Shown piece by piece: positions 1 through 64,000 of a stretch of 64,000 bases of DNA. The DNA lies in assembly GCA_035221665.1 (NCBI GenBank), contig CM069158.1:23746001-23810000 (forward strand). Direction: 5' to 3'. Below the pieces are notes generated by a model that was not told where the DNA came from, made no database searches, and saw only the letters and a list, made by a program, of their open reading frames with translations. The position numbers and the translations under genes are program-made. The first letter of the stretch is position 1. Each line of letters starts with the position of its first letter. This DNA comes from Okamejei kenojei. Its lineage: Eukaryota.

Positions 1-1620
1 TTTTGCCTGATTAGGCAATGTCACCAAAATAGAGCAAGACTCCGCCGCAGGCGTTTGGTGGTTCCAAACTGGTCTACACGGTCATTGTTCCCATTGGTGC
101 TCAGAATGATGACTCAGCCATTCATGACAATCCCCAGCTGCAGTAATTGTTGGTACATCCAGTACAGGAGAAGTCATCCAGTACATGATCGTATTAATTG
201 TTAATCTGCAGGTTCTGATGGACTGTCGGATAGGACAATGGATGTTCTAACTGCAGCTTGGAGAGATAGCACTAAGAAACAATATATGTCTCATATAAGG
301 AAATGGGAAATCTTATGTATACAGTCAGATATATTTTATCATACTGCAAACATATCAGATGAATTGGAGTTCCTTGCTATGTTGTACCTGAGATATAGTG
401 CCATTAATAGTGCTCGGAGTACTTTGTCCTCCTATTTAGGACAAATTCAGAATGACAATCTATCGGGTCCATCCGTTAATATCCCGATTTATGAGAGGAA
501 TTTTAATAAAATCCTACCAAACCCAGATATATAGAAATCTGGGATGTCAGTATAATTCTCATATTGCTTCGGCAGTGGGCTCCAATTATGTCACTGTCTT
601 TTCAGAACTTAATATTTAAAGTGGTTATGCTCATGTCATGTCAGGTCATTAGTATCAGCACAATGAGTACAAACATTACAAATGTTGCTCTTAGATTGTA
701 TGCAGTTGTCTATAAATGAAATTACGTTTTATGTCTATGATCTAAGCAAGCAAAGCAAGCCAGGGAGGGCTGGAACCAAGGTAATCTTTAAAGCATACCC
801 TGTCGACCAAACATTGTGTGTGGTAAGCATCTGACTCAATATATTAAAGTAACTAAGAGTCTCCGAGATTGTGAGACACTAATGCTCATTACCCACGAAA
901 TAAAAAATAAAAAAAATAAAAAAGTGACAGTACAAACTATTCTAGATGGTTAAAACAGGTTCTGTATTTAGTTGGAGTTCACACTCATGTGTTAAATCTC
1001 AACTCCACAAGGGTGGCATCAATGTCCGCGGCGAAGGCGCAGGACATGCCGCTCGACCAAATTCTAGAGGCCGCAGGATGGTGTAAAGAAGTAACTTTCT
1101 AGATTTATGAAAAACCTGTTGTCACAGTGCCAGGGTTTGCACATGCTATGTTGTGTTCTGTTCAAATTGTTTGCTTTGTTTCATATCATTGTTTCATATC
1201 ATTATTGTTATTTTCCCCTGGGATAGAGGGGTTATTACTTTCATTGTTATTATTATTAACATAGTTATTGAATAATTCAAGCAATGTTGAATAATATTAT
1301 TTACTCACTACTGTGTCAACTGAAGCAGTGTGTCGTATGGTATGAATCTACGGCATGAAAAACGCAGAGCTTCAAAATCTTCTCGTAGTCACTCACGTGA
1401 CTCTGAAGTAAAATAGCAAGATTAAACTAGAACTTACCTGTTCGATGTTTGATCTTTATTTTATGAGGCGTTACGATGAGGGATTACGTGCCCTCCGATA
1501 CCAGATGATCGTTTAGATTATGAAGGTTGGGAGCGGAGGGCACGTAATCCCTCATCGTAACTCCTCATTAAATAAAGATCAAACTTCAAACAGGTAAGTT
1601 CTCATTTAATCTTACTATTT
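1..1620 (+). mobile_element. DIRS1-like retrotransposon copy A, 3' part (end of MT domain, degraded tyrosine recombinase, ICR, right end)
   Basis: 1-215 is homologous to the MT-domain end of copies B-D. ORF 238-534 (TAAWRDSTKKQY...YSAINSARS) matches the YR N-terminal part, with HSTR-like and AAGW motifs at ~995-1085. ICR agtcactcacgtgactctgaagtaaaatag at ~1387. Terminus ...cttactatt at ~1619. Confidence 0.9.
212..1160 (+). pseudogene. Tyrosine recombinase of DIRS A, frameshifted
   Basis: Fragments homologous to the YR ORFs of B (20865-21836) and C (34534-34939), interrupted by stops and frameshifts. Confidence 0.8.
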
Positions 1621-1689
1621 TAGTGTTGTCCACACACATACTAACTATTCCATCTGCATTTGCATCCAAATTGTGAATATAAATTAAAA

Positions 1690-2040
1690 AAAACAACAGT
1701 GGACTCAGCACCGATCCCTGCAGCATACCATTTGTTACAGGCGTCGAGTATCAATAAAAACATGTACCACCTTCCTCTGTCTCCCAAGTTCAAGCCACTT
1801 TTGGATCTGGTTGGCTCAATTGTTCAGGATCCCTTGTGATCTCACCTTCCAGACCAGCCTACCATACTGCACCTTATCAAAGGCCTTGCTAGTGTCCACG
1901 AAGACAGTGTCCACTCCACTGTCATCATTCATCTCTTGGTCACCAGACAACTCAATCAAATTTGTGAGATACAATTACTCATGCATAAAACCATGCTGAC
2001 AATCTCTAATCACTGCTGCCTCTTTGATTTGATGCTGCCT
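1690..2040 (-). mobile_element. CR1-type LINE RT fragment
   Basis: Reverse strand resembles CR1 ORF2 (QHGF...SCI..LIE, DTSKAFDK, QGSVL); degraded. Confidence 0.6.
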
Positions 2041-2054
2041 CTCAGAATCCCCTC

Positions 2055-2209
2055 CAAAAAAAATGTTGCGACGCTTGAGGAAACACCACGCATCAATACG
2101 TCACCACCTCGTCACGCCGCATCACGGCGCAACTTTTTCGGTGACTTGATACGTCAGCCAATGATGCTGGCAGTCGCCAAAAAAATTGGCAAGTCGGACA
2201 GGCGCTTAA
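2055..2209. mobile_element. Harbinger-like MITE remnant (right half)
   Basis: Ends in aagtcggacaggcgctt-aa, resembling the TIR of the intact MITE at 53005-53318; no left TIR is visible. Confidence 0.4.
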
Positions 2210-2409
2210 AAGCTCCAACACCTTCTCTAATGTAATGTGGACTCTCTTCAAGTCATCTCTATTAATCTTCCTGAGTTCCCTCAAATCCATACCTTTCTTC
2301 ATGGTTAATGCAGATACTTTTCATGCCAGACTTCACCTCTCTCCTGTGAGTCCACATTTAGACAGTCTCGTTGATCTTGTTAATCTATTTCCACTTTTAC
2401 CTTTCATTT

Positions 2410-2712
2410 GTTTATTTAGTTTAGAGATACAGTGTGGAAACAGGCCCTTCGGCCCACCAAGTCCGCGCCAACCAGCGATCCCCCGTACATTAGCACTATC
2501 CTACACACACTAGGGACAATGTACACATACAAGCCAATTAACCTACAAACCTATACGTCTTTGGAGTGTGGGAGGAAACCGAAGATGTCGGAGAAAACCC
2601 ACATGGTCGCGGGGAGAACATACAAACTCCGTACAGACAGCACCCTTAGTCGGGATCGAACCCAGGTCTCTGGAGCTGCAAGCACTGTGAGGCAGCAACT
2701 CTGCCCCAATGT
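2410..2712 (-). mobile_element. tRNA-derived SINE (V-SINE/HE1-like) with CR1-type tail
   Basis: Reverse strand has B-box-like GGTTCGATCC, the central core GTTTGTATGTTCTCCCCGCGACC...CCTCCCACACTCCAAAGAC and the tail GGGCCGAAGGGCCTGTTTCC; same family as 45273-45565. Confidence 0.85.
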
Positions 2713-2867
2713 GGTTTAACATATTTGTCGAATCTCTCTGGATTCTCTTAAAACTTATCTGCCCAAACTGTTGCATGTCTCCCTTTTTGCACTCCTGATT
2801 TTCTACTTAAGTATATTCCTACACCCCCTGGATGTCTGGTAAGCCTCCAACTTACCAGACATCCCTT

Positions 2868-3545
2868 TAACAACATCACCGTTGTTGGACGAATTACAGA
2901 TGGTGTTGAGTCAGCGTATAGAAGTGATGGTGCCAGCACAACAACTTGGCTCTCAATATCAGTAAAACCAATTAACTGATTGTGGACTTTGGAAGAGGAA
3001 GGATGAGGACCCATAATCCTATTTATATCAACAGATGGTGGAGAGGGTCAAAAATGTCAAATTCCTGGGTGTATATATTTCTCAAGATCTATCCTGGACC
3101 CAGCACACTGATGCAATTATAAATAAAGCACATCAACGCCTCTACTTCCTGAGAAGATTACAGAGATTTGGTATGTCAGCGAGGATTCTCTTGAGCTTCT
3201 ACAGTTGTATAGTAGAGAGCATATTGACTGGTTGTATTGTGGCCTGGTTTGGCAACTTGAACGCCCAGGAGCGAAAGGACTGCAATAAGTTGTGAACACA
3301 GCCCAGTCCATTATCAGCTCTGACATCCCCACCATCGAAAGGATTTATTACAGTCGCTGCCTCAAAAAGGCGGCCAGCATCATCAGAGACCCACACCATC
3401 CTGGCCACCATCATTTCACCCTTGTCATCGGGAAGAAGGTACAGGAGCCTGAAAACTAACATCCAGGTTCAGGAACAGCCTCTTCCCTACAGTCATCAGG
3501 CTATAAAACACTACAACCTCAAATAAACTCTGAACTACAACAGAC
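2868..3545 (+). mobile_element. Rex1/L2-type LINE, 3' fragment of RT ORF
   Basis: ORF 3035-3295 (VERVKNVKFLGVYIS.DLSW...AHQRLYFLRRL) is homologous to 17798-18568. Confidence 0.85.
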
Positions 3546-3546
3546 T

Positions 3547-3577
<31 letters not shown>

Positions 3578-3601
3578 GTATTATTATTAGTATTATTATT
3601 A
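3546..3601. repeat. (TTA)n microsatellite next to an assembly gap
   Basis: Directly visible tandem tta/gta units. Confidence 0.95.
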
Positions 3602-3611
3602 TCGCACTACT

Positions 3612-3785
3612 NNNNNNNNNNNNNNNNNNNNNNNNNNNNNNNNNNNNNNNNNNNNNNNNNNNNNNNNNNNNNNNNNNNNNNNNNNNNNNNNNNNNNNNNN
3701 NNNNNNNNNNNNNNNNNNNNNNNNNNNNNNNNNNNNNNNNNNNNNNNNNNNNNNNNNNNNNNNNNNNNNNNNNNNNNNNNNNNNN
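3612..3785. other. Assembly gap (N run)
   Basis: 174 N. Confidence 1.
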
Positions 3786-4816
3786 GTATCTATACACTGA
3801 CTTTTCTTTCTCTCTCGTTTATCATACTGTTTACAGTGCACTATGTTTACATATTCTGTTGTGCTGTAGCAAGTAAGACTGTCATTGTTCAATACTCTTG
3901 ACTCTCTTTACGCTTGATCTACAAATAGCCTCTCCCAATCAACTTCTGAAAGTTCCTGTCTAAAACCATCAAATTGGCCTTGCTCCAATTTGGGACTCGA
4001 AGCTTTGGACAGTTCTATCCTTTTCCAAAACTATTTTAAAATTAACATAATTATGGCCACTGCTTTCATTAACATTTACCACTGTGTAATTTCCCAAGAG
4101 AAGGTTTTCATTTCAACTATATGGCCATCTACATTATTGATTGAGAAACTTTCACTGAACTTACTCAAGAAGCTCAACTCTATCCTTGATTCCAAGCCTT
4201 AAACATGAACGGTTCTAGTCGATATTTAGAACTTTAAAATCTACTATTACACCATGCTATTCGTACAGCTATCAGTGATCTCCCTACAACTTTCCTCTTC
4301 AACTCCCAATGACTATTGAGGGGCCTACAATACAAGCCCATCACCTCTTCTTATTCACTGCCTCACTAGATGATGCCCCTGTAAATAATAATGATCACCT
4401 TATTAATCACTCCCACCTTAACTCTTTAATCCAAACTTTCTGTTTTCTGTAAAAATGGTAACCTATTCATTCTTAATCTTAACGCTGCTCCTTGGGTGTG
4501 GTCATGCATATGTTGCTCGGCAGCATATCAAAACTATCTTGACAATCCACGTTTGGTTACAGAGCAATCCCAATTCTCAGCAATTTTTCATGTAACCAAT
4601 TCTCTCCACGTCCCCCTCATCTTCTCTGGATTCTAACATTCACCGACACACTGGTGGCCATTTACAAAGGCATCTGTGAAGACCTGGGGGAAACCCACAT
4701 GTCCACAAGTAAACTCACGCACCAGAGGTGAGGATTGAATCTGGATTGCTGGAGTTGCGAGGCACCAACCACCAGCTGTATTACAGTCCCCCCACATCAG
4801 ATTTTGCATGCTTAAC

Positions 4817-5330
4817 CTATACTATTACTAAAACTCTTTGTCTTGTTTGTGGCTGTCTGTGTGTATGTGTATGTGTATGTGTCAATTTCTATTTTCCTAT
4901 TTTCTTCCAAACGCTAGACCACAGCCTTTCCATTTTCACACATTCTATTCACATTTTCCCATCGAGGTGATAAACACCTTCCCGTCGCATTCCCACCTAT
5001 ATTTCCACACTTTTTAATCGTTTAAAGCTTTAAAAAAAATCCCCGAGTAACGTCACAATGCACTCGCAAGGCAGGACGGGACACTGCGGGAGGGAGCGCA
5101 TTCCAGCGCATGTGCGTGATGCCCGCTGCCCACGCCCAACACCTGGTGGCGAGGGTGGAGCTGTGGCCCTTGCTGGAGCCGAGCCTGGTGCTCGAGCTGG
5201 ATTGAGAGCCGAGCCCGGGCTGAAAAAAAATGCTGCCTCTGGAACCAAGTCAGGGCCGGGCCGAGTACGGGAATCAGGCTGAGTTCCAGGCCCTGGCGCT
5301 GCTCTACGACCTGGGTAGATCCTGAGTTTC
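4817..5330 (+). mobile_element. Possible non-autonomous Helitron-like element
   Basis: Starts CTATACTATTACTAAAA followed by a (GT)-rich microsatellite, resembling the 5' ends of fish Helitron-type elements; no CTRR 3' end identified. Confidence 0.3.
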
Positions 5331-5810
5331 AGTCATTATTACTGGGATTGCATTTTCACCTTCTTCAAATAGAAAACTGCACAGTTTCTGTTGTTCTCAT
5401 TCTGACAAACATGACAAACCAGAAGAAAAACAGATTTATAATTGTTTTTGGCACATCATGCCTTTAGCACAGGAAGAACATCCTTCACAAAACTTTGATT
5501 TCTCCACACTTAAGCTATTTCTGTACTTAAAACTGCTGCACACCAAAAACAAATATCTCAATATAATTTTAGTAGTGACTAGACTAAACTACATTTTGTA
5601 AATGTAATGTAAATGTAATGTAGGCTAATGTAAATAATCATAACTGCAGCTAAGATTTAGCTTAATTTACAATTTGACAATCCAAATGTACCTTGTGTTT
5701 AACCACGACCAAAGCAGAATACTGGTACATTTCTTTGAATACTATGACAGCAAATCAAATCATTTCTAGCATCTTAATCCCCTTCCACTTAATTCCCTCT
5801 TTCCAGATTT

Positions 5811-6537
5811 CACAATCAATCACAATCACAATAATACTTTATTCGTCAAATATGTTTTACAACATATGAGGAATTTCATTTGCCAAGTCAGTCATACAAA
5901 TATAAAGCAACGGAACAAACAGAACACAATTTAACATAAGCATCCATCACAGTGCTCCTCCACATTCCTCACTGTGATGGAAGGCAAAAAAAGTTCAATC
6001 TCTTCCCTTTGCTCTCCCGTGGTCGGCGGCCTCGGGCCCTCTGTTGATGGGATGATCTTGACTCCCGTAGCCGGCGGCGGGCCCTCCCCGTCAAGGCAAT
6101 CCGCTCCTGCATCGGGGATGTCAGCTCCCCCGCGCCAGACGATTGAACCCAGCATCGGGGCTGGTCGAACCTTCCGCCACGTTTGAGCTCCTGAAATCCA
6201 CAGCCTCTCCCGAGACTGCAAGCTCTCGATGTAAAGTCCACAATCCCAGGCAAGGGATCGACTCCGATGTAAATTCATGCCCCGTGGTGGGGCCCAAGGT
6301 CAGTCCGAGGAGGGTTCCAGCTCCATCGATGGTAGGCCGCAGAGCGACCGGAGAATGCGATACGAAAAATAATCACATCTCCGGGAAGGTAAGAAACTGA
6401 AAAAAAAATTCCCCCTCCCCCCACATCGAACAAACCGGAGAACATTTACACAAACTTTTAACACACACTCAAAATTAAAAAAAGATGAAAAAACAGACTG
6501 TTGGTGGGGCTGCCAATCGTGCAGCGTCCCTGGTAGT
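5811..6537 (-). mobile_element. GC-rich non-autonomous retroposon with LINE-like 3' tail
   Basis: (CACAAT)n tail plus AATAAA on the minus strand, organised like the LINE tail at 17601; GC-rich body with no credible ORF. Confidence 0.45.
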
Positions 6538-7755
6538 CTTTTACCAAATCCCTGACAATTTTGTCTGACAAGCTGCTCCAGTACCACATTCTATCACAGT
6601 GCAATGTTGCTACGTTAAAATGATCCAGTGAATCCTATGGATCCTATGATCAATTTTCCCTTGCAACTGATCTGATCTGAAAGCTGACCCGAAACCATCT
6701 TAATGGCATGAGAGTGTCATTATCTCAACACACCTTCCATGTGCACATTAGTTTAAAATATTTACTCACTGAAATAAATTGCTATGTAAGCATTAAATGC
6801 AAACATATAATTAATCTGTCTGCAATTAATTCAATAACAATGATAGCATCAAAAGCATATGAAAACATCGCATCACTATTGATAAAATAATTAAGTACCT
6901 TTTCACAGCATCTTTAAGGCATAATCGTTTTTAATGTATATTAAACAAGATCATTCCTTATGAAATTAATTCCTTATGTTATTAAATGACTGAATTTTTA
7001 AAAAAAAAACTAAATTTAACTGACTTGATTATTTTTTGAGATGTTGTGCTTTTGAGCCAAACAAATTAAAACATCTATTGATTTTTCTATTGACAATCCA
7101 TCAGTTTTTTTTCTCTTGATTAAGTAATATTCAGGGTAGGCTCACATGACAGATATCTTTGCCATGCTTGTTATTTTTTCCAATACTTAGCACATATCTG
7201 AATTTATTGCAAGTTTCCATTCCTGCAAGTTAACCTATATTTTAATGTTTTTAAACCTAATGCTACTATTCCTAAATCAGTGCTTTCTATTGTTTAATGC
7301 AATATGAAAATCATTAACTTCTAAATACAGATTTCAAAAAACATCCACTTTGAAATAATGCCCTGAAAACTTATTGCAATATTGTTCTTAAATGTCCATG
7401 TATTGGAGGCCCAATTATGCTTGAAAGGTTTTATTTTGCCATAGGCAAAATAAAAAAAGCTGAGTTTCCGAAAGAATTTGCAACAACTTTTAAAAATACC
7501 AGTCTCCAACAGTGACAGTGGCTTTGATAACAAAGTTAAAGTTACCAGTATTTCCTAAACAATGCTATGAAAATCTCATCATCCTCACCTCAACTGCAAG
7601 GGTTGATGGAGAATATATAATGATTTTAAGCAGTTAATAATTATTTTATTTATTTGCCTCTATTGACAATTAAAAAAGAACAAGTTTTTGCATAACTGTC
7701 ATAATCACTCTGTCTATTAACAAAATCAGCACAAACATTTGCTATAAGTTCTTAC

Positions 7756-7825
7756 CTGAAGAAATTATGTGGTATATAAGTACGTGCCAAAATAATATCA
7801 TTAACGTAAACTTTTTATGATCCAT
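7756..7825 (-). CDS. Putative first coding exon (signal peptide) of an unidentified secreted/membrane protein gene
   Basis: GAA-ATG-G context, MDHKKFTLMILFWHVLIYHIISS (basic N-region plus hydrophobic core), then a perfect CAG|GTAAG phase-1 donor, in unique AT-rich sequence. Confidence 0.55.
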
Positions 7826-9022
7826 TTCACCAAAGGACGAAGTCTGAAAATTGCAGGTAACGAATCTGCTCTGTCTCAAGACTAAATGCTCAGGTGTATT
7901 TGAAACCCTTCTTGTTTCAAATATGGAACTGTATCTGACGTCTTCACTACACCACACCTTTTTTTGTAAATCAAAGCTTGGCAAAGCAAGGAATATGTGT
8001 GTAATCATGACAGTGACCGAAGAGAGAACTTCCCCACCCTAATAATCGTCAGTACGATTGTTTTATTTTGGGCTGCATTGTCTGACATTTTTAAAGCACT
8101 TCAATACTTTCAATAGTTTCAATGTTTTCAAAATTTTCAATAGTGCACAGAAATCTCTAAAACCAAAATAAATCTGCAGATACTAGTAAATAAAAGTATG
8201 CTATTACAAAAAATAAAAGCATAAAAAGCTGGGAAAACTCAGATGACTAAAGCACTCAATGTGTCTCTTTCCACCACTGTCTGACCTACTAAATTTTTAC
8301 AACCTTTTTTGACTGATTAGAATGCCTCTGAATGAGAGAAGGCAACATTTCCTACCCTGCAGCACCTTGTTCTCCGTGGTATTGCCTGAGCTATTTAGTG
8401 TGGTTTTCATTTAAAAACACGCCGCTTACTTAATAAATGCCAAATATTTGCTGTCCTTGTTTCTATTTCCCTTCTCTGGAGGTGCATTAGGGGTGGATGG
8501 TGATGTAGGATGATGACAGTGTATTCCGGATGTGGGGAGTGGGAGAGGTAGCCTAGTGGGTTCATTCCTCCACCTCTTTCATTACCATGGACTAGTTTTG
8601 TAATTATGTATTTTTGTACTAATGTCTTGCTTTTTTGTGCAGTTTTCATTCTTTTTACGGTTGCGTAGTAGTTATTTATAACATGCATAATTGATATATC
8701 ATATTGTGCGTCTATGTATGTCTGAGTCCACGTGCATCATCTTGGTAGATGTCGGCGACTGCGGGGGAGAAAGAGGAGGAGGAGGCGGGAGCGGCAGAGT
8801 GGACAAATCGCGAGAGAGGAGGGGGGAGGTTGCAGTGCAGTTGTGTGCAGACAAGGCTACTGATAGGAAGAAGAAGCAGCTCGTGAGAGAAGAGGGAGCC
8901 CCATGGTTGCTGAGTGCATCCTGTCGTTAGCGACTTGAAGAAAGCGGTGCTGGTCAGGGGCAACAATGAGAGCCACAACAACAACCGCTTCCACCAGACA
9001 ATGTGGTAGCTGGCGAAGAAGG

Positions 9023-9130
9023 TAGACACAAAAAGGTGGAGTAACTCAGCGGGCAGGCTGCATCTTTGGAGAGAAGGAATGGGTGATGTTTCAGGTCGAG
9101 ACCCTTCTTCAGACTGGTTAGGGATAAGGG
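9023..9130 (-). mobile_element. Penelope-like element terminal fragment with minimal hammerhead motif
   Basis: Reverse strand CTGAAGA-AGGGTCTCGACCT-GAAACATC; same repeat as 56110-56425. Confidence 0.7.
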
Positions 9131-10047
9131 GTCCAAATGGAATTTCAATTGGCTTCAAATTCTTGTGCATTAAATTATTCCAGAATGGTCCTGGATACAG
9201 TTTTAATTTATAGACAGTTTAGTTTATAGTTGCAACCAAGCCAAAAGATGCACATTTTCATAGGCTGCATTTTTGGAGTATGTTGGGAAAACCAAGTACA
9301 TTTGGGGCTGAAGGAGAATTGGGATCGGTATATTTGCTGTTGAGTGGGGCAATTGGTTGTTTGCATTTTGGGGATTGGGGAAACATTCTGTGATTTGCAG
9401 TATAATTGGGAAGGGTGGAATGGGGAGATGAACAATGCATTGGGGACAAGTTTAGGAAACGGGGAAGATGTTGAGTTTGGGTAACAGAGTAGGAGTACAA
9501 CGGAAGGGGAGCATCAGGAGTAATTGGCAAATAACAGTCCTTTGGGAAGTGTGGTGGGAGGCGATAGAGAGGTGATGGGCAAGGAGTACATTGGATAATG
9601 CAGAAAATAAGTTTGAGCCTGACAGTGCAAATGGGGAAGGGATGGTGTGTGAAGACGAGTGGCACATTGGATAGGCAGTTCACTAGTATTATAACATTGG
9701 CATAAACCTTATGCGTGATAGGTGACATGGCAAGGACTTTCAAATGCAGATGGAGGGCAGAGGTGGAGACCAATTCTCCATAATTTCCCTACAGCTCCAC
9801 CTCCAGATGAGTCCCTTACCATTTCTGAAGCACAGATTACAGCACCAATTATAATTAAACTTAGTTAGTTGGATGTTTTAGGGTGGGAAGGTTGGAGGTG
9901 GATAGCAAGGACCATGTGGAGATACAGACCGAGGTGAGGAAGACTGGGAGAGGGACTGAAGGAGGATTAGAGAGAGGAGTGGAACAAATAGCTCATCAGT
10001 TTGTTTAAATCTTCATGGCTGAGAAGTCCATTTGTTCCTCATCCATG

Positions 10048-10185
10048 GATACAAAGTGCTGGAGCAACTCAGTGGGTCAGGCAGCCTCTCTGGAGGACTT
10101 GGAACCTATCCCGACCTGAAACCTCACCCATCCACGTTCTCCAGAGATGCTTCCTGACCCGCTTACTCCAGCAATTTGTGTCCTT
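10048..10185. repeat. Fold-back pair of Penelope terminal fragments
   Basis: acaaagtgctggagcaactcagtgggtcaggcagc...tctggag is inverted as ctccagagatgcttcctgacccgcttactccagcaatttgt. Confidence 0.7.
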
Positions 10186-12169
10186 TTATGTAAAGGATAC
10201 TTTACTGCAGTTCCTCGCCTCAACATTTTGGCTGCTCCTCAATCATGTTTGGACGAGGGATAACATTGCCTTGCAGAAAAAATACATGGGTTACCACTGC
10301 ATTCCCAGGTAATCCTGGGATAATGAACAGATCAAGAGAGAGTTAAATATAGCTTTTAGGCCTAACAAAATCAAGGGATTTTGTGAGAAAGCAAGAAACT
10401 GATTTTGGATGATCAGCCATGATCATATTGAATGGCTTGAAGGGCCGAATGGCCTACTCCTGCATCTATTTTCTATGTTTCTATTTTGCTATGTCAACAA
10501 ACCAGTCAATTAAATTGAGTGGTGTGTGCCAAAGGCAACTATACAACCTCTCCATTCAGTGATTCTGGTCAAAAGCATAATACAAAATCAACATGCGTGC
10601 AACAATATCCAGATAATCTTTTCTGAAATTGTTAGCATTACAGCCACTATTACCCATCCCAAAGTGCAAAGTTTTCAATGAGGTAGGTTAGGAAAGAAGA
10701 TCATATAGAACATTGTTAGTATTGTTAGAAATCTTGGTAGATTTACAATATAAATAGAGATTTAAAAGAGAACTAATTATAATGGATGACAATAGATCCC
10801 CGTTTGGGATCAGCACACGAAGAGTCACCACACTCCTGCACCATCTTGAGTTTGGATGTTGAAAGCTGCTGGTTAAGTATTCCTTGTGGGATCAATATGA
10901 TGTTCATAATTACTATCATCCCAGTGATAGAAGTCCAAATCGAATTGCCCAGTGTTCTTATTACTTAAAAAAAAACATTTTTACAGTGTTAATGATGTAC
11001 CACAAATGGTCATTGCAAATTTTTAACATGACTGATGATAATGCTAAAAGGTTTGGCCAGTGTGTGGAACATGCTTGCCCCAAACTCATTTTGAAGTTAC
11101 ACTGGGTGGTCTTTATTCTCACATTCTTAACCTACAGCAGTGTTGCTGTGTGAAGAGGACTGGAATATTGTCCAGAGTGTATTTGGAGCTGTGTGTGTCA
11201 GGGAATGGGCAGCAGTCCCATGCTGCACTCATTCTTCTAATTTCTAAAGATTGTGAGGTTGGGAGGTTCTACAACAGAAGGGAGGTGTTGGCTCTGTGCG
11301 TATGTTCACATGGAGATAACTGGTATATCCAGTCCTTGATGATCACAAACTACTGTTGGAGTATATCCAGTTAAGCAACTGCTGGAGTGCTGTTGTACAT
11401 AGCAACAATCTCTCCTTGTTAAATCATTACCTTCAATAATTAATAACAACAATTTTGATTGTTCTATTTACTCCTCTTTAGAAATTCTATAATTCATTTT
11501 GTATCATGGCAAGTATTATATCCAAAGTACGACATTCAGAATTTGATAGGATCTGAAAGGTGACATAAATTGGTGGCTGCCTTGAAAATCCACATCAGTG
11601 GTGTTATGATGTTCAGTGGTAATGACAGCAGTCCTGGGCGGAGGGGTGGGGAGTGGGGGTGTATGAAGACCAGCTCAGTCTTTTATTTGTTGCAGCAGTT
11701 GACGTAAACTTACAGTGATTTAAAGTTTTGTTTGTAAAAAAACTGAAAATAATGTAGACACAAAATGCTGGAGTATAATACTTGCCAAGATACAAAATGC
11801 GTGTCATGCAGTATCTCTGGAGAAAATGCATAGATGACATTTCAGTTCAGGACACCTCTTCAGACAAAAACAGAAAGAATGAACTTAGAAGAAATTGAGT
11901 TGGTCATTTTGTCTTGGGGTCTCCTTGGTGAGATCCTTTTCTTTTCCTCTCATTCAAATATGATTTATTTATTACTTTCTTTTTTTATTCTTGTTTTTAA
12001 TGGATTATCATTATGAAAATGCATTTTGCAGAGATAAGAAACAGCAAATGGTAAACTAATATCTCATTTCATTTAACATTGATAAATAACTACTTGACAG
12101 AATTATTAATTCCAATGATATCTGCATGTTTTCTCAAATTACCACCTAATTTGTGTTTAACAAAAATAC

Positions 12170-13030
12170 AATATACCTGCACTTGACAAGGTGGCTTGAT
12201 TAGAAATAGTCAGCATAGCTTTCTGCATTTTAAATCGTATCTCATAAATTTGACTGAGTGTGTTTCAAAGCAATTATCAAGAAAATGTATGAGGGCATGG
12301 TAGTAGCACTGGAATAACTCAGCAGGTCAGGCAGTATCACTGGAAAAAAAAGATAGGCAATGTTTTAGGTCGAGACCATTCTTCATACTCAGCTATATGG
12401 TCTTCAGTAAGAACTTCATGAGATTCTTCTCGATAGGTTGCTTTGAAACATTAGATCACATAGGATCCAGGGAGATATGGCAAATTAGATATGTAATTAC
12501 TTGATGGTTGGAAGCAGTGGTTGGCCGTGGAAGGGTGTTTATTGGACTGGAGGCCTGTGACTAGTGGTTTGCCTCGAGGATCAATGCTGGGCCCATTATT
12601 GTTTGCCATCAATTTCAACAATTTGAATAAGAATGTTCAAGATATTGTAGGTAAGTTTACAGATGACACCTAAAGAGATGGTACAGTTGACAGTAAAGAT
12701 GGTTTTCAGGAAGCACAGTGGGATTTTGATTAACTGGACAAGTGGGCTGAGGATTAGCAAATGGAGTTTAATTCAGATAAGAGCCAGGCCTTGTATTTTG
12801 GGAAATCAAAGCAGGGTAGGACTTGCACAGTGAACAATAGGGACCATCTGTTGTGTTGTAGAGCAGAGGGATCCAAAGGATCCAGGACTACATTGTTCCC
12901 TGAAAATGGTATTTCAGTTACATAGGGAGGTTAAGAAGGCCTTTGACATGCTGGGTTTCATTAGTCAGGGCACTGAATATAGAAGTTGGTACATCACGTT
13001 GCAGTTTACAAGACTTTGGTGAGATTGCAC
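12170..13030 (+). mobile_element. Degraded CR1 LINE RT fragment, interrupted by a Penelope fragment at ~12308-12392
   Basis: SQHSF, SGLPRGSMLGP and KFTDDT-like motifs; many stops. Confidence 0.75.
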
Positions 13031-13099
13031 AAAGGGACTGTTTCCATGATGTGTGATTTTCTATAACAAAACCCAGCTGATTCATTATCTCCTCATATT

Positions 13100-13800
13100 C
13101 ATTCCATACTAGGCAATATCCTGGTAAATGTCCTCTGCGCCCTCTCCAGTGCAATCACAATCCTCCCTGTTGTATCTAGCCAGAACGTCTCAGGCTTCCA
13201 ATCACAAACAAAATTCTCCATTGTTGCCATTTGATTCCTATCACTCAGTCAATCTTGGATCCACTTTGGCAACTTGCATGGAATCTCATCAGCTCTAACC
13301 ATTAGTTCCAGTTTCTCATGAGAGATTTTATAAAAGGCCTAACCAAGTCCATGTAGACTGTCAGTCACATTAACTTCAACAATAATTTTGCTTCTTCTTC
13401 AAAAAATTCAATCAATCAGCTTGACCTGCTAAGTTCTCACTTGTTTTCTTTTTCAAGATTGCAGCACCTGCTGTTTCTCGTGTCTTTGATTAATCCCTAC
13501 CTTTCCAAGTTCAAATTAATCCTGAACATCAGAATGTTTTCCAATAAGTTCCCTACCACTAATGTTTAATTCTCAGTTCTGCAATTTCCTAATTTATCCT
13601 TCTTGCCATTTCTGAATTAATTTGCTGTCCTCCAATCATCCAGCATTTCAACTGTGGCCAATAATGATTTAAGAATCTCCGTCAGGAGTCCAGCAATCTC
13701 CTCCTGGAATACATTCCATCGAGCCTTCAAGATTTTTTTCACTTTCAAACCTGCTAGGCCATCAGATGGTAATATTCTTGAAGTTCATTCTTTCCTCTCC
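13100..13800 (-). mobile_element. Old CR1 LINE fragments
   Basis: Reverse-strand similarity to the CR1 ORF2 region also seen at 54000-55330. Confidence 0.5.
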
Positions 13801-14002
13801 TGAATTCTCCTGCTCCTTAGTGAATGTGCAAAATAAATATTAATTTAAAACTTCACCCAGTGTCTGTTTCCACATGCAAATTGCTCTTTGGTAATTCACG
13901 GGCCTTACTCCTTCCTTGGTTATCCTTTTGCCCTTATTAAACCTATAATATCCTGTATGATTTTACTTAATCCTATCTGCCTGTTTTATAATCCCACTTT
14001 CA

Positions 14003-14313
14003 GAGTGGTGCAGCTGGTAGGGCTGCTGCCTCACTGCGCAAGAGACCCGGATTTATCCAGACCTCGGGTGTTGTCTGTGTGGAGTTTGCACATTCTTCCT
14101 GTGCTGTGTGGATTTCCTCCGGGTACTCCAGTTTCCTCCCACATTCCAAATACTTGTGCATTCTTAGGTTAATTGGCCCCTGTAAATTTCCCCTAGTTTA
14201 GGGATTGGGTGAGAACATGGGATAACATACAGTACCACTAGTGTGAATGTGATTGTGATTGTCGGCATGGATATGGTGGGTCGAATAACATCTTTCCATG
14301 CTGTATCTCTAAA
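14003..14313 (+). mobile_element. V-SINE/HE1-like SINE
   Basis: A-box-like GTGGTGCAGCTGGTAG, core GTGGAGTTTGCACATTCT...CCCACATTCCAAA and CR1-type tail. Confidence 0.8.
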
Positions 14314-15979
14314 CTATCTCCAAACCTTCTCATCCTAATTTTTCTTTATAAGTTCCTCCCTCAACTCACACAAGGTCTCCATGTTTTCTGTTCCATACTC
14401 CTGTCACATACAATTTTTTTCTTTAGCTATCCCTTGACATCCAGGTTCCTTGAACATGCCTTTATCCCTCATAACATATTGGCTCTTAACTCTCTTTATT
14501 CCACTTTTGAATGGGTTTTACTTGTCTGAAACACACTCACTGACATGTCACTGCTCCTGCCAACGTTTGCCAAGTCTGGCCTTATGTGTTGAAATCAGCT
14601 TCTCCCTAATTCAGGGCCTTAATTTCCAGACCATCCTTACAATGATTTTGAAATTCACAGTTATGATCAGTAACTCTGAAACACTTCCCACTGACAGTTC
14701 AACCACTTGCCCAGCTACATTCTCAGATGAGGGCAGATGAGATGCAGTACCGCTTCTTCTCTAGTTGGATTATCTATGTACTGACTCAAACAGCTCTCCT
14801 AGACACACTTTAAAAATGCATCTCTGTCAGCGTTTTCACACTAAGGTAATCCCTGTTAATATTGGGAAGTTGAAATCCCCTACTACTCCAACCTTATTAC
14901 TCCTAAACCTCTCTGTGATTTGTCCACATATCTGCTCAACACTTTTCTGTTGACTATTAGGTTGCTTGTATTGTTCGCGCAGCAAAGCGGTTGCACCCTC
15001 TTTGCTCCTAAACTCCGACTATAAGACCTAATTTAAAGAGTTTTCATGAATATCTCCTCAATTAATGATGGACACTGCAACCAATATTACAATATTGCAA
15101 TGATATTACAATATCACCTCCCCCTTTACATCTCCTCCCATCATACCAGAAAACTGTATCCTATAATGTTGAGTTGCTAGTTCAGCCACATTGCTGTGAT
15201 ACCACCAATATCATATTTCCATGTTGATCAACATTTTACTCTCATCTGCCTCACTAACCAGACTCCATGTGTTGCTTCCATTTTTTTCTCTCTCTGTACT
15301 CACTCATTTTCTGTTTGTAAGCCATTGCCACCTCTCTCAGCAGGTACCAGCACCATTCACCTTGTTGTCTCTCTGTGTATCCACCTTGTCACAGTCATTT
15401 CCAATTTTCTCTTCTCAGCAACAAAAAACAAGTTTGCTTTCTCCTTTTACTTAGTTCCAATGAAGGGCCTGGAATGTTGACTCCATGCCTTTCCCTCCCG
15501 GTGTGTCTGATCTGCTGGCTATACCCATGAGTCCTGTTGCTTACATCATGCAAAATGACCCACAACGTGGAAACGAAAACGATTATTAGTTATTTGTTCA
15601 TAAAGATTTGCAATGTCTGACCAATCGTTGTTAACACTTTATAGAAGTGAGGCCTTGTTCTTCATAATCAGTCTTCTTGCTCTTCAATCAGATTGCAATT
15701 GTCACGGACTTTAGCTTTTGAAGAAATTTGAAAACTGGGACTATGAATCATATGGATATCAAGTTTAAATATAACATTTGAATTGCCTGAAGCCAAATAA
15801 AGAGAGTTATAAATGTTAATATTCTGGGGAATTACAATAGGGAATCTTTGCAATAATTATTTAAGGGAATTTGACTCATCAAAACCTTGAAGCTATTAAG
15901 CTAGCTAGGATTAATTAAAGTGTAATACGGATAGTATGGTGACTCATCAACGATATTGTTCACGTTTTCACATTGAGGG

Positions 15980-16710
15980 TCGAAAGTTGGAATGAGATGA
16001 CAGGAGAGGTAGTTGAGGCAGGTACCATAACAACATTGAATAGATATTTGGGCAGATACATGGATAGGAAAGGTTCAGAGGGATGTGGGCTAAATGCAGG
16101 CAGGTGGGGCTAGTGAAGATGGGGCATCGTGGTCAGCATGGGCAAGCTGGGCCGAAGGACCTGTTTCTGTGCTGTATGACCCTATGACTATGTCTCATCA
16201 GTAGATAACAGAATTCACAAAAATATAATAAGCAATGGCAGGGTAAAGAGGATGAGTGATTATTAACTCAGCTCACAGCTAATTCGAAGATTGACCATGC
16301 CCACTTTGACATAACCTAAACCAAATCTAAGAGTTGTTTTCCCATAATGTTGTTAGAAAATAGGTCAAATTGACTGTGTTTATTCTTACTGCAATGTTGG
16401 AGGCTGAGAGGTAACCTTATAGAGATTTATAAAATGATGAACGGACTAGAAAGAATAGATGGTCAGTTTTTTTTCCCAGGATAGGAGAATCCTAACCTAG
16501 AAGGCTCAGGTTTGAGATGAGAAAGAGGACTGATGTCGGAAGTTATATGGAATGAGCTTCCAGAGGAAGTGGTAGAAACAGATACAAGTATAACATTCAA
16601 AAGGCATTTGGAAGGTACTTGGACAGGAAGGGCATAGAACATTTTGGGTCCAGTGCAGGCAAACTGGATTAGCATAGGTCGACATGGCAGTCAGCATGGA
16701 CTAGAGGACT
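15980..16710 (+). mobile_element. Two CR1 3'-end fragments
   Basis: WNELP/VVEAG-type coding ends and the GGGCCGAAGG.CCTGTTTC tail at 15980-16195 and 16400-16710. Confidence 0.7.
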
Positions 16711-16789
16711 TAGTTTTAGGGTGAGATTTAGTTTAGTTAAGTTTATTATTGTCACTGGGTACAGTGAAAAACTTAATTCCATGCTATTC

Positions 16790-19265
16790 AGCCGAAGAAA
16801 AGACTATACAGGGGCTACGTCCACAACTCCCTGCAATTTCTTGCGGTCTTGGGTGGAGCTGTTCATAAACCAAGCTGTGATGCGTTCCAATAAAATGTTT
16901 TCTGTGACACATCTGCAAACATTGGTGAGGGTTGTTGGGGATATGCCAAACCACTTAAGTCTTCTAAGGAAGTAGAGCTGTTGATGTGCTTTCTTAGACA
17001 TTCCTTCGACTTGGCTGGTTCAGGACAAATTGCCTGGAATATTTATTCCTAAGAACTTGAAGCTTTCGACCATCTCTACTTCAGCGCCATCAATATATAG
17101 CAGAACATCCTGAAGTCAATCTCAATCTCATTTGTCTTGCTTACATTGAGGGAGAGGTTGTCGACTTGGAGCCAGGCTATGAGGTTTGTCAAAATAGACA
17201 CAAAAAGCTGGAGTAACACAGCGGGACAGGCAGGATCTTTGGAAAAAAGGAATGGGTGACGTCTCGGGTCGAGACCCTTCTTCAGACTGGTTAGAGTTAC
17301 GGGAAATGAGAGATATAGATGATGATGTGGAGGGATAAACAACAATTAATAAAAGATATGTAGAAAAGTAACAATGATAAAGAAAACAGACCGTACTGTA
17401 GTTAGCTGTTGATAAAGGAAACAGGCCATCAATCTCCTTGCACCCCATCTCGTCATTATTTGATATCCATCGCACTATGGTGGTGTCGTCTGCGAATTTG
17501 TAAATTGAGTTGGATTGGTATTTGCCTGCACAGTCATGAGTGTATATGGAGTGTAATAGTGGGCTGAGACCTCATCCATGCGAGGCACCAGTGTTGAGGA
17601 GTTCAAGTTCAAGTTCAAGTGAGTTTATTGTCATGTGTCCCTGATAGGACAATTAAATTCTTGCTTTGCTTCAGCACAACAGAACATAGTAGGGATTGAC
17701 TACAAAACAGATCAGTCCATATACCATTATATAAATATATACACACATGAATAAATAAACTGATAAAGTGCAAATAACATAATCGGGTTATTAATGTTCA
17801 AAGTTTTGTCCGAGCCCGGTTTAATAGCCTGATGGCTGTGGGTAAGTAGCTATTCCTGAACCTGGTCGTTGCAGTCTTCAGGCTCCTGTACCTTCTACCT
17901 GAAGGTAGCAGGGAGATGAGTGTGTGGCCAGGATGGTGTGGGTCTTTGATGATACTGCCAGCCTTTTTGAGGCAGCGACTGCGATAAATCCCCTCGATGG
18001 AAGGAAGGTCAGAGCCGATGATGGACTGGGCAGTACTTACTACTTTTTGTAGTCTTTCCCTCTCCTGGGCACTCAAGTTACCGAACCAAGCCACGATGTA
18101 ACTGGCCAGCATGCTCTCTACTGTGCACCTGTAGAAGTTAGAGAGAGTCATCCTTGACAAACCGACTCTCCGTAATCTTCTCAGGAAGTAGAGGCGCTGA
18201 TGTGTTTTCTTGATAATTGCATCAGTGTTTTCGGACCAGGAACGATCTTCAGAGATGTGCATGCCCAGGAATTTGAAGCTCTTGACTCTTTCAACCATCG
18301 ACCCGTTGATATGAACAGGACTGTGGGTCCCCATCCTACTCCTTCCAAAGTCCACAATCTGTTCCTTGGTTTTGCTGGTGTTGAGGGCCAGGTTATTGGG
18401 CTGGCAGCATATGGACAGTTGCTCGATCTCTCTTCTATACTCTGACTCATCCCCATCAGTGATATGTTCCACAACAGTGGTGTCGTCAGCGAACTTGATG
18501 ATGGAGTTCGCACTATGACCGACTACGCAGTCATGAGTATAGAGTGAGCACGGCAGGGGGCTGAGCACGCAGCCTTATGGTGCTCCCGTGCTGATTGTTA
18601 TCAGGTCTGACACATTTCCACCAATACGAACAGACTGTGGTCTGTGAATGAGGAAGTCAAGGATCATCATAGAGGATGATTTGTTACTTATCCTCACTGA
18701 TTGTGATCTGTTGATCAGAACGTCGACAATCCATTTGCAGAGGAGAGTGCTGACTCCAAGTTCCATGAGTTTGGAGATAAGCTTTGTTGATTTAATGTAC
18801 TGAAAGCAGAGCTGTAGTCTATGAAAAGGCGTCTGACGCAGGTGTCCTTCTTATCTAGGTGTTCCATGGGTAAGTGTTGGGCCAGGGAGATGGTATCAGC
18901 TATTGACCTACTGTGGTGGTAAGTGAACTTCAGTGGATCAATGATGCTTGCCAGGTTGGATTTAATGTGTGCCATTACAAACCTCTTGAAGCAATTCATG
19001 ATTGTAGATGTTAAGGTCACTAGGCCGTAGTCATAAAGGCATGAGATTTATTTGGCACCGGGATGATAGTGGTCTTCTTGAAGCTGGTGGGTACCCCAGA
19101 ATGGAGTAGGCAGATATTAAAGATCTCCCTCATCACTCCCGCTAGTTCGTTTGCGTAGTTCCTAAGGATGAGGTCAGGGACATCATCTGGACAAGTTGTT
19201 TTCTGTGGGTTTACCTTCAGGAAAGCCGATTTAACTCCTGCAACAGTGAGCCTGGGGAAAGGCAC
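16790..19265 (-). mobile_element. Older Rex1/L2-type LINE, interrupted by a Penelope fragment (~17195-17420) and a younger LINE copy (17601-18659)
   Basis: ORFs 19020-19265, 18715-19020 (LFIDYSSAF), 18575-18766 and 16804-17001 are collinear RT fragments. Confidence 0.85.
17601..18659 (-). mobile_element. Younger 5'-truncated Rex1/L2-type LINE with an open RT C-terminal ORF (17798-18568)
   Basis: ORF with LYTHDC, KFADDTT, FLG.HIS and HQRLYFLRRL; (CTTGAA)n tail; AGGA on both sides (17597-17600, 18660-18663). Confidence 0.9.
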
Positions 19266-20864
19266 ACTCGTGTCTGACGGGACGAATGAAAAGATTTTGA
19301 TGAGATCTGAAGGAGACCTTTTTCACTCAGAGGATGGTGAGGATCTGGAATATAAGGCCTGAGTGAGCGGTGGAAGCAGAATTATTGATGTGTCTTGACA
19401 AGAATTTGAACTGCCTAGGTAGAGAAAACTATGAGGCAAGAGTTAGAAAATGTGATTAAGACAGTTCGGTCCCCTCTAGTCAGCATGGGCATGGTGGGCC
19501 GAATGGTTTCAAGCTGTATGACTCCATGATTCTGTGACTCACTTAGAACTAGCAAACATCTTAGATAATGTTTCCTCGGATTCAAAAAAGGACACATGAT
19601 GGACATATTCAAGAACATAATGTCCAATTCAGATCATTAGTATTCCATTGCATGTCCTGGATTCCTCCATTTCAAAGGGAAATGTAGGTACAACCAAATA
19701 AGCTTATAGGTTTATAGATCCCTTACAGGAAGCCATATTGTGTCCAAGAGGAACCAAAGCCAAAATGCAATTTTTTTGTTTAATTATTTCATTCAGCCCT
19801 TTCTATTCATATATTGTTCGCAAATTAATTCTGGAATAACAGCTTAAAATATGTTGGTATGTGTGACATTTTAAATTGCCACACCTTATTTTGCTTACTA
19901 TGACACCTTTTTCTATATACATGCACAACAAGTGTGACAATGGACGCAAGCATGAGGGAGAGAAAAAGTTGCTTCACCCTTCCCTAGCTCGTCAACATCC
20001 TTTGGTTTCTTAAGTGTCATTAGTTTGGAATTTTGAATCACTCTTCTGAATCCTCTTGAGGATTGGACATGGACTACGTTTGAGTTTAGCATATTTACGG
20101 AATGTTGCATCCAATTACGTGGATGGAAGCAGACTATCATGTTAAAGTATGATAATTGAATGATGGGACTTATTGGTGAGTGAGTGATCGTGGAATGTTG
20201 CATCAAACATTTTTTGCAGTTGCAATTGTAGAACACAGCATTTGAAGATGCATTCACTCTTCTTGAGTGCTGCCCTGAGCTCATTGAGGCATTGCATCTG
20301 GGTTCTCATGGCTTGATACCAGATGTTGATTGTCACAATTACAGGGGCCAGTATTCCCTCCACTGCCTTCAGAGTTTGAATAGAATAGTAAGATTAAATG
20401 AGAACTTACCTGTTCGACGTTTGATCTTTATTTTAAGAGGAGTTACGATGAGGGATTTCATGAAGACCCCGCCAGCAAGCATGCGCAACATTCTTCAAAG
20501 CAGCGATGTGAAATCACAGATAGTAGAGGTGACTGAAGATATTAAGATAAGAGAACTAACATACCAGTTGACCTTATAATAGAAGGTTGGGAGCGGAGGG
20601 CACGAAATCCTTCATCGTAACTCCTCATAAAATAAGGATCAAACTTCGAACTGGTAAGTTCTCGTTTAAACTTACTATTTTACTTCGGAGTCACGTGAAT
20701 GACTTTGTGAAGATTTCATGCCCTGGAAACGAGTCCATGCTCACACACTGCCATAATGACCAATGGAGGAAGTATGTTAACGTATTTCAGACTTGAAACA
20801 GTGCTGAAAAACAATAATGTATTTATTAACAACAAATAATAAACCCCTAACTTCGGGGGAAAAT

Positions 20865-21830
20865 TTAAGATACAGAACTTAAAATAGTATCTGCAAAAGT
20901 TGCAGATGTGGTCACAGGTTTGTTATAAAACCGTTGAAAAGTTGACTCATTGGACCAACCCGCCGTAGCAAGGATGTGGTCCATGGGAACTTCCATCATC
21001 CTCCCCGCTAATGTAGACGCAGCCCTGGTAGAATGAGATTTAAAAACGTCAGTGTCTACCCCTGCTGCACCTAACACCATCCTGAGCCACCTTGAAATGG
21101 TCTGTACAGTTACCCTGTAGTGAGGGCATTTAAGACTGATTAAAAGGCCCATTTCCATACCCCTGAGATTTTTAGTGACCTCTAGGTAATGACGAAGGTG
21201 GGTTGTTATGCAAAGGCGTCTGTCTAATGGATAGGCCTGGAACTCCATTTTAGGCCAGATGACCCAAGTCTGTTATGTTTAAGTAACTCATTTATATAAA
21301 AGGTCACCTTATTTGGAGTTGATACCATGGTATTCCATTTTAATTTATGCAGGGTCTGGACCCGCTGTGCAGTAACAAGTGCCATCAGCATCACTACCTT
21401 ATAGGTGAGCTTGGTCAATGAGAGTGACCCAATCCATAAGCAGGGACAAGACCAGTCCGATATCCCAGGTTTGAGAATATCGAGGCCTAGGAGGATTAGA
21501 GTTAAAAATACCCCTCATAAGTTTAGACACCAGGGGGTGGGATCCTACTCCAAGGTGTTCTAACCCAAGCCCGAGGTAGGATGATAAAGCACTTCTAGCA
21601 CAGTTGATGGCACGATAACTGAGGCCCTCATCGTAATGAAGGCTAGCCAGGAATTCCAGTACGTCTATAATGGTGGCAGAGTTGTATGTGGTGCCAGTCC
21701 TGGAACAAAATACTTCCCATTTTTTAACATAGGTGAGGTATTGTCTCCTGGTGGACTCCCTGCACGATGCCGTGATGATGTTCATGGTCCTGTCCGTCAA
21801 CCCGAACTCCAGGAGAGGTCTATTCAGAAC
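20865..21830 (-). pseudogene. Tyrosine recombinase of DIRS B (frameshifted)
   Basis: ORFs 21399-21836, 21224-21418 (LVTAQRVQ, catalytic R) and 20865-21248 (HSTR, AGWS, FQRFY). Confidence 0.92.
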
Positions 21831-23721
21831 CTGCAAGCCAATAGGTTCATGTAATCATGGCATGGATGATTCTCTCCAGTCACGGGATGTACCAGGAGAT
21901 TCGGGCGTTTGGGAATCGGGAGACCCAAATGGGAACCACAGGGAACCATAGGCCAATCGGGTATGATCAGAATTCCTGATGCGGAGTCTAATTGAATTTT
22001 CCACAATACCCGACTGATGAGGCAGAAAGGGGGAAATGCATAGAAAAACAAATCCCCCCAATGTAGCGATAAAGCGTCCATCGCTACTGCCCCAGAGTCT
22101 GGTTCCCATGCAACATATTTTGGTATCTGATGGTTAAGTCTAGATGCAAAAAAGTCGATATCTGGCGTTCCATACCGAGCTATAATGTCGGTAAATACCT
22201 GGTGGTTCAATATCCATTCGGTGTTGTCATTGAATATGCATGACCTGGTGTCCGCCATTGTGTTGAGCTTACCTGGAAGGTAGGTAGCTGATATCCAAAT
22301 GTTTCTTTCAATGCACCAGTGCCAGATTTAATTTGCCAATTCATCACAAGATATCAACTTGATACCACCCATATGATTAATATATGCCACCACTGTGGTA
22401 TTATCTATTTGTAGGCAAACATGCAGATGGTGCATATCTGAACAGTAGGCCTGAAGTCCATGAAATGCTCCCAACATTTCTAAATCATTAATACCTTGTG
22501 TCCGAAGTAAGGTAGATTTGTGTGTATTCCATCAACCACCAGTATCGGTAGCTCCTCAGCCGTGAGCGCAGGCGTCAGTTTGTAACACAACCAAAGGGTT
22601 TGTGATTCTGATGGGATTAAAGCAATGTCAAATATTGCTAATCCACCATCCAATTCGATTTTTGCTTTGGCCGGTAGCTGCATAGGCCTGTCAAAATGAC
22701 CAGCGTGAGATTTGAGTGCTGCAATTTTGGCTCTTTGTAAATTTTGGTAATGTTACGGTCCATATTGTGTGGCTGCAAAGGTAGCCACAAGTTTCCCGAT
22801 TACCCCGGCAGCGTGCCAAATGGTTGGTTTACAGGTGCATAAAAGGCTATTGCATGCCTCTATTAAGTCTGTCGCTTTGCTTTTTGGCAAGGTGACAGTC
22901 ATGTGAACAGAATCGATCGTGAACCCCAGATAATCCATTATTACAGAAGGCATTAACTTGGATTTGTCTGGATGGATGATAAATCCCAGTTTTTGAAATA
23001 GAAGTTTGGTGGCTGTAACAGACAATTTAGCCAGTTTCAAGGTTTTCCCCACAATTAGGATTTCATCAAGATATGCCATGACAATGTGCCTTTGTTTCCG
23101 AAGAAACGTCAATGCTGGTTTCAGTATTTTGGTAAATAGCCAGGGGGCTGTTGTTAATCCATTAGGCAGCGCTTTATACTGCCATAGCTGCCCCATCCAG
23201 ATAAATTTCAAATATCTGTGGTGATCTTCATGTATTGGTACTGAATAGTATGCATATTTTAGGTCAATGCAGGCCATGAAGTACCCTTTGGAAACTAGTT
23301 GTTTAGCAGTTACAAACGTTTCCATTTTGAAGTGGGTATATTGCACAAAAGTATTCAGTTGTGTCAAGTCAATGGTAATGCGGCATCCACCATCTTTTTT
23401 GGTTTTAGTGAAGATGTTTGATACAAACTCAAGAGGTTCATGTTTAGTTTTCTCTATTACTCCCTTAGAATACAATCTAAGTAGTTCTGCATGTCCTTCC
23501 ACTTTCTCTTTTTGTGAAAGCACAAATTTCCGGCTAGGTACATGTTGAACTGGTAGGAGGAGTTTGTCAATTAATTCAATTTTGTATCCCTGAATACTGT
23601 GCAATATAAAGAGATCAGAAGTTATAGAACTCCATGCATCCCGAAACAAGTGTAATCTACTCCCTATTTGTGAAGTTACACATGTGATATTCCCAAGGCA
23701 ACCAGACCCACCTACCTCCAT
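21824..23721 (-). pseudogene. pol of DIRS B: RT, RNase H, Dam-like methyltransferase domain
   Basis: IDLKYAY, LPNGL and YLDE (YLDD variant) in RT; DFFASRLNHQ...YAFPPF in MT; stops and frameshifts in RH. Confidence 0.92.
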
Positions 23722-23723
23722 TG

Positions 23724-25186
23724 TTACTGGTGGCGCTGGGTCGGCTTCTTCCGTCCTTGGCTCTTGGGACATGGAGGCGTTGTGGTGCGGGGTTGCCGCA
23801 TTTTCCAGGAAGGCTGCTCTGGGACATGGCCTAAAAAAGACCTTTGTGTGGGTTGTGCTGCCTTCGGTGTTTCACCCGCTGTCCTGTCGCTATGGTAGTG
23901 GGGCCTGTTGGTGGTTGCATAGGGGTACTGCCACCGGCTGACTGTTGACCTGATGGTAGTCGGTGCCTTGATCATGCCCACCGCTTTTGCTTCTTCATCA
24001 AGGTCTTTGACCTGTTTAGGCAGGTTGTCCCCGAACAGCAGAGTAGGCGGCGGTGTGCTGCTAGTTTTATACAATCCTGCGAATTTTGGGTTAAGTGTAG
24101 GCCGGATCGCACTTTTTCTGAAGCAGTTAATTTCGAATTGGACATTGCAGAGTAGTGCTAAAGCGTCCTGTTGCTCATCCGTCATGTCGTTGCCATCCAT
24201 TGATCTGGCAAATGCAGTAATTCCCGCAGCTAGCGGTTTTAATATCTTCTGCATATTGACCTCTTGGGCCCTGATGCTGGGACTGATGTTCCCCCAGATG
24301 GTGTGTTGACTGCCGGTACATTGAGAGAGACACAGTTCTCAGGAGCAAGGTATTTGGCCGTGGTATCATTGAAACATAGAAACATAGAAATTAGGTGCAG
24401 GAGCAGGCCATTCGGCCCTTCGAGCCTGCACCGCCATTCAATATGATCATGGCTGATCATCCAACTCAGTATCCTGTACCTGCCTTCTCTCCTTACCCCC
24501 TGATCCCTTCAGCCACAAGGGCCACATCCAACTCCCTCTTAAATATGGCCAACGAACTGGCCTCAACTACCTTCTGTGGCAGAGAATTCCACAGATTCAC
24601 CACTCTCTGTGTGAAAAATTGATGCAGCTGATGCGTTGTTAGATAATTAATGCTCGCTGCCAGCTGCAGTTGTAACGACTGTCCCTTCTGGGATGGTATT
24701 GCGAATTTTGATACCATTCCCAGGAGCTCGTCTTCCTGCACCCCTAGCACGTTGGGTTCTTCAGCCAACCCCTCTTCAGAGTCAGCCCAGACCTGACTCC
24801 TAATGCTCCCCTGCGAAGAGGGTGAGACATTTGTAAAGGATACTGCCGTGGGTCTGCGAAGAGACCCACGGTGACCAGACTCCTGCTGGAGTAGGTCGCG
24901 ATGGAGCAGCTGCTCCACCATCCGCTCCATGTGGGATAATCGACCGACGTCACTACCCGCGAACGGCAAGTCGTCAGGCCCAGACTCAGCCGAGTCAACG
25001 GGGCTGCCCGACTTCCGGGTGGCTTTGCCGCCAGTCCGCAGTGTTCCTGCGGGCTGTAGCGGCAGGAAGTCGGGGGCTGCCGCATGCTCAACGGCCAGCT
25101 CAGGCGTTGTCGGCCGCTGTTTACTGCCCGCGGTCCTCCGCAGTCTGTCGGGAAGCGGCCCGTTTCTTTCCTCGAGTTTTTTCCAT
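23724..25186 (-). pseudogene. gag-like ORF1 of DIRS B, disrupted by a CR1 insertion
   Basis: ORFs 23724-24254 and 24493-25218 are homologous to D ORF 37169-38272; probable start MEKTRGKKR at 25186. Confidence 0.85.
24371..24618 (-). mobile_element. CR1 3'-end fragment inserted in DIRS B gag
   Basis: FFTQRVVNLWNSLPQKVVEA (CR1 ORF2 end) and a (TTTCTATG)n tail; gag homology resumes on both sides. Confidence 0.92.
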
Positions 25187-25487
25187 CGCTCGAGGTAGTG
25201 GGTACTCTGTGAATACAAACAGGAAAGCAGAGTGCCCTAACCACTCTAGGTTAGCGGTACTTACCTGAGGGTTTCCTTTTGTAAACTTGCCGGTAATATG
25301 TCGTGCATGTGTGCTGGCGGGGTCTTCACGAAGTCACTCACGTGACTCCGAAGTAAAATGTTGAGTTAGAATGTACTTCTCTCACTCCAATCAGGCATCA
25401 AGGTCTCCACTGCCCTGTTGGAACCTGCTTAGTTCCATACTGTGTCATTCTTCAATTTCTTCCTGGTTGGAATGAATTTCTGGATAC

Positions 25488-25689
25488 TGTAGAGAAGGTA
25501 CACAGACACCTTAAGGTCTTCACTACTTTATTAATCATACATCATATATAGCCCTAGCTGTACGTGGTCTGTCACGATCACTAGAGAGAGAGCTGGGGCG
25601 TGTGGGTTACAATTATACTAGCTGGTGGGGGGGTGGTTAGCATGGACATCGTCACTATCAATTAAAGGTGTATACACATATCATCTACA
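25488..25689 (-). repeat. 3' LTR of gypsy element
   Basis: Near-identical direct repeat of 29947-30157; TGTAGA...TCTACA ends. Confidence 0.97.
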
Positions 25690-25699
25690 TCCTTCCTCT
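25690..25699 (-). promoter_or_regulatory. Polypurine tract of gypsy element
   Basis: AGAGGAAGGA immediately before the 3' LTR. Confidence 0.9.
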
Positions 25700-25781
25700 A
25701 CCAAAACAAACAGTGAGTGACAGGGCGACCACGTCTCATGCGCTAGGGTAAATGCAAACAGTAAAGTACGGGAATACAGAA

Positions 25782-28700
25782 TCACACGTAATCGCCGTAA
25801 CGGACCGGCGGCCTGACCAGGCGACCAGACCCGGTCCGCACCTCGCCATCACCTCCTTCCCCGACGGGAACAAGTGGGGACGCCGGGGCATGGTGGGGGC
25901 TACGGACAGGAGAACCCCTTGGCGACGAAGGCATCGGGGGGGACGGCGAAGAGAAGGGCGAGGAAGCCGGAGAAAGCGGGACCGCAGCCGGGAGGCGGAC
26001 AGGAGGAGGACGAAGGGGAGTTGGCCCCAGAGGAACGGGCAAAGCACTGGGCCGCGACAGTGGCAGCGAGGGGGCATACAGAGCCGCCAGGGGAGGGAGA
26101 GGCTCGTTCACGAGCCGGAGATGCTGGCGGGACCGGCGGTACACCCTTCCGTCGTGGTTGACAAGGTACGAACGAGGGGAACCGGCAGAACCGACGACCA
26201 CGACCAGCTTGGAACGGCCAGAAGTGGACCTCATACGGACGACTTGGCCGGGGAGAAGAGGGCGGAGGACACGGCAGGACCTGTCGTGGGAACGCTTCTG
26301 TATACTGTGTTTTTGGGCAATGCGTTTCCGGACCAAGGCAGGTTTAAAGACGGAGGGGGACAGGGACTGCTGAGACACCGGGACCGTGGGCCTCGTGACT
26401 CGGGGCATGAGTCGCTGAGCCGGGGAGCCCAGGGCATGGTCGCGGGAGATGTTGCGGAGGTTCAGCAGGGCCAGGTAGATGTCGGAGCGGGATAGGCGGC
26501 AACGTTCCAACAATCCTTTAGCACTGCAGACCGCACGTTCGGCCAGTCCGTTGCTCTGCAGGTATTCCGGGCTGCTAGTGTAATAACGAAAGTTCCATCA
26601 TTCGGCAAAAGCGCGGAATTCGGCACTGGTGAACTGGCTGCCGTTGTCCGACTGCGGGCTGGCCGGTGACCCGAAGGTGGCAAAGTGGCGGCGCAACTTC
26701 TCGATGACCGCGGAGGAAGAGAGGGAGTGGAGCTGGTCAACTTCAAACCAGCTGGAGTAAGAGTCGACAAGCACCAGGAAGTGCTTTCCGTGCCACTCGA
26801 AGATGTCGGTTGCTAGCGCAGACCATGGCAGGTCAGCAGCTGGCTGCTGCAGGAGCGGTTGCTGCTGTTGCTGTGGTGCGAGGCTGTTGCAGGTAGGGCA
26901 CGCGGAGACCCTATCCCGGAAGTAGCGAGGCATGTCAGGCCAGAAAAATTGGCTCTGAGCGATGGAAAGGGTCGCTTCAGCCGCGGGATGGCCACGATGA
27001 GCGGTTTCGAAGTATTGTTCTCATAGTGCTGCGGGCACCACCACCTTGTGCCCCTTCACAATCACACCATCACGCAGCACCAACTTGTCACGAACCAAGA
27101 AGTAAGGCACCGCTGCGGCCGGCAGGGAAGAACGGCGGTCTGGCCAGCCCTCTTGATGATCGCGGCCAGTTGCTGTAGCGAAGCGTCAGCCGCCGTGTGC
27201 TTGGTCAGGGACTTCAACTGACTGGAGGGCACAAAGTCAACGTTTAGGACTATCAGATCGGACGTCTCGTATGGATGTCGGGTTGTGGATGAGAGAGGCG
27301 CCCGAGACAGCGTGTCAGCAACAACCATGTCCTTGCCCTTGCGATAAACCACTGTGAAAGTGAAGCGTTGTAGCTGGAGCATCATGCGCTGGAGCCGGGA
27401 GGAGGCCATGTGTATTGGCTTGTTGAGGATGGTGACCAGAGGCTGGTGGTCCGTCTCGACAGTGAAGCAGTTGCCCAGGATATAGTCTTTGAATTTGGAG
27501 CAGGCAAAGACAACAGCCAGCAGCTCTTTCTCAATCTGGGCATAGTGTTGTTCAGCGGTCGTCATTGTGCGGGATGCGTAGGACACAGGCAGTTGCACCC
27601 CATCATGGATCTGCAGGCAGGCGGCCCCGAGGCCAAACTTAGATGCATCACATGTGAGGACGATGGGGCGCTGGAGGGCAAAGTACTTCAGCGTTGGCAT
27701 GCTGATCAGCTTAAATATGAGGGTGTCAAATGCTTGCTGGTGTTGCGGGAACCAGGCCCAGGCAGTGTCCTTTTTCACCAGATCCCGCAGAGGGGCACTC
27801 AGTTCACTCATGTCGGGGATGAACTTTCCCAGGTAGTTGACCATGCCCAAGAAGCGCTGTAAGCCAGGCACGTCTGCAGGTGCAGGCATCTCGGATATTG
27901 CGGTCGTCTTCTGCGGGTCGGGCTTCAGCCCCGATGCAGTGAAGACATGCCCCACGTAGGTGACCTCAGGGACCCAGAATCGGCACTTCTTCGGCTTGAG
28001 CTTCAGGTTGACCTCCCGGGCACGCTGCAGCACCTGGCGAAGGTGGTGGTCGTGCTCAGCGACATTCTTCCCATAAACCAGGATGTCGTCGACAATGATG
28101 GCACACGGAAGTCCAGCAAACAGTTGTTCCATGGTCCTTTGGAAGAGTTGATCCCAAACGGCATGCGGAGGAAGCGATACCTGCCGAAGGGCGTGCTGAA
28201 GGTCGTCAGGTGCGAGGATCGCTCGTCTAGAGGTATCTGCCAGAACGAACTCTTGGCATCAAGAACCGAGAACACGGTGGCAGGGCCGACCTGTGCAGCA
28301 ACATCCTCCACCGTCCGCATGGGATAGTGTGGGCGCCTGATGGCCAAGTTCAAGTCCTTAGGGTTGATGCAGATCCGTATTTCGCTCTTGTCTTTCTTCG
28401 CAGCGACAACCATAGTAGAAACCCACCGGGTGGAGTCCGTTACTGGCTTCAGGATGCCCGTGGCCACCATCTCGTGAAGAGCAGACTCGACCTTGCCCCT
28501 CATGGCAAAGGACACACGGTGCGGGGGACGGATGAATGGCGTGATGTCGGGATTGAGGGCAATCCTGTAGCTGCAGGGCAACTTCCCCAGCTTCGAGTCA
28601 AACCGGTCTGGGAATTCGGCCAGCGGGTTCAGGGGTGCCTCTACCAGGTGGACATCACTGTGGAAGCTCACCAATCCGAGATCCTGGCAGGCCTCCACGC

Positions 28701-28940
28701 CGAGCAGGGGGTCACATTTACCATCTAGCCGGAAGAAAGAGAGGGGCCGAGAGGTCTTCAGCACCTTGCAGTGGAGAGTGGCCCTCCCCACAGGAACAAG
28801 TACGCCACCCCCATAGGCACGCAAAACAGCACTGTGGAAACGGGCTCATTATTTCTTATCTTCCTGAACAGGCTTGTTGACATAACATTAGCAGCAGCCC
28901 CCGTATCCACCTTAGCAGAGAAGGCCATGCCATTCACCGT
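25782..28940 (-). pseudogene. gypsy pol (protease, RT, RNase H, integrase), several frameshifts
   Basis: KVDTGA (PR); LDAKSSFWQ, RMPFG, IVDD (RT); CDAS...YAQIEKE...TDHQPL (RH); CPTC, LVDSYS, SDNG.QF (IN). Confidence 0.93.
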
Positions 28941-29867
28941 GACTCGGACGGTCGGGTCCGTTATCAGAGCAGCTGCACCTCGCAAGGAAAACACATTCAG
29001 CGCGCTCTGAGAAGAGTCAGGGTCAGACGGGGGGAGATCATTGTGCTGGAGATGGGAACCAGATGCTGTATCATCACGTGTCAGGTAGCGAGACGGTTTC
29101 TGCTGTGGCTGTACAGGGTTCTCACGGGAACGGCATGCTGCCGAGAAGTGGTTGGGCTTGTTGCAGAAATTACAGGTTTTCCCCAACGCCGGGCACACAT
29201 TAGAACGGTGTGAAACAAAGTTACAATTTGGACATCGTTGAGGCGGTCTGAAGCCCTGCAGTGGTCTTACCCTCTGTCGCCGGGGAGCATTGTACTGGCG
29301 ACCAGCGAGACTGGCTGCGTGAACCACAGGGTCAGGTACAGCAGAGGAGACAGCCTCAGCTAAACGAGAGGCATGCAACGCCTCATCGAATGTCAGATCA
29401 GGCTTACGCAGCAGCTCAGTGTGCAGCTTATCATCCCATAGACCAAAGACCAAGATGTCACGGGTCAAAGTATCAGGGGTCAGAACATGCAGGTCACATC
29501 GGCGAGCCAGTTGGCGCAGCGCGGCCACGAAATTGTCAATAGATTCCCCAGGGTTTTGGCGTCTGGAGAACAGTTTGAAACGCTCTAAGATGTGGTTAGT
29601 GGGAAGGTCACACATCGCCGTAAATTTAGCAAGCAGACATACCGGGACCTGGATACTCTCACCCTGTCCATAGATGAACGCCTCCGAACGCTCGAGCGCT
29701 TCGGGACCAGCTAGATTAAGCAGCAGGGAAGCCTTGACAGTGGGGGCCACAGCAGGGTGGGCGATGGTAACATAATGCTCAAAGTCACGTCGGAACACAC
29801 TCCAGCGATGAACCATGTCTGCATCAAAGACTAGGATGTCAGGTTTACGACAGGCAGAAGCCATCAC
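28758..29867 (-). CDS. gypsy Gag with two CCHC-type zinc knuckles, running into the protease
   Basis: RRQNPGESID.F..ALR.LA..C; CPNCNFVSHRSNVC and CNFCNKPNHFSAAC. Confidence 0.9.
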   Translation of the reverse strand: MMASACRKPDILVFDADMVHRWSVFRRDFEHYVTIAHPAVAPTVKASLLLNLAGPEALERSEAFIYGQGESIQVPVCLLAKFTAMCDLPTNHILERFKLFSRRQNPGESIDNFVAALRQLARRCDLHVLTPDTLTRDILVFGLWDDKLHTELLRKPDLTFDEALHASRLAEAVSSAVPDPVVHAASLAGRQYNAPRRQRVRPLQGFRPPQRCPNCNFVSHRSNVCPALGKTCNFCNKPNHFSAACRSRENPVQPQQKPSRYLTRDDTASGSHLQHNDLPPSDPDSSQSALNVFSLRGAAALITDPTVRVTVNGMAFSAKVDTGAAANVMSTSLFRKIRNNEPVSTVLFCVPMGVAYLFLWGGPLSTARC

Positions 29868-29932
29868 GGCACAGGGAGGGGGTACTGGGATTAAGAAAAT
29901 AAAACGCGATAGACTGGAGATGCAGAATGAAG

Positions 29933-29946
29933 CACTTCTGACGCCA
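29933..29946 (-). promoter_or_regulatory. Primer binding site (tRNA-Leu type)
   Basis: TGGCGTCAGAAGTG directly after the 5' LTR; one mismatch to the complement of the tRNA-Leu(CAA) 3' end (CACTTCTGACACCA). Confidence 0.85.
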
Positions 29947-30157
29947 TGTAGAGAAGGTACACAGACACCTTAAGGTCTTCACTACTTTTTTAATCATACA
30001 TCATATATAGCCCTAGCTGTACGTGGTCTGTCACGATCACTAGAGAGCTAGGGGCATGTGGGTTACAATTATACTAACCGGTGGGGGGGGGGGGGGGGGG
30101 GTGGTTAGCATGGACATCGTCACTATCAATTAACGGTGTATACACATATCATCTACA
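29947..30157 (-). repeat. 5' LTR of gypsy element
   Basis: Direct repeat of 25488-25689, differing mainly in poly-G and (GA) tract lengths. Confidence 0.97.
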
Positions 30158-31351
30158 GATACCCGTCAGAACCTGCTGCATCCTTGATGCACCTTCTTTA
30201 TAAGAAATGCAAGCTCAGTTTAAAAGTTTAAACAGTCAAACTGGACACTCATCACATTGCAACCTTGACAACAGCATGAATCTGCAATTAAAATAAAGGA
30301 TTTTTTTTAATGGAGCTTGCCTCATCAAAACCTCAAGGTATTCAGATAAATATTTTCAATATAAGTACAATAGTGGTGGCGGTGATGGACTCAGTGAATG
30401 GAACATTAATTAAATGCTTCTAACCTATAGCAATGGAGGGCATTCTGATGTTCTGATGATTTATACTGTTCTGATGGTTTATTGACCAAATAGAAACACT
30501 CCAATATGGTCTGATGTTCCTTGCCATCATCAATAAGGAGACCTTTAACTGATGGTCTTTTTTATACTTTTCTATCTCCAAATCAAATATGACCCCAGTT
30601 CTCAAGGAATATTTATGATGTGTGCAGCACATCAGATTAGGGCTACCAGGTTTACACCATTAGAATATCAAGTACCTTAAAGCATACCAATCTATCAAGA
30701 CTACTTCTCCATGACCAGTAATACTTATGTCTACTTTCAGTCTTCTTAATTTCTGTACGCAAGACTCTTTGTGGAACGTTGTTTGTTTTATTTAAGTTTG
30801 TTTTTCTTTAATTATTTTAATTGTATGAGGATGAATGCTTTTGAATGTCTCCAAATGTCATACGCATTTTTTTTTAACAACCGTGTTCTGGGTGTGCCTT
30901 GTTTTGGTGCAGGACATCATAGGTTAGGGTGGAGCCTTCATCCAGTAATGTGCTCAGCAGGTTTGCATGAAGTACGAATGACACTGCACTAGACTGATTG
31001 AACCTAGAAACATAGACCAGGAAGAGGCACTTCAGCCCACAAAGTCCCAACTGAACATGATGCCAGGTTAATCTCCTCGATCTGCACGTGATCCATATCC
31101 TTCCATTCTTTTCATATCCATGTGAAACTGTCCACAATTTCTGAACCTTCAGATCTATGTTTTTGTTTTGCTGTCATTGCGAATCAACAAAGTGTGTTAA
31201 AATAATTCTTGCTTCGTTTGCATGAGAACAATTGATTCGGAAGATTACATAGTCTTGTAGTGCTTTTTTTGTAGGCAAAAAAATGTTGCTGCACATATAA
31301 CAATCCGCACAATGTTATTGACAGCTGTACATTAAAGTCGTTTTTAGAGGT

Positions 31352-34300
31352 TGTTAAGGTTCATTTCACTTCAGACAAAACGTAATAAAATTAGTAATCA
31401 AGTAGTAAAATCTTTATTTCACCAGGCGGGTGTGGCAGTAAACTCTTACAGTATGTAATATACAGACTATAGGTTCACTGTATCCCCACAAAAAGAGGTA
31501 ATGTTCAATCAGATATATTTATACCCCAATAATCAACGATTCAGCAATACTTTATCTTACAGTGCATTGCACAGCCTCCTGTCTGTTAAGATTGCCAGGT
31601 TCTTCCGAGAGAGGAAAGGTTAGCCCAGATATGGTCATGCTGAAGAGGCTATTTTTCTGCAGATCAAGCATTTGTTTTTTTTACCTTATTGACACACATT
31701 TTACTTAGGAGTCACGTGAGTGATTCTGTGAAGAAGGCCCGCCATTGCACATGCGCGTCATTACGTTAGACGCATGGCGCAGCGATGGGCTGGAGAGCGC
31801 AGCTCCACCAGCGGTAAGTTAAAAACTCACAGGTAAGTTTCCTCCAGCAGCGGTCTATACAGGGAAGACCTGTACTACATGGGGGCCCATACCAGCAGTG
31901 CCAGGTCAAGGGCTGCATGATACCTCCCTCATGCATGAGCAGGGAGAGCCAGGGCAGTATGATACTGACCCTGAAGTTGGTGGTATAGCGGAGGAGCATA
32001 CCCAAAAGCACACAAGCTTAGCTCCAGGTGTGCCGGATGTGGCATGCAAATTCGCCATACCGGCAGGAACTGGTAAGGAAATGGAAGAAAATCTGGCCAG
32101 AAACATCAATTACATGACCTCTCACCAGCTCCAAGAATCAACTATGGATGAAACATCCAAACGATACGAAACGCCTGTAAATTGTGCATCACTCAGAGTG
32201 CCCAAAGTGAACCAGGCCATCTGAGGGCAAATGGGTGCAACCATGCGATTGCATGAATTAAGGCTGCAAAAAGTCTTAAAATTAATCGGAGCAGGCATAA
32301 CGGCATTTGGACGGTCAGTCGAAGGGGCACCACTATCAGACCCACAGCAGGATATGTTGGCTCTGCTGTGTAACGCCCACTTTGAGATTAACTGCCTGAG
32401 GAAAAATGCCATCAAGCCAACTCTAAATCCATAATTTGCAGCACTGTGCAGATCCTCCAACATACAGCCACCAAACTTGTTGTTTGGTGAAGATCTGGCA
32501 AAGCAAGTCAAGGACTTAGATGACGAGGCAAAGATGATCGGCCTTATCAAATCGCATTCCACAAGCACGATGCTGCCTCGTCGACCATACCCCTTCAGAC
32601 GGGTCACGCGCGGGGCAAGGACCAAGCTGGGCTTTTCCATCACTATGCCATTGGCATGCACCAATGCACATCCCCAACAGAATTAGGAGGCAAAAGAATC
32701 CAGCAACCATGGAGGTACGAGCAGCTGGACCTGTCCAGGACATATCCTCTAGAGATCAGTCACCAGTAGGGGGTAGATTGCAATTGTTCTACAGTGAATG
32801 GTGCTGCATAACATCAGATCAGTTTATACTGGACAGTATCCAGGGGTTTCGAATTGAGTTTATTTTTGATTTACATCCACCCATACAACATACAACCAAG
32901 TCAGGTATTGGTGTTTTCAAAACCAGAAACTCTACAGGTAAATAATGAAATTGAAACATTATTCAAAAAAGGGGTAATTGAAAGTACAGCTCATCAGCCT
33001 CAGCAGTTTGTGTCTAATATATTCCCCAAGCAAAAGAAGGATGGTGGGTGTTGAGTCATTCTTGACCTAACCCAACTGAACTCCTATGTCCAGTATAAAC
33101 ACTTTAAAATGGAAACTTTCAGTACTGCTAACAACTGGTTTCCAAAGGATGTTATATGGCAAGTATAGATCTGAAAGATGCATATTATTCAGTACCAATT
33201 CATTACAAATACCGTAGATACTTGAAATTTAGTTGGATGAGACAGCTGTGGCAATTTAAAACTTTGCCCAATGGGTTAACCTCAGCCCCTGGGTTATTTA
33301 CAAAATTGTTGAAACCAGTATTAGGACTACTCCGGGCTCAGAATCACATTGTGATGGCATACTTGGATGATGTTCTAATCATAGGCAACACTCAGGAGGC
33401 AGCTGAAATTTCTGTTTCAGTTACCAAACATATGTTCGAGAGGTTGGGCTTCTTCATCCATCCAACTAAATCCAAATTGATGTGATCTAGAATCATTGAC
33501 TATTTGCAGCATTCTGATAGATGAACAGCAACCCTCCATCCGGTGAGTGGCTAGTGTAATTGGCAAATTAGTGGTGGCTTTACCTGGAGTGCAATTTGGG
33601 CCTCTACACTATCTGAATGAGCAACGAGCTAAGGAACAGGCACTCAAAAAACATGCAGGTCATTTTCGATAGACCGATGCAGTTGCCAGTCGAAGCTATC
33701 GCCGAGTTGCAATGGTGGATAACAAATATCTCACGTTGCTCTAGTAACATTCTGAGTAAACAACCTTCAGTTGTTTTGCAAACTGATGTGAGTGCTTTGG
33801 GATGGGGAGCCAGTGATACAAATTCTAGCTGCGGCGGCAGATGGAGTATGCAAGAGGCATTAATCCCACAGATGAATGGGATAAACTATTTAGAATTGTT
33901 GGGGGCATTCTATGGCCCAAAAGCGTACTGTTCAACAATGCATGATTTACATGTTCAGCTCCAGATTGACAATACCACAGCTGTTGTATATATTAATCAC
34001 ATGGGTGGATAATCTGGCTAACCTCATCTGGCACAGGTGTATTACTAGGAACATCTGGGTCTCAGCAATCTACCTACCAGGTAGAGATAACGTGGTGGCA
34101 TCAGGTCACGTAAGTTTAATGACAACACAGATTGGATGCTGAATCCAGAAGTTTTTAAAAAGATTGTCACCCAGTATGGATTGCCAGACATAGATCTGTT
34201 TGCATCCAGGCTAAATCACCAGTTACCTAAATACGTCTCAAGGGAACCGGATCCAGGGGCAGTAGCGATGGATGCATTCTCGCTACATTGGGGAGGTATG

Positions 34301-35728
34301 TTATTTTATGCCTTTCCCCCATTCTGCCTTATCAGTCAATGTCTCACGAAAATTGAGGAGGACTCCGCTTCAGGCGTTTTGGTAGTCCCCGACTGGCCCA
34401 CACAGCCATGGTTCCCATTGGTTCTGAGACTGATGACACAGCCATTCATGGTTATCCCAAAATGCAGCAACTTGTTGGTTCACCCTGTGATAGGAGAGAG
34501 TCACCCTTTACATGATCATATTAATCTGCTGATTTGCAGATTCTGACCAGACCGTTCCAGGGGCTCGGACTATCGAGTCGGACTGTGGATGTGATTACTG
34601 CGGCCTGGAGGGATAGTACTAAAAAACAATACGTATCTCATATTAAGAAATGGGAAATGTTCTGCTTACAGTCAAATATATCATATCACACTGCAGGCAT
34701 ACCTGATGTATTGGAGTTCCTTGCTACATTACATTTTGACGAGCAATTGAGTTATAGTGCCATTAATAGTGCTAGGAGTGCATTGTCCTCCTATTTATGG
34801 CAGGGGTCGAGACAACATCCATTGGATCTCATCCATTGCAGCGAGGGTACTAGACGTCCCTTTAGACCAAATCTTCGGGGCCGCAGGATGGTCCAGTGAA
34901 GGGAATTTTCAACGATTCTATGACAAACAGGTTCTATGACAAACCTGCCCTCACGACGGAAGGATTTGGGCATGCTAATTTGGGTTCTGTTTTGTATTTT
35001 CCCCCTGGGAGAGAGGGGTTGTTACTGTTCCTTTTTGTTATTAAAACATTAATTTGTATCATTCAAACAGTGTTCAATACATTATTTGTTTATCCTGTGT
35101 TAACCGAAGCAGTATGTCGTATGGGACTGGATCTACGGCATGAAATCACAGAGCTTCGAAATCTTCACGGAATCACTCACGTGACTCCGAAGTAAAATAG
35201 TAAGATTAAATGAGAACTTACCAGTTTGAAGTTTGATCTTTATTTTATGAGGAGTTACGGTGAGCGATTACGTGCCCTCCACTCCCTCATAATCGCAAAG
35301 ATCATCTGGTAGTTCTAGTCTTCTGAGTCTTACTATATTACTTTGACTGTGGTTACTGTGATTTCACGCCGCTGTTTTGAAGATTGATGCGCATGCGCAC
35401 TGGCGGGCCTTCTTCACGTAATCGCACACCGTAACTCCTCATAAAATAAAGATCAAACTTCAAACTGGTAAGTTCTCGTTTAATCATACTATTATAATCT
35501 TATAGAGTAAAGAGTACGCCAGGTGTCTGAACATTCTCCTGATATTTATATCATAAAGGGAAACATTCATGAAGCTGTGATGTTGGCTCGCTAGTGTTTT
35601 GGAAGAATGGTGAAAACATCTTTGTTAGCCTTGCTAGTGTAACAGGAGAAAGATGAAAGCCTTTCTTTATTGCTTCTAATTCTACAGCTGAATCCATTTT
35701 GTAACTTTTAAACCTTTAAACTTTCTCA
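31352..35728 (-). repeat. ERV 3' LTR, split by DIRS C (pieces 31352-31700 and 35491-35728)
   Basis: Joined pieces align with 44413-44974; on the minus strand it starts TGAGAAAG, with TATAAA ~31518-31523 and AATAAA 31413-31418. Confidence 0.9.
31698..35493 (+). mobile_element. DIRS1-like retrotransposon copy C (internal deletions in gag, RT/RH and YR)
   Basis: Left end ATTTTACTTAGGAGTCACGTGAG; RT (IDLKDAY, YLDD) 33156-33485; RH; MT 34136-34546; truncated YR; ICR 35163-35273; right ITR ~35389-35493. Confidence 0.95.
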
Positions 35729-35739
35729 TTCCTTCCTCT
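35729..35739 (-). promoter_or_regulatory. ERV polypurine tract
   Basis: AGAGGAAGGAA immediately before TGAGAAAG of the 3' LTR. Confidence 0.85.
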
Positions 35740-35769
35740 AGTTATGATAACATTCACAATTCTCGGTAG

Positions 35770-36045
35770 GTACATAATGGTCGCAAGCAGTTAACAATAT
35801 AAATCAGAGCGATAATTAATAAAAAGATAGAGCCATAGTATTCCATGCAGTATTCCAGAGTCCATCAAACTAACTGAATGGCCAGCAGCTCTCATTTCCT
35901 TCATTGTATTGGCATAAGGTTGGCATGTCACAGATTTTCTCAATATCTTGGGAAATGTGGGTAGCAAGGTCAGTGATATTAGAGGATTCATCAGGGATCT
36001 AGGCACAACGCTCATCTTATTATAATACAGGTGCCTCTTTGTTGA
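35770..36045 (-). pseudogene. Retroviral env TM subunit remnant
   Basis: Reverse strand, with a frameshift, reads QRGTCIII/DERCA*IPDESSNITDLATHISQDIEKI (decayed CX6CC-YIPD motif), then FDGLW and the hydrophobic LLIIALIYIV anchor. Confidence 0.8.
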
Positions 36046-36518
36046 TCTTTATGATCAATACTTATTTTATAGGAAGAAAGTTTTTTAATATACAATAGTT
36101 GTAAAACAGTGAGCACAATTACGTACAAAGATTATCAAGAATTTTTGCAGTTTGACAATGACAATAACCTGGTCGAAGACTTTTGTCAAATTCATATTTG
36201 TCAGATTAAAAATGTAAATAGCATACCTTAGGGGTAAAATCAGAATGGAGCTGTCAACTTTCTTATACAGTGGCTTGCAAAAGTATTCATACCCCTTGAA
36301 CTTTTCCACATTTTGTCACGTTACAACCACAAATGTAAATGTATTTTATTGGGATTTTACTTCGGAGTCACGTGAGTGACTTCGTGAAGACCCCGCCAAC
36401 ACGCATGCGCGGCATATCGTCGCGCGCATTTGCATCGGCAGGCTGGGGGGGGGAGTGCGCTCTCTCCTCGGGCTCCTTCATAAAGGCCAGTAGGTAAGTA
36501 TTACTTTTATCCTACAGG

Positions 36519-38272
36519 ATGGACAAGGGCAAGAGAAAGGCTCTGTCGAGAAGTCGAGCTTCGACCAGCCAACGGCCCTTGTCTCCGGAGCTGCAAGCAA
36601 CATCAGCAGCTTCGAGGCGTGTGGGAGCAGGAATGCGGAAGTCGGGTGCTCCCTCTGATTCAGGGGCCGATTCACCTGAATGGTTTACCGCTCCGGAGCT
36701 GGATGCATCGGATCCAGACTTCGAGCCCCCTTCCCCCAAGAAAAGAGGGGGGAAACAGGTACGTGACAAGGGGTCTCGCTTTTTACAAGCAACCCCTCCC
36801 CGAACTCCAGAAGACCCGAGGGGGCTGGGTCGGGGGACAGCCGCACGACAGGGGAGCCCTGCAAAGTGCAAAAACGTACCGCAGCCAGGCAATATCACTG
36901 CTGCGTCATGTAGGCCTGCTGGAGCAGATACCGCCGACAACACACCCCGTCAGGCTGCGGTCAAGGGCGGAGGTGGCAGCAGGAAGCGGTCGGTCAGCTC
37001 AGCTCTGGGAGCGGCCGACCATGCGCCTCCACGCCAAAAGATGGGCATGTGTGGAGGTAAGCCTGCACGGACTCCGGGGAGGCAGGTTCCGGGGGCCGGC
37101 ACCGATTCAACTCACCTGCCTTCTTATCAGACAGGTGGGCCGCCACAGTCTGGGAGAAGTCAGAGTCCGTGCGGGAGTCGTATGATCCTACTTGGGCTGT
37201 AGGTCACGACGACCTGCCATTGGACCCTAGACAGCACCCTAAGGGGGTGTGTTCCGATGGTGGAAGCCCCAGTGAATTTGCAGGGCCTGGGGAAGTCGGC
37301 TTGTCCGCTGCAGATAGCAGGGACGGTCGCATAGAGAGGTTGGAGCTCTTAGTGGAGCAACTCCTCCAGCGGGACCGGGAACGAGAAGAACGGGACTCGC
37401 GGGCATCTACCAGCCGAGCGAGGACTCCACTCAGCATCTCATCGTCTCCAGCAGGAAGCATGAGGGATTTCCCAGCTGCTGTGTTAGAAGACGACCCGGG
37501 GCAGCCAGTAACCGCTGAGCCAGAGCATGAGGAGGATATGCTGGAAGTGGTGAGTAAGTTTGCCGCTACCACCCAGACAGGTGAACCTCTGCACCACAAA
37601 TTGGCGGGCACCATTGATTACCTGACTACGCACCAACTCCAGAGTCAGGTTCTCAATGATACCTTGGAGAAAATAAAACCGTCCGAAAACTGCATCAACC
37701 TCAGTGTTCCCTTGGTTAACGCCCAGATCTGGGGACACTTGAATACGGCCACCAGGATGCAGGATGTCCGCCTCCAGCGTATATTAAAAGTTCTCTCCAC
37801 GGGCATAACGGCGTTTGCTAGGACCCTGGACGGGGATAATGTGTCGAGCGGTCAGCAAGACGCACTGGCACTCCTATGCAACGCCCAATATGAAATAAAC
37901 TGCCTGCGTAAGAGCTCCATAAAGCCCACACTCAACCCCAAATTCGCGGGGTTGTGCCGACCATCAACCGCTCCACCGCCGCATCAGTTGTTTGGAGACT
38001 TATCCAAACAGGTGAAGGAACTGGATGAGGAGGCCAAAACAGCTGGCCTCATGAAGCCTCCACCGACCAGACCTCACCGGCAACAGCCTAATTCATCTTG
38101 GAGAACACGGCTGCCGGAAAGGGCACAGAGATCCTACCCACCTCCATCCAAACAAGTGCAACAACCTTTTTTAGGGCAAGGCCAGCAACGGCCTGCATGG
38201 AAAATGCGGCCGCCGACTCGTCAACCTCCACAACGCCCACTCAAAACACCATATGTACGGAACCGCCGTTAA
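36519..38272 (+). CDS. DIRS D gag, predicted spliced: join(36519-37056,37131-38272), 559 aa
   Basis: A GT-AG 74-nt intron joins ORF 36519-37202 in frame to ORF 37169-38272 with no stop; N- and C-terminal parts are both homologous to B gag. Confidence 0.7.
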
Positions 38273-38274
38273 CC

Positions 38275-40207
38275 TTGGAGGTAAGGGGGTCTGGTTCTTC
38301 TCACGCCGTAGCATCCCCTCCTGCACGAATAGGTGGGCGATTGCGGGCTTTCTTGGACATTTGGAAAACTGTCACCACGGATGAGTTTATTTTACAAAGT
38401 GTTCAAGGATATGTTATAGAATTTATTGAAGGTATAAATCCCCCTACTCAGCATTCACCTCGTAGAAAATTTACTCTATCTCAAAAAGAGGTGGAGGCAG
38501 GACAAGCTGAAATTATACGGTTAGCAGAAAAAGGGGTAATTGGCAAAACCAAGCATGAACCAATTGAGTTTGTGTCTAACATCTTCACTAGGATTAAAAA
38601 AGATGGGGGATGTCGGATAATAATAGACTTAACTGAATTGAACAATTTTGTACAATACACCCATTTCAAAATGGATACGTTTGAAACAGCTAAGCAGATG
38701 CTTTACCCAGGGTACTTTATGGCATGCATCGATTTGAAAGATGCATACTATACGGTACCCATTGATAAGGCTTATAGGAAATTTTTGAAGTTTGTCTGGA
38801 AGGGTCAGTTATGGGAATATAAGGCATTGCCCAATGGAATCACCACAGCTCCTAGGCTGTTTATCAAATTGGTAAAACCTATATTGGCTCTTCTCCGACA
38901 ACAAAATTATATAGTAATGGCATATTTAGATGATATCCTTATAGTGGGTCCGACCCTCCAATTGGCGATTCAAGGAGTGGCTGCAACCAAGGCTCTGTTT
39001 GAGAAGCTGGGATTCGTAATCCATCCAGACAAATCAAAATTGCACCCGGTACGGGTTATGGATTATTTGAGGTTCACACTAGACACCAATTTAATGAAGA
39101 TTACCATCCCAACTAATAAAGCTACTGCTATTATAGAAGAGTGCCACAATCTTGCTTGCGCCAGGGTACCGACTATTCGGCAAACAGCAAAAGTTATGGG
39201 CAAATTGGTAGCTGCATTCCCAGCTGCACGATTCGGACCGCTACACTACCGAAATTTACAAAGATCAAAAATCACAGCATTAAAAACAAATGCTGGTCAC
39301 TTTGATCGGCCAATTTGGCTACCATCAGAAGCTAGAAATGAGCTACAATGGTGTGTTGACAATATTAGAGAATGTCATAGACCTATCATAGTGGGAAACC
39401 CTGATGTTGTGTTACAAACTGACGCAAGCGCACAAGGCTGGGGAGCAACTGATACGATGTCCAGTTGTGGTGGCAGATGGAACTCTCATGAGTCTACATT
39501 CCTGGAGTCACATGGGATAAATTATATAGAAATGCTGGGAGCATTTCATGGACTGCAGGCTTACTGTACTAATTCACAGGATTTACATGTCCGCCTTCAA
39601 ATAGATAATACTACAGTGGTGGCTTACATCAATCATATGGGTGGTATCAGGTCGCTATCTTGTGATGAATTGGCTAATACAATTTGGCACTGGTGCATTG
39701 AAAGAAACATTTGGATTACTGCGACCTATTTGCCTGGGAAGCTTAATACAGTGGCGGACACCAGGTCACGAGTCTTTAATGACAACATCGAGTGGATGTT
39801 GAATCCCCAAATTATTAGAGATATTATAGCTCATTTTGGGACACCAGATATTGACCTATTTGCGTCCAGGTTGAACCATCAGATACCAACATATGTGTCA
39901 TGGGAACCAGACCCTGGGGCAATAGCAATGGATGCGTTTTCGATCCATTGGGGGAAATGGTTTTGCTACGCATTTCCCCCATTCTGCCTCATCAGTCGGG
40001 TATTGCAGAAAATTAAACTAGACTCTGCAACTGGTATATTGATCATTCCCGACTGGCCTACACAACCATGGTAACCGATGGTTGAAAAATTTTAAAAACA
40101 GCCATGGATGGCGATTGGGAAACATCCCAAATTGATTACTCACCCTATTACGGGGATCAGTCATCCTTGCCATGGTCATTTAAACTTGTTGGCTTGCAGG
40201 TTCTGAA
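38275..40207 (+). CDS. DIRS D pol (RT-RNase H-MT); premature stop at 40072-40074
   Basis: ORF 38098-40074: IDLKDAY, YLDD, LQTDAS.QGWG, IDNTT, DLFASRLNHQ, YAFPPF; homology continues to LLACRF* at ~40207. Confidence 0.93.
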
Positions 40208-42494
40208 AAGACCGCTCATCCAGGCAGGCATCTCGTCAAGAGCCATAAACCTTATTGCTGCATCGTGCCGGGAATCAACCAAAGAAACAATACCCCACTC
40301 AAATCAGAAAGTGGGAGGTTTTCTGTGCCCGGAACAACAAGTCTTCCAACTCGTGCTGTTGATGGCACTGTTGGAAGACTTTTTGCAAAGAAGAATGGGC
40401 AAACATATCAGTCTCTAGATGTGCAAAGCTGGTAGAGACATACCCCAAAAGACTTGCAGCTGTAATTGCAGCGAAAGATGGTTCTACAAAGTATTGACTC
40501 AGGGAGGCAGAATACTTTTTCAGGCCACACTTTTCAGTTTTTTATTTGTAATAATAATAATTATGCACCACTTTATGTTGGTCTATCACATACAATCCCA
40601 ATAATATACATTTACGTTTGTGGTTGTAACGTGACAAAATGTGGAAAAGTTCAAGGGGTATGAATACTTTTGGAAGCCACTGTATATAGTAATATTTAGA
40701 ATTTATATGTTTCAGGCTGCTAGCATTAACTCTTGTACAAATTCCCCCATTGAATTGCTTGGAAAACAGATCAAGATTTGGCAAGCCCCCGTGAATAAAT
40801 ATTATCCCTACTGGGGCTTTGAAAGCTTCCCATTGAATTGATGCATGCCATTTGTCCATGACTGTGGGACCTGAAGATTAGTTTGTAACTTGTTAAAGAG
40901 ATTAACATCCATAAGTTCAAATGTTACAAGATACCATGAACTAATAGCATTATTTCAGCAGGCATTCAGGAGTTAGATTGGGAAATGGTTGCAGTAGGGT
41001 GTGGGCTGGGTTGTGGGGAGAGAATTAAATTACCATTCTAACAACCTCAAGGGAACAAAATCTCTGCTGAGAGTATAAATACAGTGATGGGATATTATTG
41101 TTGCTCTGCAAAGTAAAATATTGAAATAAAAAGCACTTTTATAAAGAACATATTAGACAAACTCAATATCAGATGCAAGGCTTTTGTTTTCTTGCAGCCT
41201 TTCCACAAAATTAAACATTAACTTGCCCATCTTATTAACTTAATTTTTGCCTTTTAATCATTGTTTCCCTGCACATTCCCATTCTTATTAAAACCCAGCC
41301 AAATTTTAAAAAGTGAATTGGAGGATGATGAATTATGCAGAATTATTGCAGGAATGGAGGCATACATGTGTCTGATTGTAATTTGGTTTGAATCTGTCCT
41401 TGAGCTCATAAAGAGTTATGGCACAAACCCAACATCCTAATCAGATAAGGAAGCTTGATTACCTTACAGCAGCGAGTTCACTGCTAACACTTCTATCATG
41501 GTAGCCTTCGCCATTACAGCATGTAAGCAGGCCGGCATGTTATTTTACTACTGCTGGTAAAGCTGCGGAATAATCGGATACCGGTCTTTATGCAGGGATA
41601 TGGGGAAAAAGGCTGAACATAGGTCAATTACTGTAAATTACTGTCATCTATATCGGCTTCTGTCAGTATAGATGACAGAATAATATTGGTATCAGGTACT
41701 AAAGGACTATTTTTAATAGCTCTCAGATCTTAGACAAAACACCATTCATTACGTCTTCCCACTTTCGGGATTGGCATAATACGAGTATTACACAGACTTT
41801 GCATTTTCAGTCATAGTGCTTGTTCCAATAAAGACAATCATGTAAATCATAAAGAACATAGCTATCCCTTCTTCAGCCTCCGGGGCCAGTCAATATTGTT
41901 TTAAACATGGCAAGGCAGCACCTTTTTTTGTTCAGTTTATGTTCAGGGGCTGAATACACCCATCCCACATGATTCTTATGCTTTGCCCATAGTTTGTAGG
42001 GTACTTGGACCAGAGCCACAGTAGGCAGATCCTCAGTAGGCAGCTGCTACTTTTCATAGTGTCCCATTCCTTTCTGACCCACGTGATCTTTCCTTCTGTG
42101 ACATTGGCAACTTTAAAACATGAATTGTCAGTTTGTTCTTCAGTCATTTTATCAGTTTTCCTATTTCTTCGCTGTTGCTGGAGGTCTAGTAGCAACGATT
42201 AAGTATGACTCAGAGGTGTCTCCCATCTCAAATCGATCCCTTTAGTTTTATTCCTAATCCCAGAACCCCAAAGAACAAATAAGGGGTCACTGTTAACTGT
42301 TCAAGTTTCTTCAACCGGGGGAGACTTTTTCCTATTATCCGGGATTAGAGAGGCACGTCTATAATTCAGTGCAATGCGTTTGCTTATGTTCATGGCTGGT
42401 TTTAACAAGATACTGTAAATACTGGCCCTTTAAAAAAAAAAAAAATTCTGTATGGCTTCCTTTTACCTCCAGTCTTGCAGGAGGACATCCAAGT

Positions 42495-42800
42495 TCACAC
42501 TTCCTTGTTCCAGTTTCTAATTATTTCGCAATCAGTTAGGTGTATCCAACAAGGATTATTTTCAACCTTCACTGCTGTAGGTGTAGTCAATAGTACAGGG
42601 AAGCGCTCCTTCCACTGTTCTCCCAATTTCCTCCGATTCCAAATTCTTATCAGTTTGTGATCTCCTGGTTGTAAGGATTCGCCGTTATGGCCAGCTGAGA
42701 GTGGTTTCTGTAAGATTGACAAGGTTCAATTGCTGTGCATATGTAATTAATTGCTGTGCATATGTAATTAATTCATCACTAAGGTCCTGTTCAGTCTCAG
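42495..42800 (-). pseudogene. Retroviral integrase C-terminal domain remnant
   Basis: LQPGD..LIR....KLGEQWKERFPVLLTTPTAVKVENNPCWIHLTDC matches the gamma/epsilon-retroviral IN C-terminal pattern (WxGPYxVLLTTPTAVKV...WIH). Confidence 0.85.
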
Positions 42801-44412
42801 TCAAGGCTTTACTTAAACTCTTTTACTTACAAGGCAGACCCTTTAAAATAGGTCATTAAAATGAAAAAAACAATTTAAAAATGATTCCCAATTCTTTCAA
42901 TCTATCTCCCCAAATTCATAATTTAAAATTAATAGATATTTTTCTGAGATAAAGGCATTTCCAATTCTCATCCAATACCTCAATCTGAAATCCACATGGC
43001 CAGTGCGCAATTCAGATCTCTCTTGAATTCATTCAAAAGGTACGAAATAGGATGAAATTAAACTTAAAATACCGACAAGGTCACCAATCCCAATGCCAGT
43101 TTATGCGGCAAAGAAAATGAACATTCTCTTTGCTGAATCACATCCACTGTTTAATAAAAGTTGACAAGACAGAGAATAAACAGTTAATTTCCCCATAGAT
43201 AGCCAATGCAATTCCAAAGAGCAAAGGAAAAGAAAATAACGGTGTGCGGCTCAACGCCCACACAGTTGTAACTTCGTAAAGAGACACTAACTTTTAAAAC
43301 ACATGAGACTTTACAAAGATTTATCACGTAAATGAGCAAGCTCATTCAATGACATCCTATTTCATCTGAATTAGAGAATGAATTCAACGTTCACCCAGAA
43401 CCAGTTCCACAAACTAGTAACAGTCTTTAAACTCACTCACTCTACACCCTCCTTTCTGTGACATTCACTCACAAATTTCCACACCTCATGCAATATGCTG
43501 AATTTCAGACATTCACACACGTTAAAGCAATAAAATTCTCACTCAAGAGTAAAACACAGTTATACACTCCTTAAGGAAATCATGAAAAACTCTTAAAACT
43601 TTGATACACCCAAAAATAAGAAATTTACATTTTGATATTTATTATATTATTAGGCAAAGGCACTATGTCTTGTGCTGTTGTGTGGCTAACATTGACCAAG
43701 GTAGCTTTGGAGAATTATAAAACAGAAGCCATATACTTCTTAAATATAATTTAAGAAAAACAATAAGATAGCTGTCCTGTAGACAAGATTCATATACAGG
43801 CTGCATCAGAGGAAAATGTTATTTGTCAGCCAGCAATTTTTACATAGCCTTGAGTTTATACCACTGGAGAAGCAGAATTTCATTTCCTCACGTAATTACA
43901 AAATGTATTCAAACACAGCTAGAAAGTTGCTTTGCTAGCCAAGGTCAGCGCTCCACTAACTTTACCGGCCAAGACATTTAAACAAATCATTCACCAAAAA
44001 TGTTCATACTTTGTTCATAAATACAACACATACTGAAGAACTGTCAAAGGATCAACTGCGTAGCCCCCTCATTTCCAAAGATCTTTTTACACTGCAGAAC
44101 TTTACATTACTTAACTTTACATTCCCTTGTCTGACAGAACTGTTCTGTCTACTAGAATCCTTGGTTCTGTGGGGACCAATGTGCGGAATTCATAATCTGT
44201 TGTGTGGGCAGTAATGTCAGCTTGGGCTTTCCCCCGGGAGACATCATTGTGGCCACTTGTGTGGACATTGCACTTAATAATGGCCAATTGGACTGGGATG
44301 GCTAAGGCGTGCAGTAGCTGGCGCAGGGGCCAGCACTGTTTTATGTAGTGAAAGTCTTCCTTTATGTTGAAGTGAGAGAATTGCTGCAGTGCCTTGGCAG
44401 AGACACTTCGAA

Positions 44413-44974
44413 CAGACAAAACCCTATAAAATTACTAATCAAGTAGTAAAATCTTTATTTTGCCAGGTGGGTGTGACAGTAAACTCTTACAGTATGTAAT
44501 ATACAGACTATAGGTTCACTATCCCCACAAAAAGAGGTAATGTTCAATCATATATATTTATACCCCAATAATCAGCAATTCAGCAATACTTTATCTTACA
44601 AAGCATTGCACAGCCTCTTGCCTGTAGATTGACAGGTTCTTCTGAGAGAGGAAAGGTTAGTCCATATGTGGTATGCTGAAGAGGCTATTTTTCTGCAGAT
44701 CAAGCATTTGTTTTTTTTTTTACCTTATTGATGCGCATTATAATCTTATAGAGTAAAGAGTACGGCAAGTATCTGAACATTCTCCTGATGTTTATATCAT
44801 AAAGGGAAACATTTATGAAGTTGTGCTGTTATCTCGCTAGTGTTATGGAAGAATGGCGAAAACATCTTTGTTAGCCTTGCTAGTGTAATAGAAGAAAGGT
44901 GAAAGCCTTTCTTTATTGCTTCTAATTCTACAGCTGAATCCATTTTGTAACTTTTAAATCTTTAAACTTTCTTA
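44413..44974 (-). repeat. ERV 5' LTR (uninterrupted; U5 boundary uncertain)
   Basis: Direct repeat of the split LTR, about 90% identical by eye. Confidence 0.9.
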
Positions 44975-45272
44975 AGGTGTCAGCTGATACTGATACGTAC
45001 TGTCCCAAAAGAGGCAAACTGGAACTTGGAACCGCAAGGATCTAGGAATGGAGTAATGGCGATGGTGGATGAGGCAGGTATGATAGTGGCATTAAAGAGG
45101 CTTTTATATAGGCACGATGTTATGCAGGGGATGAGGGATATGGACCATGTGCAGGCAGATGAGATTAGTTTATCTTGGCATCATGTTCAACACAGACATT
45201 GTGGGCCAAAGGGCCTGTTCATCTGCTCTACTGTAATATTTTCTAATTGGAGAATGCTAGGAAACATGCAAT

Positions 45273-45565
45273 AGGGCAGCACGATGGCCTACTGCCTTAC
45301 AGCAGCAGAGACCTGGGTTTGATCCTGACTATGGGTGCTTGTCTGTACGGAGATTGTTCGTTCTCCCCGTGACCTGCGTGGGTTTTCTCCGAGATCTTCG
45401 GTTTCCCCCCACACTCCAAAGACGTACAGGTTTGTAGGTTAATTGGCTTGTTGTAAATGTAAAACTTTTCCTAATATGTGTTGGTTAGTGTTAATGTGTG
45501 GGGATCGCTGGTCGGTGTGGACTCAGTGGGTCGAAGAGCCTGTTTCCACGGTGTATCTCTGAATT
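45273..45565 (+). mobile_element. V-SINE/HE1-like SINE
   Basis: Same head, core and tail as 2410-2712. Confidence 0.85.
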
Positions 45566-46949
45566 AAACTTAACCAAATTGTGTAACATTGCTTACCAGT
45601 GTATGCTTGACCCAGTGCAGAATTCAGATAAAAGGCAGAACGCTTCACCTCGTTTTGATGAACAGACAACAGTCAGTATCAACTCACTGTTTCCTGCATT
45701 AAGACTAATACAAAAGTTCAACGTCAAGTGTGCCAGGCACCAGTTGAAGCCAACAGTGGCTGATGAAAGACATGCCTGCACACCTTAATTGGCATGAGTT
45801 AATTGTCCCCAATCATAACCAAGAGACTTTCCATCCTACAGAAAGTTTGCTGGAAGCCATAATGGAACAGGGTATAAAGCAAGTAACAATGTTTTTTTAC
45901 CATGGATCTGGGTGTCTTGGTGAATGATGTGGAGAGACGGAGGCAGACCCCATGGGAGCAGGAATAAATAATGAAGTAAGATTGAGAAGAAACTGGATAA
46001 TTGATAACAATGACAACAACGCAGGAATACAGCACAAAAAAAAGTCTAACCTCCAAAGCACCTTCAAAGACGATGAAAATATTATAAATCTTATCCTTCA
46101 GCAACTGTCCTCTGTCACTAATTCATACTAAACGCACTCCAAACTCACATCTGACACAAATCGTTATCGAAGAAGAACCCTTTTATCTTGGAATCAAGAA
46201 AGTGTTATGTGACACGAGTCCAATCAGCCATTGTATTCTCTGCCACCACACCTAGTCTTCTGCCCTTACCCATTCATAAAGAAAATTATTTTCCTTCACA
46301 TGTTCATGGAATTATTTTTTAAAAGCTCTAGCTGACACAGTTTCTATTTTCCTAACAGATATCGCAATCTAATTAATTCCCATTCTCGTACTAAAAATGA
46401 TCTTCTTCATCACAGGGGGCGTGTGGAGAGGGGGATGGGGGAAAGGGAGAGAAAGCTTCTGCACATTGGTTCAATCACCTGGAGGAGAGTGCTCACTGTT
46501 GATTGAGTGGTCTTGACAGAAAGGTGACTAGTAATAATGTGTAGATTATTGAAGTTACATTTCTCTCATTCCACAATCTTTACTGATGAACGTAAAAGAT
46601 TGGCTATCTTACTGGAAACAGGGAGTAGGCATTTTTTCTTTTCCTCTTGTTTGCAAGAAGTAACATGTGGTGTGCCGCTGAGATTAGTGTTGAATCCTCA
46701 ACCTTTTACCAGGTTTTATAAATGACTTGGATTTATGTGATATCTACTACGGTTCATGAGTCAGCCTACAGTTGTTTGAAGGAGGCCTCAGTTCATCAAA
46801 CGTGACTGCATAACATCTCTTAGTGTCTAGTCAATAGTACACTTTTAATGTGGCTGAGCAAAGCATTAAAGGACAGGAGAAAACTGTGTATATTCAGCAT
46901 GTTATTGTCCCCTGGGGGAATGAAAAGCTTTTAACAAGGGCAACAAAGG

Positions 46950-47235
46950 GACAAACAGCTGGTTGAGCTGCTGCCTCACAGTTCCAGAGACCTGGATTCA
47001 ATTCTGACCTCGGATGTCTGTGTGGATCTTGCATGTTCTCTCTTTGACTGTTTTCTGTGTCCAATTTCCTCTTACATCCCAAAGATATGCGGGTTTATAG
47101 GTTAATTAGCCCCTGGTGTGTGTAAGTGGATGCAAAGGTGAGATAACATAAAACTAGTATGAACGCCTGATTGATAGTCGGTGTGGACTTGTGGGCCGAA
47201 GGGCCTGTTTCCATGTATCTCTGTATCTCTAAACA
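46950..47235 (+). mobile_element. V-SINE/HE1-like SINE
   Basis: GCTGCTGCCTCACAG...CCAGAGACCTGG, core and GGGCCGAAGGGCCTGTTTCC tail. Confidence 0.8.
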
Positions 47236-47409
47236 AGTATCTCTAAACAAATATAATGAGGTAAGGATGCTTATAAGTTATGGTGAGATATTTTAAATAT
47301 TCTCCAGAATGTTTGACGGACACCTTTGACGGACACAGTTCTATAAACCTTTGGGCTCTGAATTCCTCACTTGTCTGAGAAGAATAAATATTATGTGAAA
47401 ATACCCAAT

Positions 47410-49140
47410 CTCCTCAATCTTCTAACTAGAGGTGTTGATTAGCTTTTCTTTATGATTGTATCAATGTGCTGGGTCCATGACAGATCTTCAGAGATATGCT
47501 GACCTAGGAACTTGTTGTTGAATATCTCCACTACCAACTCGTTGATGAAGACAGGTTTGTGGATCCTCAGCCTTCCTCTTCTAAAGTCACCAGTCAGCTC
47601 CTTAAGTGATGTTAAGAGCAAGATTGTTGATACAGCACCATTCAATCAGACAATCGATCTCCCTCCGATACTCTGACTCATCATTATTTGTAATTTGTCC
47701 AACAATGGTGGTGTCATCTCAAATTTAAAGATGGAGTTGGAAGTGTGTCTGGCTACGCAGTCATGGGTAGAGTGAATAAGCAGGGGAATGAGCACATAGC
47801 CTTGCTGTGCCCCGTGTGCTGATGGTTATCGAGGAGGAAGTGTTTTTGCCAATTTGTACCGATTGTGTTCTGTTGATGAGGAAGTTTAGGATCCAGTTGC
47901 ACAGAGACCAAGTTCCCTGAGATTGGTAACAAATTGGAAGAGGATGATGGTGTTGAAGGTTGAGCTGCAGTCCATGAACAACAGACTGCCATATGTGTAT
48001 TTATTGTCCACGTGGTCCAGTGCAGAGTTGAGTGCCAGCATCTATTGTGATCTATTGTGGCCGTAGGCAAATTAGTTTTGTTTTGTAGGAATTTATGGCA
48101 TATAACCCTTCCACAGCTGCCGAACGTCTGTGTCATCTTCCAATTTAGAGCAGAAATCCCTTTTAGCCTTTTTTTTTAACCTGATTGAGGTTGTACCTGA
48201 ACTTCTTATGAACTTGCAGCATCGGTCTTGAAAGCCCAAGATCTGATATCGCAATCTTCTGAGGACCTCCTGGTTCATCCGAGGCTTCTGGTCGGGGAAT
48301 AAGTAATGGTATTCATGGGAACACTCTCCTCCAAACATTTCCTTATGATGTTGATAACAACTGTGGCATATTCGTTCAGGTCCTTAGCCAAGTCCTTTAA
48401 CATTGCACAGTCTACCGACTCCAAGAAATTCCAGAGCCGTTCCTCTTCCACCTATGTCCAATTCTGTATTGTCTCATTGCTGGGGCTGCGCTCTTCAGTC
48501 ATTGCCTATATGCATGAAGAAGGAGCACAGTTAGGTAGTCGGATTTCTCAAAGTAAGGGTGAGGGACGGAGCGATAGGCATCTTTGATGGTGGAATAATA
48601 ATGGGCGGACCTGTTAGATCCTGTGGTGCTGCAGGACACATACAGGTGGCAGTTCAAAAACTATTTCATCAAGCTAGCCTTGTTGAAGTTCCCAGCGAAG
48701 ATAGGAAAAGTATTGGGGTACACCGTCTGGTGTTTGGTGAACATGGCGTCCAGCGCCTCCAGTGTTAGACAAACTGCAATCCTGCATGGAGTGGGATGTA
48801 GACCAGTCACCATGATGGAGGTGAATTTCCTCGGGATGTAGAAGAGACAGCACTTCACTGCCAGTTGTTCCAGGTGCAGAGAGCATGAGTTGGACAGGAC
48901 CACAAAGTCTGAGCACTACCACGAATTTACCATGAGGCAGACGCCTTCGCCTTTACCTTTTCCCAGTGCCTGTGTTGAGCTGGAGGGCTGAATCTAGGGA
49001 GCTGGGGGATGAGCCATATCTCCGTGAAATAGAGCACACAGCATTCCCTCATCTCTCTTTGATAAAGTGGCCTTGGTGGTCATTGTTAAACTTTACTCAG
49101 ATCCCCCTTGGACTCCTCACACCATGTAACATTCACTTAC
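47410..49140 (-). mobile_element. Degraded Rex1/L2-type LINE (endonuclease plus RT fragments)
   Basis: FYIPRKFTSI, IFAGNFN (APE region), SSTFNTII and FLGQHISEDLSW. Confidence 0.8.
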
Positions 49141-51281
49141 AGACCCTGCACCAAACTCCAAGAGAGTGACTCTTGCCCTCTTAAAAACACAGGGACCTTC
49201 TTTCCTTTGGGTTCCCATTTTGTGTCTGGATCATTAACAATGCCATGGAGAAATTTAATAAGCAGTCTTGAAGAATGGATTCGACAGATACAACCTGTGT
49301 TTACACATTTCTACAACCATCTCCTACCACCCCAGTCACCTTGATCCTTTGTACATTCACCTTCCCTCTGAGGCCCATATTTTCCTTTTATTTTCTCTTT
49401 CCTCTCTCTCCCTTATCGCTCCCTCCAGTTTTACATTGCACTTTTCCTCTTTTTTTAATATCTGACATCCTTTTGTCACTTACTCCACCCATCTACCAAT
49501 CACCCCTCCCTCCCCCAAATCTACCGATCACTTGCCAGGCTTTGCCCCACCCCAACCTCCCTTTTTCAGATTTCTCCCCACTACAATTAGCCTGAGGAAG
49601 AGACTCAACCTGAAAAATCATCTGTTCATTTCCTCCACAGGTGCTGCCTGACCTGCAGTGTTTCTGCTGCTTTTTATTTTTAGTGTTTACACGGTGTTTT
49701 GCATACCTTGATGCCTCACTTCTGCAGAAGGCTCAATAGCTATTTTCCATTTAATGTGATATGTGTGTATTAACTAATATTATTTGCTCATGTATGAATT
49801 AAAGTATACGTTTTGTGTGTTTAAGTATTGTAAATGTATTTTTCATTTTACTGGGTTATATCCTACTGATCCTGCTACATTGCATTTTTTAACCCTCAAT
49901 ATTCCATTTATAATGTGAATGCAAACAGCTGGAATGTCTTTATACGAGACAATAATTATTACTTTCACAACATCGAAAATAATCTTTGAATCTTTGAACC
50001 AAATAATTTTGTGTTAACATATTTTTAAAAAATGGTCTACTCAGCCATTAAAACATGGATGTCTTTTATTGGGTTAGGAAATCTCACCATGTTCACATAA
50101 TAAAGTAAAACGGTATATTAAATTAATAATTATAAAACTATGATACATAGCAGCTATGTAAAATTATTTATTCTATTAAATTTTCAAAACTAACACACTT
50201 TTGATTTTCTGAGGGCTGATTCTGTAATTTAAAATATGCCCATTTTTTTTGGTGTATTTATTTTGAGTACTTTTCCAAGGGCAACAGTAAACTTCAGAAT
50301 CATCCCTCCTATTTGTTATAAATATATAATGCAACAATGGAGTCACAGACATAATCTTTACATTAAAATGCAGATATATAAGGAAATGAAGTGCAGATTA
50401 TTTGAAGATTTTAAAAAGTGGATGCCTTTTCATTAGAATGTTGTCAACAAGTACATGTTTAATGTGCCTGCTCCTTTGTCTGGGCACATTGGGAAACAGA
50501 ATTCAGTACCCAAACTGATCATCGAATTGATGAAGAATCCATAAGCTGTGTGAGGGGTGAGGTCTATTTAGCATTGAGCCTCATCGATATCAAATGGATG
50601 AATTGTAGGCACTAGCCAGATGGGACCTGATGAATTCCTTTGGCTGGTAGCTAGGTTATTGGTGGTGGTGGGACCAAGCCTGAGGTGAAGGTAATGAGCA
50701 AGAGACAAAGTGGAATCGACTGATCTGGGTTGGCAGTGGCACTAATATTTCTGTGAAGCTGGTGAAAAGTGGAAATATGAGATGAAATTTAAACCATTTT
50801 CTAATTACAAAAAATACTTTTGTAGACGGGTTCATTTCAATATACAAACTTTATTGCCTTTATAACTACAAGAAATGTATTAAATATTTTCCTTACTTAT
50901 GTGTAATCAAATCAGTAGACCAAGTGGATACATAAATAGCATCCTTTGGCTAATCAAATCAACAACAGTAGATCATTTATATTTGATACTGTGAAGGATG
51001 AAAGACATTTGCACTTTTTAAAATAAGTTCTAAAATTGTTTCTATTTTTTTTTCAGGAAAGAAGTGGATGTATTTGCACAAGAGACAGGCATTAGATTCT
51101 CAGAATAAACTCAAGGAATAACACAATCTTTGGCATACAATAGGTTGCTGTTCAAGGTGATTTACTCATAAATATATAAAACATCTCTGTTTGCATATTT
51201 GTTGCAACAAACTTTTATTACGTACATTCTTAAATATAACATGATCATATTCGAAAGATTAACTTTCAAGTGCCAGAACTA

Positions 51282-51374
51282 CTACTTTGCATCCAGATGA
51301 TAATAGTAGATTCCAAAAGGATTTTGTAACATATCGTAGAAGCCATGAAACTTCTTCTTAACGCACAAAGTAAT
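51282..51374 (-). CDS. MUC16: MUC16-like mucin, terminal exon (cytoplasmic tail)
   Basis: ttccag| ITLCVKKKFHGFYDMLQNPFGIYYYHLDAK*; pattern matches the MUC16 tail (KK.G.Y...Q...G.Y..HLD); candidate AATAAA at 51214-51219 and 50850-50855. Confidence 0.85.
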   Translation of the reverse strand: MTLCVKKKFHGFYDMLQNPFGIYYYHLDAK

Positions 51375-52159
51375 CTGGAAGAAAATGATATTTGAAGAGT
51401 GTTAGGCTTGAAGTTGAAGAATATGTAAGCAATGTGAGTTTTAATGATGTAGGCTATTTATTCATGGAAACAAGGTGTAAAGATAAGGAAATCTAAATTA
51501 TGTGATTGATCATTTTGAACTCCTGGTTAATATGAATCCTATACTTTTTCCATTAGGAGAGATTAAACAAAGCTAAAGAGTCACATGGAACTGCAGATGC
51601 TGGAATCTTGAGCAAACCACAATTGCTGAAATAACTCAGCAGATCAGGCAGCATCTCTGGAGAATATGGAGGTGATGTTGGAACCCTTTTTGGAACCCTT
51701 TTTTAGTTGATGTTGGAACCCTTTTTTAGACTGATTGCAGTAAGCGGGGAGAAAAAGGTGGAAAAGAGAGGCAGGTGAGGAGGAACAAAACCTGGCAAGT
51801 GATAGGTGGATGCAGGTGAGGGAGGGAGGGAGGGAAGTGATTGGCAGATGGGTGGAGTAAGTGACCAATGTTAGACAACATTTGTTGTGATAAATATACA
51901 TGTGCCAATCAAACGTCCCTCACCTGTATCCAGTTGTTAAATGTAATTCTGAAATTGGTTATAATTGTTTTGAACAGACATTTCCATCAGTTGATTCTGA
52001 CAATTACTGGGTAACTGTATAAAATTGTCAATTTTTCTTAATTTTATCAAAGATCTATGTAATTAGTGAGCAACTTGCAGCACATGTTAACCTGGGTCAC
52101 GTAATGTAACAGTGCTTTAGATATGGCTATACATCATTACAATAACTGACTATACTTAC

Positions 52160-52278
52160 CAAACAGCCCAAAAGGATAAGGAGAAACAAAGCCAGCAGAA
52201 TGGCCAATACTATAACTATGATGGCCCAATATGGCAATTCACTTCCATTCAAAAGTCCAAGTGATTTGTTGGCTGGAA
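52160..52278 (-). CDS. MUC16: MUC16-like mucin, transmembrane exon
   Basis: VPANKSLGLLNGSELPYWAIIVIVLAILLALFLLILLGCL (cf. MUC16 DLPFWAVILI); AG/GTAAGT; phase 1-0. Confidence 0.9.
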
Positions 52279-53004
52279 CTAAATGAATACATCGCAATAT
52301 AATTATACAAAACAAGTAATATTTCAATTATGGCTTACTATGTTTAATTATCTACTTTATACACCAAATATATCCCACTTATTTGAGGAAACGTTGTGCA
52401 AAATTATGGAGTGAGGGCAAGGGTTGATTGGAAATGGATGTTAACAATATCAGGTTTAATGCACTGTAATCCCAAACCAGTGTGAGTCTGAACCAGCTTA
52501 GGAACAGCTACTGTCCTACACCTATCATGTTCTTGAACCATCCAACACAGCCCTAACTTACCATGACAACAGACCACGACGGCCCACTTCTTGCGCTTTT
52601 TTTCTTTTTTAATTTTGTTTTTGCACACATTTTTTTTGGGTACTGTTTTATTCCTTTTAGAATGGTATGTTTAATTTATGTATAATTTGCTTTGGTGAGT
52701 CTGTCCGAGTCTACATGCCTGTGATACTGCTCCAATCAAGATTTGGCCTTGTATCAGTGCCTTGTCAAACTCATGTGTATCACAGTAAACCTGAACTTGA
52801 ACTTAAGAAATATCACGAGGTTGTCTGAGCTGGGTTTATTACGAGACACTGATTAAGCAAATGGTAATAATGTAAAGGAGGATGTTTTTGCATGCATGGG
52901 CACATTTGATAGAATGTGTGTTGGTATCTTTAAACATAACAATGCGAAAGCCCATCCTACACCAATTATGCGCAGCCCTGAGGACTTCCCCTGAGTGCCT
53001 GTAA

Positions 53005-53318
53005 AAGCCCTGTCCCACTGTATGAGTTCATTCAAGAGCTCTCCCGAGTTTAAAAAAAATCAAACTCATGGAAGCACGTAGAATGTACGTAGCGGGTAAG
53101 TCAGAGCTTGGGGACGTCTCTTAGCGGCTCATAATGGTAACGGCAGGCACTCGGGAAACACGGTAAGCTCGGGAAGACGTGAAGATTTTTCAACATGTTG
53201 AAAAATGTCCACGAGAGCCGCGAGTACCTACGAGCGGCCATTATCCTAAATCTCCGAGTTCGAATCAAGGCAAACTCGGGAGAACTCTTGAATGAACTCG
53301 TACAGTGGAACAGGGCTT
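53005..53318. mobile_element. PIF/Harbinger-like MITE in a mucin intron
   Basis: ~46-bp TIRs AAGCCCTGTCCCACTGTATGAGTTCATTCAAGAG / CTCTTGAATGAACTCGTACAGTGGAACAGGGCTT flanked by TAA TSDs. Confidence 0.88.
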
Positions 53319-53999
53319 TAAAAAACTGGTTTACTAGGAACTTTAAAACTGAGAAATTAGAATAATTACTTCTGAGAGGAGAATAATGGAACTGGAGTTA
53401 TTCATGTTGGCCAAAAGTATCTAAAAAACAGCTTTCAAAATCTATGCAAATTCATTTTCCGTCCCATGTGATATATTGAGAGTTAGCACTATAAACCATA
53501 GAATCATGGATTCGCACTGTAGAAAAGTAAGCCCTTCGGCTCACCATGTCTATGCTGCCTATTGTATCTCATTCTATTTACCACTAGGTCTCTTTCTTTC
53601 AGGAAAAAGTCAGCCTATCCAATCTTTCCCTGTAAATAACATCCTTCAAACCAGACAACATTCTCTCCACACACATTTTCCCCAAACTGCACATAAAAGT
53701 CTAGGTATGGCCAGCCTTATGTTTTATAAGGCTGTAACATGATATTCCAGTCATTTTATTCTATTCCATGGCCAATGGAGGCTAGCATCCAATGTGGACA
53801 AGAATTCCACACTATCGACTTGACCTGCCACTTTCAGGGGGTCTATCGATTTGTAACCAATTATCCAGTGTTCATCAATACACCCTTGACACTACCATCT
53901 ACTGTGTATAAAAATACTTCACGTTGCATTTGCAAGGAAGAAATTCTATTTATTATTGCTCTACCCAAGTTTCCATCTGATGATGTAGCTTTAAACCAA

Positions 54000-55330
54000 C
54001 TTCCTTGTTATCTCCAATACCAATTTTTGTATTGTGTGCAGACTTATTTACCACATTTTGTACCCAAGTCATTAATGTACTTCATACACATCAAGGGTCC
54101 AAGCACTAATCTTGCACTATACTAGTGGTCATAGACCTCCAAACAGAAAATCAATCCTTCATCACCACCCTCTGCCTCCTGTAACCAAGCCATTTTTGGA
54201 AGTGATCTGCCAGCCTGTTCTGGATCCCATGGGCTGTAACCTTCTGGACCAGCTACAATGCAAGACCTTGTCAAAGGCCTTACTAAAGTGCATGTACTGT
54301 AGACAACATTTACCACACTCATCTCATCGATGTGCTAAGTTACCTTCTCCAAGCATTCAAACAGATTTGTGAGGTAGGGTTTCCTTTATAGAGGGTCATG
54401 CTGACTATCATGAATCAACCTTTGCATTTCCAAGTGAATATAAATTCTGCCCCTTTGAATTTTTACCATTAGTTTCCCTGGTACTGATGTAAGACTCATT
54501 GTAATTATCAGGCTAATCCCTGCTGCCTTTAAAAAAATATATAGTTATCCTCGTACTTCACCCATGGCTAACAAATATGCAAATTTGTTAGTTGGGGTCC
54601 CAACAATCTCTTCTTTATCCTCTAATTGTTACCTGGGATGCATCTCATGAGGCCCTGGGGACTATTCAACTTTATGTGTCCCAAGACATGTAACAGCTCG
54701 TTCTTCCTAATGTTAACGTGAACATCACTGTTCAATGCTCTGAACTCTCCCTTCCCCATGTCCTTCTTCTTGGTGAGAACTCTTGAAAAGTATTCATTTG
54801 ACAGGAACAGAATTGGGCCTTTCAGCCCTTTGAGTCTACTTCATCATTCAATCATGGCTGATCTATTTTTTCCCCTCAACCCCATTCTCCTGCCTCAATC
54901 CCCTCACCTTTGACATCCTTATTAATCATTTAGGTTATTATCTATGACCATGGCTCCACACACAGACTATCCATTTGATTCCTAAGGGAATCTACTCTTT
55001 CCCTGGTTATTCCCTTCCATATAAAATATTTGTAGAATGCCTTGGGTTTCTCTTTAATTTTGCCTGCCTATCATAATTCAAGGCCTCTTTTTGCCCTCCT
55101 AATTTACTTTTTAAATACCTTCCTTCTCTCCCTTTATCCCACACAGGACTCTACCATTTCCAGTTGCTTATTCTTGTCAAATGCTTTCTTTTGATTCTTC
55201 ATCAATCCAGGATTCCCTAATCTCGCCATCCTTACGTTTCATGACAACATGTTGACTCTGACCTCTCATTATCGCTCTTTAAAGGACTTATTTATGGGAT
55301 GGCATTTCAGCTGAAAGTAGCTGCTTGCCA
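54000..55330 (-). mobile_element. Old CR1 LINE remnant
   Basis: Reverse strand has FSKAFDK, SQHD and SVLGPL-like motifs; a CR1 tail is inserted at ~54800-54930. Confidence 0.65.
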
Positions 55331-55540
55331 TCTATTTTTGTTTGGTTCTGCCCTATTTCAACAATTGTAGATTAGACAAAATGCCATCTGTCCATTCCCT
55401 CCACAAATGCTGCCTGACTTGCTGAGTTCCTCCACCACTTTGTTTTTTTGCATACATAATATCTTGTGTCTTTGAGTACAAAATATGCGTGCCAATATAG
55501 AATAAGTGAATATATGAAGAGAAATAGCAGTGATACATAC

Positions 55541-55698
55541 CCACAGTTACACTGTCAGATTTTAGTTGAAATTCACCAAGCTGCTTTGATCCATTTGTTC
55601 CAATATCAAAAGTTGATTTGATTATTTCTGAAGTGATTTCTGCATTTTGTTTAAAAGGGTCAAAGAAGCAAGAAGTGGAAACTTTCACTGATCCTGAG
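55541..55698 (-). CDS. MUC16: MUC16-like mucin, last SEA module exon 3
   Basis: SGSVKVSTSCFFDPFKQNAEITSEIIKSTFDIGTNGSKQLGEFQLKSDSVTV; 158 nt, phase 2-1, AG/GT. Confidence 0.88.
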
Positions 55699-56109
55699 CT
55701 GTTGGGGAGATAACAATTTAACACAGAGTAAAACATGAGTTTCATTCTTAACTATGTCATATTTCACAGGAGAAATATTATTGCTCATCATTCGTATTAA
55801 TTCAATAGTAACTTACAGAAATCATACACATAGCTAAATATATCGCGGGAGCTCTGCACATCCAAAAACTCTGCAAAAATGATATCTGCCAAAAGATTGA
55901 TCATTGAGATACATATTTAAGTTGGGAGAAGATCTTAGAATATACCCTTCATATAAGTATGTTTTAATGACAATCAATCTTAACCTCTCCAGAAAATTAA
56001 CTTTAACCAGCAGAATCTTATGCTTTGAACTAAATTTATTTTTGGAGATTATTTTAAACAATGTCATTTTTTAATATCTTCCTCGAATCTCCCTCAACAT
56101 TCACTCTTT

Positions 56110-56425
56110 CATATAAGGTCTTCATATTTCGCTTGGGTAGCTTACACCCCAGCGGTATAAACATTGACCTCTAATTTCAAATAGCCCTTACTTTCCCTCT
56201 TTGTCCAACTCCCCCCCCCCTTCCCAGTTCGCCCACCAGTCATACTGTCTCCGACTACATTCTATCTCTGTCCCGCCCACTCCCCTGACATCAGTCTGAA
56301 GAAGGGTCACAACCCGAAACGTCACCCATTCCTTCTCTGTAGAGATGCTGCTGCCTGTCCCGCTGAGTTACTCCAGCATTTTGTGTCTACCTTCGATTTA
56401 AACCAGCTTCTGCAGTTCTTTCCTA
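56110..56425 (+). mobile_element. Penelope-like element 3' end (GIY-YIG C-terminus plus terminal repeat with hammerhead motif)
   Basis: IFRLGSLHPSGINID resembles the PLE endonuclease end; CTGAAGA...GAAACGTC at 56296-56323. Confidence 0.8.
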
Positions 56426-57337
56426 CACATTCACTCTTTCATGCCGTACTGCCAATATGCTTACTATATGAATTAAATGCTGTGACTGGCACTTCCCTTT
56501 CAACCTCAGTGTATCTCTTGATGATACATCAGTCGGAATAGAAGCACAGATAATAAGGCGTAGAAAGTAATTGATAGCCACGAGCTCTAAATGCATATCT
56601 GGCTGGATCTGTGGGTTGTAGTTCCTCGAAAGGAGGCAAATTATGACATGCCAACACAAATACGTAAAATGGTTTACATGAGTATCGGAAGTGAGCTGTG
56701 GTCAGAATTGAACTTACCAGGGAAAGCCCCAGAGGAAGTCTACAAGGAAGTCCAATTCTAATAAAAATTTTCCACTTAAATCAAAGTCCTTTCTGAATAC
56801 TAATTAATATCATTTCTGCAATTAATTTATGTGAAACAAAGGGCAAAATTGGACCTGATTTCACCCCACCATCCAGACTGACTGTATGAACCTACTGCCT
56901 GTCTGCATTTACCTGTGGTGGCGAAGGGGGGGGGGGGGGATTAATGAAACTAACCCTCTGCATCCTGCTGGCATCTGGGAAGTCAAAATGAGACCTCAGC
57001 AGTGAATAGGTCCCAGGAGGAACATACGGTGGACATTTGGGCTGAGTTCCTCCAGCTGTTTTCGTTTTACTCCTGATTCTAAAATCTATACTCTTGTTTC
57101 TTCAGCTTTTCATGGGAGCTGCCTTCAGTAATGTACATAACTCACTCTGACAACCATTGACACTAGGTTTTGCTTTGTGTAAAAATCTTGCAAGGCCAGT
57201 TTTATAGTTTATAGCATTCATTGACAGCTAAGAATAACTAAAATTGACACAAATAATATTTAATGTTTAACAATTGGCTATTTATTTATATTGATAGATT
57301 TCTAGATGTTTTTATGAAATACATAACTTTTCCTTAC

Positions 57338-57405
57338 CTTAAATTAGAAACATTGCAAAATTGATAGCATTCGCTTAGAGCACTGTTTGTAAAAAGATCA
57401 TGAAG
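57338..57405 (-). CDS. MUC16: MUC16-like mucin, last SEA module exon 2 (68 nt)
   Basis: LHDLFTNSALSECYQFCNVSNL; phase 0-2; ACAG/GTAAG. Confidence 0.88.
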
Positions 57406-57627
57406 CTGTAAAAGAATGATGGTAAATGTAAGTCTACTCCTTTGTAAACAAACAAAATAATAATTTAAATTAATTTGCCTGAAAATGAATGAAGCGGAAT
57501 AAAATAGATTTATTACATTTGCGTTACATTAAAATTATTTCAAAATTAAATAGATTAAGTCCAAGATTTTGTCATTAACTTTTGAATATTTTAATGTCCA
57601 ACAATTAATATAAGCAGAAATCATTAC

Positions 57628-57815
57628 CCTTGCTATGATATTGGTTGTTAGGTTTATACATTCAGAAGATTTTAAATTTCGGAGACTGTCTGTAAAGTTG
57701 ACGTTTAATATAGTGAAGTTAATTTGAAAGTCGAGGTCCTGTACGCGTGCTGTAGCTATTGTTGGAGGCTGTCCTGATGCAGCAACTGTGACGGTAGATT
57801 TTGCTTCCTCGCAGC
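57628..57815 (-). CDS. MUC16: MUC16-like mucin, linker plus last SEA module exon 1
   Basis: GCEEAKSTVTVAASGQPPTIATARVQDLDFQINFTILNVNFTDSLRNLKSSECINLTTNIIAR; phase 1-0. Confidence 0.88.
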
Positions 57816-58007
57816 CTAAAATAAGACATGTTTTTAATATTCCTCCAAAGTTAAATCAGAAACGATTACAATAAAGTGTAAAATCTATATCTATATATCT
57901 ATATCAGGATAGAATTGCACATGAGAATGAAATCCAAATATAATTCATGCTGATATGTATGGACTTATTGAAATGCATATAGCATATGAATAAAATAAGT
58001 TACATAC

Positions 58008-58171
58008 CAGTTATCTGAACATTATTGGTGTTAAATTCATAAGTTGCAGTGCTGGATGTATTATTTGTTCCGTCTCTGAATCCCTGCTCCACAATAACAT
58101 TGTCAATCTGCTGAGAATAATTCTTGAAAAAGCAGTCGGCAAGTGCTTTCACAAAGCCCTCGTTTGTCATG
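58008..58171 (-). CDS. MUC16: MUC16-like mucin, penultimate SEA module exon 3
   Basis: MTNEGFVKALADCFFKNYSQQIDNVIVEQGFRDGTNNTSSTATYEFNTNNVQIT; phase 2-1. Confidence 0.88.
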
Positions 58172-58540
58172 CTGCCAAATATAAATTAATTGAAATGTTT
58201 TAGTTTCGAGAGAACATTATTCACTAAATTGCATATCTTTAGCTAGCTTAATTCTGACTTGCGTTTTAGGAATATTTGTTCCTGGCCTTTTCACAGGCTG
58301 AATGCTCTATGCTGTGAAGGACAGGGTGTTTAATCTACCTTCAGTTCCACAGATTACGTGACACAATTATATGTCATATTTGTATAATTACAGGTTGTGC
58401 ATAACCACGCATTCAGCCTGCTGTCCCATTTAATACAAAAAAAAAGGTGCTTGGAATCTAAACCGAAAATAGAAAATGCTGGAAACACTCAACTGTATCA
58501 GCACAGAGAGAAAGGGTCAATTTTTCAGGTTGAAGACTCA

Positions 58541-58872
58541 GAATTGAACAAGTTAGGTCTTTATTCTTTGGAGCGCAGAAGGTTAAGGGGGGACTTGATT
58601 AAGGTCTTTAAAATGATGAAAGGGATAGACAGAGTTGATGTGGATAAGCTTTTCCCATTGAGGGTAGGGAAGATTCAAACAAGAGGGCATGACACGAGAA
58701 TTAAGGGACAGAGGTTTATGGGTAACGTGAGGGGGAACTTCTTTACTCAGAGGGTGGTGGCTGTGTGGAATGAGCTTCCAGCTGAAGTGGTGGAGGCAGG
58801 ATCGATTTTAACATTTAAAAGTAAAGTGGATAGGTATATGGACGGGAAGGGAATGGAGGGGTATGGTCTGAG
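58541..58872 (+). mobile_element. CR1 ORF2 3' fragment
   Basis: LGLYSLERRRLRGDLIKVFK...FFTQRVVAVWNELP. Confidence 0.9.
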
Positions 58873-59934
58873 TTCTGTAATTGTTATATGGTTCATGTAC
58901 TGTAATTGTTATATGGTTATATGGTTATAATGGTGTAGGCCAAGAATGTGCTGCCAGGGCTGGTGGTGGAGGCAATGGTGTTTAAGAGGTGCAGGGAATG
59001 GAGGTTTATGGATCATGTGCGACTAGAGGAGATTTGTTTATCTTGGCATTGTGGGCCAAAGGGCCTGTTGCTCTGTATCCTAGACCTTTCATCACAATGG
59101 GGAAGGAGACAAAAGAGGCCTATAGAGCTGCAACGAGGACCAGGAAGGAGGTGATATGTCCGAGATGCTAAAACCTAGGTGAAACCTATTCTGTGGTATT
59201 TACCATATCAACACTAACATGCATTGTCTCAATAATTTAACTGTATTTTTATTTCTATTGATCAATATTTTATCGTCAAATTTTAGAGGAAATTACATCT
59301 CCTTTATCAAAATAATTGCCTTGTAATCTATCTCCCAAACAACAATGTTAAATGCTCTGTATAGTACTTTGAGAAGACTGTGCTTTATCTCTGAAATCAA
59401 TTCTGGTGAAAAACAGCTCTGTGAAGCATTAATCAGTGGTAAATTTCAAGGCAAATAATCCTCCCTCCAAAGCAAAAAGGGATATTTATTATATAATGAG
59501 ATTCTTGCCTGATAAGGTGGAATCATAAGTAATAGGATCAGAATTAGGCCTCACGGCCTATCATGTCTACTCCACCATTCAATCATGGCTGATCTATCTC
59601 TCCCTTCTAACCCCATTCTCCTGCCTTCTCCCAATAACCCCTGACACCCGTACTAATCAAACAACTATCTATCTCTGCCTTAAAAATATCAATTAAATTG
59701 GCCTCCACAGCCTTTTGTGACAAAGAATACCATGGAATGAATCATAACATGGAGAAAAAAGGGCAATACTAAATAAATAGTCATTCTAATCCGATGAATA
59801 ATTTAAACGTGTTGTCAATCATATTGATACTAAGGCACCATTATGTATTAGTGCAAAATCAGTATAGATGAGTAGAAGTCTACAAGGTCCCCAATTTGTA
59901 AGCAAATCTATAAAAGCTAATAAAGGATTCTTAC

Positions 59935-60002
59935 CTTAAGAGGGTGTTTGTACATTCTAAAAATTGAGCACTTATATTGCTGTTACGGAAGATGGCATTG
60001 AG
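59935..60002 (-). CDS. MUC16: MUC16-like mucin, penultimate SEA module exon 2 (68 nt)
   Basis: LNAIFRNSNISAQFLECTNTLL (cf. MUC16 LNQLFRNSSIKSYFSDC); phase 0-2. Confidence 0.9.
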
Positions 60003-60088
60003 CTGAAAGAAAAATAGTCTTGTAAATAATTATTATAACATTAGTTAAATTATTTTAATAAAGATTATTTAATTGTATTTAGGGGTAC

Positions 60089-60207
60089 CTGATAAATGAC
60101 CATAGTTGAGGCCGACTGATACACTGGCGAGGTTGGGTCAAGAAGAACTGAACTGAATGGTAGGTTGGTGATGATAACAGACACATTGAAGCACAGAGTT
60201 TTCTGAC
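60089..60207 (-). CDS. MUC16: MUC16-like mucin, penultimate SEA module exon 1 (gene continues upstream)
   Basis: QKTLCFNVSVIITNLPFSSVLLDPTSPVYQSASTMVIYQ (SEA F.V.F.ITNL motif); phase 1-0. Confidence 0.88.
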
Positions 60208-60529
60208 CTGGTTGTTGAGTTACAGTTAGGATGAGAAAACATAAAATAAGCAATGCTGTTTTACTGGTAACCTGTTTCATTTGCTTTTTAACATAGTAAT
60301 GGAATGAATATCATTATAAGGCTTTGCTTTATTGTTGCAACTTGCATAAACATTGGGAAAGATGCTGGGAAATAAATTACTAATTCCCCAATTAGAACAT
60401 AGAACAGTACAGAACAGGCTCTCTGGTGCACAATATCTGTGTCGAACATGATAAACTAATCTGCCTGCACATGATCTGTCCCTCCATACACTGTAAATCC
60501 ATGTGCCTATCTAAAATCCTTTAAAGCAC

Positions 60530-60930
60530 CTCTCAGCGGGTCAGGCAACGTCTCTGGACGCCATGGATAGGCAATCTTTCAGGTCGAGATCCTTCTTCAA
60601 ACTGATTGTGGGGAGGAGTGGGGGGAAGATAGCTGGAAAAGAGGCAGGGACAGGACAATGCCTGGCAAGTGATGGGTTAATACAGGTGAAGGGCTGGGGC
60701 AAGTGATTGACAGATGGGTAGCCAAAAGCTAGAGGTGCAAAGGAGACAAAGGGGTGTCAGATAAGTAGAGGGATGAAATGTAAAGCCAGAGGCAGGGATA
60801 TAGGCAGTGGGATAGTGGGTGAGATGGCACATGAAAGAGAGGGGTGTGGGGGGGGGGGAGAGGGGCTGTCACCTAATATTGAAGAATTCAATGTTCCCAT
60901 TGTTGGGTTGTAAGCAACCCAAGCAGAATT
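60530..60930 (-). mobile_element. Penelope-like element 3' end
   Basis: Reverse strand FCLGCLQPN..NIEF followed by the same terminal repeat as at 56110-56425. Confidence 0.7.
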
Positions 60931-61271
60931 GAATGTTGCCTCTTTAACTTTGTTCTGTCCTTTGACTTTATTGGCTGCCTATCTTTTTCTTTTGGTTATT
61001 TTTACACATATTACTTTTTCAAATTCCACTTCGTGATTTGGTTTCCTCCTTCCTAAATTCCTTTTTAAAGTTGCTATTATATAATTTAAAAAATATGCCT
61101 AAAATACATTAATGCTATTTATAACCCATTAAAGAGCTGAATATAAATGTTGTCTGCTATAGATGAAAATTACATTCAGTTCACAGTCAAGCTAACTTAG
61201 AAGCAGACTAGTGGATCACCACAGGAGGGTAGCAAACAACATGTGCTCCAGGTTATGGAGGAAGAAGAGGA

Positions 61272-62840
61272 AATCATTAGTTAAGACAAATGTGGGTCCC
61301 TTGAAGACAGAAACAAGTGAATTTATTATGGGGAACAAGGAAACGGCAGACAAGTTTAACAGGTACTTTGGTTCTGTCGTCACTAAGGAAGACACAAACA
61401 ATCTCCCAGATGTACTAGGGAACAGAGGATCTAGGGTGACTGAGGAACTGAAGGAAATTCACATTAGTCAGGAAATGGAGGGAGAGAGAAAGCAGGGAAT
61501 TATAGATCAGGTAGCCTGACATCGGTGGTGGGGAAGTTGCTGGAGTCAATTATTAAAGAAGTAATAGTATTTGGGTAGCAGTAACTGTCAAGTCAGCATG
61601 GATTTACAAAGGGGAAATCTTGCTTGACTAATCTTCTGGAATTTTTTGAGGATGTAACGTACAATGAATAAGGGAGAGCAAGTGGATGGATTATATCTGG
61701 ACTTTCAGAAAGCCTTTGATAATGTCCAACACAGGAGATCAGTGGGCAAAATTAGAGCACATGGTATTGGGGGTATGGTATTGACATGGATCGAACATTG
61801 GTTGGCTGTCAGGTAACAGAGTAGGAATTAATGGTTCCCTTTCAGAATGGCAGGTAGTGACTAGTGGGGTGGCACAAGTCTCGGTTCTGGGACCCGCAGT
61901 TATTCACAGTACATATCAATGATATAGATAGAATGAAGTAACATTAGTAAATGTGCAGTTGACACAAAGCTGAGTGGCAGTGTGAACTGTGAATAGGATG
62001 CTATGAGGATGCAGGGTGACTTGGATAGGTTAGGTGAGTGGGCTGATGCTGTATAATATGGATAAATGTAAGGTTATCTACTTTGGTGGCAAAAACAAGA
62101 AGGCAGATTATTATCTGAATCTGAAATCAGAATAGGAAAAGGGGAATTGCAATGAGACCTGGATGCCCCCTGTACATAGGTCACTGAAAGGAAGCATGAA
62201 GGCAATGAAAAAAGCTAATGGCATGTTAGCCTTCATAATGAGAGGATTTGAGTATAAGAGCAAAGAGGTCCTTCTGCCGTTGTAAAGGGCCTTGGTGAGA
62301 CCACACCTGGAGTATTGTGTGCAGTTTTGGTCTCCTAATTTGAGGAAGGACATTCTTGCTATTGAGGGAGCACAGCGTAGGTTTACGAGGTTAATTCCCG
62401 GGATGGCGGGACTGTCATATGATGAAAGAATGGAACGACTGGGCTTGTAAGCACTGGAATTTAGGATGAGAGGGGATCTTATAGAAACATAGACAATTAT
62501 TAAGGGATTGGACATGCTAGATGCAGGAAACATGTTCACGATGTTAGGGGAGTCCAGAACTAAGAATAAGAAATAGGCCTGGAACGGAGATGAGGAAAAA
62601 CATTTTCACCCAGAGAGTTGTGAATTTGTGGAATTCTCTGCCTCAGAAGGCAGTGGAGGCTGACTCACTGGATACATTCATAAGAGATTTAGATAGAGCT
62701 CTTAGGGCTAGCGAAATTAAGCGATATGGGGAGAAGGCAGGAACAGAGTATTGATTGTAGATGATCAGCCATGATCACATTGAATGGCATTGCTGAAGTA
62801 CCGAATGGCCTACTCCTTCACCTATTTTCCATGTATCTTT
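61272..62840 (+). mobile_element. CR1 LINE ORF2 (RT) with 3' tail, degraded
   Basis: SQHGFTKGKSCLTNLLEFFEDVT, LDFQKAFD, LVRPHLEYCVQFWSP and FTQRVVNLWNSLP. Confidence 0.92.
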
Positions 62841-63659
62841 GTTATGTAGTCTTTAGATGATTAGCTCAGATGATACATGGAAATGGGAAGAGCATTAATT
62901 CCTGCATACGACATAACATGTGAATGTGCAGGCAAATAGAAATTAAGAAATAATAATACCTAATTAAAGAGTAAAATTGAACAATATATTTTGTAAAATT
63001 TTAACTATGTCTCAACCACTGACCATAAGGTGGACAGAAAGAAAATATACACAACAAAGAAAAGTACATTGCGTTGCTACAGATAGGTATTAAGTCAATT
63101 AAGCAGATAAAAATAACAGCAAAAAAAATCACAAAACAAACGTTCAATGTGCAACAATTTAAAAGGATTAACAATGTATAGTTTTGTCAGGGTGGACACA
63201 AAATGCTGGAGTAACTCAGCAGGTCAGGTGCTGGAGTAACTCAGCGGGTCAGGTTTGGTCGGGTTTACTGCCTGTCAACTTCAGTATATGTAAATAAGAA
63301 GGGTATGTGTTGATGATTTATTTATGTTATACCATTGTGCTCCTGTGTGCTATTTTGGTGCTGCCTGCTTAACTTGTTGCTGATCACCTTTCAGAGCTAT
63401 TGCATTTTACTCTGCAAGTTTCTATACTGGGACGCCACAAGGGGTCATACTTTTCAGAAGCCACACTGTTCAAAGCATATGAGAAATTAAGAAAATGAGA
63501 TAGACGCAAAATGCTGGAGTAACTCAGCGGGACTGGCAGCACCTCTGGATAGAAGGAATGGGTGACGTTTCGGGTCGAGTTGAGTGTTTGGCAGTATCAC
63601 TACATGGGTTGCCATTCTCCGTCACCATACACGACCTCTTATATCGTGCCAAAGCAAAA

Positions 63660-63975
63660 TTATGCACAGTCCTTCTCCCAGACCCGGGGACTCAAAAACA
63701 AGAAGGCATAGGTTGAAGATGGGAGGAGATACATTTATTAACTTTTTCACACAGATGGTGGTGCATACATGGAATGAGTTGCCAGAGTAATAGTTGAGGC
63801 AGGTACAATAACAACATTTAAAAGACATTTTGGTTTGGACAGCTACATGGATAGGAAAGGTTATTGAGATATGGCTAAACGCAGGCAAATGAGACCAGCT
63901 TAAATGGGGCATCTTGGTTGACATGGACGAGTTGCGCCAAAGGGCCCATTTCCCTGCTGTATGAGCCTATGACAG
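63660..63975 (+). mobile_element. CR1 3'-end fragment
   Basis: FFTQMVVHTWNELPE and a CR1 tail. Confidence 0.75.
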
Positions 63976-64000
63976 ACAGGTACATGGATAGGACAGGTTT

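Follow-up and report, generated by a model that had tools for sequence, protein, structure and literature searches.

Three DIRS1-like elements at the locus

The window, meaning the whole stretch of DNA analysed here, covers 64,000 nt of Okamejei kenojei contig CM069158.1 (forward-strand positions 23,746,001 to 23,810,000) in a genome of 2.76 Gb. It holds three decayed copies of DIRS1-like retrotransposons, referred to as B, C and D. By Pfam, the pol of D is a reverse transcriptase (RT; PF00078, E 1.5e-17), and a tyrosine recombinase (YR) is recognised in B (PF13495) and in the related copy L094 (PF00589 and PF13495). Inverted repeats lie at the 3' ends of B and C, and the left-end sequence recurs in an internal complementary region. 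RNase H and methyltransferase were not called by Pfam on the D pol; some full-length relatives (42-51% identity) carry PF17917, PF05869 or PF12237. The best-scoring named protein relative comes from a skate (P0082, 65% identity).

D lies on the plus strand. Its left terminus and leader (36355..36493) match the left end of B and are followed by a 24-nt leader segment running from GTAAGT to YAG (36494..36517). Next comes gag (ORF1, 36519..38272), which is homologous to ORF1 of distant DIRS elements and matched no Pfam family; in the window copy, a frame change in the 5' half breaks this ORF. The heptamer T_TTT_TTA stands in gag phase at 38167..38173, and from there a dual-coding gag/pol overlap, continued by a pol-frame linker, extends to an E-V donor (38167..38280). 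A predicted pol intron of 1,919 nt (38281..40199; donor GAG|GTAAGG at 38281, acceptor TTGCAG ending at 40199) contains the coding sequence for RT and, putatively, for RNase H and methyltransferase. The YR frame, compared with the YR of B and L094, starts behind it in phase 0 with the donor (40200..40340), and D is truncated beyond this start.

On the minus strand, B carries an intron-like leader segment of 58 nt with donor, CTAAC box, pyrimidine tract and CAG (25207..25264), and a gag ATG at 25186, 20 nt downstream of the CAG ending at 25207. Its T_TTT_TTA heptamer (23832..23838) is followed by a predicted pol intron of 1,885 nt (21831..23715; donor GAG|GTAGGT at 23715, acceptor TTGCAG ending at 21831) and by the N-terminal part of YR (21399..21830; PF13495, E 4e-6). 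C, on the plus strand, has tandem leader donors (31814..31838), a pair shared by most families of this genome, and a predicted pol intron of 1,825 nt (32715..34539).

Other repeats surround the three copies. Between B and C lies a minus-strand LTR element (25488-30047). It has gag, protease/RT and integrase-like frames, and its terminal repeats, 101 nt long, are 99% identical. A very high-copy repeat fragment, probably a LINE 3' end, interrupts the B gag (24370-24620). D is flanked by a 96-nt inverted repeat of 96% identity (36264-36359, 40591-40686) and adjoined by a 236-nt segment that is repeated at 44737. These flanking repeats suggest a local rearrangement around the truncated D copy.

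A probable slip site in the gag/pol overlap

Shortly before pol, B and D carry TTTTTTAG|G, ending at 38174 in D and at 23831 in B, just where the first-pass annotation had placed it. The distance to the supposed pol start is 101 nt in D (TTG at 38275) and 110 nt in B (ATG at 23721). TTTTTTAGG occurs at only two sites of the window, one in B and one in D, and the motifs recur at the same positions across many families of the genome. In the gag frame, TTTTTTAG reads T_TTT_TTA. The pol frame, at -1, is open through TTTTTTA in both elements, and the gag stop follows about 100 nt beyond the heptamer.

We scored 40 of the 4,000-5,500 candidates per element and took the best 30 copies each of D, B and C, of which 30, 29 and 29 could be located. 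The heptamer is exact in 30/30 best D copies and in 24/29 best B copies, and the pol frame stays open from the heptamer to the donor in 30/30 and 27/29, respectively. A pattern allowing any Phe-Leu codons gave 2,331 genomic matches, and among the first 100 listed, 97 read TTT TTA GG, with variable neighbouring codons. The base preceding TTTTTAGG is T in 2,217 matches and A, C or G in 94. The amino acid of the codon that ends in this base nevertheless varies between Pro, Ser and Thr (CCT, TCT, AGT, ACT). The first-pass annotation had read TTTTTTAG as a splice acceptor hidden in the FLG codons of gag, and its expectation of no synonymous variation in these codons holds. Fixed codons are equally expected at a slip site, however, and cannot separate the two readings.

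Families with gag fused to pol behave differently. C and its family have no gag stop and run from gag in frame into pol; 19 of the 29 best copies are open over 70 codons, and none of the 29 has TTTTTTA within 330 nt of the pol start. Among 60 further loci, taken from 96 recombinase matches, we found additional fused families with single ORFs of 1,051 codons (L117) and 1,090 codons (L094). In this genome, the loss of the heptamer thus coincides with the in-frame fusion of gag and pol.

Distant relatives separate the two readings. Aligning 43 pol proteins led to 94 distant loci (35-51% identity), presumably host DNA in metagenomes; 14 were left out for too little sequence upstream of RT or a missing N-terminal part of RT. 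The remaining 80 loci form 51 clusters. In 40 of them pol overlaps gag at -1, in 3 the two are fused, and 8 clusters appear broken (6 of these with a heptamer nearby). An in-phase slippery heptamer is present in 39 of the 40 overlaps: T_TTT_TTA in 24, T_TTT_TTG in 7, A_AAA_AAC in 5, and T_TTT_TTC, T_TTT_TTT and G_GGT_TTT in 1 each. No TTTTTTA is out of phase (24/24 in gag phase). The base after the 24 T_TTT_TTA heptamers is G in 17 and T in 7, so that the AG of the proposed acceptor exists in only 17 of the 40 overlaps. The conserved unit is the in-phase 7-mer, not the AG. Because the heptamer is kept while the AG is absent in 23/40, we take TTTTTTAG as a likely slip site rather than an acceptor.

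The heptamers are concentrated in the overlap, with 40 in 1,794 overlap codons and 5 in 12,923 other gag codons; since the motif list was set after inspection of the data and the clusters are related, a p value for this enrichment would overstate it. A_AAA_AAC and G_GGU_UUU are among the most shift-prone heptamers (Atkins et al., 2016, PMC5009743), and T_TTT_TTG is not among the shift motifs named in the available text of that review. In 8 of 39 distant loci, a pol-frame stop lies at most 6 nt 5' of the heptamer. The 50 nt 3' of the heptamer fold with z < -2 against shuffles in 13/39 distant loci, whereas three flanking windows do so in 2, 1 and 2 of 39 (p = 0.001 for the comparison with the upstream one). 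A 70-nt test that included the families of this genome gave p = 0.075. In these families alone, we found no stimulatory fold behind the heptamer (32 sequences with z between -1.44 and +0.60; 0/10 below -2). A pseudoknot scan of the region 3' of the heptamer in 49 sequences gave no consistent signal, with 24/49 above the shuffle mean.

The heptamer is absent from all three distant fused clusters, which form a starred branch of their own, apart from the fused families of this genome (midpoint root). If the -1 overlap is ancestral, fusion would have arisen at least twice. Fourteen contigs in bacterial genome bins (L262-L275) hold DIRS-like pol, mostly in near-complete elements, and are probably contamination by a eukaryotic host. 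No relatives were found in viral contigs.

Judged by its conservation, the site called an acceptor before pol is a -1 frameshift site with high probability, and the conserved TTTTTTAG is likely an HIV-type slip site rather than a splice acceptor. A fixed codon pattern that ends in AG can pass for a splice acceptor.

The codon behind the gag stop

Behind the gag stop, B reads TAAcaATG and D reads TAAccTTG, in agreement with the first-pass annotation, which saw in this codon the start of pol. The codon is not conserved, and this role could not be upheld. Across the families of this genome, nine different codons (ATG, TTG, TTT, GTT, AGG, ACA, GCT, GCG or GTG) stand before E/Q-V, and the AG|GT at E/Q-V is kept across the same families. 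A pol-frame ATG at the gag stop occurs in only 4 of the 40 distant clusters.

Two observations, on the other hand, fit a separate pol start and speak against the frameshift model. ACCATGG, a strong start context, follows the gag stop in 29/29 best B copies and in most frameshift-type families here; in D, where the codon is TTG in 29/30, all of the 30 best copies have a pol-frame AUG as the first AUG that follows the AG. Reinitiation, or occasional use of the AG, may occur in this lineage.

This evidence bears on a mixed scheme, in which frameshifting yields Gag-Pol, and the ATG that lies two bases past the gag stop can also serve as a start for pol or YR, by termination-reinitiation or by leaky initiation. 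A spliced RNA would then give a free YR (ATG-GAG joined to YR). Such a scheme would account for the retention of TAACCATGGAG in most frameshift-type families of this genome, and after the splice the ATG would stand two codons before YR, in frame. It sits poorly with the families that have another codon at this place and with the 36 of 40 distant clusters that lack the ATG. The ATG is also retained in fused families (C, L093) without a preceding stop, where it may be a protein motif only. We regard the mixed scheme as tentative and rather unlikely, and keep frameshifting at the heptamer as the preferred route into the pol frame.

A probable splice that skips pol

The pol-frame linker behind the heptamer ends at a donor. 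For 39/43 distant clusters, the best donor in the stretch from the gag stop to RT has pol phase 0. The FPPF motif could be scored in 37 of the 42 distant loci that reach YR; the other 5 gave no match to it. The codon after FPPF is AGY in 27/37, and the YR frame is open from that AG in 27/27; where the codon is a serine codon, it is AGY rather than TCN in 27/28. Among the 10 loci without this AG, 5 have TTGCAG about 71 codons further on, in phase 0 and with YR closed upstream, 2 have neither acceptor, and 3 have YR open without that AG, so that 5/37 fit neither pattern. In this genome, TGY follows FPPF in 52/56, and the TTGCAG site takes its place. The position of the YR acceptor switches between lineages, and its phase is kept.

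The exact donor-acceptor junction is present in 13 genomic copies of a related family (control, 0). The 6 junction copies that we inspected keep gag and a stop-free 114-nt linker joined exactly to YR, with the internal complementary region 1.1 kb on and the heptamer intact in 4/6. The 13 copies probably stem from one lineage or event, since the 6 compared are 93-97% alike. With AGGT, the donor and acceptor have a 4-nt microhomology in common, so a deletion by template switching could have produced an identical join; about 6,700 pairs of this kind exist, this join among them. The same search found no joined junction in the large fused family. Comparing the metagenome loci with one another gave no spliced forms either, as expected for loci collected by their RT, a choice that keeps pol-less forms out of the set. 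These pol-less retrocopies keep gag and the heptamer region, and the leader intron is present in 3/3 found among the 13. Two sea-urchin proteins (XP_071483612.1 and XP_071502116.1), known as NCBI gene models, read through FFR and have the linker E joined to YR at the same residue, with RT absent. No further Gag-plus-YR protein was found among the other 147 new protein representatives. A third protein, XP_046546323.1 (P0174), joins Gag to YR without RT and was not counted, because its junction cannot be placed without DNA.

We notice that the pol-less lineage (L296-L301, L329, L330 and L332) comprises at least 13 copies that keep gag, YR and the internal complementary region. It is probably a non-autonomous DIRS family that originated from a spliced RNA and receives RT in trans.

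Ribosomes could instead enter YR by shifting -1 once more where pol ends, as proposed for Ngaro elements (Poulter and Butler, 2015, quoted in PMC13003380), the pol-less copies then being mere deletions. The relation of the frames allows it, with YR at -1 to pol in 41/42 distant loci. Such a shift leaves unexplained why YR opens at an AG with a pyrimidine tract, why the serine codon is AGY, why the acceptor moves between lineages with its phase kept, why a phase-0 donor is conserved behind gag, and why the exact junction is present in the genome. We consider this second shift improbable. The second splice to YR in the first-pass annotation is well supported by the conserved phase-0 sites and the exact genomic junction copies, and the splice that skips pol is probably real.

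Leader donors and the acceptor reading

The leader signals of the first-pass annotation are all correctly placed. In D, the donor AG|GTAAGT at 36494 and the TACAG ending at 36517 delimit a segment of 24 nt, which is followed by G-ATG (36518-36521). B (minus strand) has AG|GTAAGT at 25264 and CACAG ending at 25207, 58 nt in all, and C has GTAAGT at 31814 and 31833. GTAAGT alone occurs at chance frequency in the window (32 sites on both strands). Nearly every family of this genome has a leader donor, frequently a tandem pair, 110-135 nt into the element. In many of them a pyrimidine tract and YAG directly precede gag; several families lack the tract and YAG by the rule applied. Counted from the second donor, the YAG lies at 57-61 nt in five families including B, at 49 nt in L125 and at 37-39 nt in the L304 family. 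The leader scan also picked internal complementary regions as false leaders, and no overall count is given. In distant elements, leader donors are scattered and at about chance level (12/34), so their conservation is confined to this genome.

The leader splice signals look real, and their use is putative. The 24-nt segment of D, a length shared by 20/25 D-family leaders, is probably too short for splicing in cis, and the CTAAC box stands only about 13 nt after the leader donor, a close spacing for splicing in cis. We found no genomic copies without the B leader intron, and RNAs spliced in the leader may not be copied back. Contigs over 20350-40349 from four runs, two of them marked 'probably DNA', cover all repeats alike, and none of the 15 joints listed is at a predicted junction, a result that weighs neither for nor against splicing. 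The likeliest role of the leader donor, at about even odds, is to mark a short, often retained 5'-UTR intron before gag that is needed neither for pol nor for YR.

In the leaders of L286, L287, L283 and L094, ACTTACC, the complement of the second donor, lies within about 15 nt after the donor; other families have ACTAACC at this place and GGTTAG further on. Going by base complementarity, the leader could form hairpins here that hide the donor, and genomic RNA might in this way retain the leader segment. GTAAGT and its complement are also seen in the internal complementary region and the right terminus (20654-20675, 35193-35496 and other 3' ends). A hexamer that resembles a donor is thus not necessarily a splice site when it lies at a DIRS end. 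In the fused copy L094 (L094:1287-1500), a leader AUG is in frame through both donors into the 1,090-codon gag-pol ORF, a phase not conserved in sister subfamilies. The idea that a leader AUG is brought into frame with YR through the leader donor was rejected, as the phase differs between families (by eye).

The first-pass annotation combined these elements into a splicing programme. In it, the leader donor has a choice of acceptors, one before gag, one at FLG and, by way of the second splice, one at YR, and the ATG that follows the gag stop is the start of both pol and YR. The fixed FLG codons, the leader donors conserved here and the second splice survive from it; TTTTTTAG as an acceptor and the pol start codon do not. 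In its favour, donors are at the same place in nearly all families here, TTTTTTAG|G is nearly invariant, TAACCATGG is common, and in D the in-frame AUG comes first after the AG although the codon is TTG. The context of the supposed acceptor is poor: the T run has no pyrimidine tract on its 5' side, the pyrimidine fraction at -25 to -10 is 0.44 (0.58 and 0.77 for the two YR acceptors), and an extra AG lies within 25 nt in 34/37 sites, compared with 0/9 and 2/27 for the YR acceptors. Reading on from the supposed acceptor, the first AUG is outside the pol frame in 28/29 best B copies, and L289 and L294 have no pol-frame AUG between the AG and the donor. A pattern that covers the donors of B and D, rather than of all families, gave 17 hits, and none of the 8 inspected is a leader-to-FLG junction. 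Together with the distant overlaps, which keep the heptamer without the AG, rarely have the pol-frame ATG and show leader donors at about chance level, these results make the programme as a whole quite improbable, somewhat more so than a second shift into YR.

Transcriptional slippage, by which a base would be added or lost in the RNA at the T run, draws on six-T or six-A runs being the commonest motifs, and is very improbable given that polymerase slippage usually needs longer runs, that G_GGT_TTT lacks a long run, and that the strict gag phase, the fixed seventh base and the 3' folds fit the ribosome.

Proposed expression of DIRS1-like elements

Based on these findings, we propose that these DIRS1-like elements probably make three products: Gag, Gag-Pol by -1 frameshifting, and Gag-YR by frameshifting combined with the removal of a 1.9-kb pol intron. 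As the conservation of the site suggests, a minority of ribosomes would slip by -1 at the heptamer and enter the short linker. The donor at E/Q-V, just behind the gag stop, would be joined in phase 0 to the acceptor where YR opens; the junction is taken from genomic retrocopies, and its use in RNA is predicted. The unspliced RNA would yield Gag and Gag-Pol and also serve as the genome, and the spliced RNA would yield Gag and Gag-linker-YR. Families without the heptamer, with gag and pol in one frame, would make Gag-Pol and Gag-YR without a shift.

We lean slightly towards a broader proposal, that one plan is conserved across animals. An HIV-type -1 frameshift would set the ratio of Gag to enzyme, and the alternative splice behind it would choose between Gag-Pol and Gag-recombinase. 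The YR acceptor would lie in the FPPF-S codons of the methyltransferase or, where this AG is lost, at L-x-C-R 71 codons on. In some lineages, at least twice, in-frame fusion would have replaced the frameshift. In this genome, the choice between keeping an RNA as genome and using it as message may be governed by an added leader donor, together with the complementary or branch-like box close to it.

DIRS elements are abundant in many animal genomes, and the expression of their pol and recombinase is unexplained in the literature examined, as far as its accessible text goes. The model would explain it without a conserved start codon. It names exact sites, namely a slip heptamer, one donor and two alternative acceptors, and predicts two fusion proteins. 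The protein motifs FLG, E/Q-V, FPPF-S and L-x-C-R would be explained as RNA signals. The model would also correct the ORF annotation of DIRS and add a large natural set of frameshift sites.

Comparison with known systems

DIRS1-like elements are described with gag, pol (RT) and YR ORFs, inverted termini, an internal complementary region and overlapping frames, all shared by the elements here (Piednoel et al., 2011, PMC3266345; Malicki et al., 2020, PMC7192593; Gazolla et al., 2022, PMC9210276). These three papers, in the text available, give no mechanism of translation or splicing for DIRS. That text of PMC3266345 does not mention splicing, introns or slippery sites, and its annotation supplement could bear on the point; frameshifting is unmentioned in the corresponding text of PMC7192593, as are frameshifting, splicing and introns in that of PMC9210276. 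More widely, we found neither a slip site at gag/pol nor a splice that skips pol described for DIRS in the accessible portions of the literature, including PMC3266345, PMC7192593, PMC13003380, PMC3783388, PMC9210276, PMC6681497, PMC4157794 and PMC5009743; a prior mention is possible in the main DIRS reviews, which lie outside this scope. The combination of a frameshift with an alternative splice apparently has not been described before as a plan of DIRS expression.

In Ngaro elements, frameshifting from RT/RH has been proposed for YR (Poulter and Butler, 2015, quoted in PMC13003380). The order of elements is the same, and YR is likewise at -1 to pol. The Ngaro shift, however, is placed at pol/YR; the elements here have their slip site at gag/pol, and splicing is the predicted way into YR.

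U_UUU_UUA is the gag-pol shift site of HIV-1 (Atkins et al., 2016, PMC5009743), in a review whose available text does not mention DIRS. HIV-1 gag-pol and LTR retrotransposon sites share with the DIRS sites the identical heptamer, the X_XXY_YYZ phase and pol at -1. The DIRS elements differ from HIV-1 in that the shifted frame would feed two products, Pol or (after splicing) YR. They also differ in the stimulator, as no such fold was found in the DIRS families of this genome.

Spliced subgenomic mRNAs are used by retroviruses, by errantiviruses (env), by foamy viruses for pol and by copia for gag. As is proposed here, such systems keep the unspliced RNA as genome and express a 3' gene from a spliced RNA that leaves out pol. 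In contrast to foamy virus, the DIRS pol shows no acceptor of its own. In contrast to retroviruses, the DIRS donor lies behind gag, not in the leader, and the 3' gene would be fused to Gag through the frameshift.
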